Source: an uncultured Pelolinea sp. (GTDB lineage Bacteria > Chloroflexota > Anaerolineae > Anaerolineales > Anaerolineaceae). Taken from it: DNA of 64,000 nt. The first letter of the stretch is position 1, and every line of letters begins with the position of its first letter. The notes under the pieces were generated by a model. That model did no database searches and had not been told where the DNA came from. It saw nothing but the letters and a program-made list of their open reading frames with translations. The stretch covers positions 18,442-82,441 of the forward strand of contig CAYLHI010000001.1 in assembly GCA_964383575.1 (NCBI GenBank), written 5' to 3'. This document shows positions 1 through 64,000 of the stretch, piece by piece. The translations under genes were made by a program, and so were the position numbers.

Positions 1-132
1 CTTGACCATCAGGCTAAAACCGCGCTTTTCCATCGCCTGGAAGCGGGTGGAGAGTACTTCGCCGTTACGGACTTCGATCTCGACGCGCGCGTGACCTTCA
101 ATGCGGGATAAAGGAAATGTGAGAGTTGTCAT
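1..132 (-). CDS. [NiFe]-hydrogenase large subunit, N-terminal fragment (continues beyond the window)
   Basis: Reverse strand from the ATG at 132..130 reads MTTLTFPLSRIEGHARVEIEVRNGEVLSTRFQAMEKRGFSLMVK. The RIEGH signature is typical of NiFe large-subunit N-termini. The start overlaps the stop of the small-subunit gene (TGATG). Confidence 0.7.
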   Translation of the reverse strand, partial: MTTLTFPLSRIEGHARVEIEVRNGEVLSTRFQAMEKRGFSLMVK

Positions 133-1016
133 CAGAGCACCTTTTCCTTAGAGCGCGGCGGGCGGCCTGTGCCGGCATAATCAGAGAACTGGAATAAAAA
201 CAACGCCAGTTGGGGAGAGACCAGCGCTTCGCGAATCTCTTCCGGAGGAATATCCGTCAGCGCTGCAAACACACGCTGGATGCTTTCCAGCCAGGCCTTA
301 GAATCCTTCTCAATAAGCATATCAGAAGGCCCGCGGCAGCCCACACAGGGGTGGCCAGGGCGGGTGCAGAGAGCGCGGCATCCGCCCCGCGTAGAAGATC
401 CAATGCAGAGATAACCCTGGTTGATAAGGCAAATATCCGGGTCCACCTCCCCACGCTGGAAACCGGTCAGATGTTTGGGCTTCATATCTTTCAGTTTTTT
501 ACGCCCACATTCCTGGCAGACTGTTTTCGATGGCTTAAATTCTTTATCATCAAAGAGCGCCGCCATGAACAGTTCCGGAGTCGGCGGGCAGCCGGGTAGG
601 TAAAGGTCTACATCGACGAAAGCATCCACCGGCTGACTCTTAGGAAGGAGGCGCGGCAGATCACGACGCTCAGTCTGCGACATGAACAATTCACGCACCT
701 CATCGCGGTTGCCAAGGTTGGCTACACCGCCCGATATGGCGCAGGTGCCGACCGCGATTACCTTCTTGGAGAATCGCACTGCGCGCCTCAGGTTGTAGAG
801 ATCCTCATCGGAACGGACACCACCGGAAATAAGGAGCACATCTACGGGTGGAACCTCGTAGGCGCTTACGACCAGGGGCATGTACACAAGATCAAATTTT
901 TCAATCCATTCGTTAGCATTCAGCAGCGAGACCTCACAACCTGCACAGCCGGAGAGCTGCAGCACGGCAAATTGCGGCAAATCCTTATGATTCATTGAAG
1001 TTTTTGATTGCTGCAT
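132..1016 (-). CDS. [NiFe]-hydrogenase small subunit, group-3 (MvhG/VhuG/HydD-like)
   Basis: Contains 'LQLSGCAGCEVSLL', 'GTCAISGG' and 'LPGCPPTPE', plus a C-terminal Cys-rich FeS region 'CQECG...CIGSSTRGGCRALCTRPGHPCVGCRGP'. The ORF extends to 1109, but Met32 (ATG 1016..1014) has a GGGAGA RBS and is the likelier start. Confidence 0.8.
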   Translation of the reverse strand: MQQSKTSMNHKDLPQFAVLQLSGCAGCEVSLLNANEWIEKFDLVYMPLVVSAYEVPPVDVLLISGGVRSDEDLYNLRRAVRFSKKVIAVGTCAISGGVANLGNRDEVRELFMSQTERRDLPRLLPKSQPVDAFVDVDLYLPGCPPTPELFMAALFDDKEFKPSKTVCQECGRKKLKDMKPKHLTGFQRGEVDPDICLINQGYLCIGSSTRGGCRALCTRPGHPCVGCRGPSDMLIEKDSKAWLESIQRVFAALTDIPPEEIREALVSPQLALFLFQFSDYAGTGRPPRSKEKVL

Positions 1017-1170
1017 GATTGATTTTCTCCCAACTCCTATCCTTAGTATACATTGAACCATTCGCATGGCAATCGGTTGGCTGCCCAAGTTTTCTGTTAA
1101 TTCTGGCATAGGATTTGCAACTATAGAGATAAGTTCTGGTATTTAATCAGGCATGTATCAGGAGATACTT

Positions 1171-2763
1171 ATGCGCAATTTTATTTTGAAAACAACCGCT
1201 ATCCTGCTGGCAGCAGCTGCGCTGTTCGTGTGGTTCCGTACAGACGCCAGTGTACTGGCAGGCGCGAGCACGCTGGGGATGGATGACAGCAGCGGGTGGA
1301 TCACCGTGAACAGCCAGAACCCGGAGGTAATGGACACGCTGGAAGCAGCGCAGGTAAACATGCTGCAGGTCGCTCTGCCCTGGGACGCGGTTGAACTGTC
1401 GCCAGGCGCATACGCGTGGGCAGTTGACCAGGATGATGGATATACAGATTTCAACTTGTTATTCAACCGGCTGGTAAAACACGGTGTGAAGCCCGTGGTT
1501 GTCCTGAGCGGTGGACCAGTATATCTGATTAATTTATATCCCCAGCAGCCCGTTTACCGAGACCAACTGCTGGCAAGCTGGGAAAACTATGTCCGCGCGG
1601 CTGTGCAGCATTTCGGCAGCAATGTGGACCACTGGCAGATCGGCGGCGTGATCAACGACACGGCGCAGTGGGGCAGCGTGCTGTTCCCCGGCGCGGAATC
1701 CCCCAGCGCACCGCCTGACCCGGATCTATATGGAGAGATGCTGGAGATTGCGTACAACGTGATCAAATCCGCGCAGGCGAGTGATATGGTCCTGTTGGGC
1801 GAACTGGAATTCACGGGCGACTGCGCCTTTAACCCGATCAATTACCTGCAGGCGCTGAATGACCTGGATTTATGGTACGCGTTTGATGTGATCAGTTTGT
1901 CCCTGCCAGAATTGGACTCCGCCCCTGAAAACGCCGCGGTTGATTCCTGCGGGATCATACCGATTCAATTGAGCGGTATTCCGGGTGCAGACAGCCTGCG
2001 CGCCGCGGCAGATTTTGCAGAACTATCCGGTGATAAGCCGCTGTGGGTGCATGGTCTGCGCTTCTCAAATGATATGCTGGCGGCTGAAGCTGCCGCACGC
2101 GGAACCCTGGCAGAAGTAACCGCGTCTGATTATCTGGCACGCGCGAGCGGATTGTACCTTTCCTTCGGTAAAGCCGACCGGATATTCTGGTCCTTCGACC
2201 CTCTGAGCAATACGCCCGGCGTGATCGCGATGCAAACGTACGCTAATTTATCACACACACTGGGCAGCAGATATGAAGGCAGCAGCCTGCCATCCGGAAC
2301 TGACGCGTTTGCCCTGCGTTTCCGCGGCAACGGGAAGCTATCCCTGCTGGCCTGGTACACTCAGGGCGGTGAAGAAGCACTGCCGATGGTGATTGGCGGT
2401 GTAGATGGATATGACCTGCATGCCTTTTCAGCTGACAGCGCATCTCTAAAACATAAAGATGGCGTTGAATTACCAGTTGACGCAGGCGGGAGCACAGCGC
2501 TGCTGGTGAGCGAGCGCCCTGTGCTGATCAGCGGACATCCAAGCAATATCAAACAATCGGTCACGCAGACCGTGGAAGATAATACCGCTCAGGCCAGCGC
2601 GGGACTGCAGGCCAAACTGCAGAACTGGCTGCAGGCACAAAAAGCCAAAGCAGCAGTCAGCGTCGGTGATTGGGTTGCAGAACAGCAGGCCAGTTTATTA
2701 GATTCGTTACGCAGTAGTTTTGAACAGTGGCTGCGGAAGAGCCTGGGTCTCGCAAAGTTGTAA
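1171..2763 (+). CDS. secreted hypothetical protein (weak resemblance to TIM-barrel glycoside hydrolases)
   Basis: Long ORF. The second ATG (1171) follows a GGAGA RBS and yields signal-peptide-like MRNFILKTTAILLAAAALFVW. No catalytic motif that I can name with confidence. Confidence 0.5.
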   Translation: MRNFILKTTAILLAAAALFVWFRTDASVLAGASTLGMDDSSGWITVNSQNPEVMDTLEAAQVNMLQVALPWDAVELSPGAYAWAVDQDDGYTDFNLLFNRLVKHGVKPVVVLSGGPVYLINLYPQQPVYRDQLLASWENYVRAAVQHFGSNVDHWQIGGVINDTAQWGSVLFPGAESPSAPPDPDLYGEMLEIAYNVIKSAQASDMVLLGELEFTGDCAFNPINYLQALNDLDLWYAFDVISLSLPELDSAPENAAVDSCGIIPIQLSGIPGADSLRAAADFAELSGDKPLWVHGLRFSNDMLAAEAAARGTLAEVTASDYLARASGLYLSFGKADRIFWSFDPLSNTPGVIAMQTYANLSHTLGSRYEGSSLPSGTDAFALRFRGNGKLSLLAWYTQGGEEALPMVIGGVDGYDLHAFSADSASLKHKDGVELPVDAGGSTALLVSERPVLISGHPSNIKQSVTQTVEDNTAQASAGLQAKLQNWLQAQKAKAAVSVGDWVAEQQASLLDSLRSSFEQWLRKSLGLAKL

Positions 2764-2787
2764 AATATAATATAAGCGAGGTGAACC

Positions 2788-3831
2788 ATGAAAAAAACGA
2801 TCAGTAGAATAAATTTAATATTGGTGGTTTTATTGGCAGCAGCCGCCTGCCAACGGACCCCGGCTCTTCCCGCAAAAACAAGCGAACCGGTTCCAGAACA
2901 GGAATCAGCACCTGTCGTAATCGCATCGGAAAACGCGGCGACTCTTAAACAAGTTTATTCCGCATCAGTAAGCACCGGTTACATCAGCGCGAAATGGGCG
3001 GAGGACAGCACAGCAGTATGGATTATGGATTCCGAAAGCGCCGCTCTGTATGACAGTACGAGCGGTGAGAGAACCGCCCAATTCGCTCCGGGAGAGGACG
3101 TCGCCGTGTATGACGTGTCACCGGACGGGAAAACTGTGGCATATTCCCAGGATGGGTTAGAAATCCACTTATTTAATGTTTCCGCCCAGGCGGATATCCT
3201 GAGTATCGTACCTGATTTCCCCTTTTCAAACGCCTTTTTCAACACCGACGGCACCCTGCTCGGAACGGATTCGCTGGATGACATCAAGATCGTCCTGTGG
3301 GACACAGCCAGCGGCAAGGAAATGGGCAGTTTGCGCGGGTTTGGGACCGCGGCTCCCGTTTACAGCGCGATGTTTGGTATGGATGGAAAAACACTGCTGT
3401 GGTTCTCACGTGGGACCGTTCAGCCGATGGACATTGCCACGCAGGAAATGGGACCAACGCTTTCGCATGAGGATTTCGTAACCGCGAGGCAGATTTCCCC
3501 GGATGGAAAGGTTATCGCTACCACCGCGGCTGCCACGATCGGCGGAGAATTCCAACCGGTGCTGACGCTGTGGGACGCGGACAGCGGGGAAATCCTGCGG
3601 CAGAACACCATTCCGAGTTATTTCAGTTCAATCGCATTTTCTCCGGACAGCGGCCTGCTGGCAGCAGGCACGGAGAATGGGGTACTGATCTTCACCGTAC
3701 CCCGTGGCGACGAGGTCTTCCGTTTTGACAGCGCGGAAGTGGTCGCCAGCATCGCTTTCTCACCGGACGGGGTCAAGCTGATCACCTGCGGAGATGAAGG
3801 AACAATAAACATCTATGCAGTGAACGAATAA
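2788..3831 (+). CDS. lipoprotein with WD40/PD40-like beta-propeller repeats
   Basis: Lipobox 'LLAAAAC'. Repeated 'SPDGK/SPDS/SPDG' blades: VSPDGKTVAYS, ISPDGKVIAT, AFSPDSGLLAAG, AFSPDGVKLITCG. Confidence 0.7.
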   Translation: MKKTISRINLILVVLLAAAACQRTPALPAKTSEPVPEQESAPVVIASENAATLKQVYSASVSTGYISAKWAEDSTAVWIMDSESAALYDSTSGERTAQFAPGEDVAVYDVSPDGKTVAYSQDGLEIHLFNVSAQADILSIVPDFPFSNAFFNTDGTLLGTDSLDDIKIVLWDTASGKEMGSLRGFGTAAPVYSAMFGMDGKTLLWFSRGTVQPMDIATQEMGPTLSHEDFVTARQISPDGKVIATTAAATIGGEFQPVLTLWDADSGEILRQNTIPSYFSSIAFSPDSGLLAAGTENGVLIFTVPRGDEVFRFDSAEVVASIAFSPDGVKLITCGDEGTINIYAVNE

Positions 3832-3850
3832 ACTATCTGCATATCATATT

Positions 3851-3879
3851 AAACGCGCTCCGGTTGGAGCGCGTTTTTT
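3851..3879. terminator. bidirectional rho-independent terminator between convergent genes
   Basis: AAACGCGCTCC-GGTT-GGAGCGCGTTT is a perfect 11-bp stem, flanked by A-run/T-run. It abuts the polB stop codon (3878..3880). Confidence 0.7.
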
Positions 3880-6160
3880 ATTGACAACACGGTTCAGGAT
3901 ACAGCGCAGGATCAAGATGAATGACCGGGGGCGGACGACGGCGGCGCCATGTGCGCAGGGGCAGCCTGAGCTGGCAGCCAAGGTCAGCGCGCACCCAGAT
4001 AAGGAGCGCTTCCTCATCCAGCCCAAAAGGCTGGAGCAGATTAGCGGCGGCGCGGAGGATAAGTTCCTGGTAGTGGTCTACATCGACAGCAGCCGGATCG
4101 GGGGGATAGGGCAGGTCCCAGGCGTGCACGCCGGCTCCGCCGCGGATAAAGATAAGGCGCACGCGCTGCCCAGGGTAGACGGACTTACCTGCCGCCTGGA
4201 GCTGCATAACAGCCCGCGCGCCGGGAGAAGGCACCCGATAGCCAGCGAGCTGCTTGCTGAGCTTCTTGCCGACAAGTAAATCCTCAAGGGGCACACGACC
4301 GGTGCGCAGAGCATGCAGCCGGCGGCGGAGGATATCCACCGCTTCAGGCACCTGCCGCTGGAGATCAGCTGGGCTTTGGGCGCGCGCCAGGCAGCGCAGC
4401 ATCTCACACTGAGCATCAGCCACAAAAGGCGCCGCGTCGCGCCGGCGCAGATCAATGCCGCGCGCTTTAACGCTGCCATCCTGAAAAACGCCAAAGTAAC
4501 GGTTGGGCACCGGCAGGCGGTCATCCACGCGCGAGGGGAGAAAAACCACCCAGCGGTAAACGCCGTCCAGCGAGATGGGCAGGGAGGTGCGGGCGGCAAT
4601 CTCTTCCAGGAGAGGCTGAAAGTCATCAGGTTCACGGCAGCCGTCCTTCTGCACCCATAAGCCATCCACGTACATATGCAATACGCGGAAACCCATTTCT
4701 TCAGCGGCTTCCTTGGCGCGCAGGAGCGCCTCGCGCCCCCAGGTGGTAACGGCCTCATGGGCTTCTATGCGCCCGAAGCGGGCGTTCTTGTAGCCGAGAT
4801 AGCCGAAACAGGTCACCAGAAGCCATTTATGGGCTGATGAGCGCGCTTTATCCTTGCGCCGGCGCGGATCCCACTTCGGCAGGCTGAGGGCGCGCTGTTT
4901 GAGCGCGATACGCTTTTCAAGGAGGGGTTTAAGGGTGAGTGGCACCAGTCCGGGGGGATGGTCAGAACTGCCCAGGCGGTCGGGGAAGGGCGTCTCCGGA
5001 GAGATGTTGCTGCGCACCATGATAGAAGGATACATGGAGACAAAATCAATCATCCCGACATCAAAATGCAGTCCAGTGATAGGCTGGTAAACAAGCCCAC
5101 CCTGGTCGAAACGGATCAGGTCGAGGGCGGTCTTGGGGCGCTCAACCTGCTGTTTACGCCAGGGGACAAGGATATCGTTCCGCAGAGCGGTGGTAATCTG
5201 CATAGAAGAAATGCCCGTACCGGGCGACACGCGCGCGGCAATCTGAATGGGGAGAGCAGTGACACGCGCGGATTCGAGCGCGCCTTCCAGATCATAGCTC
5301 TGCCACATCATCGCATTGCGGCAGTCAATATGGCAGCGCCCGTAGAGGAGGATCTGCTGACCGCGGTAGATAATCTGCCCGTAGGAAAAGTAGGTACCCG
5401 CTTTCTTGTGCAGCACACCGCGCCCCACTTCGCGATTGAGGGGGAGGGGCAGGTTGTGCTTTTTAGCAAGCGACAGCAGGAGCGGGAGGAGCCAGGTGTC
5501 GCCGCTGACAGTCAGCAGGAGATCAGGGTCAACCCGCCGCAGCAGGGCGCGCAGGTTGATCAGCAGGGGGCGCTCCGGCTGGAGGGAGAAGCGGTATTTA
5601 TGCCCATCGTGGCGGGCGATGAGTACCTTGGGCTGGGCATGGGCCGGATCGCAGTCCGGTTTGAGAGCAAGCACACGCAGGGGCGCGCCGAGGGGATCCA
5701 GATCCCAGGGGGAATCCAGCACACGCAGTTCCCGCACGGTACCCTCATCGTCCGCGCTGATATAGCAGCGTGCCAGGGGAAAGGTACCCCAACGGGCAGC
5801 GTGGCGCAGGGTGATATTCAGATCAGCATCATAATAATCCAGCCCAGGAAAGCGGCGAGCAATCCGCTTAAAGAGGCGCGGCTGACAGATGGGAGCACTC
5901 ATTTCCACTGCCAGCAGAGTGAGGGGCTGATCATGGAACAGATCACGCCGTTGAGCGCGGTAGAGGCGCAGTTTCTCAGGCTGTGCCCGCAGGAAGCTCT
6001 GCAGAGCACGCAGCTGCTCAGGGTCACCCGCCGCATAGAACGTAACCGGAAAATCCTGCCGCAGGCGGCAGCGCTCCCCGTCATCGCCGATCAGCCAGAG
6101 AACAACGCCCTCACGGTCATCTTCGTAAAGGTCGAGCAGCCAGCCAACACGGTCAGGCAT
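3878..6160 (-). CDS. family-B DNA polymerase, exonuclease motifs degenerate (760 aa)
   Basis: Motif A 'IDFVSMYPSI'; motif-B-like 'KWLLVTCFGYLGY'; motif-C position 'VLHMYVDGLWV'; thumb 'VKARGIDLRRRD'. Start taken at MPDRVGWLLDLYEDD (ATG 6160..6158), overlapping the upstream ORF stop by 8 nt. The 925-aa ORF in the track is an out-of-context extension. Confidence 0.85.
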   Translation of the reverse strand: MPDRVGWLLDLYEDDREGVVLWLIGDDGERCRLRQDFPVTFYAAGDPEQLRALQSFLRAQPEKLRLYRAQRRDLFHDQPLTLLAVEMSAPICQPRLFKRIARRFPGLDYYDADLNITLRHAARWGTFPLARCYISADDEGTVRELRVLDSPWDLDPLGAPLRVLALKPDCDPAHAQPKVLIARHDGHKYRFSLQPERPLLINLRALLRRVDPDLLLTVSGDTWLLPLLLSLAKKHNLPLPLNREVGRGVLHKKAGTYFSYGQIIYRGQQILLYGRCHIDCRNAMMWQSYDLEGALESARVTALPIQIAARVSPGTGISSMQITTALRNDILVPWRKQQVERPKTALDLIRFDQGGLVYQPITGLHFDVGMIDFVSMYPSIMVRSNISPETPFPDRLGSSDHPPGLVPLTLKPLLEKRIALKQRALSLPKWDPRRRKDKARSSAHKWLLVTCFGYLGYKNARFGRIEAHEAVTTWGREALLRAKEAAEEMGFRVLHMYVDGLWVQKDGCREPDDFQPLLEEIAARTSLPISLDGVYRWVVFLPSRVDDRLPVPNRYFGVFQDGSVKARGIDLRRRDAAPFVADAQCEMLRCLARAQSPADLQRQVPEAVDILRRRLHALRTGRVPLEDLLVGKKLSKQLAGYRVPSPGARAVMQLQAAGKSVYPGQRVRLIFIRGGAGVHAWDLPYPPDPAAVDVDHYQELILRAAANLLQPFGLDEEALLIWVRADLGCQLRLPLRTWRRRRPPPVIHLDPALYPEPCCQ

Positions 6161-6419
6161 CCAGGTCTCCGGTAAGCTCGGCCATCTGCTGGCGCAGGCG
6201 CAGGATCTCCTTATGCTGTTCAAGCAGCATGGAGAGTAGAAAAGTCTCCATGGGGAGGGCGTGGGCGGCATAAGCAGCCGCGGAGAGATGCTGGCGGGCA
6301 GAGGCAAACAAATCATCAAGGGCAAGCTGGTCACCCCGGCGCAGGGCACGGCGGAAGCGAGAAAAGGCCTCCTGCTCCTGAATGAAAGCCTGGGTAATAG
6401 AAGGCAAAGTGCGCCCCAT
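6153..6419 (-). CDS. small helical protein of unknown function (88 aa), middle gene of the polB cassette
   Basis: ORF sits 3 nt after the upstream stop and overlaps the polB start by 8 nt. Its composition looks helical. No motif recognised. Confidence 0.55.
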   Translation of the reverse strand: MGRTLPSITQAFIQEQEAFSRFRRALRRGDQLALDDLFASARQHLSAAAYAAHALPMETFLLSMLLEQHKEILRLRQQMAELTGDLDA

Positions 6420-6422
6420 GAA

Positions 6423-6968
6423 TCAGGCCTCCTCTTCCCACAGTGCCGGCATTTTAGGGGCAGGCAGCGCTTCCAGCTGCCAGGAACCGCCGGCAGCCGC
6501 CTGGAGGGCATCCGCCAGCACTCCTTTTTCCGCACACAACAGGGCTGGCAGCTTAGCACTGACCACCACGGGGGCAAACTGGCTGAGGCGCTTGAGGTGG
6601 AGGATGCAGCCCGCCAGCAGGCGCTGGCTTTCGGCAAGCCGGACATTATCATCATAGAACGCTGCCAACAGGTCGATCACCAGAGTAGGCAGACCATCAG
6701 CGGGGGTTTCCGCCAGCAGTGCCGCCATCTGGCAGCAGGTAAAAGCGCGGGAGAGATGAATGCGCGCAAGCGCGCCGGCCAGGTCAGACGTGCAACGCCG
6801 GACAGCGCGCGCCACCGGGTAGACATTAAAGCGGTTGCCGCCATCCAGCACGCGCAGTTCGCCAGCAGCCGACAGCCGTGCAGAAAGCTCAAGCATGAAC
6901 GCGCTGGCAGCGTGCGGGGCGGTGAGCACCAGCAAACGGTTGGATAAAGGGAAGGTCAATGCGTCCAT
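6423..6968 (-). CDS. SulA/ImuA-like RecA-fold protein lacking a P-loop (181 aa)
   Basis: RecA/KaiC-like layout. The Walker-A position reads 'LVLTAPHAASAF' (no GxxxxGK[ST]) and there is a Walker-B-like 'LPTLVIDLLAAFYDD'. 'IHLSRAFTCCQMAALLAE...LVIDLLA' parallels E. coli SulA 'MQISQLSPCHTVESMVRA...VVIGWLA' (recalled from memory). Confidence 0.55.
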   Translation of the reverse strand: MDALTFPLSNRLLVLTAPHAASAFMLELSARLSAAGELRVLDGGNRFNVYPVARAVRRCTSDLAGALARIHLSRAFTCCQMAALLAETPADGLPTLVIDLLAAFYDDNVRLAESQRLLAGCILHLKRLSQFAPVVVSAKLPALLCAEKGVLADALQAAAGGSWQLEALPAPKMPALWEEEA

Positions 6969-6994
6969 ACCCTAATATTAGAACATTTATTCTA
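6969..6994 (-). promoter_or_regulatory. candidate LexA (SOS) box within a leaderless-type promoter of the polB cassette
   Basis: Minus strand reads TAGAATAAATGTTCTA-ATAT-TAGGGT-ATG. The 16-bp box (6979..6994) is one mismatch from the palindrome TAGAAC-N4-GTTCTA. The -10-like TAATAT (6980..6975) lies 6 nt before the ATG. The -35 is weak (ATGATG). Confidence 0.5.
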
Positions 6995-7146
6995 TTTCAT
7001 CATCCCCCACGCGCATCTGAAGTGTTTAAAAGAGGGGTGAAAAGCAGGTGAGCCAGATTTTGGGGTGCTGGATAGTGCTATCGGCAGCGGCCAGCGGATG
7101 CTTCCAACTTAGAAGTGAATTCAGAAATAATTAAATCGCGAATTTA

Positions 7147-8349
7147 TTATTCACCTAATTCTTGTGTGGTCTCATTAAATGTTGCACAAGGCTGGTTGCC
7201 GCAAGCAAGGTACTCCAATCTTTTTTGCACATCTTGTACTAAATGACCAGGCTCTACCCACAATCCGAATTCCGCTCCGGTGGCTTGATTGATCTTGTCT
7301 GGCTGCGCGATGTTGATAGTTACAAAATTAGAAATAATCACCAGAGATAATAATAAACCCAGCACCCATTTCTTATCAGAAAAAGCGATACCGATCAAGA
7401 TCATCCAGAAAGGAATTGTTGGTATCAAATACGCGGGTTCCGTTGGCAGCCGAAAATAAAATAATTCCATGCCTACGATTAACCCAATGGATAAAATACT
7501 AATCTGAAACACCTTGTTATTAATCTTTAACTTGCCTAAAATGCCTAATCGAACTAATCCCCACATGAGGATTAAAAAAGCCGGAGGGCTCCAAAAATAG
7601 ATGCTCTTATATATAAACCGACCTGTCCTTAGATATAAACTCCAAAATTCTTCCCCGCCAATAGAAGGGAAGAAAATATGTGTTTTCCATTCGGCAAAAG
7701 TGATCGGCGGTAAATAAAAAATTAAAGACAAAATTAGCATAATCGCACCAGACAGGAAAATGCGCCTTCTATTTTGCACCTCAAACATAAAAGCCCACAG
7801 CAGCACCAAACCTGCTACTAAAGCTGTTGTCAGCCGGCTGCCAACACCCATTGCCATGCTTATACCAGCGGTAACAAATTTTCCTTCCAAGAGCATCCAG
7901 AACCCTATCATTGTAAAACCCAGTGCAAACAAGTAATCCATGGTGCAGGTGGAATTGACCAGATAATAGGGATGCACCATCATGATAACAGCTAAAAATC
8001 GATAATTAGGCACATCGTATCGCTTACATATATATATAAATATTGCTAAAATCAGCAACGACATGCACAAACTGCCAAAATTGGTCAGAAAACTGCCGCC
8101 GATAATATTTAAGAAAAAAGTGATGGTTTCATAAACAAAGAATCCAGGCACGCGGGAGGGAACATAATCAAGTGTCTCGATAAAATTTTCACCTACCCAT
8201 AACACGTTATAAGAATCATAATCGCTGCCATAGCCGAGAAAAATGAAAGGAAAATAAATAAAAAAAGCTAAGAGCAAGATGTGTAAATCTTTAGATTGTT
8301 TTATGGATTTAATTGCTTTTTTGATTTGCAAACAGACCACCTTATCCAA
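7147..8349 (-). CDS. polytopic membrane protein, possible GT-C (ArnT/PMT-like) glycosyltransferase
   Basis: 400 aa with more than 10 hydrophobic segments, strongly AT-rich. Family assignment rests on overall architecture only. Confidence 0.4.
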   Translation of the reverse strand: MDKVVCLQIKKAIKSIKQSKDLHILLLAFFIYFPFIFLGYGSDYDSYNVLWVGENFIETLDYVPSRVPGFFVYETITFFLNIIGGSFLTNFGSLCMSLLILAIFIYICKRYDVPNYRFLAVIMMVHPYYLVNSTCTMDYLFALGFTMIGFWMLLEGKFVTAGISMAMGVGSRLTTALVAGLVLLWAFMFEVQNRRRIFLSGAIMLILSLIFYLPPITFAEWKTHIFFPSIGGEEFWSLYLRTGRFIYKSIYFWSPPAFLILMWGLVRLGILGKLKINNKVFQISILSIGLIVGMELFYFRLPTEPAYLIPTIPFWMILIGIAFSDKKWVLGLLLSLVIISNFVTINIAQPDKINQATGAEFGLWVEPGHLVQDVQKRLEYLACGNQPCATFNETTQELGE

Positions 8350-8691
8350 GAATAATTATTAGTTATGCAGTTATGTGACCGCCAAATGATTACGCAACAA
8401 TTTTTTTGTAAAATTGATCACAAATCCTTCCAATTTATTCTATCATTTGTCAGCCAGTCTCCATTCTCAAAAATAATATGCCGTATTCCCATTCCTCAAT
8501 AACCTCCATCAAATTAGCTTTAATCCACCGCAAGCATTGCTGCTCATTTGCTAAATTTAAAAAAATACATGGATGAGCAAAATAATTTGGGGGACTTGCT
8601 AATTTAGCAACCATTTCTTTTACCTTCGAGAGTAGTTTGAATTGTCAGGAAACACAGCAGGGATTTTCCAATTTTTTTTCCAGAATACCCC

Positions 8692-8719
8692 TTGACAAAA
8701 TTGATAAAACTTATAAAAT
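8692..8719 (+). promoter_or_regulatory. sigma-70-type promoter of the dtxR-feoA-feoB operon
   Basis: TTGACA (8692..8697), a 16-nt spacer, then TAAAAT (8714..8719), about 50 nt upstream of the ATG at 8770. Confidence 0.5.
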
Positions 8720-8769
8720 AAGGTGTGCCTAAATATTTTAATGATTTTATATAAGGCACTCCTAATAAT

Positions 8770-9753
8770 ATGAACTCGCAAAAATTAGAGCTTTCAAGCA
8801 GCATGCAGATGTACCTGGTCAAGATTAAACGTATGGAAAGTGAGTTTAATCCAGTACCTCTTTCCCTTCTCGCAGAATCTCTGCAGATTTCTCCGGTATC
8901 CGCTAATGAGATGTGCCGGAAACTAGATGAGATGGAGCTGATCCGGTACCAACCTTACAAAGGAGCCAGTTTATCTGATGAAGGGAATCTGCAAGCTGAA
9001 AAAATCTTAAGAAATCATCGGCTCTGGGAAGTTTTTCTGGTTGAAAATCTACATTTTGATTACCTGACAGCTCATCAAATGGCGGATGATCTGGAGCACG
9101 CAACCTCCAAAGAATTGGCTGATCAACTGGATGAATTTCTCGGCTGCCCAAAATTCAACCCGGAGGGAAAAGAGATACCTGCGGGAGACAAAGCCGGCCG
9201 CAATATACAAACGATGAAACTATCGGAAATGGGGGTTGGATCCGAAGGATATTATTTCAGTGATGAACTTGATGAAAATATAGCTGAATTTTTTTCAGAT
9301 GTAAATCTCAGAAAAGGAGAGCGGCTTAAGGTGCTTGGAAAAACCTCCAGCCAAATGATCATTCAAGCCGGAGATGAATTTATTCATCTCAGCAGAGAGA
9401 TTGCTGAAAAAATCGCAACTGCAAAGTTAGAAACCAACACATCCAATGACAGCAGAGACAGCGCTGTTAATAAAACCAACAAGGAGAAGGCTATGCAAGA
9501 AAAGATAATTAAAAAGAAAACATTGAAGGATTTAAAAATAGGCCAAACAGGTGTGGTTGTCCGTGTTAAAGGAAAGGGATCCATCAAACAGCGAATGATG
9601 GATATGGGACTGGTGCCCGGAAGCGAGGTCAAAGTAATCCGCGTTGCTCCATTGGGAGACCCGATTGAAATCATGATAAAGGGATATAACCTCTCGTTGC
9701 GTAAAAGCGAAGCCCAAGATATTGAGATTGAAACCAGCGGGGAGAATGAATGA
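8770..9753 (+). CDS. DtxR/MntR-family metal-dependent repressor with C-terminal FeoA (SH3-like) domain
   Basis: N-terminus 'MQMYLVKIKRM...LAESLQISPVSANEMCRKLDEMELIRYQPYKGASLSDEGNLQAEKILRNHRLWEVFLVENL' is the DtxR HTH plus dimerisation region. C-terminus 'LKIGQTGVVVRVKGKGSIKQRMMDMGLVPGSEVKVIRVAPLGDPIEI' is FeoA-like. Confidence 0.85.
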   Translation: MNSQKLELSSSMQMYLVKIKRMESEFNPVPLSLLAESLQISPVSANEMCRKLDEMELIRYQPYKGASLSDEGNLQAEKILRNHRLWEVFLVENLHFDYLTAHQMADDLEHATSKELADQLDEFLGCPKFNPEGKEIPAGDKAGRNIQTMKLSEMGVGSEGYYFSDELDENIAEFFSDVNLRKGERLKVLGKTSSQMIIQAGDEFIHLSREIAEKIATAKLETNTSNDSRDSAVNKTNKEKAMQEKIIKKKTLKDLKIGQTGVVVRVKGKGSIKQRMMDMGLVPGSEVKVIRVAPLGDPIEIMIKGYNLSLRKSEAQDIEIETSGENE

Positions 9754-9974
9754 TGCCGCTGAGTATGGCTCCAGCAGGCACAACGCTTAAGATTGTAGGA
9801 TTCAGGGGCGGCTTTGGCATGCGCAGGCGCCTGGCTGATCTAGGAATGAATATCGGCATGGAAATATCCGTTGTATCAACCTACCAACGCGGACCATTGG
9901 TGGTCTTGATTAAAGGATCAAGGTTCGCAATCGGACGGGGAATCGCCCATCATGTTTTTGTTAAACCAAAATAA
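9750..9974 (+). CDS. feoA: ferrous iron transport protein A
   Basis: 74 aa with 'LKIVGFRGGFGMRRRLADLGMNIGMEISVV...GPLVVLIKGSRFAIGRGIA'. ATGA overlap with the upstream gene. Confidence 0.85.
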   Translation: MMPLSMAPAGTTLKIVGFRGGFGMRRRLADLGMNIGMEISVVSTYQRGPLVVLIKGSRFAIGRGIAHHVFVKPK

Positions 9975-10002
9975 GTAATCAAACAAAAAGGAGTAATTTT
10001 CG

Positions 10003-10497
10003 ATGAAAGAATTTACAGTCGCACTTGCGGGAAACCCCAATTGCGGAAAAAGTACAATTTTTAATGTTCTCACCGGATCTCACCAGCATGTTGGAAATTG
10101 GCCGGGAAAAACTGTGGAAAAAAAGGAAGGGCATTTCACTCATAATGGTAAGAAGGTGAAGGTTGTGGATCTTCCGGGAACGTACAGTCTCTCAGCTTTT
10201 TCAATGGAAGAAATAATTGCCAGGGACTATATCCTTGATGAGCGGCCGGATATAGTCGTTGCGGTTGTGGATTCAACTAATCTTGAACGCAACTTATATC
10301 TGGCTGTACAACTGCTTGAACTTGGCGCGCGAGTGATTATAGATCTCAATATGAGTGATCTAGCAAAGTCTAACCGCATCGAAATTGACACCGATAAACT
10401 GGCCTTTGCGCTTCAATCCGAAATCATACAAACGATTGGGAGCAAAGGAGACGGTGTTGAGCAATTGAAAGATTTAATATCAACATATTATCAATAA
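10003..10497 (+). CDS. feoB: FeoB G-domain (stand-alone GTPase part of a split FeoB)
   Basis: 'ALAGNPNCGKSTIFNVLTG' (G1), 'GNWPGKTVEKKEG' and 'DLPGTYSL' (G3). Ends at the G-domain/helical-domain boundary. Confidence 0.85.
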   Translation: MKEFTVALAGNPNCGKSTIFNVLTGSHQHVGNWPGKTVEKKEGHFTHNGKKVKVVDLPGTYSLSAFSMEEIIARDYILDERPDIVVAVVDSTNLERNLYLAVQLLELGARVIIDLNMSDLAKSNRIEIDTDKLAFALQSEIIQTIGSKGDGVEQLKDLISTYYQ

Positions 10498-10507
10498 ATG
10501 GAGAGGA

Positions 10508-12238
10508 ATGATGATTACACAAACAATTGAGAAACGCAATTTCTCAATCCAATACGGCAAAGCAATAGAGGAAGAAATCAGCAAACTGCAAAGCGAAATC
10601 AAAAAAAACGAGCGCTTAACCTCGCGTTTTGAAAGCCGCTGGCTGGCAATCAAATTGATTGAAAGCGATCCAAACATCTCGGAAAAAATAACAGCAATAG
10701 AAGGCGGAGGCGAGGTGATTGAATTGTCAAAAAAATCCGTCGAGAAGCTTGAAAAAAGATTTTCCGATGATCTGGGTTCAATTTTTGCAGATAAACGGTA
10801 TGGATGGATTAACGGCCTGGTTAAAGAAATAGTTGACAAGAGCCAAGCTGACCGTATCTCGATGAGCGATCAGATCGATAAAATCGTCACGAACCGAATC
10901 CTTGGAATCCCGATTTTTCTAGCAATGATGTGGGCTGTCTTCAAATTCACAACCGATGGTGCCGGACCTTTTTTGGATTGGGTAGATGGTGTTATCGGCG
11001 GACCGATCACCAATTGGGTGGAGAGTTTAATCAACCTTGTAGATTTAGGCGGGACGTGGGTGGAGAGCCTTTTTATTGACGGCATAATCGCGGGCGTAGG
11101 CGGCGTGATGGTTTTTGTTCCCGTTATGCTTTCGCTATATTTTGCGCTGGCAATACTGGAGGATTCGGGTTATTTGGCCCGTGCCGCATTTGTTATGGAC
11201 CGCCTCATGCACAGTCTCGGACTGCATGGAAAAAGCTTTATATGTATGATTATTGGGTTTGGCTGCACTGTGCCGGCCGTTTATGCAACCCGCACACTTG
11301 AAAATGAAAAGGATAGGTTATTAACTGGACTGCTGGTTCCTTTTATGAGCTGCGGTGCACGTTTGCCAGTGTACGTGCTATTCGCATCCATCTTTTTCCC
11401 GCAGAACAGCAATACCGTCATTTTTCTACTGTATTTAACGGGCATTGTAGTAGCCATGATACTTGGTGTAATGTTGAGCGGAACACTTTTCAAAAACCGC
11501 GAACGCTCTCCTTTTGTTTTGGAACTTCCCCCATACCGCATGCCAACCCTGCGAAATATTTGGTTCTTGATGTGGGAGAGAACTTCTGCATTTGTGCACA
11601 AAGCTTTCTCATTTATTATGATTACCAGCATTATCATATGGCTTTTAATTGCCATTCCGGTGAATGGGGGCGCATTTGCTGAATCCGAAGTGGAAGACAG
11701 CAGTTTCGCTTACGTAAGCCGGGTAATTGCGCCGGTTTTCCAGCCCACTGGCTTCGCCAGCTGGCAGAACACGGGAGCCCTGGTGACCGGTTTCGTTGCC
11801 AAAGAAGTGGTTGTTGGGACGATGGGACAAATTTTCAAAGTTGAAGAGGCAGAAGAAGAAATGGCCACAACATCATTTTTTCAAGACCTTATCGAAGTTG
11901 TTTCCAGCTTTTTCTCCACAGTGGTGGATACCATAAAATCAATTCCGCTGATTATCGGTATAGACCTTTTTGAAAGTGAAGACGAAGATACAGGTACTGA
12001 ACTGATGGCTGTTGTTAAAGATCATTTCGAAGAAGTCAGCGGCGGCCACGGTGCACTGGCCAGCGTTGCTTTTATGGTGTTTATACTACTCTACACTCCC
12101 TGCATGGTTGCTGTTGCAGCCCAGCTGCAGGAATTTGGCGTAAAATGGGCAATCTTTGGAGCACTATTGGAATTGGTTGTAGCATATATCGCTTCTGTAA
12201 TCGTTTTCCAGGGAGGGTTGCTGTTAGGATTGGGGTAA
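10508..12238 (+). CDS. feoB: FeoB helical (GDI) plus membrane permease part of a split FeoB
   Basis: 'RWLAIKLIESDPNI' and 'ADKRYGWINGLVKEIV', followed by gate-motif-type TM segments. Own GGAGAGG RBS. Different reading frame from the G-domain ORF. Confidence 0.85.
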   Translation: MMITQTIEKRNFSIQYGKAIEEEISKLQSEIKKNERLTSRFESRWLAIKLIESDPNISEKITAIEGGGEVIELSKKSVEKLEKRFSDDLGSIFADKRYGWINGLVKEIVDKSQADRISMSDQIDKIVTNRILGIPIFLAMMWAVFKFTTDGAGPFLDWVDGVIGGPITNWVESLINLVDLGGTWVESLFIDGIIAGVGGVMVFVPVMLSLYFALAILEDSGYLARAAFVMDRLMHSLGLHGKSFICMIIGFGCTVPAVYATRTLENEKDRLLTGLLVPFMSCGARLPVYVLFASIFFPQNSNTVIFLLYLTGIVVAMILGVMLSGTLFKNRERSPFVLELPPYRMPTLRNIWFLMWERTSAFVHKAFSFIMITSIIIWLLIAIPVNGGAFAESEVEDSSFAYVSRVIAPVFQPTGFASWQNTGALVTGFVAKEVVVGTMGQIFKVEEAEEEMATTSFFQDLIEVVSSFFSTVVDTIKSIPLIIGIDLFESEDEDTGTELMAVVKDHFEEVSGGHGALASVAFMVFILLYTPCMVAVAAQLQEFGVKWAIFGALLELVVAYIASVIVFQGGLLLGLG

Positions 12239-12425
12239 GCTGTGTGCATTATCGCATGAGTGCTCCTTTGGCGTAGTCATCTGAGGAGCATTCATCTTAT
12301 CGCAACTTACCCTTCTTTGACTTTTAAAGTTGCATCTAAGAAAGCGTCTGTCAAGGTTTTTCGAATAAATAAACTCCTTTTTAAGGTTGTTTACAAGGCA
12401 CTCTTTAACCGATGCATCTAACCGT

Positions 12426-12452
12426 GCTCAACCATGGGCTGAGATCCCAATC
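12426..12452. repeat. 27-bp exact direct repeat, copy 1 (intergenic)
   Basis: GCTCAACCATGGGCTGAGATCCCAATC is identical to 14199..14225, which is coding sequence of the LuxR-type gene. Confidence 0.95.
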
Positions 12453-12489
12453 ATAATCACCATTTGAATCAAGGAATTGCCCATATATA

Positions 12490-12518
12490 TGAAAAACTCC
12501 TGATACAAAATCAGGAGT
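12490..12518 (-). terminator. rho-independent terminator of the radical SAM gene
   Basis: ACTCCTGAT-ACAAA-ATCAGGAGT is a 9-bp stem. On the minus strand it is followed by TTTTTC. Confidence 0.6.
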
Positions 12519-12601
12519 ATAGATTCTGATAGCCATACGATTTTGCTATCTTGTATTCACAATTTCATTTTATGAACAGAATTCTCTTTTAAAAGGAATG
12601 G

Positions 12602-14095
12602 CTACCCTGATACGTGCTGTTCACTGACCTTTCGGAAATGGAAGCCGTATATCGAGTACGTGATCGCCAATGGAAACAGATCTGGTTTCTTGAACAGAGT
12701 CCAGAAAAATAACTTCCAGTAATGCTTGCGTTCTTTCCCGAATATGCCAAGCTGAAAAATCGACCGTATTAATGCGATGAAGTTGCGCCAGATCATGTCG
12801 AAATTAATGTGCGGCTTTATTTTTTTCCGGTGATATTCCTGCAGGAGAATTTTAACGCGCTGGTAATATAATTCGGGAGAATAGATCTGCCGGATCAATT
12901 TACGATAGCGCTCTTTTAACTTGTCAATATTCATACGCGTGATGATATTAGTTGAGCCATCCACGTTGTCACCGGAAATATTCTTGATCAGCCGACCGGC
13001 TTTGCGCATGCGCTCATAGAGCATAGTACCGATTGGGGCCTGCAAGATACCCACCATTGCAGTTACAATACCGCTCTTTTGAATGAAGTCGAGCAGATGC
13101 TGGAATGTGGAAGGAGTATCATGGTCAAATCCCACAATAAAGCCGCCCTGAACCTGCATGCCTGCCCTCTGGATTTTTCTGACATCTACTAACATATCCC
13201 TGTTCAGATTCTGGCGCTTGCTGCATTCTTTAAGGTTGCTCTCATCCGGGGTTTCGATACCGATGAAGACCTGGTTAAAGCCTGCTTTGACCATCAATTC
13301 CATCAATTCAGAATCATCCGCCAGGTTAATTGATGCTTCTGTGTGAAAGTAAATGCCGGATTTATCCTTACGCCATTCGATCAGTGCGGGAAGAAGGTCC
13401 TTCTTCAGCACCTGTTTATTACCAATGAAGTTATCATCCACAAAGAATATGCCGCTGCGCCAGCCGCTTTTATACAACATATCTAGTTCTGTAACTATTT
13501 GTGCAGATGTTTTCACGCGCACACGGCGGCCGAGCAGAGCAGTTATATTGCAGAAATCACAGTTGAAGGGGCAGCCGCGCGAGTACTGCATGGCCATAGT
13601 CGCATAGTCATTAAAATTAATCAGATTCCACATTGGCGGCGGGGTTTTGTGCATATCCGCATATTTATCAGTAATATATTTTTTTTGGGGCCGTTCGGCG
13701 CCTAGATCTTTGAGAAATTCCACCAGTGTGATCTCGGCTTCATTGAGGACAAAATGATCCACGCCCTTAAACCCCTCAGATTCAGTAGTAAAGAGTGGGC
13801 CGCCGGCAACAACTTTTACGCCGATTTCATTGCAGCGGCGGATCACTTCTTTGGCTGATTCACGCTGGACGGTCATTGCGGAAATAAAAATAAAATCCGC
13901 CCATGCCAGATCCCTATCTTTTAACCGCTGACAATTCATATCGACCAGCTTCCTTTCCCATTCCGCCGGCAGCATGCTTGCAATTGTCAGCAAACCCAGC
14001 GGCGGGGAGGAGGCTTTCTTATGAATAAACTTCAATGCGTATTTGAAACTCCAGAATGTATCTGGAAATTCAGGATATATCAGTAATATTTTCAT
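12602..14095 (-). CDS. B12-binding-domain radical SAM protein (with DUF4070-like C-terminus)
   Basis: N-terminal cobalamin-binding-like 'MKILLIYPEFPDTFWSF...PPLGLLTIASMLP'. Radical SAM cluster 'YSRGCPFNCDFCN' (CxxxCxxC). Confidence 0.85.
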   Translation of the reverse strand: MKILLIYPEFPDTFWSFKYALKFIHKKASSPPLGLLTIASMLPAEWERKLVDMNCQRLKDRDLAWADFIFISAMTVQRESAKEVIRRCNEIGVKVVAGGPLFTTESEGFKGVDHFVLNEAEITLVEFLKDLGAERPQKKYITDKYADMHKTPPPMWNLINFNDYATMAMQYSRGCPFNCDFCNITALLGRRVRVKTSAQIVTELDMLYKSGWRSGIFFVDDNFIGNKQVLKKDLLPALIEWRKDKSGIYFHTEASINLADDSELMELMVKAGFNQVFIGIETPDESNLKECSKRQNLNRDMLVDVRKIQRAGMQVQGGFIVGFDHDTPSTFQHLLDFIQKSGIVTAMVGILQAPIGTMLYERMRKAGRLIKNISGDNVDGSTNIITRMNIDKLKERYRKLIRQIYSPELYYQRVKILLQEYHRKKIKPHINFDMIWRNFIALIRSIFQLGIFGKERKHYWKLFFWTLFKKPDLFPLAITYSIYGFHFRKVSEQHVSG

Positions 14096-14171
14096 AATTT
14101 ATTCACCATCCTTTAACATAACACAAAACATAAGTGATAGTTGTCTTGAATTCAAGTGTTATTCGCTACCT

Positions 14172-14600
14172 TCATTTCCAGATAGGAGACCATTCGCCGC
14201 TCAACCATGGGCTGAGATCCCAATCGGCGAGCAGCCGGCACAGCTCGCGGCGCGAGGAAAGATTGAATTTACGCAGGATATGGCGGACATGGGTCTTAAC
14301 CGTTTCCGGCGAAACCACCAGCTTAGCTGCAATCTGGCGCCCGGTCAGATCGGCACACACAAGAGCAGCCACCTGCTTCTCGCGTGGGGAGAGCGCGTCC
14401 CAACTGCGATGGGCGCGGTCCATCTGGCAGCGGTTCTTGACCGCCTGATCCAGCAGGATAAGGATCATTTCATCCGGCTGATGCCCTTCACGCACGGATA
14501 GGTCCTGTACCGAACGCAGCAGATCATCATCAGCCCTATCGGATATACGACTTATGTCTGCGCGCTCAATTACTTCCTGAAGCTGCTGCCAGAGTGTCAT
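14172..14600 (-). CDS. LuxR/GerE-family HTH transcriptional regulator (no receiver domain)
   Basis: 'LSPREKQVAALVCADLTGRQIAAKLVVSPETVKTHVRHILRKFNLSSRRELCRLL'. GC-rich compared with the adjacent 7-kb block. Confidence 0.85.
   Translation of the reverse strand: MTLWQQLQEVIERADISRISDRADDDLLRSVQDLSVREGHQPDEMILILLDQAVKNRCQMDRAHRSWDALSPREKQVAALVCADLTGRQIAAKLVVSPETVKTHVRHILRKFNLSSRRELCRLLADWDLSPWLSGEWSPIWK
14199..14225. repeat. 27-bp exact direct repeat, copy 2 (inside the LuxR-type CDS, encodes DWDLSPWLS)
   Basis: Identical to 12426..12452. Confidence 0.95.
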
Positions 14601-14635
14601 GCAGTCATTATATAGAATTTATGTTCTATTGTCAA
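14601..14635 (-). promoter_or_regulatory. consensus leaderless promoter with SOS-like palindrome filling the spacer
   Basis: Minus strand reads TTGACA-ATAGAACATAAATTCTA-TATAAT-GACTGC-ATG. It has a perfect -35 and -10 with a 17-nt spacer. The ATG is 6 nt after the -10. The spacer carries TAGAACATAAATTCTA (14628..14613). Confidence 0.65.
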
Positions 14636-14778
14636 GCGGTAAAGGACTAATTTAAGAACAGGCAGGCAATCCTGAAATGAGAATTTTTATTAAAGTTGCA
14701 ATCCAGTAAAAAGGGGGCACGCGCAGTGCGTACAGATTAATATTACATACCTGATGATCAAAGCTCAATCAGTAGTTG

Positions 14779-15051
14779 TTATTTTACATTTTTAACATAC
14801 TTGATGTGCGGAAAGAACTGGCGCAGGGTGCCTTCCACCCAGCCTTTCAATGTGGATGGCTGCAGGGGGCACTGCTCGCAGGCACCGCCCATTTTCACTT
14901 TCAGTGTATCCCCGTCAAGGGAAACAAACTCCACCCGTCCGCCGTGGAATTGGGCAATATACGCATCCAATTGATCGATCAATCCCCGCACTTTTTCTTC
15001 GGTTGTGTGATCGTGGCTGTGATTGAAATCCTCTAAATTCATTCTCTTCAC
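14779..15051 (-). CDS. NifU-like (Nfu) Fe-S cluster scaffold domain protein
   Basis: 90 aa with 'GGRVEFVSLDGDTLKVKMGGACEQCPLQPSTLKGWVE'. Confidence 0.75.
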   Translation of the reverse strand: MKRMNLEDFNHSHDHTTEEKVRGLIDQLDAYIAQFHGGRVEFVSLDGDTLKVKMGGACEQCPLQPSTLKGWVEGTLRQFFPHIKYVKNVK

Positions 15052-15065
15052 TAATATACTTTTAA

Positions 15066-15851
15066 CTATTTTACATGACGATCATTCGCTGCCATACGAT
15101 TCACCTGCTTTAAAAAATCAGGCACATTCAACTTTCGCTCCACAATACCTGAGATGTAGCTGTTCATCAGCGCGGAAATTTCCGCCTGCACCGCAGATGG
15201 CACGGATACATCGGTAATATCTGAAAACACGCTGCGCTGAAAGTGGCGTATGAAGCGAAGAGCATTCACAGAAACTTTTCGCGCATGGTTGTGCAGTTCT
15301 CCGCAAGCAGGGCATAATACGCCGCCCTGCACCATAGAAAAATACTGGTCCTGGGCTGTGATCTTCTTTCCGCAACCCACACAGTCCGTCAAGTCCGGGC
15401 GGAACCCAGCCCGATCCAGCAGGCGCAGTTCAAAGAACCGAAGAGCATTGTACGCATCCTTATCCTCATCGATGCGGTTAAGCGTATTCACAAGCAGACG
15501 GAAAACGGCAGGATCTGGTTCTTCTTCAATGGAAAAACGGTCTGTCAATTCCATCACATATGCCGCTTGCGCTGTTTTTATAAGAGAATCCCGAATCGCG
15601 AGATTGTTGTGGATCGCATCCGCCTGAATGATGATCCAGAAAGTTTTTCCCCTCGCCAGCACAACCTTAGAATGCATGAAGGGTTCCAGATAGGCTGCTT
15701 TTCGGGAGCGGATCTTCCTAACCCCTTTTGCCAGTGCTCTAATCTTGCCGCTCTCAAGCGAAAAAAGAGTGACCAACCGGTCTGCTTCACTAAAATCCTT
15801 ATGCGAAATAATGACCGCTTCAACCGTCCTCAGACGTTCTGATGGTTTCAT
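15066..15851 (-). CDS. recO: DNA repair protein RecO
   Basis: N-terminal OB region 'EAVIISHKDFSEADRLVTLFSLESGKIRALAKGVRK'. Zinc motif 'CVGCGK...CPACG'. Confidence 0.85.
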   Translation of the reverse strand: MKPSERLRTVEAVIISHKDFSEADRLVTLFSLESGKIRALAKGVRKIRSRKAAYLEPFMHSKVVLARGKTFWIIIQADAIHNNLAIRDSLIKTAQAAYVMELTDRFSIEEEPDPAVFRLLVNTLNRIDEDKDAYNALRFFELRLLDRAGFRPDLTDCVGCGKKITAQDQYFSMVQGGVLCPACGELHNHARKVSVNALRFIRHFQRSVFSDITDVSVPSAVQAEISALMNSYISGIVERKLNVPDFLKQVNRMAANDRHVK

Positions 15852-15868
15852 AAATTCACATAAAAAAG

Positions 15869-16276
15869 CTACTTTAAATTATCCGCTCCAAAAGCGCCCG
15901 GCAGCAGGTCTGAGAGTTTCTTTTCCGCGATGATCTTCCCTTTGCCATCCGCAATGATGACAAGCATTTCTGGGCTGAACTCAGCCATCACCTGCCGGCA
16001 GGACCCGCAGGGCATACCACCATCTTTGGTTACAATCGCGATAGCCTGGAATTTCCGCTCCCCATTTGAGACTGCCTTGAAAATAGCGGTGCGCTCCGCG
16101 CAGATGGTTACGGAGAAGGCCGCGTTCTCGATATTGACGCCATCGTAGATACGGCCGGAATCGGTCAGCACCGCCGCACCTACCTGGTAATTAGAATACG
16201 GCGTATATGCCCATTTACGCACCTGGCTGGCGATCTTGACCAGATCGATCTTCTGCTCCTGTTCCAGTTTGTTCAT
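15869..16276 (-). CDS. cdd: cytidine deaminase
   Basis: 'CAERTAIFKAV' and 'PCGSCRQVM' zinc-ligand motifs, 135 aa. Confidence 0.9.
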   Translation of the reverse strand: MNKLEQEQKIDLVKIASQVRKWAYTPYSNYQVGAAVLTDSGRIYDGVNIENAAFSVTICAERTAIFKAVSNGERKFQAIAIVTKDGGMPCGSCRQVMAEFSPEMLVIIADGKGKIIAEKKLSDLLPGAFGADNLK

Positions 16277-17646
16277 TTCTGATCCTCTTCCTGTTTGGAT
16301 TTCATCTCTCTTGCAGGCATACCCACGACAACCGAACCATCCGGCACATCGTGAGTGACCACCGCGCCCGCACCAGTTTTTGCGCCTTTGCCAATCTTGA
16401 CCGGCGCCACGAGCATGGTATCGCTGCCGATGAAGGCATCCTCGCCAATCTCAGTTTTATTTTTTCTTTCGCCGTCAAAATTACAGGTGATCGTGCCAGC
16501 ACCGATGTTAACATTGCGCCCGATATGGGCATCCCCAATGTAGGAAAAATGCCCCATTTTCACACCAGGAGCAAGATAGGAATTCTTAACCTCACCAAAA
16601 TTGCCCATGTGCACATGGTCATCGAGGTGTGCGCCGTGTCGGAGATGGCCAAATGGACCCATGTCCACATCATTCTCCAGTTCAGCAGATTCAAGCACAG
16701 CAAACAGGAGCTTGCAGCGATCGCCAACAGTCGTGTCCTCCAGAACCACCGAAGGGCCCAACTGACAGCTCTCACCCACAGTGGATCCACCGCGCAGATA
16801 AACCTCAGGGTACAGCACGGTATCTACCCCCAGCGTTACGGTGTCATCAATGAACACTTTATCAGGATCAATCATGGTCACACCAGCCAGCATCCATTTG
16901 CGGTTGATGCGCTGCTGGATAACCTTGGTCGCTTCTGCCAGATGCACGCGGTTGTTGATGCCGATAGTTTTTTGATGGTCTTCAATCTCAATCGAGCCGA
17001 CCGCCTGTCCGCTTTTCGCCGCGATCTCAACCAGATCAGTGAGGTAGTACTCGCCCACCGCTGATTTTTTAACCTGATCGAGTGCTTCCCAGAGCCACCC
17101 GGCGTCAAAGCAGTAGGGGTTGGAATTTAATTCGGTAATCTTCTTCTGTTCCGGCGTGGCGGCTTTTTCCTCCACAATGCCAACGATGCGCCCTTCCCCA
17201 TCCCGCAGGATGCGCCCAAAACCTCGCGGTTCATCGGAGATAATTGTAGAAAGGGTAAGCTTGCTGCCGCTTTCCTGATGCGTCCGCACCAGCAGGGCAT
17301 ACGTCTCAGCGGTGATAAGGGGAAAATCAGAATTGGCAACCAGGACAATATCCGATCTACCGCGCAGGACTTCGCGCGCGCACTGGACAGCGTGGGCTGT
17401 GCCCAGCTGCGGCTCCTGGACCACATAGCGGGCTTTATCGCCAAGCGTTTCCATCACGAGATCAGCGCGGTTGCCGACCACTACGAGGGGCGGATCTTCA
17501 CAGATATCCCGCACCGCGTCAAAGATATATTCAACCATGGGTTTACCGAGCAGGGGGTGAAGGACTTTTGGAATATCAGACTTCATGCGCGTGCCCATCC
17601 CCGCGGCGAGAATGACAACGTCTATTTTGGGTTTTTTATTATTCAT
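16273..17646 (-). CDS. glmU: bifunctional UDP-N-acetylglucosamine pyrophosphorylase / GlcN-1-P acetyltransferase
   Basis: 'VILAAGMGTRMKSDIPKVLHPLLGKPMV' plus a C-terminal left-handed-helix hexapeptide repeat region. Confidence 0.9.
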   Translation of the reverse strand: MNNKKPKIDVVILAAGMGTRMKSDIPKVLHPLLGKPMVEYIFDAVRDICEDPPLVVVGNRADLVMETLGDKARYVVQEPQLGTAHAVQCAREVLRGRSDIVLVANSDFPLITAETYALLVRTHQESGSKLTLSTIISDEPRGFGRILRDGEGRIVGIVEEKAATPEQKKITELNSNPYCFDAGWLWEALDQVKKSAVGEYYLTDLVEIAAKSGQAVGSIEIEDHQKTIGINNRVHLAEATKVIQQRINRKWMLAGVTMIDPDKVFIDDTVTLGVDTVLYPEVYLRGGSTVGESCQLGPSVVLEDTTVGDRCKLLFAVLESAELENDVDMGPFGHLRHGAHLDDHVHMGNFGEVKNSYLAPGVKMGHFSYIGDAHIGRNVNIGAGTITCNFDGERKNKTEIGEDAFIGSDTMLVAPVKIGKGAKTGAGAVVTHDVPDGSVVVGMPAREMKSKQEEDQK

Positions 17647-17973
17647 CGAGTTTCCTCTGCCTTTTTATCATGTTTAAGAAAAGAACACTATATTAAGAAG
17701 CAAATATCAGGATTAGGAATTATAAACGATGAATAAACACAAGTTGGCCTCTGATTGCTATTCACGGGCAACCAGAGGTCAGATTCAAATGCTGGAGAAC
17801 CTGGCAGCGAAGCATGAATAATACAACAATATTTTTAAATATAATATCTGCAGATTTTAGAAAGTTCTTTGAGATCAGAAACCATAGAAAGATTAGAGGT
17901 CTGCAAAGCAGGAAGCGATCACTTTCACCCTCTTGCAGCAGCCGGAGTATATTCTGAAAATTAATATTAGGTG

Positions 17974-18002
17974 TTGAAAAATGCTATACAATCTTATATA
18001 AT
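17974..18002 (+). promoter_or_regulatory. sigma-70-type promoter upstream of the FW-domain lipoprotein gene
   Basis: TTGAAA (17974..17979), a 17-nt spacer, then TATAAT (17997..18002). Confidence 0.45.
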
Positions 18003-18109
18003 CGTATAAACATTATTACTTTTTGGAGGTGAAATAAGCAAAAGATAAAAACAAATAAATTGGGCTAAATTACGCAAAAGTAAGTATGAGAATTCATAAG
18101 GAGAGGAAC

Positions 18110-19021
18110 ATGAAAAAAAGACTCTGGAAACCTATTTTACTGCTTGGACTGTTTTTATTTACCGTCATAGCCTGCGGCATCTCATTTAACAACGAGGATG
18201 AGAAATCTAGCCAGGAAGACATTGAATTCCAGCTAACGCGTGAGGCACTGCAAAGGACACAAACAGCGGAGGCAGCTCCCCCTGCGGCATCTGAACAGCA
18301 GCCGAAGGATGCCCAAACAGACCAGGAATCCGATTCCGAAGCAGATGATTCTGATGATGATGATGATATACCCTGCAATTCAAGCAAATTTGTGAGCGAA
18401 ACAATTCCGGACGGTACTGTTTATCAGGCGGGTGATACTTTCACGAAGTCATGGACAATTCGGAATGCAGGTGACTGCGATTGGACAACTGAATATAAAT
18501 TCGTGTTTGAGGAAGGCGACCAGATGGACGGCTTGACATCGATGAAATTGCCTTCCGTGATCGAGCCGGGTGAGACAATTACATTTAATATTGACCTGAC
18601 TGCACCCAGCGCGGCCGGGGATTATGTGGGTGTATGGCGGCTGAAAGCCGTGGATGGCGAGAAGCTGGGAAAATACTGGGTTAAGATCACAGTTGGTCCC
18701 GCGGGCCCACCGCCTGCCGCTTTCGCTGTGACAAGCCTGTCCACCAACCTGGCGGATATAAACCCGTGTGGTTGCCCCTACACCTATCCAGTGGATGTGT
18801 CGATTGTGACCAATGCAGCCGGCCAGGTGACCTACCAGACCGAGCAAAGTGATACTGGATTGGGCGCTTCAAAATCGATGACATTCGACGCGGCGGAGAC
18901 GAAGATCCTGGAATTTGACTGGAATGGCCTGACAACCGGCGCATACTGGCTGAAGGTGAACATCATATCACCCAACAACCAGGTCTTTGGACCATTCAAC
19001 TTCAACGTCACCTGCCCATAA
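18110..19021 (+). CDS. lipoprotein with acidic linker and Nbr1-FW-like domain
   Basis: RBS AAGGAGAGG, then MKKRLWKPILLLGLFLFTVIACG (lipobox). 'DSEADDSDDDDD' linker. 'FTKSWTIRNAGDCDWTTEYKFVFEEGDQM...AAGDYVGVWRLKAVDGEKLG' is a four-Trp-type domain. Confidence 0.65.
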   Translation: MKKRLWKPILLLGLFLFTVIACGISFNNEDEKSSQEDIEFQLTREALQRTQTAEAAPPAASEQQPKDAQTDQESDSEADDSDDDDDIPCNSSKFVSETIPDGTVYQAGDTFTKSWTIRNAGDCDWTTEYKFVFEEGDQMDGLTSMKLPSVIEPGETITFNIDLTAPSAAGDYVGVWRLKAVDGEKLGKYWVKITVGPAGPPPAAFAVTSLSTNLADINPCGCPYTYPVDVSIVTNAAGQVTYQTEQSDTGLGASKSMTFDAAETKILEFDWNGLTTGAYWLKVNIISPNNQVFGPFNFNVTCP

Positions 19022-19071
19022 AGAATCACAGTTATTGTTGATCAGCAGCGGGCTATAAAAATAATACGATT

Positions 19072-19106
19072 AACCCCGGTGTATACTAAAAAAAGCCGGG
19101 GTTTTT
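19072..19106 (+). terminator. rho-independent terminator
   Basis: AACCCCGG...CCGGGGTT stem followed by TTTTT. It overlaps the GTG start proposed in the ORF track for the next gene. Confidence 0.6.
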
Positions 19107-19126
19107 CAAAAATAAATATAGAAATC

Positions 19127-19564
19127 TTGAAACTATACACAATCGGTTTTTCCGGAAAATCAGCGCAACAATTTTTTGAGATTCTCAAGAAGAATAAGAT
19201 TGACTGCTTGTTAGATATCCGTATTTATCCTTCAAGCGATGACGCGGGTTTTTACAGCCAAGTTGATCTGCCATATTTACTTAAAGAAATAGCAAATTGC
19301 GAATATAAATACTGCCCCGAATTGGCACCAACGGAAAAGCTGCTTGATGAATACCATTTAAACCCTGATTGGGATAAATACGTGAGTGAATTTACTCAGC
19401 TGATGGAAGAACGAAAGATTCCTTTTTCGCTTGATAGAGCATTCTTCAAGGCAAGGAACTGCTGCCTTTTGTGCTTTGAGCCCACACCAGAATTTTGCCA
19501 CCGAAGATTGGTGTCAGAACGTATTCAGAAGTATTGGAAGGACATGGAAGTCATTCATCTTTGA
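19127..19564 (+). CDS. DUF488 family protein
   Basis: 'LKLYTIGFSGKSAQQFFEILKKNKIDCLLDIR' and 'CFEPTPEFCHRRLV'. Start moved to TTG 19127 because 19079 lies inside the terminator hairpin. Start is uncertain. Confidence 0.65.
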   Translation: MKLYTIGFSGKSAQQFFEILKKNKIDCLLDIRIYPSSDDAGFYSQVDLPYLLKEIANCEYKYCPELAPTEKLLDEYHLNPDWDKYVSEFTQLMEERKIPFSLDRAFFKARNCCLLCFEPTPEFCHRRLVSERIQKYWKDMEVIHL

Positions 19565-19578
19565 TTGGGAGTTAAAAA

Positions 19579-19651
19579 GGCTGGGGCGCTCGGATTCGAA
19601 CCAAGATCCACGGCTTCAAAGGCCGGTGTGCTGCCATTGCACCACGCCCCA
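19579..19651 (-). tRNA. tRNA-Gln (anticodon UUG)
   Basis: The reverse complement folds as a cloverleaf. Acceptor is TGGGGCG/CGCCCCA (U1-A72, G73 as in E. coli tRNA-Gln), D stem GTGC/GCAC, anticodon loop CTTTGAA, T arm CTTGG-TTCGAAT-CCGAG. CC is encoded but the terminal A is not. There is one C-U mismatch at the top of the anticodon stem. Confidence 0.85.
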
Positions 19652-19745
19652 GTGATCACATGTCAGTGAACGGGTAAGAATTTTATCATATCGTGCAACT
19701 ATACAATAAACCAGAGAGCAAACGCGTGAAAAGAATTGATAATTT

Positions 19746-19777
19746 AAAAAGGTTCTGAAAAATCAGAACCTTTCTTT
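19746..19777. terminator. bidirectional rho-independent terminator downstream of the peptide ABC operon
   Basis: AGGTTCTGA-AAAA-TCAGAACCT is a 9-bp stem, flanked by AAAAA and TTCTTT. Confidence 0.65.
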
Positions 19778-19791
19778 ATCTTTTCAAAGTC

Positions 19792-20838
19792 TTACTGCCG
19801 ACCGCGCAGTTTAGGGTCAAATGCATCCCGCAAGCCATCGCCCAGGAAATTGAACGCAAACATGGTGATGCCCAACATGATCGCCGGGAGAAACACCATA
19901 TTGGGATAGGTACGCAGGCTGCGCGAGCCGGTAGCGATCATCGCGCCCCAGGAAGGCATAGGAGGATTGACGCCCAGGCCAATGAAGGAAAGGAACGCTT
20001 CCGTTCCAATATAACCGGGAATCGCGAGCGTTTCCGCGACGATCAGGGGGCCGATGATGTTGGGAATAATATGTTTAAAAATGATGTGAGAATCGGAAGC
20101 GCCTAATGAGCGGGCTGCCTCAATATATTCTTTTTCCTTGACAGACAGAATCTGGCCGCGCGTCAGGCGCGCCATGGTCTGCCAGGCAGTAATGCCAATT
20201 CCAACAAAAATGAAGAACATGCCGCCCATCGCCTCGTCAATCTTACTGAACACATACGCCGTTGTACCAGGTTCCAATTCAGTATATTGGGTGCGGAAAA
20301 ACGCCATCATCAGGATAATTAACAGCAGGGTTGGGAAACCATACATGATATCGACGAAACGCATCATGATGTTATCTGTTCGCCCTCCCGCATAACCGGA
20401 AATACTACCGTATATCAGCCCAATGGCCATTGAAAGTACCGGACCGACAAAGGCAACCGCCAGAGAAACCCGTGCGCCGTAGATCACCCGGCTGAGAAGA
20501 TCCCGCCCAATCCCATCAGCGCCGAACGCATAATCTTCACTGATAACGGCATACGGTTCCATCGCGGGGAACACCTTTATCATCCAGGCAGGGACTTTGC
20601 TCTGGTCGTATAGTTCATTTTCCGCGAAATGGTAAGGCGCGATTTTATCCGCAAAAACAGCCATTAATATCAATAAAACAATCATGATAATTCCAATAAC
20701 AGCCGCCCGATTGCGAAAGAGCCGGCGTATCGCGTCTTTGAGAAGGGATTGGCTCTTTGCGTAGGCAGCATCACCGCCCGCTGTCGTTCGCTTTCTTTCG
20801 AAATCCGGAACTTTATCCATATGTATCAGAACCTCCAA
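19792..20838 (-). CDS. peptide ABC transporter permease (OppC/DppC-type)
   Basis: EAA-loop region 'EYIEAARSLGASDSHIIFKHIIPNIIGPLIV', six TM segments. Confidence 0.9.
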   Translation of the reverse strand: MEVLIHMDKVPDFERKRTTAGGDAAYAKSQSLLKDAIRRLFRNRAAVIGIIMIVLLILMAVFADKIAPYHFAENELYDQSKVPAWMIKVFPAMEPYAVISEDYAFGADGIGRDLLSRVIYGARVSLAVAFVGPVLSMAIGLIYGSISGYAGGRTDNIMMRFVDIMYGFPTLLLIILMMAFFRTQYTELEPGTTAYVFSKIDEAMGGMFFIFVGIGITAWQTMARLTRGQILSVKEKEYIEAARSLGASDSHIIFKHIIPNIIGPLIVAETLAIPGYIGTEAFLSFIGLGVNPPMPSWGAMIATGSRSLRTYPNMVFLPAIMLGITMFAFNFLGDGLRDAFDPKLRGRQ

Positions 20839-20855
20839 AACCAGGGTTAGTATTT

Positions 20856-21914
20856 TTATTTCAAGCGGATGCGCGGATCCAGCACAGCATATGATAAATC
20901 TACGAACAGATTTGAAAAAACAAGCACCAGCACATACAGCAGAATTGTGCCCATAATGACCGGGTAGTCGCGGTTGCCGATGCTGGAAACAAAATATGCT
21001 CCAAGTCCAGGAACTCCGAATATGCTCTCGGTCACAAAAGACCCGGTCACGATCGCCGCGAATAAAGGCCCAAATATGGTCACCACGGGGATCAGCCCGT
21101 TCTTTAATGCATGGCGGTTGATCACCATGCGTTCACGCAGCCCTTTAGCCCGCGCGGTGCGAATGTAATCCTCACCCAGGACCTGAAGCAAACTTGCGCG
21201 TGTCAGGCGGGCGATGATTGCGGAGAAACCAGTGCCCAGCGCGATCGCTGGCATAATTGTGTATTTAAAATAATTCCAATCCAATGTACTGGGAAATATC
21301 CCTAATATATAAGGCGGCCGAGACCCCCAGCCAGTTGGCGGCAGCCATTTGAGCGAAATGCCAAATAAATACACCATAATCGGCCCGATCACAATCACAG
21401 GTACCGATACTCCAATAATTGCAACCGTCATGCTCAGGTAATCAACATAAGAATTGTGTTTGATCGCCGAAGCAATTCCCAATGGTATTCCAGTTGCTAC
21501 TGATATGAGCAATGCCAGGATGCCCAGCTGTAAAGAAACCGGGAACTGTTCCTTCATAATGTCAGATACAGAGCGGCTCCTTGAGGTATAGGACGGGCCA
21601 AAATTCATCCATTTGAACCATAGGTTTCCGATATTAATATTAATAAGGTAATCAACCATAACCGAAGTTTCATCTGGTGGTTCCGTGTTGATCTTGGGAA
21701 TAAATACATTCGAAATATAATCAGTGTACTGCTTGAGTAACGGGTCGTTTAAATGATAGACCTCTTCAATAAGTTCTTTTTGTGCCTCAGGGATGCGTTT
21801 CTCTGTGTCAAACGGACCGCCCGGAACCGCGTGCATAAGTCCAAATGTGATCGCTGATACTGCCAGGAGAACCATGGCCATATGAATTAATCGCCTTACT
21901 AAAAATCTTCCCAT
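20856..21914 (-). CDS. peptide ABC transporter permease (OppB/DppB-type)
   Basis: 'EDYIRTARAKGLRERMVINRHALKNGLIPVVT'. N-terminus 'RFLVRRLIHMAMVLLAVSAITFGLMHAVPGGPF'. Confidence 0.9.
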   Translation of the reverse strand: MGRFLVRRLIHMAMVLLAVSAITFGLMHAVPGGPFDTEKRIPEAQKELIEEVYHLNDPLLKQYTDYISNVFIPKINTEPPDETSVMVDYLININIGNLWFKWMNFGPSYTSRSRSVSDIMKEQFPVSLQLGILALLISVATGIPLGIASAIKHNSYVDYLSMTVAIIGVSVPVIVIGPIMVYLFGISLKWLPPTGWGSRPPYILGIFPSTLDWNYFKYTIMPAIALGTGFSAIIARLTRASLLQVLGEDYIRTARAKGLRERMVINRHALKNGLIPVVTIFGPLFAAIVTGSFVTESIFGVPGLGAYFVSSIGNRDYPVIMGTILLYVLVLVFSNLFVDLSYAVLDPRIRLK

Positions 21915-22002
21915 ATCTTTTATCTTTCACTGACGGACAATTGTAGTTAAAGTATGGGGAGGTTGTATTAACCTCCCCATATAAATTATTTAATGAGCAG
22001 TT

Positions 22003-23793
22003 CTATTCATCAGCATAGTGGAAATCTTCCGCGCCCACAAGAGTCATGTCGAGAACGTAAGCGTAGGGGCTGCCGGTCTCTTTCTTGAGTGTGCGGATGA
22101 ATCCGTAGTAGAAGTCGTCAGCTGTCACATAGCGGACAGCGCCTTCCTCATCGGTTACTTCAACAACCTCACCCAGAACTTCATCATATTTCACCCACGG
22201 CACGCCCTCCTTAATATGGAAGGTATATACGGTGCCATCATCAGAGACATCCCAGCTGTCAGCCATTGCGGGCTCTACAACACTGGTTATTTCATTCGCT
22301 CGGGTTACACCCGGGAACATGAGAACATCCAATTGAATAGATGAGGTATCCTCAGCTTTTGAAGGATCCAGAGTGGGGATGTCATTATAGCCAAGGGCAA
22401 GGCTCACTGCCTTGGGATCTTTGGTAGTATCCCATTTATCAAAGTACTCATGACCACTCAGACTAAACGTACGCGCAACATATGGTTTTGTCAGCGTCTG
22501 GCGGCCGTACCAGTAAATTGGAGCGACAGCTGCTTCAGTGCCGTAAATTAAATCGGCGGCTTCCGCATAGAGGTCCTGCCTGACAGCATTGTCAGTCTCC
22601 TCCGCAGCCTGATCCATCAGGTCTTCATATTCCTGGTTAAACCATTGGATGCCACCATAGACTTCACCTTCCTGGCATGCGTTGCTGTTTCCGCACAGGG
22701 CAAACAGTTCATGGGTAAAGTTGTTTGCATCCGGGTAATCCAGGCACCAGCCAAGGCGGAATATCTGGGGAGCATCAGGACCATCAATCAACTCGAGGTA
22801 GACTTTCCATTCCTGGGCAGCGATCTTGACTTCCACGCCAAGGGTGTCCTTCCACATCGCCTGGATGGTCTCAGCGATGAGAGCATGTCCGGTCGATTCG
22901 TTGTGGAGCAGAGTGATATCAAGGTCCGCGGCGGTCTGGCCGGTTTCGTCCAGGTAAGCCTGGAGTTCGGCTTTTGCCTCTTCGGGATCGTATCCAATGC
23001 CTGCTTCGGGATGGGTTTCCATTGTCGGGGCGCCTGCTAAGCCGGGGTTCGCTACCCAGCGGGCAGGGGTCTGTGCGCCTTTTAAGACATTATCGATCAA
23101 GCCCGCGCGGTCAATTGCGAGGGAGAACGCCTTTCGTACGCGGACGTCATCCATCGGGGGCTTTTGGGTGTTGAAGCCGTAGTAGTATGAGCAGAACACA
23201 CCTGATTGAACGTATTCGGCAGAGAGAGTGGGGTCTGCTTTCACGCGATCCATATCTTCCGAGGGAACAGCGGCAACATCCAAGTTGCCTGCTTCGTATT
23301 CGGCCAGCGCCGGGATGTCATCTAAGAAGCGGAATTCAACTTCATCGAGTGCGGGTGCAGGGCTGTATTCAGTGCCAGCCCAGAAAGGATTCTTGATGAT
23401 CGTGGCTGAATAGTCATGGATCCAGTCCTTCAGAGTAAAAGGACCGTATGTCTCAATGTTGCCTGGCTCAAACCAGCGGTCGCCAAGTTCTTCGATCGCC
23501 CATGATGGCTGGGCATAACCCATCCACATACCCGCAACACTGGCGTTGAACAAACCGGGTTTCAGGAAGGTCAGTTCAAGCGTTTGAGGATCAATAACTT
23601 TCACGCCGACTTTTGTTTCATCGCGGGGTGCCGCAACTTCTTCAGCTTCTTCGGCTTCTTCAGCTTCCTCAACAACCTCTTCAGCTTCCTCAACCGCCGG
23701 GGCTGCCTCCGGTCCGCAAGCGCTGAGAATCATAGCGAAAGCTAAAACGGCAAACAGTATTACATAAAACTTCTTATTCATTTTCTCCTCCAT
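22003..23793 (-). CDS. family-5 (OppA/DppA-like) substrate-binding lipoprotein, apparently circularly permuted
   Basis: Signal/lipobox 'ILSACG' and an acidic EEAEE linker. Canonical mid and C-terminal segments come first ('VKVIDPQTLELTFLKP', 'TYGPFTLKDW', 'GWCLDYPDANNF'). The canonical N-terminal segment comes last ('EPAMADSWDVSDDGTVYTFHIKEGVPW', 'VTADDFYYGFIR'). Confidence 0.85.
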   Translation of the reverse strand: MEEKMNKKFYVILFAVLAFAMILSACGPEAAPAVEEAEEVVEEAEEAEEAEEVAAPRDETKVGVKVIDPQTLELTFLKPGLFNASVAGMWMGYAQPSWAIEELGDRWFEPGNIETYGPFTLKDWIHDYSATIIKNPFWAGTEYSPAPALDEVEFRFLDDIPALAEYEAGNLDVAAVPSEDMDRVKADPTLSAEYVQSGVFCSYYYGFNTQKPPMDDVRVRKAFSLAIDRAGLIDNVLKGAQTPARWVANPGLAGAPTMETHPEAGIGYDPEEAKAELQAYLDETGQTAADLDITLLHNESTGHALIAETIQAMWKDTLGVEVKIAAQEWKVYLELIDGPDAPQIFRLGWCLDYPDANNFTHELFALCGNSNACQEGEVYGGIQWFNQEYEDLMDQAAEETDNAVRQDLYAEAADLIYGTEAAVAPIYWYGRQTLTKPYVARTFSLSGHEYFDKWDTTKDPKAVSLALGYNDIPTLDPSKAEDTSSIQLDVLMFPGVTRANEITSVVEPAMADSWDVSDDGTVYTFHIKEGVPWVKYDEVLGEVVEVTDEEGAVRYVTADDFYYGFIRTLKKETGSPYAYVLDMTLVGAEDFHYADE

Positions 23794-23891
23794 AGGATTT
23801 TTTTATTGTAGTTTGTTTAATCTTATTTTGAATATCTTTTTAAGTCCGCCTCCTTTCTGACATATTAAATCTAACGCCATATTATAACAAA

Positions 23892-24887
23892 TTATGATTT
23901 ATTCTCTTTCCAATAATGGCATGCAACAAAATGATCTTTTTCAACTTCGCGTAATTGTGGTTCTTCAATTTTACAACGTTCTTTCGCCATAAAACAGCGT
24001 GTGTGAAAACGGCATCCCGATGGAGGGTTGATTGGCGAAGGCACATCCCCTTCAAGAATGATCCGCTTTCGTTTTTCTTCAACAAAGGGATCGGGCACCG
24101 GAACAGCTGAAAGAAGCGCTATGGTATAAGGATTATAGGGCCTATCAAACAGGACGGTTTTATCCGCCAGCTCCATGATTTTTCCAAGATACATTACGGC
24201 CACTCTGCTGCAGATATGCTTTATCATGGAAAGATCATGCGCGATGAATAGATAGGTCAGACCCAGGTCCTCCTGCAGCTCTTCCAGAAGATTGACAATC
24301 TGCGCCTGGATGGATACATCCAAAGCGGAAATGGGCTCATCACAAATGATCATGTCGGGCTGCAGGGCAATTGCGCGGGCGATTCCAATCCGCTGCCGCT
24401 GACCGCCGGAAAATTCATGCGGATATCGGTTGATGTACGAGGGATTGAGGCCAACCTTTTTCAGCAATTCTTTCGCCCGATCAGTGCGCTCTTTTGGAGT
24501 ACCAACGCTATGGATCGCCAACGGCTCTTCAATGATCTCTTTAACTGTCATTCGCGGGTTAAGCGACGCGTATGGATCCTGAAAGATCATCTGAATCCTG
24601 CGTCGGGCTTTGAACATCTCCTTCCGGTTGGCTGAGACCAGATCCACCTCCTCAAAAACAATCTCGCCGGAGGTAGGTTTTTCAAGCTGGATAATTGTCC
24701 TTCCGGTCGTCGTCTTTCCGCATCCTGACTCGCCTACGAGACCCAGAATCTCACCGCGTTTCATTGTGAAACTGATACCATCCACTGCCCGCACCGCATT
24801 CACCTGCCTTTGGAAAAGAATCCCTTCCGTAATTGGAAAATGTTTGATCAAGTTTTTTACGCGAAGGATTACGCCATTCTCGTTCAT
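23892..24887 (-). CDS. peptide ABC transporter ATP-binding protein (OppF/DppF-type)
   Basis: 'GESGCGKTT', '[14 protein letters not shown]', '[10 protein letters not shown]', C-terminal '[12 protein letters not shown]'. Confidence 0.9.
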
Positions 24888-25909
24888 TTGCGCTCCTTTC
24901 CTGTTGCGGGATTCACCCAGCAGGCAGCCCGGTGCTTTTTACCTACTTCCATGAGAGACGGGTTTTCGTTCCAACAGTGATCAATAGCAAAGGAACACCT
25001 GGGAGCGAAGGGACAATGGTTTGGTTTTTCCAACAGAACCGGGGGCAGCCCATCAATCGAAACAAGTTTTTCTTTTTTCTCAGACGTTAATTTTGGTAAA
25101 CTGCCCATCAAGCCGATTGTATAAGGATGCTGTGGTTTTGAATAAATCGATTTCACGGATCCTTCTTCTACTATATAACCGGCGTACATCACGAGTACTC
25201 TCTGAGCAATTCCGGCGATTATGCCTAGATCATGCGTAATCCAGATAATCGTCATACTGATTTCTTCTCGCAATTGCTTCACAAGATCAATGATCTGGGC
25301 CTGGATAGTGACATCCAATGCGGTTGTCGGTTCATCCGCGATCAATATTTTTGGTGAACACATCAATGCCATCGCAATCATAGCGCGCTGGCGCATTCCG
25401 CCCGAGAATTGATAGGGATAATCTTTTATTCTCTCTTCAACATTTGGGATTCCTGTCTTTGTTAGAATCTCAACTGCACGATCATGGGCTTCCTCTTTTG
25501 AAGCATTCATGTGGATTTTCAGCGGTTCAGTAATCTGGCTCTCCATTGTTAAAACTGGATTGAAAGAAGTCATTGGATCCTGAAAAATCATGCTGATCTG
25601 GGATCCTCTTATATGCCGGATTTCATCCTGATTCATACTTAATAAATCATGCCCAAGAAATTTTGCCTCTCCATCTACAATTTTTCCCGGTGGAGATGGA
25701 ATCAATTGAAGCATGGAAAGCACTGATACACTTTTACCGCAGCCACTTTCACCAACAATCCCGAGAGTTTCGCCTTCCTTTAAATCAAAATCAATTCCAT
25801 TTACTGCATGAATCGTTCCTTCATCAGTTTTAAAAACTGTTTCCAGATTTTTGACTTCTAAGATATTCACAATATGATTTTCCTTGTTTTGATAGATACT
25901 TGATAACAA
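24884..25909 (-). CDS. peptide ABC transporter ATP-binding protein (OppD/DppD-type)
   Basis: 'GESGCGKSV', '[14 protein letters not shown]', '[10 protein letters not shown]', 'CPFAPRC'. 4-nt overlap with the downstream ATPase gene. Confidence 0.9.
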
Positions 25910-26095
25910 TGCGAAGTATTATACTCTAACATAAATTTACGTGTTTACACCATATTTTATGATGTGAATTATTATTTACAGAGGTTATTCATAAATTTTT
26001 AAACAGGAAATGCGCCCACTGCTTATTAAGCAGATGCGGTATTTTAAAGCATACATTACGTCTGGATCATTATCCTATTTCTATAAGAAAGTCTT

Positions 26096-28066
26096 TTATT
26101 CAGCATCTGTGCAGTCTTCACCAACGCGTAAATGTTCAACATCCATCAGAAATTCATTTTTCTGATCAATATTTCCGGCAAATCCGCATACATCCACGTT
26201 TTTCAAGAAGGATGCGGGGTGAAGGTACACAGGTATAAAGGGCAGTTCATTATTAAGGATCTGCAGCGCATTCCGCGCCGCCTGAACTGAAGCATCCGCG
26301 TCCAACCCTCCCTGCTCGCTAAGGGCGCATGTTTCATCATAGGAAGGATTTGAAAATCCGTAGTAATTCGCGCCGCCGGTTTTCTCTCCCAGCCAATAAT
26401 TCACATCAGTCGGTATCTCGCCTGTCGTGAACATCTCACAATTAAAATCCCCATCCGTTTGCCATGAAAACAGCGCAAGGTCAAACTGCCGCCCAAAGAT
26501 GAGCCCGTCAGGACCGGGCTGGTAGAGTTCACTGGCAGGCACCTGTAAAATATCCACCTTAATACCGCAATTCGCAAGTCCGGCAGCAATCTCTGCGGCA
26601 ATCTCCCCACGCAGTGTAGATTCCGAAATAAGCAGGTCCACTTCAAATGCCGTCCCCGGGGGAACGTTAAAAACGTTAACAGCGGTTAATGGCGTATCCG
26701 AGTTGAAGTCCCGGTCCCTCCAACCAACCTGCTCTAATAACGAAATGCCCAGCGTAGGATCATGAGGATAGGGCGTCAGGGAAATTCCATCCATCAGAGG
26801 ATGATCTGCGCTGAAAATGGAATCGGTAACTTCTACTGCACCACCCAACAATTTATTTTTAATCGTGTCCCGATCCATGCAATGCGCTAGTGCCTGGCGG
26901 GTGCGGCTATCTCCAAAGATATCCGGGCGGTCAACGCCATCATATGGGTAATAATAGTCATCATACGCATACGGTTTGATGCCAATAGCCAATATCTCTA
27001 TTTCAGTTGGTTGAAACGCTTCTAATGAAAAATCGGGGTTCTGCACTTTTTTAGAAAGATAAATAACATCCTGCAGATCAAGAGCTGTGGGAGAAATAAT
27101 GTCACATTCCGCTTCAGCATCCAGGAGAATGGTATCCGGTTCAGCATTAGTGAGGAACTTGAAAGTGATGATATCTGTAAGCGGCAGTCCCTCATCCGCG
27201 CGGAAATAGTAGGGATTCTTCCGCAAGCGGATGAATGCGCCCGGCAGCCATTCGTCCACCATATATGCTCCCCACCCCAGCGGGCTGCGGTTCACTTCCT
27301 CCACCTCCAGCAGGTCTTCCGCGATGTATTCTCCCCAGGCATGCTCAGGCATCGGCGGCCAGAAATAATCCTCAAAAGCGTCTGTCACCAACCCGGGTTT
27401 TCCCACCCACTCGATTGTTGTATCATCCATCACCGTATAGCTGGCTGTCTGATCAATGGCGCGCTTGCTGATCGGAGTGGCGGGGTCTGAAGCAACCTGA
27501 AAGGCATACAGGGAATCAGACGCGGATAGGGGCTGCCCATCAGACCATTTCAACCCACCCAGGAGCTCAAAGGTGGCGGTCAATTGGTCTATCTGAAGTT
27601 CGTTGATCCCATCCCAGGCAGCGGCGCAAGCAGGGGTGGTGCACCCACTGGGGAAGACGCGCGTGCCGGGCTGCAGGGCGACCAGATCGCCATAAGTGTT
27701 GACCACTTCATCACCTTCGGATACGGAAACGGGAGTAAAGTACGCTGAGCCATCGGAAAAATCAGGCATCTTTTTGAGGATCACGGGTTCTATTTGTCCG
27801 CTGCTGAGGATATCAATTGGTCCATCATAGATGGCTTGAAGGACTTCCTGAGCGGCTTGTGAGTTGGCTTGATATAGATAGAGGGAGCGCGGTTCGTATC
27901 CCAGGCAGATTGTTATTTCAGTGGGAGGAAGCTGAGTGGGTGTCGCAGGAATTGATGTTGGTTGGGGATCTAACAAGTTCATTAAATTGCATCCAGTTAA
28001 ATTGAACAAGCCTATGAGAGCTGCTAACAGCATTACAGTAATTTGTTTATATCCCTTCATCCACAC
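26096..28066 (-). CDS. family-5 substrate-binding lipoprotein (canonical domain order)
   Basis: Lipobox 'NLTGC'. 'LGGLKWSDGQPLSASDSLYAF' lies near the N-terminus and 'LFSWQTDGDFNC' near the C-terminus. Confidence 0.8.
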   Translation of the reverse strand: MWMKGYKQITVMLLAALIGLFNLTGCNLMNLLDPQPTSIPATPTQLPPTEITICLGYEPRSLYLYQANSQAAQEVLQAIYDGPIDILSSGQIEPVILKKMPDFSDGSAYFTPVSVSEGDEVVNTYGDLVALQPGTRVFPSGCTTPACAAAWDGINELQIDQLTATFELLGGLKWSDGQPLSASDSLYAFQVASDPATPISKRAIDQTASYTVMDDTTIEWVGKPGLVTDAFEDYFWPPMPEHAWGEYIAEDLLEVEEVNRSPLGWGAYMVDEWLPGAFIRLRKNPYYFRADEGLPLTDIITFKFLTNAEPDTILLDAEAECDIISPTALDLQDVIYLSKKVQNPDFSLEAFQPTEIEILAIGIKPYAYDDYYYPYDGVDRPDIFGDSRTRQALAHCMDRDTIKNKLLGGAVEVTDSIFSADHPLMDGISLTPYPHDPTLGISLLEQVGWRDRDFNSDTPLTAVNVFNVPPGTAFEVDLLISESTLRGEIAAEIAAGLANCGIKVDILQVPASELYQPGPDGLIFGRQFDLALFSWQTDGDFNCEMFTTGEIPTDVNYWLGEKTGGANYYGFSNPSYDETCALSEQGGLDADASVQAARNALQILNNELPFIPVYLHPASFLKNVDVCGFAGNIDQKNEFLMDVEHLRVGEDCTDAE

Positions 28067-28108
28067 TCCGTTATCCTGACCCGCATATTATAAGAGAATA
28101 ATCCCAAA

Positions 28109-29023
28109 TCAATCGTTATCTCCAAGCCGTAAGCGCACATATGAATCATAGCGCTGCGGGTGGATTTTCCCATTCACAACGGCCTGCTTGACAGCACAGC
28201 CCGGTTCATTGATATGGCTGCAGTTATTGAAGCGGCAGTCCGCCACTAGACCGCGGATCTCCGGGAAATACCCGTCCAGTTCCTCCGGTTCAGTATCCCA
28301 TAGGGACAGGGAACGCAAACCAGGCATATCAGCAACATATCCCCCCTCCTCCAGAGGAAATAACTGCCGCACCACAGTCGTGTGGCGCCCTTTCTTCGAT
28401 GAATTTCTTAATCCGCCAATGCACAACCCGAGTTCGGGCTGGACCCGGTTTAATAAGCTGGATTTCCCCACACCAGATGGGCCGGAAAAAGCGCTTATCT
28501 TTCCGATCAGGCGCTCCTTCAATTTATCAATATTCCGTTTCTTCTTTGCGGATGTGAACAGCATTTGATATCCTAATTGCGAATACACTGTAAACAATTT
28601 TCTGGCTGCCCTAATTCCAATAAGATCAATCTTATTTGCCACTATCACAACCGGAATACGCTGTTTCTCTGTGATCACCAGAAAGCGGTCCAGCATTCTC
28701 AAGCTGGGTTCTGGATCCGCACATGAAAAAACAAGCAGGATCTGATCCGGATTAGCGAGCAGGATTTGCTTATAATCCCCCCGTGCTGAGGGCGCCATTC
28801 GTAAGAAAGCTTTTTCTCGCGGATGGATCTCTTCAATAACCCCACTGCCGTCTTCCAGCAGATGAATCTGCACACGATCACCTACAGCGACAATATCTTC
28901 ATTCAGGCGATTCTTTTTATGGCGCCCGCGCAGGCGGCAGGTAATTTCACGGCGGTCTATATGTACCATATAAAATCCAGACTGCAGGCGGGTAACCAAT
29001 CCGTTCAATGTACTGCCTGTCAT
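28109..29023 (-). CDS. rsgA: ribosome small-subunit-dependent GTPase A
   Basis: Circularly ordered GTPase motifs 'VANKIDL' then 'GPSGVGKSSLLN'. Zinc knuckle 'CRFNNCSHINEPGCAV'. Confidence 0.9.
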   Translation of the reverse strand: MTGSTLNGLVTRLQSGFYMVHIDRREITCRLRGRHKKNRLNEDIVAVGDRVQIHLLEDGSGVIEEIHPREKAFLRMAPSARGDYKQILLANPDQILLVFSCADPEPSLRMLDRFLVITEKQRIPVVIVANKIDLIGIRAARKLFTVYSQLGYQMLFTSAKKKRNIDKLKERLIGKISAFSGPSGVGKSSLLNRVQPELGLCIGGLRNSSKKGRHTTVVRQLFPLEEGGYVADMPGLRSLSLWDTEPEELDGYFPEIRGLVADCRFNNCSHINEPGCAVKQAVVNGKIHPQRYDSYVRLRLGDND

Positions 29024-31278
29024 CCAGATGGGGTTGGCGTGGAGACCTCCTGCGATGGCGCAGAGCCAGAGGATGCGGGAGGATTTGAACCTGGAATCGG
29101 TGTCTCTGTGAATTCAGGTGTCGGAGTTCTGGTTACATTGAAGTCGGATTCCCATGGGTAAAGTTTCAGTGGTTCGTCATAGTAGTACGTTTCCATCACA
29201 CGACGGAATACAGGGGCAGCCACTTCTGAACCCTCACCGCCATTCTCTATGATCACCGTAATCGCTATATCCAGCTTATCTGCACGCCCGGTACTTGTGT
29301 ACCCCGTGAACCAGGCATGGGAATCGCCCAGTGGGTTTTCAGCTGTGCCCGTCTTCCCGTAAATCGGAATGCTTAAGTCACCTAATTCGTTATTGGCAGT
29401 CCCAATTGAAGATTTAACCACACCGTGCATCGCAACACTGATCGCATCCAGCGTTTCCTGAGAAACGGGCAGCACACCGTCTTCCTGAGGAGAGAAAGTA
29501 TAAACATCCACACCATTCGTGGATGTGATCCGCTCAATGATCTGCGGACGGTAAAGCGTGCCCCCATTCGCTAATGCAGCTGTGAAACGTACTACCTGGA
29601 GTGGAGTAACAAGCATGTCACCCTGCCCAATGCCCTGCTGGACCGCAGCGCCATCCGAAGCAGGATCAATGATCTGTCCGGTGTCTTCGGCTACCTGATC
29701 AATTCCTGTCGCGCTGCCCAAACCAAACCCACGAGCTATATCTGATAGGTAAGAAGCGCCTTTTTGGCGGAACAGGTCTAACCCAATGTGATAGAACCAC
29801 GGGTTGCAGGAGCGAATCAAGCCCTGGGTTAAGGATAGTGTTCCGCTTGGCGGCAGGTCCTTATCAACAGTCCAATCTTTAAAGCGCTCACCAGGCAGCT
29901 CTTCAAAATACGAACCACAGAAATAGGTTGTTTCCGGGGTGTATAAATCGCTTTCAAGGGCAGCAGCCATGCCGATGATCTTGAATACTGACCCCAGGGG
30001 ATACGAACCCTGGGTTACTCGATTCAACAACCGCTGCTGGCCGTCGTTGAGCATATCGTCAAGTAATTCAGCTGAATTACTATTCACCGGTGTAAATAAA
30101 TTAGAGTCGAAATTGGGAGAAGAAGCCATCGCTAAAACACGGCCGGTTTCCACCTCCATGACAACCACCGCTCCTTTTAAGCCGAGCAGTGCTTTTTGGG
30201 CTTCGACCTGTAAATTTTTATCAAAGGTCGTTGTGATATCCTGAGGTAATTTTGCGTCTGCCTGATTGAGGTAGGAAAGGATCTGATCACCCGAATCCAC
30301 CACGTACAATGAAGCTGCAGGTTTCCCGGCCAGTGACTCTTCAGCATACTTCTCCAGCCCCGCCTGTCCGATCTGCTCATCACCGAGATACCCTTTCGCC
30401 CGATATTCTTCCACCTGTTCAGGTGTGATGGGCAGTAAATATCCGATGGCCTGTGAAGCAATCCCGCCGTTATAGTAATACCGTGATTGGAATTCGGCTA
30501 GCTGCAATCCACCCAAACCCGTGATAACATCCCATTTTTCGCTAATCTCAGCTGCGGATACTTCCCCAACTGGAACATACCAGTTGGTTTGGCGAATATC
30601 CTCATAAGAAGACTGGATTGATTCAGGCGTCCTGCCCGTGAGGTCAGCAAGATAATTCAGCAGAATCCCCTCTTTTCCATCCTCAATCTGATTGGGAATA
30701 ATGGCAAGTGCGTACGCAGTGGTTTGATCGACGATCGGCTGGCCGTCGCGTGCATAGATATCACCGCGCTCAGAGTACACCGTTTCCAGCTGCAGCCGAT
30801 TTCCACCTGCCAATTCCGGCAGAATCAGACCCGGGTTCCAATCCACTTTCCAGACATTATCCTCAAGAGTGAGTGTCATGTTAATTTCACGATCAAAAAT
30901 ACCAAACAATGAGGTGTTGAAAATGGCTTTATATTTAGCGGTCGCGGAATTTGGATCCTTCATTGTAGACAGCAGCTGTGTTTCAACTGATTGTAAAGTC
31001 GTGTTATATGCTATTTTCTGATAGTAGTCATTAAAATCTTCAGCAGTCACCCCCTGCTGGGAAGCGGATGAAAGCATCTGATACATCTGATCATATCCTC
31101 CAGTTTTCCAGAGGGACAAGAATGATTCAACCGTATTGTCCACTTCAGGGGCGGCGGAAACCTGCACATAAGGGGTAGGCAATTCTCCGCCTGGCTTTTT
31201 CGCGCAGGAAAAGAGCAACAAAGATACCGCAACCAAAATTAAGAATCCCTTGTTTTTCTTCATATAATGTATCTCCAT
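29020..31278 (-). CDS. penicillin-binding protein (class B transpeptidase) with N-terminal NTF2/MecA_N-like domain and Pro/Thr/Ser-rich tail
   Basis: 'GSVFKII' (SxxK), 'IRSCNPWF' (SxN) and 'GKTGTAE' (KTG). The likely start is MKKNKG (31263), with lipobox 'LLFSC'. Confidence 0.85.
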   Translation of the reverse strand: MEIHYMKKNKGFLILVAVSLLLFSCAKKPGGELPTPYVQVSAAPEVDNTVESFLSLWKTGGYDQMYQMLSSASQQGVTAEDFNDYYQKIAYNTTLQSVETQLLSTMKDPNSATAKYKAIFNTSLFGIFDREINMTLTLEDNVWKVDWNPGLILPELAGGNRLQLETVYSERGDIYARDGQPIVDQTTAYALAIIPNQIEDGKEGILLNYLADLTGRTPESIQSSYEDIRQTNWYVPVGEVSAAEISEKWDVITGLGGLQLAEFQSRYYYNGGIASQAIGYLLPITPEQVEEYRAKGYLGDEQIGQAGLEKYAEESLAGKPAASLYVVDSGDQILSYLNQADAKLPQDITTTFDKNLQVEAQKALLGLKGAVVVMEVETGRVLAMASSPNFDSNLFTPVNSNSAELLDDMLNDGQQRLLNRVTQGSYPLGSVFKIIGMAAALESDLYTPETTYFCGSYFEELPGERFKDWTVDKDLPPSGTLSLTQGLIRSCNPWFYHIGLDLFRQKGASYLSDIARGFGLGSATGIDQVAEDTGQIIDPASDGAAVQQGIGQGDMLVTPLQVVRFTAALANGGTLYRPQIIERITSTNGVDVYTFSPQEDGVLPVSQETLDAISVAMHGVVKSSIGTANNELGDLSIPIYGKTGTAENPLGDSHAWFTGYTSTGRADKLDIAITVIIENGGEGSEVAAPVFRRVMETYYYDEPLKLYPWESDFNVTRTPTPEFTETPIPGSNPPASSGSAPSQEVSTPTPSG

Positions 31279-31286
31279 AGACCGCC

Positions 31287-31955
31287 TTAACCAATGTCCT
31301 CACCAGCCATCACTCGGCTGGTGATCAAACAGTTGTATTCTAAATGATTTTGGCAAATTACTGCCAATCCACTCGGTTTATAAATTGAGAATTTTAACAG
31401 TGTTCTTTCCAAATGGCACAGCGGCATTCCCATCACACTGGCGAAACAACCATTGAAATCAGCCACCGGGTGAAAAGCGGTATTCTGAATCGCATAGGCG
31501 CCTGCTTTATCCATTGGATCACCGCTGGCAACATACTGTTTAATCTCTTTAGCTGAATATTCCCTCATTTGAACACGCGTGCAGCAAATATCCTGGTGCA
31601 CATGCCCAGTATTACCAGATCGAACCGCGATTGCTGTCATGACCCAATGTTCACGGCCGCGCAGCCGGAAGAGCATTTCATATGCTTCTCCTTCATCCGC
31701 AGGTTTCCCCAGTATCTCTTCATCCAACATCACAATAGTATCGGCAGCAATAACAACATCATCCAAACCAGCCCCTGGAATCGGATAACTCACCTTTTCA
31801 GCGGCAAGGCGGATGACACATTCCTGCGCGGATTCCTCCGGACGTCTGGATTCATCAATATTCGCGGCTGACGCTTCCAGATTCCAATCTATCCATGATA
31901 GCATTTCTCTTCTGCGAGGGGAATTTGAAGCCAGCCAGAACTTGCATTGTGCCAT
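31287..31955 (-). CDS. maf: Maf-like nucleoside triphosphate pyrophosphatase
   Basis: 'WLASNSPRRREML' and 'DKAGAYAIQ'. Confidence 0.85.
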   Translation of the reverse strand: MAQCKFWLASNSPRRREMLSWIDWNLEASAANIDESRRPEESAQECVIRLAAEKVSYPIPGAGLDDVVIAADTIVMLDEEILGKPADEGEAYEMLFRLRGREHWVMTAIAVRSGNTGHVHQDICCTRVQMREYSAKEIKQYVASGDPMDKAGAYAIQNTAFHPVADFNGCFASVMGMPLCHLERTLLKFSIYKPSGLAVICQNHLEYNCLITSRVMAGEDIG

Positions 31956-32086
31956 AGGTTTCTGATTTTAACACACTGCGCGCTCATTTTCCTCCGGTAG
32001 GGTAACGCTTAATAAGGATATATAAAAATCTTACCTGTTTCAAAACTTGATAAGCGGATTAATTTATTTCTAATATATATTAAGGA

Positions 32087-33151
32087 ATGAAAAGATGGCC
32101 CGCAAACAGTATAATCTTAGCGGAAAAAAGTATGGAATTTGATATCCTCACTCAATTTGATACGCTCACAGAGCAGGAATGGAATCTTCTGTTAGCTCAA
32201 AGTGTGGTGGACACACCCTTTTTGAGATATGGCTATCAACGCACATGGTGGCAACATAAAGGCGGCGGCGAATGGCCGCAGGCGGAACTGCGAATCATCA
32301 CAGCCCGTGAAGATGGGCATCTTATTGGCATCGCTTCATTATTCAACGGTGAAAAAAACGGGAATAAGGAAATTCACTTTATCGGCAGCGTAGAGATCTC
32401 CGATTATTTAGATTTCATCGTTCAGCGACAAAGCTCCGAGATGTTTATCACCAGTGTTTTTAAGCTGATAAAAAAAGAAAAAGCGCTATTTCCAGGAAAA
32501 ATCCATTTAGCCAACATTCCTGATAATTCCCCCAACTTACAGACCATAAAGGAAATTGGGAAGAGTGAAGATTGGTCAGTTGAAATAGAACCTGCCTACC
32601 ATACACCCGCTATCACGTTACCCGAGGATTGGGAAACGTACCTGGCGGGGATCAATAAGAAACAACGCCATGAGATCCGACGAAAACTGCGCCGGGCGAG
32701 CGAATCCGAGGATAATGTATCCTGGCATATCACCGCTGAAAAAAGCATGCTTAATCAAGATACCGCTGACTTTCTCCAATTAATGGAATTGGATGAGGAA
32801 AAGAAACGCTTCCTTACAGAGGATATGCGAAAGCAAATGGACGCGATCGTTCAGTGGGCTTTCGACGCGGGAATTCTACAGTTGTCATTTCTAACTATCA
32901 ATGATGAAAAGGCAGCTGGATATCTGTGCTTTGATTACGGAAATAGGATCTGGGTATACAATTCCGGTTTTCGCCCCGATTATCAGTACTATTCACCAGG
33001 CTGGGTACTGCTCAGTTATCTGATCCAGCATGCGATAAAAACAGGAAAAACGCATTTTGATTTCATGCGCGGAGATGAGAATTATAAATACCGTTTTGGC
33101 GCAGTTGATAGTTTTGTGATGAAAGCACATGCCGAATTAATCCGTCATTAA
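32087..33151 (+). CDS. GNAT-fold acetyltransferase, BioF2/CelD(FemAB)-like
   Basis: 'PFLRYGYQRTWWQH', 'INKKQRHEIRRKLRR' and 'FDFMRGDENYKYRFG'. An alternative start is at MEFD (32132). Confidence 0.6.
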   Translation: MKRWPANSIILAEKSMEFDILTQFDTLTEQEWNLLLAQSVVDTPFLRYGYQRTWWQHKGGGEWPQAELRIITAREDGHLIGIASLFNGEKNGNKEIHFIGSVEISDYLDFIVQRQSSEMFITSVFKLIKKEKALFPGKIHLANIPDNSPNLQTIKEIGKSEDWSVEIEPAYHTPAITLPEDWETYLAGINKKQRHEIRRKLRRASESEDNVSWHITAEKSMLNQDTADFLQLMELDEEKKRFLTEDMRKQMDAIVQWAFDAGILQLSFLTINDEKAAGYLCFDYGNRIWVYNSGFRPDYQYYSPGWVLLSYLIQHAIKTGKTHFDFMRGDENYKYRFGAVDSFVMKAHAELIRH

Positions 33152-34617
33152 AATTCAGCCTCACCCCATACTTTCATCAAACGCGTAAAGAACACAACCA
33201 TTTTTCCTAATCCATCCACGCTGATGCGCTCGTTTATCCCATGGATACCTTTACGGCTTTCAGATGTCATCAAGACCGGCGAGAATTTATAGATATTCCT
33301 GCAGATGGGTTGGTAATGGCGGGAATCCGTGGCGGCGAGGAAGGCAAAGGGAGCCACGGCTACATTATTAAAAACCTGCCGAATAACCAGATCCAGTGAT
33401 AAATAAGCCGGTGTATCTGTTGGAGACACATCAGATGCACCCCAACCGCCGTTCTTTTCATCAATTGACACCGCAACACGCAGGTCGCCAATCACTTTTG
33501 TGAAATGATCAATGACATCCTGCACGGAATCACCAGGCAGCAAGCGGCAGTTAACTTTCGCGCATGCCAGCGCCGGTAAAATATTATCCTTTATACCGCC
33601 TTTAATCATCGTTGCCGCTTGAGTGGTGCGGATCGTGGCGTTCATTTGTGTGGTCTTAGCCAACTGATTCAACAAGATGGGTTTGAAAAGCCAGGCATTT
33701 GCTATAACTAACTGCAGCCCGAAGGGCAGCAAATGCCCAATATTTTGCAGAGTCGGTAAAATGAAATCGAGGCGCGCCGGCATGGGATTATCATCCATCA
33801 GCGCTAATGCCCGAGCAATGACTCCGACAGCTGTCTGGCGCGGGGGTATGGAGGAATGGCCCGGTTTACCTTTCGCACAAAGCTCCAGGGTAAGATACCC
33901 TTTCTCTGTGATGCCAACCAGCCCAACTGGCTCGTCTACACCTTCCAGCATCCCTTGTGTCAGCATACCGCCCTCATCCAACACAGCGGCTAATTTAACA
34001 CCTTCTGATTTAAGCTGATCTAATATCTTCTTGGCCCCATTAAACCCCATAATCTCTTCATCATGGCCAAACGCCAGATAAATCGTCCGTTTAGGAGTAT
34101 ATCCCTCATGTAACAGCCCTTCGACTGTCTCCAATAAAGCAATCAACTGGTTCTTCATATCCAGCGTACCGCGCCCCCAAACATAACCATCCTTTATCTC
34201 TCCACTGAAAGGTTCGCTGTTCCATTTATCTAACGTTTCTTCTTCCACGGGAACGACATCCATATGCGCATTAAATAAAACGGGGTCCAGTTTGTTTTCT
34301 GTACCTTTCCATTTAAACAGCAAACTGAATTCGTTGATCACAGCCCTTTCCAATTCACTGTTCAAAAACGGGTAAGTCTTTTCTATCCAATCTCGCATCG
34401 CTAAAAATGGCTGTTGGTCAACATCAGCAGCATCCACTTTTGAAATACTCCGGATCTGGACTGCCTCTGACAAATGATGAGCAATTTGGGTCTCATGGAT
34501 GCTTATTGCAGGAATCGGTTCCACCGCTGTTGAGCGATCTCGAAAACGCAGAGTTCGGAACAGTAAGAATGCAATGAAAAAGAGGATGATAACAAGCACC
34601 GCAATTAATATATTCAT
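33148..34617 (-). CDS. M20-family metallopeptidase (membrane-anchored)
   Basis: 'FNAHMDVVP', 'WGRGTLDMK' and 'AFGHDEE'. N-terminal TM helix. Confidence 0.8.
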   Translation of the reverse strand: MNILIAVLVIILFFIAFLLFRTLRFRDRSTAVEPIPAISIHETQIAHHLSEAVQIRSISKVDAADVDQQPFLAMRDWIEKTYPFLNSELERAVINEFSLLFKWKGTENKLDPVLFNAHMDVVPVEEETLDKWNSEPFSGEIKDGYVWGRGTLDMKNQLIALLETVEGLLHEGYTPKRTIYLAFGHDEEIMGFNGAKKILDQLKSEGVKLAAVLDEGGMLTQGMLEGVDEPVGLVGITEKGYLTLELCAKGKPGHSSIPPRQTAVGVIARALALMDDNPMPARLDFILPTLQNIGHLLPFGLQLVIANAWLFKPILLNQLAKTTQMNATIRTTQAATMIKGGIKDNILPALACAKVNCRLLPGDSVQDVIDHFTKVIGDLRVAVSIDEKNGGWGASDVSPTDTPAYLSLDLVIRQVFNNVAVAPFAFLAATDSRHYQPICRNIYKFSPVLMTSESRKGIHGINERISVDGLGKMVVFFTRLMKVWGEAEF

Positions 34618-34718
34618 AGTTGGTAGGCTTCCAGATTATTTTTCCGCTAATTATATGCAATATTCCTTAAATAAAAGACACCCGCACATCACGGGTGTCT
34701 AATTCATAGAACTGATTC

Positions 34719-35417
34719 TTATTGAGAAAGCATTGAGGTGAGCGCTTTCAGCAAGGTTGAGGTAACCAATTGACTGGACTGTTCTCTATATGGAGAACTT
34801 GCCATTTGGCTGCCGGATACCAGCGCACCCGTGAGTGCTTCCAGGTTGCTTTTTCCACCCTGTTTGGCGGATAAAAAGCTCATTCCCGCACCCAACAGAT
34901 CTCCCAGATCCGGACCATCCTGCGCATCCGCTGATCCAGCGCCGGATAGTGAGCCGAGCAGATCGTCCAGACCCTCACCATCATTCTGCCCACTGGTTTT
35001 GCCGCCGCTGACCAGTGACCCCAACAGGGAACCAAGCATATCGCCCGATGCCGCTGGTTTACTGGCAGGCGCTTCTCCAGCGCCAAGGACGGTCTGCACC
35101 ATTGACATGATGCTGCCTGCATTCAGGTCTTTACCTACCATCTGTTTGGCTGCTTCATTCAAACCCTGTGCATATAATTTTCCCGAGCCGCTTTTTGCTT
35201 TACTGCGCAACAGAGATGCCGCGTACTCCAACTGGTCCGCCGGGTCTGCGTTCTTCTTTTCCTTCACCGCCTGAGTGATGACCTCAAAAATCTCGACCAT
35301 ATGATCTCCATGGTCATGATTATAAGTATCTGCCTTATTCAATGTTGTCTTACTGTCTTTCATGGTTCTTGTGACCTGGTTGAAAAGAGAAAGCAGGTCA
35401 ATTTGGTTTTTTGTCAT
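34719..35417 (-). CDS. hypothetical protein, DhaL(Dak2)-like N-terminal domain with Gly/Ser/Leu-rich tail
   Basis: 'ADTYNHDHGDHMVEIF' resembles DhaL 'GDADHGLNM', and 'SGSGKLYAQG' resembles 'GGASGPLFG'. The tail 'LGSLLGSLVSGG...LDDLLGSLSGAG' is low complexity. Confidence 0.35.
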   Translation of the reverse strand: MTKNQIDLLSLFNQVTRTMKDSKTTLNKADTYNHDHGDHMVEIFEVITQAVKEKKNADPADQLEYAASLLRSKAKSGSGKLYAQGLNEAAKQMVGKDLNAGSIMSMVQTVLGAGEAPASKPAASGDMLGSLLGSLVSGGKTSGQNDGEGLDDLLGSLSGAGSADAQDGPDLGDLLGAGMSFLSAKQGGKSNLEALTGALVSGSQMASSPYREQSSQLVTSTLLKALTSMLSQ

Positions 35418-35477
35418 TTCTTCTACTCCATTTTTTTTATTATTGATTCATTTTACACGAAAAACATATTTTTATCG

Positions 35478-36233
35478 TTAGAAATTCACCACCCAATGCT
35501 GGTATAAACCCAGGTTTCCCTCTTTCCCATCAGAATAGAAATTGCCTGCCATTGAAAAACCACTGACGCGTGCAATATCGGTTAGTTCAGATGCAGTAAA
35601 AATGTGAACAAAACGAAAAGCTTGTTTATCATGACCATCTGTTTGCTGCGCACGCCAATCCATCAATATATCGCCGTGGTCCACATCCGATGAGTTGACC
35701 CCGACACTCTCCCAGGGCTGGATGCGTTTGACCAAGCGCGGGCTGCTGTGCGGCTGCCATACGGAAATATAACAGTCTTTTCCAGCTGCCAGCAATTTCC
35801 GCATCTGCGCGCAAAGCAATTTACGTCGCGCTTCGCCTGGAATGTGATGCAGAACCGCAAAGCAAAAAATGCCATCCCATTCCACATCAGGCAGGGAATT
35901 GGTCCATTTATCCTGATTCAAATCTGCTTTCTGGAATACAATTTCCTGTCCTTCTTTAATCGGCTGCACACTTTTTTCAGCTTTCGCAACCAGACCAAAA
36001 CTAAAATCTATCCCAAAGTACAACCCTGTATATCCTTTTTGCGTCCAGGCATGTGCAAGGTTCCCATTCCCACACCCAATATCCAACCAATTTCCCTTTT
36101 TTGCAACATTTTCTAAAATACTGGAAACACCGGGCTGAATCTTTCTTCTCGTCTGGGCAAACGAGTCGGCAAAATTTTGATAGAATTCCTGATTAATGCG
36201 GTTTAATTGATCGAGTGTTTCAGCTTTCATCAT
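35478..36233 (-). CDS. Trm9/ALKBH8-like class I SAM-dependent methyltransferase
   Basis: Colinear matches to yeast Trm9 as I recall it. 'YQNFADSFAQTRRKIQPG' vs 'YNEIAPHFSQTRYKPWP'; 'LDIGCGNG'; 'FCFAVLHHIPGEARR' vs 'SIAVVHHWSTRERR'; 'YISVWQ' vs 'IYCWA'; 'FRFVHIFTASELTD' vs 'RYYHLYREGELAED'. Confidence 0.7.
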   Translation of the reverse strand: MMKAETLDQLNRINQEFYQNFADSFAQTRRKIQPGVSSILENVAKKGNWLDIGCGNGNLAHAWTQKGYTGLYFGIDFSFGLVAKAEKSVQPIKEGQEIVFQKADLNQDKWTNSLPDVEWDGIFCFAVLHHIPGEARRKLLCAQMRKLLAAGKDCYISVWQPHSSPRLVKRIQPWESVGVNSSDVDHGDILMDWRAQQTDGHDKQAFRFVHIFTASELTDIARVSGFSMAGNFYSDGKEGNLGLYQHWVVNF

Positions 36234-36278
36234 GTTTGATTATAGCTTGTACTCAGGTTGCGATAGCCGCAGTCACTT

Positions 36279-37910
36279 ATGACCGATCAAAATATTTCCT
36301 GGCAGAAATCCCGCCAATATACAGAAGAACAACTGCACACAGCAGCAATCGTGCTGGAAGAGATCCGTTCCGGTACAGACACAATGCAAGCTGTCCGCGG
36401 GCACCCTCTGAGTGAGGGTGGATATATCGCTAAGCACATGCTGGTTCATGTGTACCGGCAGAAAGTGAAAAACGGTGATTTAGAAGCAGATGATAGCCTT
36501 CTTACGCGCATCCGTATGAAACCAATACGCTCGCTTTCTGGAGTATCCACAGTAACCGTGCTTACAAAACCGTATCCTTGCCCGGGGAACTGCCTATTCT
36601 GCCCTGATGATAATCAACTCCCAAAAAGCTATCTACGGGAAGAACCCGGGGCAGCGCGGGCATTCCAGAATGAATTTGATCCTTACCGCCAGGTGCGATC
36701 CCGCCTGGATTCCTACTACGCGATCGGCCACCCAACAAACAAGATCGAACTGCTGATCTTAGGCGGATCCTGGTCTGCTTATCCTGCTGATTACCGTGAG
36801 CATTTTGTAAAACGCTGCTTTGACGCGCTGAATAGGAAAGATTCTCCTACTCTCGAAGCCGCCCAGTCATTGAACGAAAAAACAGAGAGCCGTAATGTCG
36901 GATTGGTTGTGGAAACACGACCAGACATGATCAATCCGCGGGAGATTGCTCAGATGCGGAAATTAGGCGTTACGAAAGTGCAGATGGGGGCTCAGAGCTT
37001 TGATAACGAAATCTTAGTGAAGAACCAACGCGGGCATAGTGTGGAAGACACACTGCACGCGACAGCACTGCTGCGCGCAGCCGGTTTCAAGATCGTGCTG
37101 CACTGGATGCCCAATCTGCTGGGAGCAACGCCTGAATCAGACCGGGAGGATTTCCAGCATATGTGGAATGGCGGATTCTGCCCGGATGAATTAAAGATCT
37201 ACCCTACCCAATTACTTGAAGAAGCGCCTTTATATGATTTATGGAAAGAGGGGAAATTTAAACCTTATACAACTAATGAACTGATCAGCCTTATCGCAGA
37301 TATAAAGCCCAGCATACCGATCTACTCCCGAGTCAACCGTATCGTTCGTGATATCCCGGCTAACTATATAAAAGCAGGCAGCCGCCGCTCGAGTTTGCGG
37401 CAGGATGTGCACAATGAGCTAAAGAAGCGCAGCCAGCGCTGCCGATGCATCCGCTGCCGAGAAGTGAGGGGGACAGCTGTTAATACACAGGATCTGATCT
37501 TTGAAGACTATATATATAACGCCGCATTCGCTGAAGAACACTTCCTTAATTACAGCACAACTGACGACCGCTTAGCCGGCTACCTGCGCCTGGCTATTCC
37601 ATCCGACTCTTCTGATCCTGTATTCACATCCCAGAGAAAGGTATTATTCACAATAATACCTGAATTAAAAGGTGCCGCATTGATCAGGGAAGTACACATC
37701 TACGGGCAGTCCTTAGCTGTTGGCAGCGAGCAGATCGGTGCTGCCCAGCACAGCGGATTGGGGACTATTCTGCTGAAAAAAGCCGAGCAAATAGCAAAGA
37801 AAGCCGGTTATACAGAACTGGTGGTGATTGCTGCCATCGGTACACGCTTGTATTACGAAAAACGCGGATTTATCCGCTCCGGTCTTTACATGACTAAAGA
37901 AGTCATGTAA
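36279..37910 (+). CDS. elp3: bacterial Elp3 homologue (radical SAM plus GNAT/KAT domain)
   Basis: 'KPIRSLSGVSTVTVLTKPYPCPGNCLFCPDD' (Cx3Cx2C), 'FDPYRQVRSRLD', 'IELLILGGSWSAYP', and C-terminal GNAT 'HSGLGTILLKKAEQIAKKAGY'. Confidence 0.9.
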   Translation: MTDQNISWQKSRQYTEEQLHTAAIVLEEIRSGTDTMQAVRGHPLSEGGYIAKHMLVHVYRQKVKNGDLEADDSLLTRIRMKPIRSLSGVSTVTVLTKPYPCPGNCLFCPDDNQLPKSYLREEPGAARAFQNEFDPYRQVRSRLDSYYAIGHPTNKIELLILGGSWSAYPADYREHFVKRCFDALNRKDSPTLEAAQSLNEKTESRNVGLVVETRPDMINPREIAQMRKLGVTKVQMGAQSFDNEILVKNQRGHSVEDTLHATALLRAAGFKIVLHWMPNLLGATPESDREDFQHMWNGGFCPDELKIYPTQLLEEAPLYDLWKEGKFKPYTTNELISLIADIKPSIPIYSRVNRIVRDIPANYIKAGSRRSSLRQDVHNELKKRSQRCRCIRCREVRGTAVNTQDLIFEDYIYNAAFAEEHFLNYSTTDDRLAGYLRLAIPSDSSDPVFTSQRKVLFTIIPELKGAALIREVHIYGQSLAVGSEQIGAAQHSGLGTILLKKAEQIAKKAGYTELVVIAAIGTRLYYEKRGFIRSGLYMTKEVM

Positions 37911-37939
37911 AACTATATTTAAACTAACAAATCTTTAAA

Positions 37940-38719
37940 ATGCCCTTTTGCGCCGAACTGTTTTATCGTTATTATGATAGGGGGGCAGCATCCTATGCCT
38001 ATCCAACACTCTATCTACACGGCCTGGGAGGTACTCATTTATCATGGCCGCATACTCTGCGGCGGCTCCCTGGGAAGCGTATATATGCGCTCGATCTGCC
38101 GGGACACGGCCTCTCTGATACCCCCGCCTGCTGCAGCACACACGAGCTAACCGATCATCTGCACAGATTCATCACTGAGTTAGGCATATTCAGCTTTGCT
38201 CTGGTTGGCCATTCCATGGGAAGCGCGGCCGCTTTTGATTATTCCGCCGCATACCCGGAACACATCCGCGGATTGGCGCTCATTTCATGTGGGCACATCT
38301 TTCGCTTTTCAGAAGAACTTATGTATTCCCTTAAAAGTGAAGCATCCAGGAAAAATGTAATCGAGTTTTTTAACAACAAGGGGTTTCACCCTGAGTTTTC
38401 TCAATCTCTCCGACGGAAGATACTGGAACCATTAAATTGCATCCGAATCAGTGTCCTGCAAGCTGATATTAAAATTTACAGTTCCTTCTCCGCTTACCGC
38501 TCATTAAATAAATTCACTTTTCCTGTTCAGCTAATCGCAGGCAGAAATGACAAGCTGGTACCTTCAACGGACATACAGCAGTTGAAATACCACCTGCCAA
38601 ACGCGTCTCTGTGTACCTTAGACCAATGCGGGCATATGGCCATCTTTGAAAAAACAGAGGTGATTAAAAAAACGCTGCAGGCTTTTCTTGAAAAAGTTAC
38701 TTCCCCTGTTTACCAATGA
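37940..38719 (+). CDS. alpha/beta-fold hydrolase
   Basis: 'LHGLGG' and nucleophile elbow 'GHSMGS'. C-terminal 'CGHMAIFE' supplies the His. Confidence 0.8.
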   Translation: MPFCAELFYRYYDRGAASYAYPTLYLHGLGGTHLSWPHTLRRLPGKRIYALDLPGHGLSDTPACCSTHELTDHLHRFITELGIFSFALVGHSMGSAAAFDYSAAYPEHIRGLALISCGHIFRFSEELMYSLKSEASRKNVIEFFNNKGFHPEFSQSLRRKILEPLNCIRISVLQADIKIYSSFSAYRSLNKFTFPVQLIAGRNDKLVPSTDIQQLKYHLPNASLCTLDQCGHMAIFEKTEVIKKTLQAFLEKVTSPVYQ

Positions 38720-38722
38720 TAA

Positions 38723-39922
38723 TTATAAGTATTCTTTAAGCTGTCTGGAATGCTGTGGGTGGCGTAGATGGCGCAGGGCTTTGGTTTCTATCTGGCGGAT
38801 ACGCTCACGTGTAAGCCCGAATTTTCGCCCAACTTCTTCCAGCGTGTAGAAACGGCCGTTCTCCAATCCGAACCGAAGGCGTAATATGCGCGCTTCACGA
38901 TAGGGCAGCGAATCGAGGATATCCTCGATCTTTTCACTGAGTAATTTTGTGTATACCTTCTGGCTGGGAGTAGGTGTATTCCGGTCTTCCACAAAATTGC
39001 CTAATTCCGATTCTTCTTCATTATCATTGATAGGGCTTTCCAGCGATAAGGGCAGCCAGGAAACCTGGACCATCCATTCAACTTTATCTGTAGGCAGATC
39101 TAATATTTTCGCCAGTTCTTCGATGTTTGGTTCCCTGCCCAGCCTTTGTTCCATTTCATGGATGTATTTGTACATCACGCGGATGCGGTCAACCATATGC
39201 ACAGGCACGCGAATCGTGCGGCCCTGGTCAGCAATTGCCCGAGTGATTGTTTGGCGAATCCACCAGGTGGCGTAGGTTGAGAACCGAAATCCACGGGAAT
39301 AATCAAATTTCTCGACTGCCTTCATCAAGCCCAGATTGCCCTCCTGGATAAGATCAAGAAAAGGCACACCGCGCCTGTTATACCGTTTGGCCACGCTCAC
39401 TACTAAACGGGTATTCGCCTTAATAAGGTGTTCCCGTGCTAACAATCCATCTTCAATAATCTCCTCAAGCATTTTCCTCTTTTCAGGAGGATTATTTTTT
39501 CCCAGCTTGATGAGTTCTTCTTTCGCTGCTCGCCCATTTTCGTATCGTTTGGCAAGGCTGACTTCCTGTTCCTTTTTAAGGAGTGGGACTTTGCTCATTT
39601 CCCGCAAATACAAAGTGATGGTGTCATCGCTGGCTACTTTTTCAACTCCGGCGACCACAACCTCATCCGCTCCCAAATCACTCTCTTCTTCCTGGTCGAA
39701 GCCATTGGCAGATAACACTTCCACTTCTTTTGGAAAAACGACCTGGACACCCTGGCGATTGAGAATACCCACCATTTCCTCAATTCTTTCCGCATTTACG
39801 CCGCTTCGCGGAATGATCTCTTCAAGGTCTTCCAATGTAACATGTCCTTGAAGGCTGGCTTTTTCAAGCAGCATGCCTAATACTGATTCTCTTTTATCAT
39901 CTTCAGGAAACGCTGCTTTCAA
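38723..39922 (-). CDS. rpoD: primary RNA polymerase sigma factor (RpoD/SigA)
   Basis: 'NTRLVVSVAKRY', 'DLIQEGNLGLMKAVEKFDYSRGFRFSTYATWWIRQTITRAIADQGRTIRVPVHM' and 'LTRERIRQIETKALRHLR'. TTG start. Confidence 0.9.
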   Translation of the reverse strand: MKAAFPEDDKRESVLGMLLEKASLQGHVTLEDLEEIIPRSGVNAERIEEMVGILNRQGVQVVFPKEVEVLSANGFDQEEESDLGADEVVVAGVEKVASDDTITLYLREMSKVPLLKKEQEVSLAKRYENGRAAKEELIKLGKNNPPEKRKMLEEIIEDGLLAREHLIKANTRLVVSVAKRYNRRGVPFLDLIQEGNLGLMKAVEKFDYSRGFRFSTYATWWIRQTITRAIADQGRTIRVPVHMVDRIRVMYKYIHEMEQRLGREPNIEELAKILDLPTDKVEWMVQVSWLPLSLESPINDNEEESELGNFVEDRNTPTPSQKVYTKLLSEKIEDILDSLPYREARILRLRFGLENGRFYTLEEVGRKFGLTRERIRQIETKALRHLRHPQHSRQLKEYL

Positions 39923-39936
39923 TGTAATCCTTTCTT

Positions 39937-40485
39937 TCAGGTGGCGAGTGTTTCAGTTGTTGGATTTTTTTCCCTTGGTTCTTTTTGACCAGTGTTTTTT
40001 CTGTTATTCCCTACTCTGCGGTTCCGGTAGTGCTCACAAACAGCCTGGTTGAGGTTCTGCCCGCAGATATCACATAATCCCTTGCATTCAGGTTGACAGA
40101 CTGGATTGATGGGCATTTCCATCAACATGTAATCATGGAGAATCGGTTCAAAATTAATATTGCCGTCCTCAGGCACTTTTATCTCATCTTCCGATGGTTC
40201 TACATAAGGAAAAGTAAAAAATTCTTCAAATTCTGAATGGATTTTTTCCTGAAAGGTTTCCAAACAACGGCTGCATTCTCTTTCCACTTCCGCATTAAAG
40301 ACAGCCTGCGCCCTGATCCCGTCGTGTGTACGGATGAGATCGATTGATCCATTGACAGCGCGCAGAGATAATCCATCCCCCATATCAATCTCATCCAATT
40401 CAAAAGGCAGAACACGTGAATATCCGATGGGTTGATTAATAAGAAAGCCGATGTTGATGTAGAAAGGATTTCGCGACGGATTCAA
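39937..40485 (-). CDS. yceD: YceD/DUF177 family protein
   Basis: 'CSRCLETF' and 'CQPECKGLCDICGQNLN...CEH'. Confidence 0.8.
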   Translation of the reverse strand: MNPSRNPFYINIGFLINQPIGYSRVLPFELDEIDMGDGLSLRAVNGSIDLIRTHDGIRAQAVFNAEVERECSRCLETFQEKIHSEFEEFFTFPYVEPSEDEIKVPEDGNINFEPILHDYMLMEMPINPVCQPECKGLCDICGQNLNQAVCEHYRNRRVGNNRKNTGQKEPREKNPTTETLAT

Positions 40486-40582
40486 GATAATTCCAATAAA
40501 ATTAGTATAATTTACACGATTATAGCACGCGGATATTTACCAGTCAAGTTTTTATAAAAATATTCATAAAAATTAACATTCC

Positions 40583-41182
40583 ATGATTAAAACTATCCTT
40601 ATTGCCACAGCCAATAAAGGGAAACAAGCCGAGATTTTCGCACTGCTTGAAAATAAAATTTGCATCCTACGCGCACCCCAGGACCTGTCTATCTCCCTTA
40701 AGGTAAATGAAATAGGAAGCACTTATGCAGAAAACGCTCGTTTGAAGGCAACTGCTTATTGCAAAGCAAGCGGGCTGCCTGCACTGGCAGATGATACCGG
40801 GCTGGAAGTGGATGCCTTAGATGGAGCACCGGGGGTGTTTTCCGCACGTTTCTCCCCAAATCCGAACGCATCAGACGCAGACCGGCGCGCGCTGCTGATC
40901 AGCAAATTAAAGAGTATATCCGGGCCATGGACAGCACGCTTTGTATGCACAATGGCACTAGCACTACCAAACGGCAATATATATTATTCGCACGGCATCT
41001 GCAGAGGTGAGATCATCCCAGAAGAACGGGGAAACGGGGGGTTTGGGTATGACCCTGTTTTCCTATGTGAGGGTACCAATCGCACGTTGGCTGAACTTGG
41101 TATGCCTGAAAAGAACCACATCAGCCACCGCGCAAAAGCCGCAATGGGAATTCTGCCCTATATCCGCTCAGCGCTCACCTAG
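40583..41182 (+). CDS. rdgB: non-canonical purine NTP pyrophosphatase (RdgB/HAM1)
   Basis: 'IATANKGKQAEI', 'DDTGLEVDALDGAPGVFSARF', 'GGFGYDPVF' and 'SHRAKA'. Confidence 0.9.
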   Translation: MIKTILIATANKGKQAEIFALLENKICILRAPQDLSISLKVNEIGSTYAENARLKATAYCKASGLPALADDTGLEVDALDGAPGVFSARFSPNPNASDADRRALLISKLKSISGPWTARFVCTMALALPNGNIYYSHGICRGEIIPEERGNGGFGYDPVFLCEGTNRTLAELGMPEKNHISHRAKAAMGILPYIRSALT

Positions 41183-41917
41183 CTTCACCCCTTGATTGAT
41201 TTTTCGCGCCCCTCCAATCTTTAATGATAAAAGGCAGATATAGAAGCAGAAACATTACCAACCCTATCGCTTCCATGAACAACAAATACACAGGCCATTC
41301 AGGCAGCACATCCAAAAGGGTTGGGACAGGGGGTTTACGATTTACATATAAGTAATTGCTTCCAATCACTGAATTGATGCCAAACACAACCACCATATAA
41401 ATATTTGCGATAACTATCACGCGCAGCATTGATCTTCATATAGGGCGCATCCCCTCGACAGCAGTCAGATAAACCGCAGAGGTAACTAGCAATCCGTGGG
41501 AAATGAACGTCTGGAAGAAACGGAAGTGGGGAAAGCCATATATGCCAATATCGGGCGTGAAAAGTGCCTGGAGAGCACGCCGATTCCTATAAAATACGCA
41601 AATTCATAAATGTGTTCATCTTTCCTTATAAGCATGTATCCCGCCAGCCAGATAAGGAGTGAACAGGTATGCAGAGGTAAGCCCTCCTGTATATTCCAGG
41701 TACCAGAGGCAATTTTCCAGATATGCCAGGCAGATTCGTCAAGCCACAGAATGATCGCAATTGTCCAGCGGGTTCTTTTCCGGGCTCGCTCACATTTCTT
41801 CCGGTCGCGCAGGAGAAATAAATTAAGCAGAACCAGGATGCCAAGAGCTGCGAGATGGGCAGTCCCCAAGAGCTGGAACGGGGTTCCCTGATAATCATAC
41901 GTGAAGAAATTTCCCAT
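41175..41917 (-). pseudogene. YwaF/TIGR02206-like membrane protein gene, disrupted (frameshift plus in-frame TGA)
   Basis: Frame 1 runs from MGNFFTYDY to YFIGIG. A -1 shifted frame continues ALQALFTPDIGIYGFPHFRFFQTFISHGLLVTSAVYLTAVEGMRPI. A TGA follows at 41438..41436. The same frame then resumes as RSMLRVIVIANIYMVVVFGINSVIGSNYLYVNRKPP... Confidence 0.65.
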
Positions 41918-42018
41918 GACGCCATCCTCCATGTGCAGTGAGTATGAGGATAATAACCCATATCAGCAGAATGGGTTATTTGTTCATTGTATATGGTGAT
42001 CATTGATAAATATTATTT

Positions 42019-43383
42019 TTATTTCTTCAAATGTTCAAGGAATTTTTTTATCCTGGTTTCATATCCTTCATCCGATGGTTGAAAGAACTTCTTCCCCTGC
42101 ACAGAATCTGGCAGGTACTGCTGCTCGGTGAAGTGCCCCGCGTAATCATGCGGATATTTGTATCCTTTTCCATGCCCGAACCCTTTGGCATCCCGATTGG
42201 CGTCCATCAGGTGGATCGGAACTGGCTGGGCGCCTTCTTCTTCAATCAATTTGGCTGCCTTAAAATAACCCAGAGCTGAATTCGATTTTGGCGCTGTGGC
42301 AAGATAGAGGGTCGCTTCTACGATAGGGTAAATACCTTCCGGCAAACCCACATATTCAAAGGCAGAAGCAGCAGCTGACGCTACCTGGAGTGCCTGCGGG
42401 TCCGCCAGTCCAATGTCCTCACCAGCAAGGATCAGCAAACGGCGGAGGATGAAGCGCAGGTCTTCCCCTGCTTTGATCATTTTAGCCAGCCAGTAGAGCG
42501 CCGCATCCGGGTCTGAGCCGCGTACCGATTTTATGAAAGCAGAAATTGTATCGTAATGCTCGTCCATATTCTTGTCATAGCGGATGGCCCGCCGCTGGAT
42601 GGAATCCTGTGCAATTTGCAGATCTATGATAACCACACCCGATGGGTCCGGTTCGGTTGATTCAACCGCCAGTTCCAATGCATTTAACAAACTCCGCGCA
42701 TCACCATTTGCCATATTGACAAGATGTGCCTTTGCTTCATCACCTGCCTTGATCTTCTTTTTCCCATAACCCCGATCTGCATCCGCCAGCGCCCGGTCAA
42801 AGATAATCGATAACTGCTCATTACTAAGCGGCTTAAGGTTAAAGATGCGGGAACGGGAGACTAACGCTGGTATGACATCAAAATATGGATTCTGTGTGGT
42901 CGCGCCAATGAGAATAATGAGCCCAGATTCAATGCTTGGCAGCAGTGCGTCCTGCTGGGCACGGTTCCAACGGTGGACTTCATCCACAAAAAGGATCGTG
43001 CGTTTATTATACAAACGCCGGCGGTCACGGGCTTCTGCAATCACCGCACGGAGTTCGCTTTTACCTGCCATTACTGCAGACATGGTCGCGAAATACGATC
43101 GGCTGTAATTTGCAATCAAGCGCGCCAGAGTGGTCTTTCCAGAACCGGGAGGCCCACATAAAATGATTGAGGAGAATAACCGGTCAGCTTTCACCGCCCG
43201 CCGCAGCAAACGCCCTTCACCAATGATCTCCTCCTGCCCGATGAATTCTTCCAACGTCCGCGGCCGCATGCGGGCTGCCAGCGGCGCTTCCGTCTTCATC
43301 CGCTCATCCATGGCATGGTCAAATAAATCCATACGGTCCTTGCCTTTCCTCCAGCCGATTTGTTTCATAGAACGCTTGTCCAA
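42019..43383 (-). CDS. rarA: replication-associated recombination protein A (AAA+ ATPase)
   Basis: 'PLAARMRPRTLEEFIGQ', 'GPPGSGKTTLARLIA' and 'FVDEVHRWNRAQQD'. The likelier start is MDLFDH (43332). Confidence 0.9.
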   Translation of the reverse strand: MDKRSMKQIGWRKGKDRMDLFDHAMDERMKTEAPLAARMRPRTLEEFIGQEEIIGEGRLLRRAVKADRLFSSIILCGPPGSGKTTLARLIANYSRSYFATMSAVMAGKSELRAVIAEARDRRRLYNKRTILFVDEVHRWNRAQQDALLPSIESGLIILIGATTQNPYFDVIPALVSRSRIFNLKPLSNEQLSIIFDRALADADRGYGKKKIKAGDEAKAHLVNMANGDARSLLNALELAVESTEPDPSGVVIIDLQIAQDSIQRRAIRYDKNMDEHYDTISAFIKSVRGSDPDAALYWLAKMIKAGEDLRFILRRLLILAGEDIGLADPQALQVASAAASAFEYVGLPEGIYPIVEATLYLATAPKSNSALGYFKAAKLIEEEGAQPVPIHLMDANRDAKGFGHGKGYKYPHDYAGHFTEQQYLPDSVQGKKFFQPSDEGYETRIKKFLEHLKK

Positions 43384-43488
43384 TTATAACCATATTAGTA
43401 AACCTATGTCCGTATTTTAACTGGATTGCTATACAATTAAGAAAATCAGTGAAATCCTGCAATCAAAGAATGATAAGGAGAATAAAAA

Positions 43489-43788
43489 ATGAAAGCATTA
43501 TTTGGCATCGCGATCCTGCCATTGATTTGTTTAGGAGTGATGATCCTGACAGCAGCAGTGGTCATCTTTGCCCTCAAGCAGGGAACACAGACAGTCAGTA
43601 AGCAGATCCAAGAAAACACAACGCGCATTGAAGATAGTTCCCCAGCAAATACGCGCTGGGCACGCGAAGACCTAAAGGGCGCACTTCAACCCAAGAAAAC
43701 CGGGAACACGATGAAAACCTGCCCCGCCTGTGGGGGAGAAAACGAAGCCGGCAGCAGCACCTGCGTGTACTGCGGGAGGGAATTATGA
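43489..43788 (+). CDS. small membrane-anchored zinc-ribbon protein
   Basis: N-terminal TM 'ILPLICLGVMILTAAVVIFAL'. C-terminal 'CPACGGENEAGSSTCVYCG'. Confidence 0.55.
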   Translation: MKALFGIAILPLICLGVMILTAAVVIFALKQGTQTVSKQIQENTTRIEDSSPANTRWAREDLKGALQPKKTGNTMKTCPACGGENEAGSSTCVYCGREL

Positions 43789-44128
43789 TCAAGAAATTTG
43801 CCACAGTGGCTTTATAGATGGAAGATTTTGCTTCCGTCCTGCATTTTTATCGGTTATTCTCGGACTGGATTTAATCTCCCGCCACCGAGACGTGCCCCAG
43901 TTAAAGGTTGGAGATGATATTTTAGTGCTGGTAAAATGGAAACTGCCGCCCGCGACAGACGCGTTTCCAGCGGACTTTCCGCTGATTACCTTTGGGGTAA
44001 ATGACCTTGACAGGATGGTTGAAAATGTCGAGTTGAAAAGCAGCATTGAAGAGCGGCACGACTCCCGCTGGTTCAAAGTATGTGATCCCGCCGGCAACCT
44101 GATTGAATTAGTAGAAAAAAATAATTAA
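43785..44128 (+). pseudogene. VOC/glyoxalase-fold protein gene, disrupted (in-frame TAG plus frameshift)
   Basis: ATG 43785 (ATGA overlap with the upstream stop) gives MIKKFATVAL, then TAG (43815..43817), then MEDFASVLHFYR. The frame then shifts by one near a T5 run (about 43845-43860) into VILGLDLISRH...WFKVCDPAGNLIELVEKN. Confidence 0.55.
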
Positions 44129-44140
44129 AGGACCCCCATT

Positions 44141-44368
44141 ATGCCTATGAAATTTAAAGACTCTTTACCCAAGAATGATCACGCTGGATTATTGACGTTA
44201 GGACTGGTTCTGCTCATCACAGGACAAGCGCTTTCAAAAAGCACACAACCTGTACTGATCGTCCTGCGATATGTGTTCTTCGCAGCAGCCATGATCAACT
44301 ACGGATATGTACTTTATCTGTACAACCGCGACCGGATCGCAAGGGAAAAAGAACAAAGAAAGAATTGA
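44141..44368 (+). CDS. small two-TM membrane protein
   Basis: 75-aa ORF with two hydrophobic helices and a basic tail. No homology recognised. Confidence 0.4.
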   Translation: MPMKFKDSLPKNDHAGLLTLGLVLLITGQALSKSTQPVLIVLRYVFFAAAMINYGYVLYLYNRDRIAREKEQRKN

Positions 44369-44496
44369 TCGACCTCCTTTGATTATTATCGCCGGAACGT
44401 AAATATTTTTCTTAATAAGGGGAAACGTGCGCATCCTTTTTTATAGCGTATGCGTATATTAAAGATGAAAGCAATAATTATTTTATGAGGTGATTT

Positions 44497-45210
44497 ATGA
44501 AGAAACACAATCGAATAATCCTGATCTTTACACTGTTGATCTTCTCCAGTCTGGCACTCAGTGCCTGCAGCAGCCCTTATCAGACCAGGAGTGACGATGT
44601 AAGCGGTTTCAACCGCATTTCGATTGAAACATTCGGTGAGTTCATCATCAATCAGGGAGAGGAAGAATCCCTGACTATTGAGGCACCGCGCGACTATTTG
44701 CGGTATATCACAACTGAAGTGAAGAATGGAACACTGATCATCAGCACACGCCGTGGTTTCATCGGCGGTCCAGTCCGCCGGGCAACGTTCACAATCACTG
44801 TTAAAGATTTGGAAGACATTTCCCTGTCCGGAGCAGGCGCCATTAAGGTCTTTGCCCTGGAAACAGATACGCTGGATATCAACCTGACGGGCGCGGGCAG
44901 TATTGAGATCGATGAATTAACCGCGGACCGGTTAGAAGTTAATTTAGACAGCGCAGGCGCAATCATCATTGCAGGAACGGTAGAAAAGCAGGATATCAAC
45001 CTCACCGGCGTCGGCAGCTATGAGGGCGGCGATCTGCAGAGCGAGGACTCGGAGATCTATTTGACCGGCGCAGGAAGCGCAGTTGTATGGGCTGAAGACG
45101 ATTTAGATGTAGAGATAACCGGAGTCGGTTCTGTATCCTATTTCGGAAATCCGGATGTGTACCAGGATATCAGCGGTTTAGGATCAATCAACAGCAAAGG
45201 AGCACATTAA
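44497..45210 (+). CDS. DUF2807 / head-GIN-domain lipoprotein
   Basis: Lipobox 'LALSAC'. Repeated 'L[ST]GAGSI/LTGVGS/ITGVGS' beta-helix units. Confidence 0.7.
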   Translation: MKKHNRIILIFTLLIFSSLALSACSSPYQTRSDDVSGFNRISIETFGEFIINQGEEESLTIEAPRDYLRYITTEVKNGTLIISTRRGFIGGPVRRATFTITVKDLEDISLSGAGAIKVFALETDTLDINLTGAGSIEIDELTADRLEVNLDSAGAIIIAGTVEKQDINLTGVGSYEGGDLQSEDSEIYLTGAGSAVVWAEDDLDVEITGVGSVSYFGNPDVYQDISGLGSINSKGAH

Positions 45211-45230
45211 ATTACTCCTCCCTTTTTATA

Positions 45231-45264
45231 AAGAAGCTGTACTGCTCACGCGGCTTCTTTTTTT
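45231..45264 (+). terminator. rho-independent terminator
   Basis: AAGAAGC...GCTTCTT stem followed by a T7 run. It lies between convergent genes. Confidence 0.5.
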
Positions 45265-46231
45265 ATGGGCTGATCCATACCAGCCCGGCATATTTACTGA
45301 ACGCATCCGCAATCAGATAGGAATGCCCGCTCTCCATTTCCAGCACATTAATCTGGCTTCCCGTGCTTCCCTCCTGAACATACGCCAAATACTTTCCGTC
45401 AGGCGACCAGGATGGCGAGTGGACTGTCGCGGGGAGGTCTGTTAACTGTTCTTCGTCACCTGTCATCAAATCCAGCAGATACAGCTGAAAATGGCCGCCG
45501 CGCTTGGAAAGAAATGCGATCTGCTCTCCGTTTGGAGACCAAACAGGAGATGCCTCATAAGTATCATTGTGCGTTAACTGGGTTTGCTCTGATCCGTCTG
45601 AATTCATCAAAAATATCTCAAAATCACCATCCTGATTGGATAAGAAAGCGATTTTTCCGCCATCCGGAGACCAGTTTGCCTGTGTTTCCTGGGAATCCAT
45701 CTCGGTCAGGCGCTTCTCGACTGATGTCTCCAAATTAAGCGTCATAATATCAAAATCGCCATAGGCATTGGTCTGGAAGGCGATCGACTTCCCATCGGGG
45801 CTGACACACGGTTCGGTTTCATCAGCCGCAATTGTTGTAAGGGGCTGTGGGTCACCTGCCGGTAGGCGCATTTTAAAAAGATCGTACGTTCCATCCCTGT
45901 CTGAAGAAAAAATAAGCCAATCCTCACCCGGGTGTAGAGTGGGAGATATATCCGCAAAAGGATCTTCAGTAATTCGAGTAACATCATCGCCCGGGAGATC
46001 AAGTATGAAAATATCATACGTATCTTCACCTTCGGGCTGGGCGGCAAAAGCAAGCGTTCCTGTACCAGCTTTAAATCGTTCTAATTCTTCAACTGCTCCG
46101 GTCGGTTCTTCGACTGTTGGTCCGGAACACGCAGTAAAAAAGAAAAAAGCAGCTAATGCAATATTCAATAAATTGCGAACTCCCGGTTTCATATAAAGTT
46201 TCATATCACTCCATTCCAGAAAAAAGCTCAT
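45263..46231 (-). CDS. TolB-like PD40 beta-propeller lipoprotein
   Basis: 'FFFTACSG' lipobox. Repeats 'SPDGKSIAFQTNAYGDFDI', 'SPDGGKIAFLSNQDGDFEIFLMNSDGS', 'SPNGEQIAFLSKRGGHFQLY', 'SPDGKYLAY'. Confidence 0.8.
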   Translation of the reverse strand: MSFFLEWSDMKLYMKPGVRNLLNIALAAFFFFTACSGPTVEEPTGAVEELERFKAGTGTLAFAAQPEGEDTYDIFILDLPGDDVTRITEDPFADISPTLHPGEDWLIFSSDRDGTYDLFKMRLPAGDPQPLTTIAADETEPCVSPDGKSIAFQTNAYGDFDIMTLNLETSVEKRLTEMDSQETQANWSPDGGKIAFLSNQDGDFEIFLMNSDGSEQTQLTHNDTYEASPVWSPNGEQIAFLSKRGGHFQLYLLDLMTGDEEQLTDLPATVHSPSWSPDGKYLAYVQEGSTGSQINVLEMESGHSYLIADAFSKYAGLVWISP

Positions 46232-46272
46232 AATGGTACAGTATTAATATCATATATTTTAAAGGATATGGC

Positions 46273-47313
46273 ATGAAAAAACCATCCTTCATTACGCATG
46301 TGTTTTTTTGGATGTTGTTAGGTCTGCTGTCCACTTTCTTCGCGGAAGTATTATCGGGCAGTGCGCCTTATTTTCTTTTAGAATGGTTCGGATACTACGG
46401 CATATTCCCGATCTACTGCCTGCATACTCTCCTTTTGGCATCATTCACCCTCTCAAATTCCCGACCATTCACCTTGCGCACCCTGTACTTTGCCAGCCTG
46501 CTTTTCGGCATGTACGAGGCATATATCACCAAAGTATTATGGTCTCCTCCCTGGCAGCCAGATGTGTTCCGCGTTAGCGGTGTGGCGGTCGCCGAGACAA
46601 TCCTGTTGGTCTTCTTCTGGCATGCGGTGATTTCATTCCTTGTTCCGCTATTCATTGGAGAGAACCTTTTAACCACATCCCTACATCTGCGACCACTCCT
46701 ACCCGTAAAATGGCAGGAACGGCTGCTTAACCTAAAATTTATGGCTTTGTTTGGTATTATCGCCAGCATCCTGGTGGGAGCGGCGATCCCAACTGCTGAA
46801 GAAGCATTCTTGATCGTTTTCTTCGACTGCCTTACTGTCACCGGATTGATGTTGGTGTGGCGGTTCTTCACACGAGAGAGAGATTCTGACCTTATTGATT
46901 TACTGCCACGCGGGAAAGAGCTGATGGGGATTGGGATTCTTTTGGCGCTTGACTATGTATACTTCGGGTTGATCATGCGGCCGGAAGCGCTGCCTGATAT
47001 TGGCGGGCACCTGACAATTCTGATTCTTTACATTGTAATCATTTTCCTGCTAATCCTTTCTATTCGAAAAGATAAGCAGGTGGAGGTAAACAAGATATCA
47101 ACCAATACTCCACCCGCGCTTACATTCACATTCAGACATTGGTTTATTTTTTGTTCTGCTTTCGTCATTGCCACTTTTTTAATCAATCTCCTGCCTCAGG
47201 AAATCCATGAGCTGCTGGTCGGGGTTGTTATTGTTGCCAACATCACCTGCGGTTTGCTGTTCTTCTTCCTCAGTATCAGAAGCCTCTTTAGGAAAGAACA
47301 GCAGTCAGCTTAA
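46273..47313 (+). CDS. polytopic membrane protein, unknown function
   Basis: 346-aa ORF with about 9 hydrophobic segments. Confidence 0.55.
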   Translation: MKKPSFITHVFFWMLLGLLSTFFAEVLSGSAPYFLLEWFGYYGIFPIYCLHTLLLASFTLSNSRPFTLRTLYFASLLFGMYEAYITKVLWSPPWQPDVFRVSGVAVAETILLVFFWHAVISFLVPLFIGENLLTTSLHLRPLLPVKWQERLLNLKFMALFGIIASILVGAAIPTAEEAFLIVFFDCLTVTGLMLVWRFFTRERDSDLIDLLPRGKELMGIGILLALDYVYFGLIMRPEALPDIGGHLTILILYIVIIFLLILSIRKDKQVEVNKISTNTPPALTFTFRHWFIFCSAFVIATFLINLLPQEIHELLVGVVIVANITCGLLFFFLSIRSLFRKEQQSA

Positions 47314-47387
47314 GAATCATTGTATGAATAGCAGGAAAAATGCATTATGATTAATATATAGCGCTTTTTATCTTTTCGGAGGTTGAG

Positions 47388-47615
47388 ATGGCGATTGTAT
47401 TACTCAACGGCAGTCTAAAGATCGGGATTTTTTTCGATAAAAAAGACAGGGAGTACGAGGATAATATTTGTGTATGCGTGAATGAATACGGCCCAGAGGA
47501 TGAGAAGATACTTTATGCTGGCGAAACAAATATCTTCATCAACGCCGAACAGGCAAGAGAATTGGCTGAGATGCTCACTACCGCGGCCGACCACAGCAGC
47601 CACGCGTCACGATGA
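47388..47615 (+). CDS. small hypothetical protein
   Basis: 75-aa ORF with RBS GGAGG upstream. ATGA overlap with the following ycgN-like gene. Confidence 0.45.
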   Translation: MAIVLLNGSLKIGIFFDKKDREYEDNICVCVNEYGPEDEKILYAGETNIFINAEQARELAEMLTTAADHSSHASR

Positions 47616-48082
47616 CGATCGAAAAAGATTTCTGGAAGTATAAAACATTAGCAGAAATGTCCCTGGAAGAATGGGAAGCCTTATGCGACGGATGCGCGAT
47701 CTGCTGCCTGTATAAGATTGAAGATGAGGAAAGCGGGGAAGTGCGCCTGACAAACGTTGCCTGCCGCTTCCTGGACCTTGAAACCTGTACATGCCAGCTG
47801 TACGATCAGCGTAAAAGCGCGATGCCAACCTGCGTCAAGATCACCCCTTCTAAAGTGAGAAACCTGAATTGGCTGCCAGAAACCTGCGCATACCGCCTAA
47901 TTCTAAAAGGCAAACCGTTGCCAGATTGGCACTACCTGGTCAGCGGTGATCCCAACTCCATCCACCGTGCTGGAATCTCTGTCATGGGTAAGGTGATCAG
48001 TGAATCCTCTGTGAATATGAACGTTCTTGAGGAGTATGTAATCGAAGACCTATATAAAAAAGATCCATCACCCAAAAAATAG
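47612..48082 (+). CDS. ycgN: YcgN/UPF0260 cysteine-cluster protein
   Basis: 'WEALCDGCAICCLYKIEDEESGEVRLTNVACRFLDLETCTCQLYDQR' and 'WLPETCAYR'. Confidence 0.8.
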   Translation: MTIEKDFWKYKTLAEMSLEEWEALCDGCAICCLYKIEDEESGEVRLTNVACRFLDLETCTCQLYDQRKSAMPTCVKITPSKVRNLNWLPETCAYRLILKGKPLPDWHYLVSGDPNSIHRAGISVMGKVISESSVNMNVLEEYVIEDLYKKDPSPKK

Positions 48083-48160
48083 TTCAAACTGATGAGCAAA
48101 CACGCTGTGTAATTTACAGCGTTATAGTTTTTTTGTACTACTTGATTTTTTAGATTTGTA

Positions 48161-49480
48161 TCATTTTGCCACCGTGTCCATATACCCCTTAATAGTGGGG
48201 ATGGCGGTTAGTTTTTCATAGAAAAAGTTATTAACTATATTGATCAGTTCAGCGCGGGCAGCCTCTGCCTGGGGAGAAAGCGCCTGCCCAGTCTGTTCAC
48301 GCGAGAGAATATCCCTTAAGCGCAGCAAGAGACGCACTACTTCCGTTTCCTCACCCCCTTCCAGCACATCGACAACATTCATGATCAATCGGTCCGCATG
48401 GTTCAATAATTGTTCAATGGTGATGCTTTTTCCTTCAATAAAACAGTCATCCATGGTTCGGATCAGCGACCAGATCTGATACAGGATCGTGGACGGTTCA
48501 TCAAACAATTCCCGGATGTACGCTGCTTCTTCATATTCTCCGGTGAGCCGGAAAATATTGTACATGCGGCGGGCGGCTTTCCCGTAATTTATTGATTTGG
48601 TGATATATTTTTTGACCTCTTTTTCCAGCGCGGTTACATATTCATCCAGCGCATCGCTGGAGACGTGTTTTGCCAATTTAGAGAATAATGGGATGGATTC
48701 CGCTTCCAGATACACTTCCTGGAAATAAGGATCCAAATACCCATCCAAAGGGACAATATCCCCCTGGGGCGATTCCCAGGTTACATCCAGCATATTACTA
48801 GCATTAACAAGGTGCCCATGGGCAGCATCCGCCACAACCCAGTCCAGCTTGCACCAGCCAGGATCCAGACTGGCGCTCTCCCAGGTTATCCGAAGCGGCT
48901 CTCCAGATTCGCTCTCTACAACTTTTTCACCTGCCAACAATTCCTCAGGATTCCATGAGATCGGCCCGTTAGCTCCGATATGTTTCCCGTTTACAACCAC
49001 ATCCTGAGGGTAGGAACCAAATTTAGCTTCAATCAACTGGTAGGCAGGACCTTTAAACGTAGAATACACTTTTTCCTTGATCACTCTCGCCAGGATGGCA
49101 CACGCCTTCTCCTTCGTGTGGGCAAGGATATTGATGCGTTCAAAGAAATCCGCATCTCCGGGGTATTTTTGGATCTTGGACTGCGCCGCTGATCCTGAGA
49201 GTGCCAGGGCAGTTTCCACTTCATCTGGGATATCCTCAAATCCAACCAGCGCACCGATACGGCGGAAATGGGCTAATTCCTTAGTACTAAAATCAAGCAT
49301 GGTAACTTTATGGCCAAACACACCGCTTTTAATATCAACGGAGATGTCATCCTCTCCCTGCGCTATAGCAACAGCAGCCAACCACTGCAGCGCCTCTGCC
49401 TGGTCCAATTCAATACCCAACCGCTGGGCAGACTGGATGATCTGCTCTAAATGCTTGCTTTTTTCCTGATCATTCATCAC
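48161..49480 (-). CDS. uncharacterised protein with Pol-beta-superfamily nucleotidyltransferase signature
   Basis: 'ALALSGSAAQSKIQKYPGDADFFERI' fits hG[GS]-x11-DxD. The C-terminal third looks helical. Strong RBS AGGAGG. Confidence 0.45.
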   Translation of the reverse strand: MMNDQEKSKHLEQIIQSAQRLGIELDQAEALQWLAAVAIAQGEDDISVDIKSGVFGHKVTMLDFSTKELAHFRRIGALVGFEDIPDEVETALALSGSAAQSKIQKYPGDADFFERINILAHTKEKACAILARVIKEKVYSTFKGPAYQLIEAKFGSYPQDVVVNGKHIGANGPISWNPEELLAGEKVVESESGEPLRITWESASLDPGWCKLDWVVADAAHGHLVNASNMLDVTWESPQGDIVPLDGYLDPYFQEVYLEAESIPLFSKLAKHVSSDALDEYVTALEKEVKKYITKSINYGKAARRMYNIFRLTGEYEEAAYIRELFDEPSTILYQIWSLIRTMDDCFIEGKSITIEQLLNHADRLIMNVVDVLEGGEETEVVRLLLRLRDILSREQTGQALSPQAEAARAELINIVNNFFYEKLTAIPTIKGYMDTVAK

Positions 49481-49510
49481 CGCCTCCTAACCTCTGTACC
49501 TCACTAAAAC

Positions 49511-50065
49511 CTATTCAGACCCGACAACAATTCGTTTAAATAACTTCGCCTGATCACATGCATCCTCTAAAGCATTATGGCGGAGTGGAGTGGTTGAGAT
49601 GCGTTTCATACTGGTATCTTTCCACCCCGTACGGTTGAAGCCCATATAGAATGATTTGACATCAAGAGCTGAGTGCCCAAAAGGATTACACCCTAAGAAA
49701 CGGTGAAAATAATCACAAACAAACATCCAGTCAAACGGCGCATTAAAGCCCAGGAATAGAGGGGGGCTCTCGGAGGTAATAACCTCTGCCAGCCAATCCG
49801 CCAGCAACTGCATCGCCTGTGTCGGTGGTTCTCCTGTTCGTGATAATTTCAACAGATCCAACTGATGGATCTCCAACGCGTCCGCGTCCGCTTTCATGGT
49901 GGTTGGCTGTAATTCAACATAAAAATTTTTACGGGGGTCGGTCAGTGTGCACGCACCGATGGACAGTAGGGCGTAATCAGCGGGATTGGGTCCGGCCGTT
50001 TCCACATCGACCGATACCATACGAGGAATATCTTTCTCAATCCAGTCCGGCCAGGCATTTCGCAT
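49511..50065 (-). CDS. DEDDh 3'-5' exonuclease (DnaQ-like, stand-alone)
   Basis: ExoI 'VSVDVETAG', ExoII 'FNAPFDWMF', ExoIII 'HNALEDA'. Confidence 0.8.
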   Translation of the reverse strand: MRNAWPDWIEKDIPRMVSVDVETAGPNPADYALLSIGACTLTDPRKNFYVELQPTTMKADADALEIHQLDLLKLSRTGEPPTQAMQLLADWLAEVITSESPPLFLGFNAPFDWMFVCDYFHRFLGCNPFGHSALDVKSFYMGFNRTGWKDTSMKRISTTPLRHNALEDACDQAKLFKRIVVGSE

Positions 50066-50068
50066 ATG

Positions 50069-51097
50069 TTAATATCCTTTTTCCGGATCGTAGCTATTCA
50101 ATAAATCTTCATCCGCCAGATAGCGGCGCAGGTTCTCAGTGAAAAGGTCTACCACGAGGTCGGTGTAGTGTCCGGTATCTCCAGCAATATGTGGTGTGAT
50201 AACTAAATTCGGCGCATCCCAGAGCTGGCTTTCCTGGGGAAGCGGTTCGGTATTGAAGACATCCAGCACAGCCCCGGCGATCTGCTTTTCCCGCAGTGCG
50301 TTCAGCAGCGCATCTTCATCTACCTGTCCGCCGCGCCCTAGGGCTACTAAATAAGCTGTTGGCTTCATCATTTCTAATTCCCTGCTGCCTATCAAGTTCC
50401 GTGTATCATCGGTGAGCGGTAAACATATGACCAAAAAATCACTGGCTTTCAACAATGAGTGTATTGCCTGCGGAGGGTATAGACGGGTGAAATAGTCACC
50501 ATTTGGATCACCGGTCCCTTCAGGAATGTATCCATCTTTACTCAAATCCGTGAGATTATTTTTTGTTGCCAGTATTTCCACACAGAAGGGCTGCAGCAAG
50601 CGGGCTAATTCGCGAGCGATGCTCCCATAGCCCAGTAATCCTACCGTACTGCCGTGCAGTTCAACTGGCTGGAACCGTTTCCATCGGTCGGGCGGCCAGA
50701 TCTTTTTTGCCTGATACTGAACCATCATAGGCAGTTTGTGCCCCAACGCAAGCAGCGCCATGAGGGCATATTCTGCTACTTTGGGAGAAGCTGCTCCGCT
50801 TAAGGTTGTCGCCTTAAACCCTTCCCGTTCCAGCAGGGGATGATCCTTAATAAAATCAATGCCCGCATAGGAGAACTGCACCCAGCGCAATTCAGGCGCG
50901 ATTTCCGGGTCAGGGATCTCATTTGCCGTGAGAAGAATTTCCGATTTTCTGATCACGTCCGCAGGAATTTCAGATAAGCTGCCTTCCGGGTAGAAGGATA
51001 AGCGCACGCGCGGTGAAATGGCAGAAAGCGCATCAAGCTGCGCTTCAGGCAAAGGATAATGGATGAGAATATCAACAGGTTTTACGGTCATTTTCAC
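50069..51097 (-). CDS. D-isomer-specific 2-hydroxyacid dehydrogenase family protein
   Basis: 'VGLLGYGSIARELARLL' (GxGxxG), 'LGRGGQVDE' and 'ITPHIAG'. Confidence 0.85.
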   Translation of the reverse strand: MKMTVKPVDILIHYPLPEAQLDALSAISPRVRLSFYPEGSLSEIPADVIRKSEILLTANEIPDPEIAPELRWVQFSYAGIDFIKDHPLLEREGFKATTLSGAASPKVAEYALMALLALGHKLPMMVQYQAKKIWPPDRWKRFQPVELHGSTVGLLGYGSIARELARLLQPFCVEILATKNNLTDLSKDGYIPEGTGDPNGDYFTRLYPPQAIHSLLKASDFLVICLPLTDDTRNLIGSRELEMMKPTAYLVALGRGGQVDEDALLNALREKQIAGAVLDVFNTEPLPQESQLWDAPNLVITPHIAGDTGHYTDLVVDLFTENLRRYLADEDLLNSYDPEKGY

Positions 51098-51205
51098 CCT
51101 AAGTATACATTCTTCCGAAAATAAACCAGCCGCTGATTTACCATCCGGCTGACTGCCATCCTTTTCTTAATTATCCCAATCCAGCAATTTCTTGGATAAA
51201 TGCGT

Positions 51206-52795
51206 TTATGCCTTCTGGATCAAGGTCTGGATCTGTTCATGCATGTAGAGCTGCACATAGTACAATCCACCCGCGTTTTTCCCGCTGGAGCCGGATCCTT
51301 TCCATCCTCCGAAGGGCTGGAAACCCGGCCACGCGCCTGTGGTCGCGCCCTGCGGACGGTTAGCATAATTGACGCCTGCCTGAGTATGCTCAAAAAACCA
51401 TTTTGATTCTTCTAATGATCCATAGAAGCCAGCAGTCAGTCCATATTTCACATTCACAGCATGCGCCATTGCCTCTTCAATATCATCCACCAGGGTTACA
51501 GTCGTGATAGGTACAAACATTTCCTGTTTCCACAAGCGGTGCTCTAATGGCAGGTCAACGACGATAGTTGGCGCGCAGTAATACCCTTTCGCCAAATCGC
51601 CATCCGTGAGCACTTTGCCGCCAGAAAGGAAACGCCCGCCAGCATCCCTGATCTCTTTCACGAAATCCTGATATTTCTGGTAGGACGACTTATTCACAAC
51701 CGGACCCAGATATACACTGCGCTGGGTCGGATCACCGATCTCCAACTTTTTGGTTAACTCCAGGATGCGAGTCAGTACTTTCTGGTAGATTGGTTTCTCA
51801 ATATACACACGAGAGCAGGCAGAGCATTTTTGCCCCTGCAGTCCAAACGCCGAGCGGACGATACCGACTGCTGCATCTTCAACATCCGCATTAGCAGATA
51901 CTATCGCTGGATTCTTTCCGCCCATTTCAAGAATGGTAGGGCGTACATACGGCCCTTTAGCAAAGGAGCGGTAAATTCCCATACCCACATCATGTGAACC
52001 CGTGAAAGTAACCCCATCCACATCAGGATGATCAACCAGCGCCTGACCCAATGTGCTGCCGGGACCTGTCACATAATTAAAAACTCCAGCAGGCAGTCCG
52101 GCATCACGGAAACATTCCGCCAGCAGCCGGGAAGTCCAGGGAGCATCTGAAGCGGGTTTGATCACAATCGTATTACCTGCTGCCAATGCGGCGCCAGCCG
52201 GTCCGCCGGTCAGCGCGGCAGGGAAATTAAAGGGGCTGATGATCAGCCAAACACCATACGGGCGCAGAATAGAGTAATTGGTCGCTTTGTATCCCTGGAG
52301 AGGATCTTTCCCCATCTTCTTGACAAAGCCATCATTCGCTTCAATCTGATCGCAGGCATAGCGAATCAGGTCTGCCGCTTCCGCGGCATCTCCCAGCGCT
52401 TCCATGCGGTTCTTACCTGCTTCAAGGGTAATTACCACGCTGAATTCAAAAATGCGTTCGTCAATGATATCCGCAGCTTTTCGCAGCAGAGACAACCGAT
52501 CTTTCCAGGGAAGCGCGCTCCAGGCAGGGAAAGCCCGTTTTGCCGCTGATACAGCTGCATCCGCGTCACCCGCGCTCCCTTTTTGAAAAATACCCAGCAC
52601 CATGTCCGTATTGATCGGGCTGCGGTCTTCAAATGTCTCCACCGCCTTTTTTTCTTCCCCATCAATGAACATACTGTATTCTTTTCCCAGATTATCTTTC
52701 ACTTGAGCAAGCGCATCCTCATAGCAAGTGTGCAGCTCTTCCGGGGGATTAAACATTGTCGCGTAGGTAAGTTTAAAGGGTGTTTCTTTCGCCAT
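51206..52795 (-). CDS. L-glutamate gamma-semialdehyde (1-pyrroline-5-carboxylate) dehydrogenase
   Basis: Aldehyde dehydrogenase motifs 'LEMGGKNP' and 'FGLQGQKCSACSR'. Length and N-terminus are typical of the RocA/PruA type. Confidence 0.8.
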   Translation of the reverse strand: MAKETPFKLTYATMFNPPEELHTCYEDALAQVKDNLGKEYSMFIDGEEKKAVETFEDRSPINTDMVLGIFQKGSAGDADAAVSAAKRAFPAWSALPWKDRLSLLRKAADIIDERIFEFSVVITLEAGKNRMEALGDAAEAADLIRYACDQIEANDGFVKKMGKDPLQGYKATNYSILRPYGVWLIISPFNFPAALTGGPAGAALAAGNTIVIKPASDAPWTSRLLAECFRDAGLPAGVFNYVTGPGSTLGQALVDHPDVDGVTFTGSHDVGMGIYRSFAKGPYVRPTILEMGGKNPAIVSANADVEDAAVGIVRSAFGLQGQKCSACSRVYIEKPIYQKVLTRILELTKKLEIGDPTQRSVYLGPVVNKSSYQKYQDFVKEIRDAGGRFLSGGKVLTDGDLAKGYYCAPTIVVDLPLEHRLWKQEMFVPITTVTLVDDIEEAMAHAVNVKYGLTAGFYGSLEESKWFFEHTQAGVNYANRPQGATTGAWPGFQPFGGWKGSGSSGKNAGGLYYVQLYMHEQIQTLIQKA

Positions 52796-52930
52796 CTAAG
52801 AACTCCAATCCATCTAAATATTATTCTTTCTTAAGTATAGCCGAGTGGTATATTCCCGTCAAAAGATGAATTTCCGCTTCCACAAAAACGTTTATCCAGA
52901 TTCAACTATTTACGTTTAGAATACTATTCT

Positions 52931-53545
52931 ATGATTCATCTATACATCGTCAGGCACGGCACTACAGAATGGATAGAAGCCAACAAGATCCAGGGGACAA
53001 CTGACAGCCCGTTAAGTGAAAAGGGTAAACATGAAGCCAAATGTACTGCACATGCGTTAAATATGATAGATTTTAACGGCATCTTTTGCAGCCCGATGAG
53101 GAGAGCTGTTGAAACCGCTGAAATCATCAGTAAAGAAATCGGGAAAACGCCTATTTCAATAGACGCGCTGCATGAGATGAATTTCGGGATCTATGAAGGG
53201 AAAATATACTTCGATGCACCCGTGAACACCATGCGGTGGTGGAAAAAGTTGGGGCTGCTTGCCAGAATCCTGATCTCACGGGTCACCGGTGAGAGCATCA
53301 GAAGTGTGCGTTCCCGCGCTGTTCAGAGCTGGAATGAAATCACAGGGATTTGCCCGAATGGGCATATCCTGATCGTATCGCATGGAGTAATCTTGAATTA
53401 TCTGATCGGTTACCTGCTTCCCAAACAGAAATACGATAAGATCAAACCAATCCGTCTCCAGCCGTGCAGCATTACTGAGATTATTTTATCCCCTGAACAA
53501 GCAGCTAAACTCATTAGAGTTAATGATATCAATCATCTGAAATGA
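52931..53545 (+). CDS. histidine phosphatase (phosphoglycerate-mutase-like) family protein
   Basis: 'LYIVRHGTTEW' (RHG) and 'IVSHGVI'. Confidence 0.8.
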   Translation: MIHLYIVRHGTTEWIEANKIQGTTDSPLSEKGKHEAKCTAHALNMIDFNGIFCSPMRRAVETAEIISKEIGKTPISIDALHEMNFGIYEGKIYFDAPVNTMRWWKKLGLLARILISRVTGESIRSVRSRAVQSWNEITGICPNGHILIVSHGVILNYLIGYLLPKQKYDKIKPIRLQPCSITEIILSPEQAAKLIRVNDINHLK

Positions 53546-53683
53546 TTTCTCCTAAACATAGTAGAATTGGCATGTTTTTTCCTGGATGATTGTTGTTTTT
53601 GGGTTGATATTGCAGGGTTATATCTATTTTCAATAATCTAATAGAGATGAGTATGCAAAGTATCCAAACAAGAGGAGTATAGA

Positions 53684-54313
53684 TTGGCAAATTTTCTTTT
53701 AGTCAGGCATGGAACCACTAATTGGATCGAAGGTCAGATCCTGCATGGTATCACTGATGTTCCTCTGAACAAAAAGGGGGAACTGCAGGCAGAAGAAACT
53801 GCCCGGGCATTAAGAGGATGCGGTGCGAAGAAACTCTATACCAGTTCTCTATCGCGCTGCGTACAGACCGCCCGGGTAATCGGTAGTGAAATTGGCTCCA
53901 AGCCAACTTCCATGGACAGCCTGGTAGAACTTGACTTTGGCTGGCTGGAAGGAAAGCATCTCCGCGACCATGATAAGAGTGAGTATGGAAAACTACTAGA
54001 ATTCATTGACCATCATTTTTTTAATCTCATCCGGATGGTCAGTGGAGAATCAAAAAAGAATCTGGATCAGAGGGTCCTTAATGGATGGAATACTATCTTC
54101 GCAGAGAACCCTAAGGGCACGTCGATCGTTGTGGCACATTCCGCTGTTTTTAACAGCATCCTTTTCCACTATTTCGGAAAAGCACACTTAAATGACGATA
54201 CATATTACCATTTGAATCCTTGCAGTATTACTGAGATCAGCATTGACACTTCCAACCATGCTGAGCTGATACGCCTCAATGACCGCAGCCATCTCTCCGG
54301 AGAAAATCTATGA
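53684..54313 (+). CDS. histidine phosphatase family protein (tandem paralogue)
   Basis: TTG start after RBS AGAGGAG. 'FLLVRHGTTNW' and 'VVAHSAV'. Confidence 0.8.
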   Translation: MANFLLVRHGTTNWIEGQILHGITDVPLNKKGELQAEETARALRGCGAKKLYTSSLSRCVQTARVIGSEIGSKPTSMDSLVELDFGWLEGKHLRDHDKSEYGKLLEFIDHHFFNLIRMVSGESKKNLDQRVLNGWNTIFAENPKGTSIVVAHSAVFNSILFHYFGKAHLNDDTYYHLNPCSITEISIDTSNHAELIRLNDRSHLSGENL

Positions 54314-54915
54314 ATGCTATTAAAGCAGTAATCTGGGATCTATCCGGGGTTGTGCTTCACACTATAAAAGGAACATTCAATTCCCTGCTGGCAGAACGGC
54401 TGGGTGCTCCCCTCAATGATATCGAACGCCTTATGTCCTCGGTAGAAAATAAACTCTGGGATATGGGTGAGATCGACGATGACACCTTTTATACTTTCCT
54501 CCTTAAAGAATTAAATATGCCTATGGAGAAAAAATCGGTCCTTAGAAAGTTCGTGTTAGAAGATTTTTATATCGACCAGGAGATCCTCGCGTATACAAAA
54601 AAGATCCGGAAATCATTCACCACTGTACTCCTGACTAATTTTCCGGCGCATATGCATGATTTTATGAAGACTGATTGGATCGTGGATGGCGCGTTTGATC
54701 ACATCATTGCTTCCTGCGATGTCAAGCTGCTAAAACCAGATCCCGCAATCTACACTCTTACGCTGGCGCGTATTGGATGCCGGGCAGAAGAAACCGTGTT
54801 CATAGATGACCAGGAGATCAACGTGAAAACTGCACAGAAACTGGGAATTAACGGCATCGTTTATCAAAGCCAGACACAAGCCATTAACGACCTGGAAGCG
54901 GTTCTTCAGAAATAA
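54310..54915 (+). CDS. HAD-superfamily hydrolase
   Basis: 'AVIWDLSGVV' (motif I), 'LLTNF' and 'FIDDQEINV'. ATGA overlap with the upstream gene. Confidence 0.75.
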   Translation: MNAIKAVIWDLSGVVLHTIKGTFNSLLAERLGAPLNDIERLMSSVENKLWDMGEIDDDTFYTFLLKELNMPMEKKSVLRKFVLEDFYIDQEILAYTKKIRKSFTTVLLTNFPAHMHDFMKTDWIVDGAFDHIIASCDVKLLKPDPAIYTLTLARIGCRAEETVFIDDQEINVKTAQKLGINGIVYQSQTQAINDLEAVLQK

Positions 54916-54921
54916 AATTCT

Positions 54922-56121
54922 CTATTTAAACTGCTTATAGAAATTCTGAACTATCTGCTTTACTTTCTGAATATCCACGCGATCCGCAACGATTCCCTGA
55001 TTGATCACCGCGGCACGTTCGCGCAGATTTTTATCACGCAGAACACTGATCACTGCATCCGCAGCAGCACGCGCATCCCGCGGTTCTACCAGCAGGCCAT
55101 TCTTTCCATGATCAATCCATTCCCGCAGAGAGGGAATGTTTCCCACAACGGGAAAGCAGCCGCAGGCGATCGCTTCCAGGAATGAGTTGGGAGTGCCGTC
55201 ATGGCTGGAGAGGGACATGTACACATCAGCGTTGGAGTACAGCGCCCATAATTCTTCCTGCGGTATGAAAGGCAGCAAAGAAACACTTGAATTAATCTCA
55301 TAATGCCGGAGCCATTTTTCCGCCTGAGGTTGGCCGCGCATACCGGTGCATACAAAATACGCTTCCGGCACTTCTTCCAGGATAAAGGGAATACTCTGAA
55401 AGAACACATCCTGATGAACACTACCGGGGCGGAAACCACGTGGGTTGATAATTAGCGGTACGTTCACTGGTATTCCATATTTGCCTGCAGATGAATCGTT
55501 TGCGATCGTGCTGATAACACCCAGATCCAGGCCACCGCTTCCCGGCACAACAATGTTCGGAATCGATTCCCGAAGCCCCATTTTTTCTGCCAGTTGAATA
55601 TCGCTGGCAGCATCTGCCATCAAACCATCTGCGCGAGCAAGCGTTTCACTGGTTCGTAAGGCCATCAATTTTGTGGTTTTCGCATGTAAAGTAAGATCAT
55701 TCCCCCAGATTGAAACAACCAAGGGGATTTCTTCCGGCATAGCCGCCACCAGCATTCCCTCAAATGGGATTCTGAGCGCGTGCACAATATCTGGCTTAAT
55801 CTTTTTTACATACTCTAAAAACCGTACCTGATATCTGGGTATTAATACCGGTGTCAGAAACGTGCGTATCCGCATCAGCAGAGGGCGGAACAGCGCCACA
55901 ACCATACTAATTCGTGATGATTTGCCCTGACCTTTATTCTTCACCTGGCTGCCCGCCATGGTAGAAAAACCAACCGGCAGAGTAAACTGCTCTTTGACAT
56001 CCAGAATCGGTTTATACGGAAAGGTTGAGAGTAAAACAACCTGATAGCCCAGACCACCAACCATACGGATCCAGTTTCTTGTGATCGGACTGCGCCCATC
56101 AGCAACCAGCAGAATACGCAA
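54922..56121 (-). CDS. GT-B glycosyltransferase (family 4-like)
   Basis: 'MRILLVADG', 'DGTPNSFLEAIACGCFPVVGNIPSLREW' (E-x7-E region). Confidence 0.8.
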   Translation of the reverse strand: MRILLVADGRSPITRNWIRMVGGLGYQVVLLSTFPYKPILDVKEQFTLPVGFSTMAGSQVKNKGQGKSSRISMVVALFRPLLMRIRTFLTPVLIPRYQVRFLEYVKKIKPDIVHALRIPFEGMLVAAMPEEIPLVVSIWGNDLTLHAKTTKLMALRTSETLARADGLMADAASDIQLAEKMGLRESIPNIVVPGSGGLDLGVISTIANDSSAGKYGIPVNVPLIINPRGFRPGSVHQDVFFQSIPFILEEVPEAYFVCTGMRGQPQAEKWLRHYEINSSVSLLPFIPQEELWALYSNADVYMSLSSHDGTPNSFLEAIACGCFPVVGNIPSLREWIDHGKNGLLVEPRDARAAADAVISVLRDKNLRERAAVINQGIVADRVDIQKVKQIVQNFYKQFK

Positions 56122-56122
56122 A

Positions 56123-57235
56123 TTAATCCTCCATCACCTTCTCAATTGCTCTTGAAAAGACCGCAACCATATTTTCGAGATTGATCTCCTGGCTGACAAT
56201 CCTGTATGAGGCGGCCCCTTTCATGCGCAGGATAGTTATATCCAACAGCGCTGATGCCAGCGTATCTTTCAGTGCCTGTATAGAATCATCGGCCAGCAGC
56301 CATCCATTTTCGTCCCGCACAAGGTCCTCCTGAGTGCCATCGCCGACACCCACAATAACCGGCAGCCCATAAGACATTGCTTCCTGAACAGCCAACCCGC
56401 CAGTTCCCGGCATGATAAACAGATCGGCTGAGTGTAAATGTTGACCTAATTCTGCGCCATGCTGGGCACCGTAGAATCGCGTCTGGGGATAGATTTCATT
56501 AGCCAGTTTTTCTAACACGGTCCGCCTGGGACCATCTCCTATTATTTTTAATAATGGCTGAACATCCGATGGTAATGCCGCGCAGGCGCGGATGAGCGTA
56601 TCTACGCGTTTACGTTCCTGCAAGCGGCCGACAAAAACCACAACTGGTTTATCACCCCTGAACACAGGAGGCCGCTCAGGCATTGGACGGGTTGGTCTGG
56701 GCGCGACCGCATTGGGAGCCATGAAAATGCGGTCCCTTGGAAATCCGAGCGCTTCATATTCACGCGCACCCTGGCTGCTGTAAGTAATCATCGCATCAAA
56801 TTTACGAATGAATCGCTTACGAACGGACATGCGCAGCACTGTTAAGCCGCCCTGTGTATTTGGAGATCCAAGTCCCCATCCAATCAATCTCCCATCCTTT
56901 TTTCGTATCCAATGCATTGCAGAAGTTGAAAGTAAATAGCGTGGGTTAGCTTCCATGATCAACACCCGCGGCTGCCAATCCTCTAACCATTCCACCAAAC
57001 CAGACTGCCAGCACAAGTAAAATGGGCCTTCGAAAAGATGATGGTTCTTACCCCACCACATTTTTGCGGTTTGAGGTACTACACCACCAGTCAGCGCTTC
57101 TCTTTTTCGGGGTTCACCAGCAAAAACACTGACATTGCTATCAAATTCATTTGCCAATGCGTCAAAAAACGGCACGCGGTATGATGGCAGCACCCGCTGC
57201 ATCACTCCGATCCGAATTTGGGCGGGTTCATTCAT
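56123..57235 (-). CDS. GT-B glycosyltransferase (family 4-like)
   Basis: 'RVLPSYRVPFFDAL', 'VFVGRLQERKRVD' and 'GGLAVQEAMSYGLPVIV'. The start overlaps the sbcC stop (ATGA). Confidence 0.8.
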   Translation of the reverse strand: MNEPAQIRIGVMQRVLPSYRVPFFDALANEFDSNVSVFAGEPRKREALTGGVVPQTAKMWWGKNHHLFEGPFYLCWQSGLVEWLEDWQPRVLIMEANPRYLLSTSAMHWIRKKDGRLIGWGLGSPNTQGGLTVLRMSVRKRFIRKFDAMITYSSQGAREYEALGFPRDRIFMAPNAVAPRPTRPMPERPPVFRGDKPVVVFVGRLQERKRVDTLIRACAALPSDVQPLLKIIGDGPRRTVLEKLANEIYPQTRFYGAQHGAELGQHLHSADLFIMPGTGGLAVQEAMSYGLPVIVGVGDGTQEDLVRDENGWLLADDSIQALKDTLASALLDITILRMKGAASYRIVSQEINLENMVAVFSRAIEKVMED

Positions 57236-59793
57236 GGGATCACCTCAACACTCGAGCTGGATGCGGTCTTAGTTACTTCAATCCTGGAGGGGAACGCGTC
57301 TTTTAATTCTTCAAGATGTGTGATAACAATGATCTTTTCAAAATCAGGATTAACTAAATTGATTGCCTCAACTAAACGCTGCCGCCCTTCAGCATCCTGA
57401 CTGCCAAAGCCCTCATCAATTACAAGCGTCTGAAGGCGCGCGCCGGACCGCTGTGCCAGAACACGGGAGAGCGCCAGGCGAATGGCAAAGTTTATCCGAA
57501 ATGCCTCACCGCCCGAGAACAATTCATATTCCCGGCTGCCTGCACTATCGCGGATGATAATGTCTAATGTCTGTTTCTTGTCCTCGCGTTTTTTATCACG
57601 ATATTCGCGCTGAGTTTCAAAGCTCACTGACATTTCGCCATTACTTAAACGATCCAATATCTCATTAGCCTTTGCCTCAATCTGCGGGAGCGACTGCTCG
57701 ATCAGCAATGCGGGGATGCCGTCTTTTCCGAACGCCACTTCCAACATTTTCAATTGGGCAACCTGAATGTTTTTTTCATTTATCTCATTTTCAATCTGTA
57801 CTTTTCTCTTGCGCAGAACCTTAAGCACATCAACGGCCTGTTTCGCACCGCCTACCCGTAAGCGTAGTTTATTTTCTTCCTTCCGAATATCACTGAGATC
57901 TTTCTCTAAACCAACAATATCTGGAAGCGTACGGCGCTGATCATTTACTTGCTTCTGTAATGATTCCTTCGAGATAACATTTTTATCCAAATTACTCCGC
58001 AGCTGCCCAATCTGTTTTTCATACTCATCAATTTCCCTGCGCAGACCTTTTTTTGCTGTTCGAGCCTGCTCCAACTCACGGAATTGATCCTCAATGCCTC
58101 GTAAACCAAGCTCTTCAGCTCTAATCTTTTCGTGTTTCTCTGGTGAATAATTTAACTCAGCAATTTTTTTCTCAAGGATCACCAATTCTTTTTTTGATTC
58201 TTCCTCCATCTTTGCCTTGTCCAACAAATCTGCAACCTCTTTCAGGCGTAGTTCATCCTTTTTTTCCCACTCCTCCACTTTTTTTGTTCCTTCTGCAATC
58301 TGCTGGGCAAGAATTCCAGTTTCACTTTGGAGAGTGGTAAGTTCATGGCGCAATTTTTTAAGTGAAACAATTTCCTTTTTTATACGGACAATATTGCTGG
58401 AACACTGCTCAATCCCGGTTTCATTTTCACGATAGAGATCACCAAGATCTTTACCTTCGATATTCAATTTATTGATCATTTCCTGCTTGTGCTCATCGCT
58501 CAGATTCTGACCGCAGAGCGGGCAGTCAGCACCTGGAGCATTCTCAAGATACCCAATTCGCTCTTTAAGTTCTTCCATCTTCACTTTAAGGTGATTGTTT
58601 TCCCCCATCCGATCTGCTTTTTTCTGTTTGAAATCATCTAATTCCACCTCTAATCGTTCAAAGTCCTTCAATTTTGACTGAATCCGTTCAATCTGGTCAG
58701 TTTTTTCTGAAAGTGATTTTTGATTATCTGGCTGCCTATTTTGGATAGCTGTGATCTCTTTTTGTTTTTGTCCCAAAGAGAGCCGTTCCTGGGTTAATCG
58801 TGCGGCTGCCGCCTGAATCTTCCCATTGATCGCCCCTTTTTTAAGCTTCAACTGATTATATTCCATCCCGACGGCATCCATACTGGAAAGCACCTTACGC
58901 ACATTTTGCCAGGATTGGTAATTCTCTTCGATCTCATCTGAATGCTGAAGGGTTTTTTCAACATCCGCCAGACTGACCTTACGGTTAGCAAGCAAATCTT
59001 GGGTTTCTTTCAACCTTGTTTCTATAGATGTAACCTGTTCTGCAAATAAACTGATCTTTTCTTCGTAAGCTTCCAACTGCTGAATCTGCCCCCGCACCTG
59101 CCCCAGATATTCATCTTTACTCTCCCTTAAACTGGTTGTTTTCTTTAGCAGCTCCTTAAGGTTTTTCAGCGTTGAGGAACGCTTGTCCTCTTCATTCAAT
59201 TCATCGATCACTTCCATCAACAAGGACTGCTGGATCTTAACCTCGTTTTGGATAACCCGGCGGCGGCGCGCGGTTTCATTCCGATAGGTTTCCCATTTTT
59301 CCAGTCCTAAGATGCTGCTGAGAATCTCTTTCCTCTTACCAGACGGCTGAACCGCGAACATATCAGCCTTCCCCTGTAAAAAGAAAGAGGCATTCACAAA
59401 AGTTTCATAATCGAGGTGCAGTACTTCTTTAATGCGGTCCTCTGTGGCACGAATACCTGCCTCCGTGAGCGGTTTCCAGTTTCCATCCGAACCCTTAACC
59501 TGGAATTCGAGGATGGTACCCTTGCCGCGATGTTTTGAACGTTCAACCCGATAGAGTTCATTCTCATAGCTAAACTCAAATACTACCTGGCAGCTATCCA
59601 TCCCGTTATTTATCAAAGCGTCATCGCTTCGGCGCGCTTTCCCAAACAGTGACCAGGTGATCGCGTCAAATAAAGTGGATTTCCCTGCGCCATTCGCGCC
59701 TGAAACACAAGCAACATTTATTTGGGAAAGATCAACGATGACCATATCCCGATACGAGAGAAATCCATGCAGGGTTAATTTTTGGGGAATCAT
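57232..59793 (-). CDS. sbcC: SbcC/Rad50-family ATPase
   Basis: Walker A 'GANGAGKSTLFDAI', long coiled coil, zinc hook 'CPLCGQ', signature 'FSGGEAFR', Walker B 'LVIDEGFGSQD'. Confidence 0.9.
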   Translation of the reverse strand: MIPQKLTLHGFLSYRDMVIVDLSQINVACVSGANGAGKSTLFDAITWSLFGKARRSDDALINNGMDSCQVVFEFSYENELYRVERSKHRGKGTILEFQVKGSDGNWKPLTEAGIRATEDRIKEVLHLDYETFVNASFFLQGKADMFAVQPSGKRKEILSSILGLEKWETYRNETARRRRVIQNEVKIQQSLLMEVIDELNEEDKRSSTLKNLKELLKKTTSLRESKDEYLGQVRGQIQQLEAYEEKISLFAEQVTSIETRLKETQDLLANRKVSLADVEKTLQHSDEIEENYQSWQNVRKVLSSMDAVGMEYNQLKLKKGAINGKIQAAAARLTQERLSLGQKQKEITAIQNRQPDNQKSLSEKTDQIERIQSKLKDFERLEVELDDFKQKKADRMGENNHLKVKMEELKERIGYLENAPGADCPLCGQNLSDEHKQEMINKLNIEGKDLGDLYRENETGIEQCSSNIVRIKKEIVSLKKLRHELTTLQSETGILAQQIAEGTKKVEEWEKKDELRLKEVADLLDKAKMEEESKKELVILEKKIAELNYSPEKHEKIRAEELGLRGIEDQFRELEQARTAKKGLRREIDEYEKQIGQLRSNLDKNVISKESLQKQVNDQRRTLPDIVGLEKDLSDIRKEENKLRLRVGGAKQAVDVLKVLRKRKVQIENEINEKNIQVAQLKMLEVAFGKDGIPALLIEQSLPQIEAKANEILDRLSNGEMSVSFETQREYRDKKREDKKQTLDIIIRDSAGSREYELFSGGEAFRINFAIRLALSRVLAQRSGARLQTLVIDEGFGSQDAEGRQRLVEAINLVNPDFEKIIVITHLEELKDAFPSRIEVTKTASSSSVEVIP

Positions 59794-61058
59794 TGCATGT
59801 GCTCCTCTCCATTTTCCGGGATGCCCACGCTCATTTCTACTGACTGAATAATATCTCCAGCCAGTTCGTTTAACACATTTATCTCATTGGTTTCTTGTGC
59901 AACTGTTTTCCAATATAACGCAAGCAGTTCACCGGATGAAAGGTTCGCAATCGCCATACCCCCGGGAAGCCGCAGCCGGGCTGGAGATAATGGGCGCCGA
60001 ATCAGATGGAATTCAAACGCAGCCTCTGCAGCGCGCCGGATGGCTGCTTCATCAATCATTGCTTCCCAATCTCTTGGGTAAGTCAATATTAATCGGAACA
60101 TAGCATCCTGTATCTCATCTGGTGGCGGGATCACTTTCATGATCTGTACCTGAACGCCCTCAGGATCATCCACGGTGACCGAGCAGCTGATAAATGGGCG
60201 CCCCACTAATTTAATCCATTTAAATTTTGTCGGCACCCCTTTTTCAATTTCCGCAATTACGAAAGTTTTTTCATCTTTAATCTCCCCAAAATCCACCCTT
60301 TCAATCGACCCCGGGTAGATCACTGGGGGATGCCCATCGGGATTGAGATTTTGGGCTTTATGGATATGCCCTAGCGCTACATAATCCAACCGCTTATCCT
60401 TTACCAGGGAAGCGGTTAGCACCAGATCCTTACCAAGCATAACGCTGCGTTCATTACCATAGGAAGCACCCTGCACGGATACATGGCTGGTGAGAACTGC
60501 TGGGAGCGCCGGATCAAGCTTTTCAAAAAAATCTTCAATTATTCTGGTTATCTGGCTTTCTAGCTGATCATTTATTTCATCTGCCGCGACATCTATGTCT
60601 GCGAGCGACGCCGCCAATCCAGAACGGTTCAGCCAAGGAATCCCAATAACCTGTATGGGAAGCCCATTCAAGTCATCAGGACCAAGCAAACAGGGCTTAC
60701 TGATAACGTGGATATGCGGCACTTGAAGCGTGTCAAATTCCTGTAGAGTATGTGCCCTACCGGCGGCAGGCGATACATCGTGATTGCCAACAACCAGTAA
60801 GGTTTGGATGCCCGCTTCTGATAAGCGTATCATTCTTTTTCCCCATTCACGCTGATAGGTTGGCGCAGGTGTGCGATCCCGGTACGCATCGCCGGCAAAA
60901 ATAACCAGATCAACCTTTTCTGATACCGCAGCATCCACGATCCTGTCCAGCGCGCGTAAAAAATCCAGCACGCGCATTGGAAGCCCGGTTTCCGGATCAC
61001 GCCGCCCATGGCGAGCAAGGTCAATATGCGCATCAGCAAAATGCAACAGTTTAATCAT
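59790..61058 (-). CDS. sbcD: SbcD/Mre11-family nuclease
   Basis: 'LLHFADAHID', 'AGDAYRD', 'VVGNHD' and 'ALGHIH'. 4-nt overlap with sbcC. Confidence 0.9.
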   Translation of the reverse strand: MIKLLHFADAHIDLARHGRRDPETGLPMRVLDFLRALDRIVDAAVSEKVDLVIFAGDAYRDRTPAPTYQREWGKRMIRLSEAGIQTLLVVGNHDVSPAAGRAHTLQEFDTLQVPHIHVISKPCLLGPDDLNGLPIQVIGIPWLNRSGLAASLADIDVAADEINDQLESQITRIIEDFFEKLDPALPAVLTSHVSVQGASYGNERSVMLGKDLVLTASLVKDKRLDYVALGHIHKAQNLNPDGHPPVIYPGSIERVDFGEIKDEKTFVIAEIEKGVPTKFKWIKLVGRPFISCSVTVDDPEGVQVQIMKVIPPPDEIQDAMFRLILTYPRDWEAMIDEAAIRRAAEAAFEFHLIRRPLSPARLRLPGGMAIANLSSGELLALYWKTVAQETNEINVLNELAGDIIQSVEMSVGIPENGEEHMQ

Positions 61059-61186
61059 CGCTTTTAGCCCAGCCTCCCATATACCATTATTTCTTATTTT
61101 ACTTGTTTGCTACCTCCAACATTGATCTATTTCTTACGAATCATTCAATTCTTTTAGGTATACTAATAGTATCAAAAGAGGAAAAA

Positions 61187-61885
61187 ATGTTCCCAATCCG
61201 AGACACCGTCCGTACCAGGTCTTTTCCATTCATTAACTGGATGATCATTATTTTAAATGGGCTTGTTTTTTTCTTGCTATCCAATCTTTCGCCCTCCGGG
61301 CTCGACCAATTTCTTGATAGTTTCGCGCTTATCCCAGCCCTCATTGATGTAAGTCAGCCATTTTCATTGATCCTATTCTTTACGCATATATGGATGCATG
61401 GGTCATTATTTCATTTGATCAGCAATATGTGGATGCTTTTCATTTTCGGTGATAATGTTGAAGATCGAATGGGTTCAGTGCGTTACTTATTATTCTATAT
61501 ACTGGGCGGAATCTTTGCCGGAATACTGCAGTTCTATTTCGCCGCTGATGCAACCATTCCGACTTTGGGCGCCAGCGGCGCGATTGCGGCTGTGATGGGT
61601 GCTTATTTTCTCTTTTTCCCCCATTCAAAAGTAATCACCTTTGTACCAATCTTCTTTTTTGGATGGTTTATCAATATACCTTCTTTAATCTTTCTGGGAA
61701 TATGGTTTGTCAGCCAGGTATTCAGTGGAGTGATCGAGTTAACCGCTGCCGCGGGCGGAGCCATGGGAGGTGTTGCCTGGTGGGCGCATATTGGCGGGTT
61801 TCTATTTGGATTGATCTTGGCAAATCCGTTTTGCACCGGCCGTAAAAAACGCCGCTCCTACACAGATGAATATTATCCCTGGTAG
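61187..61885 (+). CDS. rhomboid-family intramembrane serine protease
   Basis: 'HGSLFHLISNMWMLFIFG', catalytic 'GASGAIAAVMGAY' and 'WAHIGGFLFG'. Start set at MFPIRD after RBS AGAGGA. Confidence 0.85.
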   Translation: MFPIRDTVRTRSFPFINWMIIILNGLVFFLLSNLSPSGLDQFLDSFALIPALIDVSQPFSLILFFTHIWMHGSLFHLISNMWMLFIFGDNVEDRMGSVRYLLFYILGGIFAGILQFYFAADATIPTLGASGAIAAVMGAYFLFFPHSKVITFVPIFFFGWFINIPSLIFLGIWFVSQVFSGVIELTAAAGGAMGGVAWWAHIGGFLFGLILANPFCTGRKKRRSYTDEYYPW

Positions 61886-61924
61886 GATTGGCTTCAGTAT
61901 ATTAATTAACTTTTGGAGGATGTA

Positions 61925-62755
61925 ATGGATTTTATTAATATCATCTGGATATTCGTTCTTATTATTAGCCTGACGCCCATGGTCAAGCAGAAGGTAATGG
62001 ATTCCTCCCGACTTCGTTTGATGCGCAAGCTCGAGGAAAAACGTGGATCACGCGTGATCGCCCTGATACACCGCCAGGAGAGTATGTCTATCCTTGGCTT
62101 CCCGATAGCCCGGTATATTGATATTCAAGACTCTGAACAGGTGCTGAGGGCAATCAAATTAACTAATCCCAAGATTCCTATTGATATCATTCTGCATACC
62201 CCGGGCGGTTTAGTCCTCGCCTCTGAACAGATTGCGCATGCATTGTCAAAACACAAGGGCAAAGTAACCGTATTTGTACCGCATTATGCTATGTCCGGCG
62301 GTACCATGATCGCGCTGGCAGCGGACACCATCATTATGGACGAAAATGCAGTGCTTGGGCCGGTAGACCCACAAGTGGGTAATTTTCCTGCTGTTTCTAT
62401 CCTCAAAGTACTAGAAGATAAACCAGCAAAGGATATTGATGACGAAACCATGATCTTAGCGGACATCTCATGGAAGGCGATCAGGCAGGTTAAGAACACC
62501 ATCAAGCAAATCGCCTGCTGTCAGTATTCTGACGATATCGCAAATGACCTGGCAGAAAAAATCGCCAGCGGACGATGGACCCACGATTATCCTATTAGTT
62601 TTGAAGAAGCAAAAGAAATGGGCTTGAAGGTTACTGATAAAGTTCCAGAGGAGATTTATCAACTGATGAATCTCTACCCACAAGCGCGGACACGGCGCCC
62701 ATCAGTAGAGTATATCCCCATTCCATATGAAAAAAGGCCAAAAGAGCCCAAATAG
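61925..62755 (+). CDS. SDH-family Clp-fold serine proteinase
   Basis: 'IDIILHTPGGLVLASEQIAHAL' and 'VPHYAMSGGTMIALAADTIIMDENAVLGPVDPQ'. N-terminal TM helix. Start at ATG 61925 after GGAGG. Confidence 0.75.
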   Translation: MDFINIIWIFVLIISLTPMVKQKVMDSSRLRLMRKLEEKRGSRVIALIHRQESMSILGFPIARYIDIQDSEQVLRAIKLTNPKIPIDIILHTPGGLVLASEQIAHALSKHKGKVTVFVPHYAMSGGTMIALAADTIIMDENAVLGPVDPQVGNFPAVSILKVLEDKPAKDIDDETMILADISWKAIRQVKNTIKQIACCQYSDDIANDLAEKIASGRWTHDYPISFEEAKEMGLKVTDKVPEEIYQLMNLYPQARTRRPSVEYIPIPYEKRPKEPK

Positions 62756-62958
62756 CGCAGTGATGAAGAGTAGAAATCCACAACTACCGCGGGTTTTTCC
62801 TGTTTTAAGATCGTTAAAAAACGCATAACATCAGGGGGGTGCGATACAATTCGCTTCCTTTTAATTATGGTTCAAAGGAATAGCAAGTCTCTTACAAAGC
62901 GTTCAAAACCATATTATTATTAACCAATCAAAAAAAGTAGCCTGTTTAGAGAATAATT

Positions 62959-64000
62959 ATGTGCGGAATTTGCGGCGTTATCAATAAAAAATATAAGAAG
63001 ATCCCCGCGGTAGTTTCGATGATAGATACCATGAACAAACTAATCGCGCACCGCGGCCCGGATGGAGAGGGCACCTGGTTCCACCAGAGCGGATTCATCG
63101 GGTTTGGTCACCGCCGATTGAGCATCATCGACCTTAAGACCGGAAACCAGCCCATGACCGATGATAGCGGCAATTGGATCGTCTATAACGGAGAGATCTA
63201 CAACTATATCGAACTCCGCAAGGAATTGGGTGTGAAGCAATTCACAACCACTTCAGATACAGAAGTGATCCTGCATGCCTACCTGAAATGGGGAACTGAT
63301 TGTGTCCAGCATTTCCGCGGCATGTTCTCCTTTGTGCTCTGGGATGAACAGAATAAGCGCGTGTTCTGCGCACGCGATCGTTTTGGAATCAAACCATTTT
63401 ATTTTTATCAAAATGGACCGCTGTTCTTCTTCGCTTCCGAGCCGAAAGCGCTGCTGCCGTTCGTAAAGGAGATTCGCACGAACATGGAAGCCCTGAAAGA
63501 ATACCTCGCGTTCCAATTCTGCCTGGATGGAAAAACACTGTTTGAAGGCATTCATGAATTGCAGCCCGCTCACACACTGATCATCAGCAGCGGAAAAATC
63601 AGCACACGAAAATACTGGGAAGTGTTTTACGAACCAGATTTCTCCCACAACGAAACATATTATGAAGAACAACTGCGAAACCTGATCGAGGATTCCGTAA
63701 AGATTCACACCCGCAGCGATGTTCCTATAGGCGCTTACCTCAGCGGAGGCGTCGATTCAAGCGCTATCGCTTCCATAGCATGCAGGGATGACCCTGAAAA
63801 TTTTATTGGTTTCATCGGTAAATTCACCGAAGGACCGGAATTTGACGAGAGTGACTACGCCCGGGAAGTGGCGGAGAAGAATGGCTTTCCTTTAAAAGAA
63901 ATCACCATCACGGCAGATGACTTCATAAGCACTATCCGTAAAGTCATTTACTATATGGATTACCCATCCGCAGGTCCCGGATCCTTCCCGCAGTACATGG
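62959..64000 (+). CDS. asnB: asparagine synthase (glutamine-hydrolysing), 5' part (continues beyond the window)
   Basis: 'MCGICGV' (Cys2 nucleophile), 'HRGPDGEG', 'GHRRLSIIDL', 'NGEIYNY' and PP-loop 'LSGGVDSSAIAS'. No stop before the window end. Confidence 0.9.
   Translation, partial: MCGICGVINKKYKKIPAVVSMIDTMNKLIAHRGPDGEGTWFHQSGFIGFGHRRLSIIDLKTGNQPMTDDSGNWIVYNGEIYNYIELRKELGVKQFTTTSDTEVILHAYLKWGTDCVQHFRGMFSFVLWDEQNKRVFCARDRFGIKPFYFYQNGPLFFFASEPKALLPFVKEIRTNMEALKEYLAFQFCLDGKTLFEGIHELQPAHTLIISSGKISTRKYWEVFYEPDFSHNETYYEEQLRNLIEDSVKIHTRSDVPIGAYLSGGVDSSAIASIACRDDPENFIGFIGKFTEGPEFDESDYAREVAEKNGFPLKEITITADDFISTIRKVIYYMDYPSAGPGSFPQYM

Follow-up and report, generated by a model that had tools for sequence, protein, structure and literature searches.

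The window analyzed here, the whole 64,000-nucleotide stretch of DNA from an uncultured Pelolinea sp., encodes a homolog of Elp3 and, head to head with it, a methyltransferase related to fungal Trm9. In archaea and eukaryotes, enzymes of these two kinds produce mcm5U at the first anticodon base of tRNA. With a probability of roughly 0.7, the two genes make up a self-sufficient module of the archaeal/eukaryotic type for modifying the wobble uridine of tRNA; the module would act in place of the missing MnmE/MnmG. Its likely end product is mcm5(s2)U34. The gene pair itself is a confirmed observation (Table 1); support for its interpretation as an mcm5U pathway is purely computational.

Since this genome lacks the usual bacterial enzymes for U34, it probably makes a tRNA modification not reported from bacteria in the literature searched, which treats mcm5U-type wobble modifications and Trm9 as absent from bacteria. 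The Anaerolineae include cultured strains, which would open the question to nucleoside mass spectrometry. According to one review, there are no bacterial genes resembling the methyltransferases that partner with Trm112 (PMC5372719). Another review, from 2020, confines bacterial Elp3 to Dehalococcoides and attributes the lack of direct evidence for bacterial xcm5U34 to the difficulty of growing these organisms (PMC7663514).

Table 1. Features of the Elp3/Trm9-like gene pair, by position in the window
Position	Strand	Feature	Basis
35478..36233	-	Trm9-like class-I SAM methyltransferase, 251 aa, diverged "Anaerolineales-type" subfamily (alignment A1)	ORF
35604..35615	-	R207-F208-V209-H210, equivalent to Trm9 R241-Y242-Y243-H244	Four-group alignment; Arg kept, Y243 replaced by Val
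35844..35849	-	H129-H130, equivalent to yeast Trm9 H115/H116	Alignments
36063..36086	-	SAM-binding motif I, LDIGCGNG, aa 50-57	Invariant in A1; aligned with Trm9 LDVGCGNG
36234..36278	.	Divergent intergenic spacer, 45 bp	ORF boundaries
36279..37910	+	Elp3 homolog, radical SAM and GNAT, 543 aa; tRNA U34 carboxymethyl-forming enzyme family	TIGR01211 and PDB matches
36279..36518	+	Elp3 N-terminal extension, ~80 aa, roughly charge-neutral	26-Elp3 alignment
36579..36602	+	Radical-SAM Cys triad C101-x3-C105-x2-C108 (CPGNCLFC)	Kept in 26/26 aligned Elp3s
37440..37457	+	Cys triad C388/C390/C393 (CRCIRC), Zn-binding motif of prokaryotic Elp3	26-Elp3 alignment; PMC6367351
37746..37763	+	Acetyl-CoA-binding motif QHSGLG, aa 490-495, GNAT domain	QHxGxG in 26/26 Elp3s

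The Elp3 homolog

The Elp3 homolog scores 471.8 bits against the TIGR01211 model (curated cutoff, 350), covering model positions 46 to 521 of 522. It contains the Radical_SAM (PF04055), Radical_SAM_C (PF16199), and GNAT (PF00583) Pfam domains, and its PDB matches include the Elp3 proteins of M. infernus (1.6e-108) and D. mccartyi (1.2e-106). An earlier note on this DNA had described the protein as a full-length Elp3 with a CPGNCLFC motif and a GNAT domain. This description holds, given the score above the TIGR01211 cutoff, the presence of C101, C105, and C108, and the GNAT match. The protein carries every catalytic motif, and its Zn-binding Cys motif is known in both bacterial and archaeal Elp3 (PMC6367351). 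Assignment to MnmL (YtqA/YhcC) was rejected on the TIGR01212 score (52.7 bits; cutoff, 180); the GNAT domain also sets the protein apart from MnmL.

The TIGR01211 model and the PDB matches start at approximately residues 69 to 82. In the alignment of 26 Elp3 sequences, the N-terminal extension is kept in those proteins that are partnered with an A1-type methyltransferase and absent in the Dehalococcoidia-type Elp3. The Anaerolineae Elp3 is thus full length and has an extension that is missing in the weakly active Dehalococcoides enzyme, suggesting that it may be a better bacterial model enzyme.

Formation of cm5U34 by this protein is predicted from its family membership. A histone acetyltransferase role was once proposed for Elp3, and the D. 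mccartyi enzyme (DmcElp3) is only weakly active in vitro (PMC7663514), so that this Elp3 might be considered an acetyltransferase of proteins or other substrates in a pair unrelated to the wobble uridine. Such a function is very improbable: acetyl-CoA hydrolysis by the bacterial, archaeal, and yeast Elp3 needs tRNA as a trigger (PMC6367351), and both the mutual exclusion with MnmG and the Trm9-related partner, described below, point to U34.

The methyltransferase is a diverged relative of Trm9

The product of the divergent gene scores above the cutoff of no curated model. Its top PDB match is the Yarrowia Trm9 (5cm2_Z), at 7.8e-6 with the single sequence and 1.4e-12 with the family profile. 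HHalign comparison of its family with an alignment of 20 fungal Trm9 sequences gives 99.4% and an E value of 1.5e-21 over 192 columns, which is nearly the full length, at 24% identity. In the reverse direction, a fungal Trm9 HMM run against the genome ranks this ORF first, at 49.7 bits, with the next ORF at 21.8. All the pairs of similar motifs quoted in the earlier note sit in aligned HHalign columns: FAQTRRKIQPG with FSxTRYKPWP, the shared GCGNG, AVLHH..RR with AVIHH..ERR, ISVWQ with IYVWALEQ, and RFVHIFTASEL with RYYHLYRxGEL. These motifs are invariant across the 30 family members in alignment A1.

Neither structure nor phylogeny helps to tell Trm9 from other methyltransferases here. An AF2 model (pLDDT, 90.9) has the class-I SAM fold with a Rossmann-type strand order, and a Foldseek search of the PDB places Trm9 fourth, with E values nearly identical to those of many unrelated class-I methyltransferases, so that the fold does not discriminate. 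The tree of the family, fungal Trm9, and the other class-I methyltransferases of the genome is saturated: its branches are 3 to 9 substitutions per site long, and long-branch attraction draws Trm9 to the outgroups.

The methyltransferase has only generic methyltransferase domains in Pfam, and its best NCBIfam matches are CpaM, UbiE, and UbiG. It could therefore be a small-molecule or lipid methyltransferase of the UbiE/UbiG/SmtA kind, whose place beside elp3 is an inherited relic of no significance; within the order, conservation of gene order does extend beyond the pair. This explanation is disfavored and has very little probability. The NCBIfam scores are 29 to 37 bits against cutoffs of 103 to 216 and cover only the SAM-binding N-terminal half, the pair is kept despite completely different flanks, a second lineage also has the pair but with another subfamily of Trm9, and the methyltransferase gene is never found without Elp3 (0/244 genomes). 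Kinship with Trm9 rather than with UbiE or SmtA is supported by the PDB, HHalign, and Trm9 HMM results, with UbiE and UbiG far below their cutoffs.

As specific identities, UbiE (30.7 bits; cutoff, 216) and UbiG (29.4 bits; cutoff, 103) were rejected, and so were MnmM and CmoM/SmtA, for which no model matched (CmoM at E <= 0.01). Longer members of the family showed no Trm112 or tRNA-binding fusion partner, only an inserted DUF559 and a fused GNAT domain.

Active-site residues

Counterparts of eight yeast Trm9 residues (Y18, R29, D72, H115, H116, W145, W168, and R241) are invariant in the subfamily, where they are Y18, R29, D76, H129/H130, W159, W193, and R207, respectively, and the Arg equivalent to R241 is present in all four aligned groups. 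In yeast Trm9, activity is lost or falls sharply when R29, D72, H116, W145, W168, or R241 is mutated, and H116 is essential (PMC4678810); D72 is the acidic residue that binds SAM. The counterpart of Y243 is V209, invariant in the A1-type rows, whereas both the Dehalococcoidia-type and the fungal proteins have Tyr; the yeast Y243A mutant retains only ~10% of the wild-type activity. As for yeast N271, an Asn with a role in uracil recognition, a conserved N240 lies two residues off the aligned position, where the HHalign alignment has already ended and MAFFT places a gap. The subfamily also has many invariant residues of its own, including W110, Q160, R166, R170, R194, and S234-D235-G236, as well as insertions relative to Trm9, located behind motif I and around beta-3, the strand through which Trm9 binds Trm112.

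The invariant replacement of Y243 by V209, with Tyr kept in the Dehalococcoidia type, along with the subfamily-specific residues and insertions, could mean that the enzyme acts on the Elp3 product on tRNA and yields something other than mcm5U, either another xcm5U derivative or methylation of another acceptor in the side chain. In archaea, further derivatives that depend on Elp3 are known; Thermoplasma, for instance, has ncm5U (PMC5372719). However, the proposed carboxylate-holding residues (R29, H130, R207, and Y18) are all kept, which makes unchanged chemistry the simplest reading and a different product rather unlikely.

A different tie to Elp3, in which the methyltransferase would act at another tRNA position, on Elp3 itself, or in regulation and not on the cm5 group, has only a slight chance of being correct. 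Strict co-occurrence and adjacency show a functional link and not its nature; nevertheless, what the partner shares with Trm9 goes beyond the SAM-binding fold and includes the catalytic residues and the half of the protein that binds the substrate. Methylation of cm5U34 is the preferred reading.

Distribution in Chloroflexota

In a survey of 301 Chloroflexota genomes, Elp3 was found in 57, and a Trm9-like gene was found in the same 57 and in none of the other 244. The co-conservation of the two genes, which the earlier note had left as a point to be checked, is therefore complete. In 33 of these genomes, the Trm9-like gene belongs to the same subfamily as that in the window, and in the other 24 it belongs to a second subfamily that is closer to fungal Trm9. 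The two genes are adjacent and head to head in 50 of the 57 genomes. At related loci, the spacers are ~18 to 47 bp long; in the window, the ORF list gave the same coordinates as the earlier note, with the genes start to start, and a promoter scan of the spacer found no promoter-like site exceeding the shuffled expectation. Adjacency holds in distant members with unrelated flanking genes. That the observation goes beyond chance is argued by the HHalign E value, the motifs invariant in 30 family members, and the recurrence in 57/57 Elp3-bearing genomes.

MnmG is encoded in 134 of the 301 genomes and never alongside Elp3 (0/57; Fisher, 1.5e-17). Elp3 that is always accompanied by a Trm9 relative and never by MnmG is the pattern expected of a working replacement pathway. 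Neither MnmG nor Elp3 was found in 110 genomes, so that the absence of MnmG alone requires no replacement. These co-occurrence numbers lack phylogenetic independence and probably go back to a few ancestral events.

A profile of the window's subfamily at E <= 1e-15 is too insensitive to detect the Dehalococcoidia-type methyltransferases. The view that the Dehalococcoidia-type genomes have Elp3 without a methyltransferase was rejected, as these genomes do carry a Trm9-like gene.

Proposed pathway and the genomic background

As the first step of the proposed pathway, Elp3 would use its radical-SAM and acetyl-CoA-binding domains to add a carboxymethyl group to C5 of U34, producing cm5U; it would do so on its own, with no other Elongator subunit. 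The Trm9-like enzyme would then methylate the carboxyl group with SAM to give mcm5U, as suggested by the conserved active-site residues and the strict co-occurrence. Finally, the bacterial thiolase MnmA would add the 2-thio group on, for example, the Gln-UUG, Glu-UUC, and Lys-UUU tRNAs, resulting in a hybrid mcm5s2U. This lineage lacks the MnmE/MnmG route that is standard in bacteria, and the module would stand in for it.

The remainder of the genome, which is 94% complete, is consistent with this scheme. A search for mnmE and mnmG, recommended in the earlier note, showed that both are absent. MnmA is encoded (339.5 bits), and the U34 tRNAs include those for Gln, Glu, Lys, and Gly, among others.

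Eukaryotic Trm9 requires Trm112. As the earlier note had observed, there is no Trm112-like gene beside the pair: none was found within the window, and matches to the Trm112 domain occur only on other contigs, one of which, contig 43, encodes a free-standing Trm112 homolog of ~72 aa. Small ORFs adjoining the pair at two distant loci (L095 and L096) do not encode a Trm112-like zinc ribbon. The locus offers a candidate partner for the widespread bacterial Trm112 homologs that have no assigned function. Alternatively, this methyltransferase subfamily may not need Trm112, given that its insertions surround the strand that binds Trm112 in yeast.

A broader proposal is more tentative, at a little under even odds for all its parts jointly. 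Two large lineages of Chloroflexota, the order of Anaerolineae that has Elp3 with the long N terminus and the Dehalococcoidia type, may have swapped MnmE/MnmG for Elp3-Trm9 and may decode split boxes by means of mcm5(s2)U34 from a hybrid of Elp3/Trm9 and MnmA, with the Trm9 subfamily of the window possibly independent of Trm112.

Comparison with known systems

The tRNA (carboxymethyluridine(34)-5-O)-methyltransferase is known as Trm9-Trm112 in fungi (Saccharomyces cerevisiae; Y. lipolytica, structure 5CM2) and, in animals, as the methyltransferase domain of ALKBH8. With Trm9, the methyltransferase of the window shares the class-I SAM fold, homology over ~190 columns that include the substrate-binding C-terminal half, the eight matching active-site residues, and the partnership with Elp3 in one pathway. 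It differs in the low identity (24%), the Val in place of Y243, the lack of a clearly placed N271, and the insertions after motif I and around beta-3. Unlike the fungal enzyme, it is bacterial and is encoded head to head with Elp3, without a linked Trm112 gene.

In Sulfolobus, the genes for Elp3 and Trm9 are clustered, and Haloferax volcanii has a Trm9-Trm112 complex (PMC6144793). These archaeal systems, compared by description (HVO_1032-Trm112 in H. volcanii), resemble the window in the clustering of the genes, in having a prokaryotic relative of Trm9, and in an Elp3 that stands alone, with Elongator subunits 1, 2, and 4 to 6 missing (PMC6144793, PMC5372719). In contrast to them, the host here is a bacterium that lacks MnmE/MnmG and has the bacterial thiolase MnmA.

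DmcElp3 (PDB 5L7J and 6IA6) comes from the same phylum and has the same radical-SAM, Zn, and acetyl-CoA motifs (E value, 1.2e-106), and the Dehalococcoidia-type Elp3/Trm9-like pair is head to head, as in the window. The Elp3 of the window differs from the Dehalococcoidia type in its conserved N-terminal extension of ~80 aa. Its partner belongs to a more diverged subfamily than the Dehalococcoidia-type methyltransferases (alignment A3), with an HHalign E value of 3.7e-23 for A1 against A3 compared to 7.3e-33 for A3 against Trm9.

The bacterial MnmE/MnmG (and MnmC) enzymes, which produce (c)mnm5U34, act at the same position in tRNA and serve decoding in the same way (an xm5U side chain in split-box U34 tRNAs), and thiolation by MnmA is common to both routes, whereas the enzymes and the chemistry are unrelated to those of the window. 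MnmL/MnmM (YtqA/YtqB) likewise combine a radical-SAM protein related to that of Elp3 with a methyltransferase; however, they act downstream of MnmEG, which this genome lacks. Finally, CmoM (SmtA) methylates a carboxyl group in a U34 side chain, similar to the role proposed here for the methyltransferase of the window.

Structure and evolutionary affinities of the gene pair

The two genes occupy exactly the positions reported in the earlier note, with start codons facing each other across 45 bp. The source genome is a 2.4-Mb assembly of 58 contigs with an estimated completeness of 94% (the window corresponds to C1:18442-82441).

Coordinates of the Elp3/Trm9-like pair, its neighbours and the Trm112-domain genes of the same genome
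Feature	Sequence	Position	Strand	Source
Trm9-like methyltransferase, 251 aa	window	35478..36233	minus	ORF listing
Elp3 homologue, 543 aa	window	36279..37910	plus	ORF listing
232-aa protein, 60 bp downstream of the methyltransferase	window	34719-35417	minus	
Alpha/beta-hydrolase, sigma-70 factor, YceD-like and Ham1-like genes beside Elp3	window	37940-41182		
Trm112-domain gene	contig C43	13096-13350	minus	
Trm112-domain gene	contig C28	18944-19972	plus	
Trm112-domain gene	contig C29	9013-9903	minus	

Judged by its sequence, the larger protein is a member of the Elp3 family beyond doubt, and full-length, as the note had it. It combines Radical_SAM, Radical_SAM_C and GNAT domains, scores 471.8 bits against the curated Elp3 model (cutoff, 350 bits), and matches the solved structures from Methanocaldococcus infernus (1.6e-108) and Dehalococcoides mccartyi (1.2e-106), as well as eukaryotic Elongator. 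The radical-SAM cysteines (C101/C105/C108), the acetyl-CoA motif QHSGLG (residues 490 to 495) and the triad C388/C390/C393, a type described as a zinc site of prokaryotic Elp3 (PMC6367351), are all evident when 26 bacterial Elp3s are aligned. The first ~80 residues fall outside both the curated model and the PDB alignments. In the same alignment, this extension is conserved among the Elp3s of the window's lineage and absent from all 16 Dehalococcoidia-type proteins examined, which begin directly at the "RTISGV" strand. The N-termini of archaeal and eukaryotic Elp3s are described as basic, whereas this one is roughly charge-neutral (10 Lys/Arg and 11 Asp/Glu residues). For D. mccartyi Elp3, which has little activity and binds tRNA weakly, the short N-terminus has been named in review as part of the reason (PMC7663514).

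The methyltransferase has its closest named relatives in metagenome-assembled genomes labelled Pelolinea, Brevefilum, Anaerolineaceae and Anaerolineales, which places the organism among Anaerolineae-type Chloroflexota. Curated domain libraries recognize only generic class-I methyltransferase domains in it, and the CpaM, UbiE and UbiG models give sub-threshold matches to its SAM-binding half. The likeness to Trm9 claimed in the note is borne out by several lines of evidence. Among solved structures, the single sequence matches Yarrowia lipolytica Trm9 (5CM2 chain Z) best (7.8e-6, residues 26 to 230), and a profile built from 30 family members has the same top match (1.4e-12, positions 25 to 234); the runners-up cover the N-terminal half only. 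Fungal Trm9 sequences were gathered with the Yarrowia residues shown in the structure-search alignments, and 20 were aligned. HHalign matches this set to the window's subfamily (A1) with 99.4% probability (E 1.5e-21, 192 columns), and among all six-frame ORFs of the genome the fungal Trm9 HMM ranks the methyltransferase first (49.7 bits; next, 21.8). Some family members carry the label "TRM9" in the JGI automated annotation. A fold search with the AlphaFold model (pLDDT 90.9) was non-discriminating, placing Trm9 fourth among many look-alike methyltransferases, and a tree in which paralogues from the same genome served as outgroups showed saturation and gave no usable signal.

The residues important for yeast Trm9 function are known from mutagenesis (PMC4678810). 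Y18, R29, D72, H115/H116, W145, W168 and R241 align with Y18, R29, D76, H129/H130, W159, W193 and R207, respectively, of the window protein, all invariant in the subfamily. The exception is yeast Y243, replaced by an invariant Val (V209); yeast N271 has no firm counterpart in the alignment, a conserved N240 lying two residues out of register. With Val in place of Tyr and with insertions specific to its subfamily, the enzyme could give a modified product or could act independently of Trm112.

Some members of the methyltransferase family have additional domains. P0127, P0135 and P0136 carry an in-frame DUF559 (Vsr-like endonuclease) domain between the SAM-binding and C-terminal halves, and P0158 (429 aa) has a C-terminal GNAT acetyltransferase domain.

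Phyletic distribution

The same 301 Chloroflexota genomes were searched for Elp3 and MnmG (both at E <= 1e-30) and for two methyltransferase subfamilies. Elp3 is present in 57 genomes and A1 in 33, all of them Elp3-positive. In 15 of 16 fetched Elp3 neighbourhoods from the other 24 Elp3 genomes, Elp3 adjoins a divergent ORF of ~225 aa that matches the fungal Trm9 HMM at 60 to 88 bits, better than the A1 profile. The profile of this second, Dehalococcoidia-type subfamily (A3) has Trm9 as its best PDB match (9.3e-22), aligns with fungal Trm9 at E 7.3e-33 and with A1 at E 3.7e-23, and is found in exactly the 24 Elp3 genomes without A1. Thus, the co-occurrence check proposed in the note gives a Trm9-like gene in 57/57 Elp3 genomes versus 0/244 Elp3-negative ones, counts that are phylogenetically non-independent and probably reflect few ancestral events. 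Of the 57 pairs, 50 consist of adjacent, head-to-head genes, and the other 7 are divided between different contigs. Within the taxonomic order of the window, conserved synteny extends beyond the pair, which could alone explain adjacency there. Two distant family members retain Elp3 alongside while every other flanking gene differs, and the A3 pair is an independent case of adjacency.

MnmG, part of the standard bacterial U34 route, occurs in 134 of the 301 genomes, none of them Elp3-positive (Fisher 1.5e-17). This exclusion is no proof of replacement, as 110 of the 301 genomes, some of them incomplete assemblies, have neither MnmG nor Elp3 at this threshold.

Predicted U34 modification pathway

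The absence of mnmE/mnmG, which the note had listed as a check, is seen in the window's own genome: at its 94% estimated completeness, there is no MnmG match, and MnmE models find only GTPase-domain matches below cutoff. The 2-thiolase MnmA is present (339.5 bits). Aragorn predicts 37 tRNAs. Among the ones that carry U34 are Gln-UUG, Glu-UUC, Lys-UUU, Gly-UCC, Arg-UCG, Leu-UAG, Pro-UGG, Ser-UGA and Val-UAC. There is also a tRNA-SeC (UCA) gene, suggesting that the organism probably uses selenocysteine.

Elp3 alone would use acetyl-CoA and radical chemistry to form cm5U34, as its family membership and work on archaeal and bacterial Elp3s (PMC6367351) suggest. The neighbouring methyltransferase would methylate the carboxyl group of cm5U to give mcm5U; the conserved Arg, His and Tyr carboxylate-positioning residues and the strict co-occurrence point to this step. 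MnmA would thiolate the Gln, Glu and Lys tRNAs, and the Elp3/Trm9-like module would functionally replace MnmE/MnmG; Elp3 and MnmG are mutually exclusive in the genomes searched. As far as computation reaches, the note's mcm5U interpretation is supported, and we assign a probability of about 0.72 to the formation of an mcm5U-type modification by the pair.

The note had also remarked on the absence of Trm112 next to the pair. All three Trm112-domain matches in the genome lie on other contigs, and in two distant loci (L095 and L096) the pair likewise has no Trm112-like ORF beside it. The three are a free-standing zinc-ribbon protein (~72 aa) and two class-I methyltransferases, one with an N-terminal and the other with a C-terminal Trm112 domain. 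Reviews describe the function of bacterial Trm112 as unknown.

Relation to known systems

The proposed pathway is the same as the eukaryotic and archaeal Elp3/Trm9 route, and the pair is a further member of this known kind of system. Elp3 and Trm9 genes are clustered in Sulfolobus, and Haloferax volcanii has an active Trm9-Trm112 (PMC6144793, PMC5372719). A 2017 review of Trm112 considered bacterial genes similar to its partner methyltransferases not detectable (PMC5372719), and a 2020 review limited bacterial Elp3 to Dehalococcoides, with direct evidence for xcm5U34 lacking (PMC7663514). A 2026 paper refers to "numerous bacteria" with Elp3 and leaves bacterial Trm9 unmentioned; among the papers available for searching, none was found to link Elp3 with Anaerolineae, Patescibacteria or Coriobacteriia. 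The locus stands out for its diverged Trm9 subfamily, a bacterial Elp3 with a long N-terminus and complete co-occurrence statistics in Chloroflexota.

Other features of the locus

The 232-aa protein combines a tail rich in Gly, Ser and Asp with a weak N-terminal DAK2/DhaL-like domain (29 bits). In the related locus L094 a clear homologue occupies the same position; L095 and L096 lack one there. The four genes beside Elp3 keep their order in L094, where the methyltransferase is just 48% identical to that of the window. The same pair occurs on a 3146-bp contig binned as Candidatus Latescibacterota (JAUSBL010000062.1), with an Elp3 63.5% identical to the window's; either mis-binning of an Anaerolineae contig or a transfer could account for this. 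The GC content of the window shifts sharply from 0.54-0.61 over positions 1 to 6000 to 0.39 over 8001 to 10000 and is ~0.44-0.50 elsewhere.
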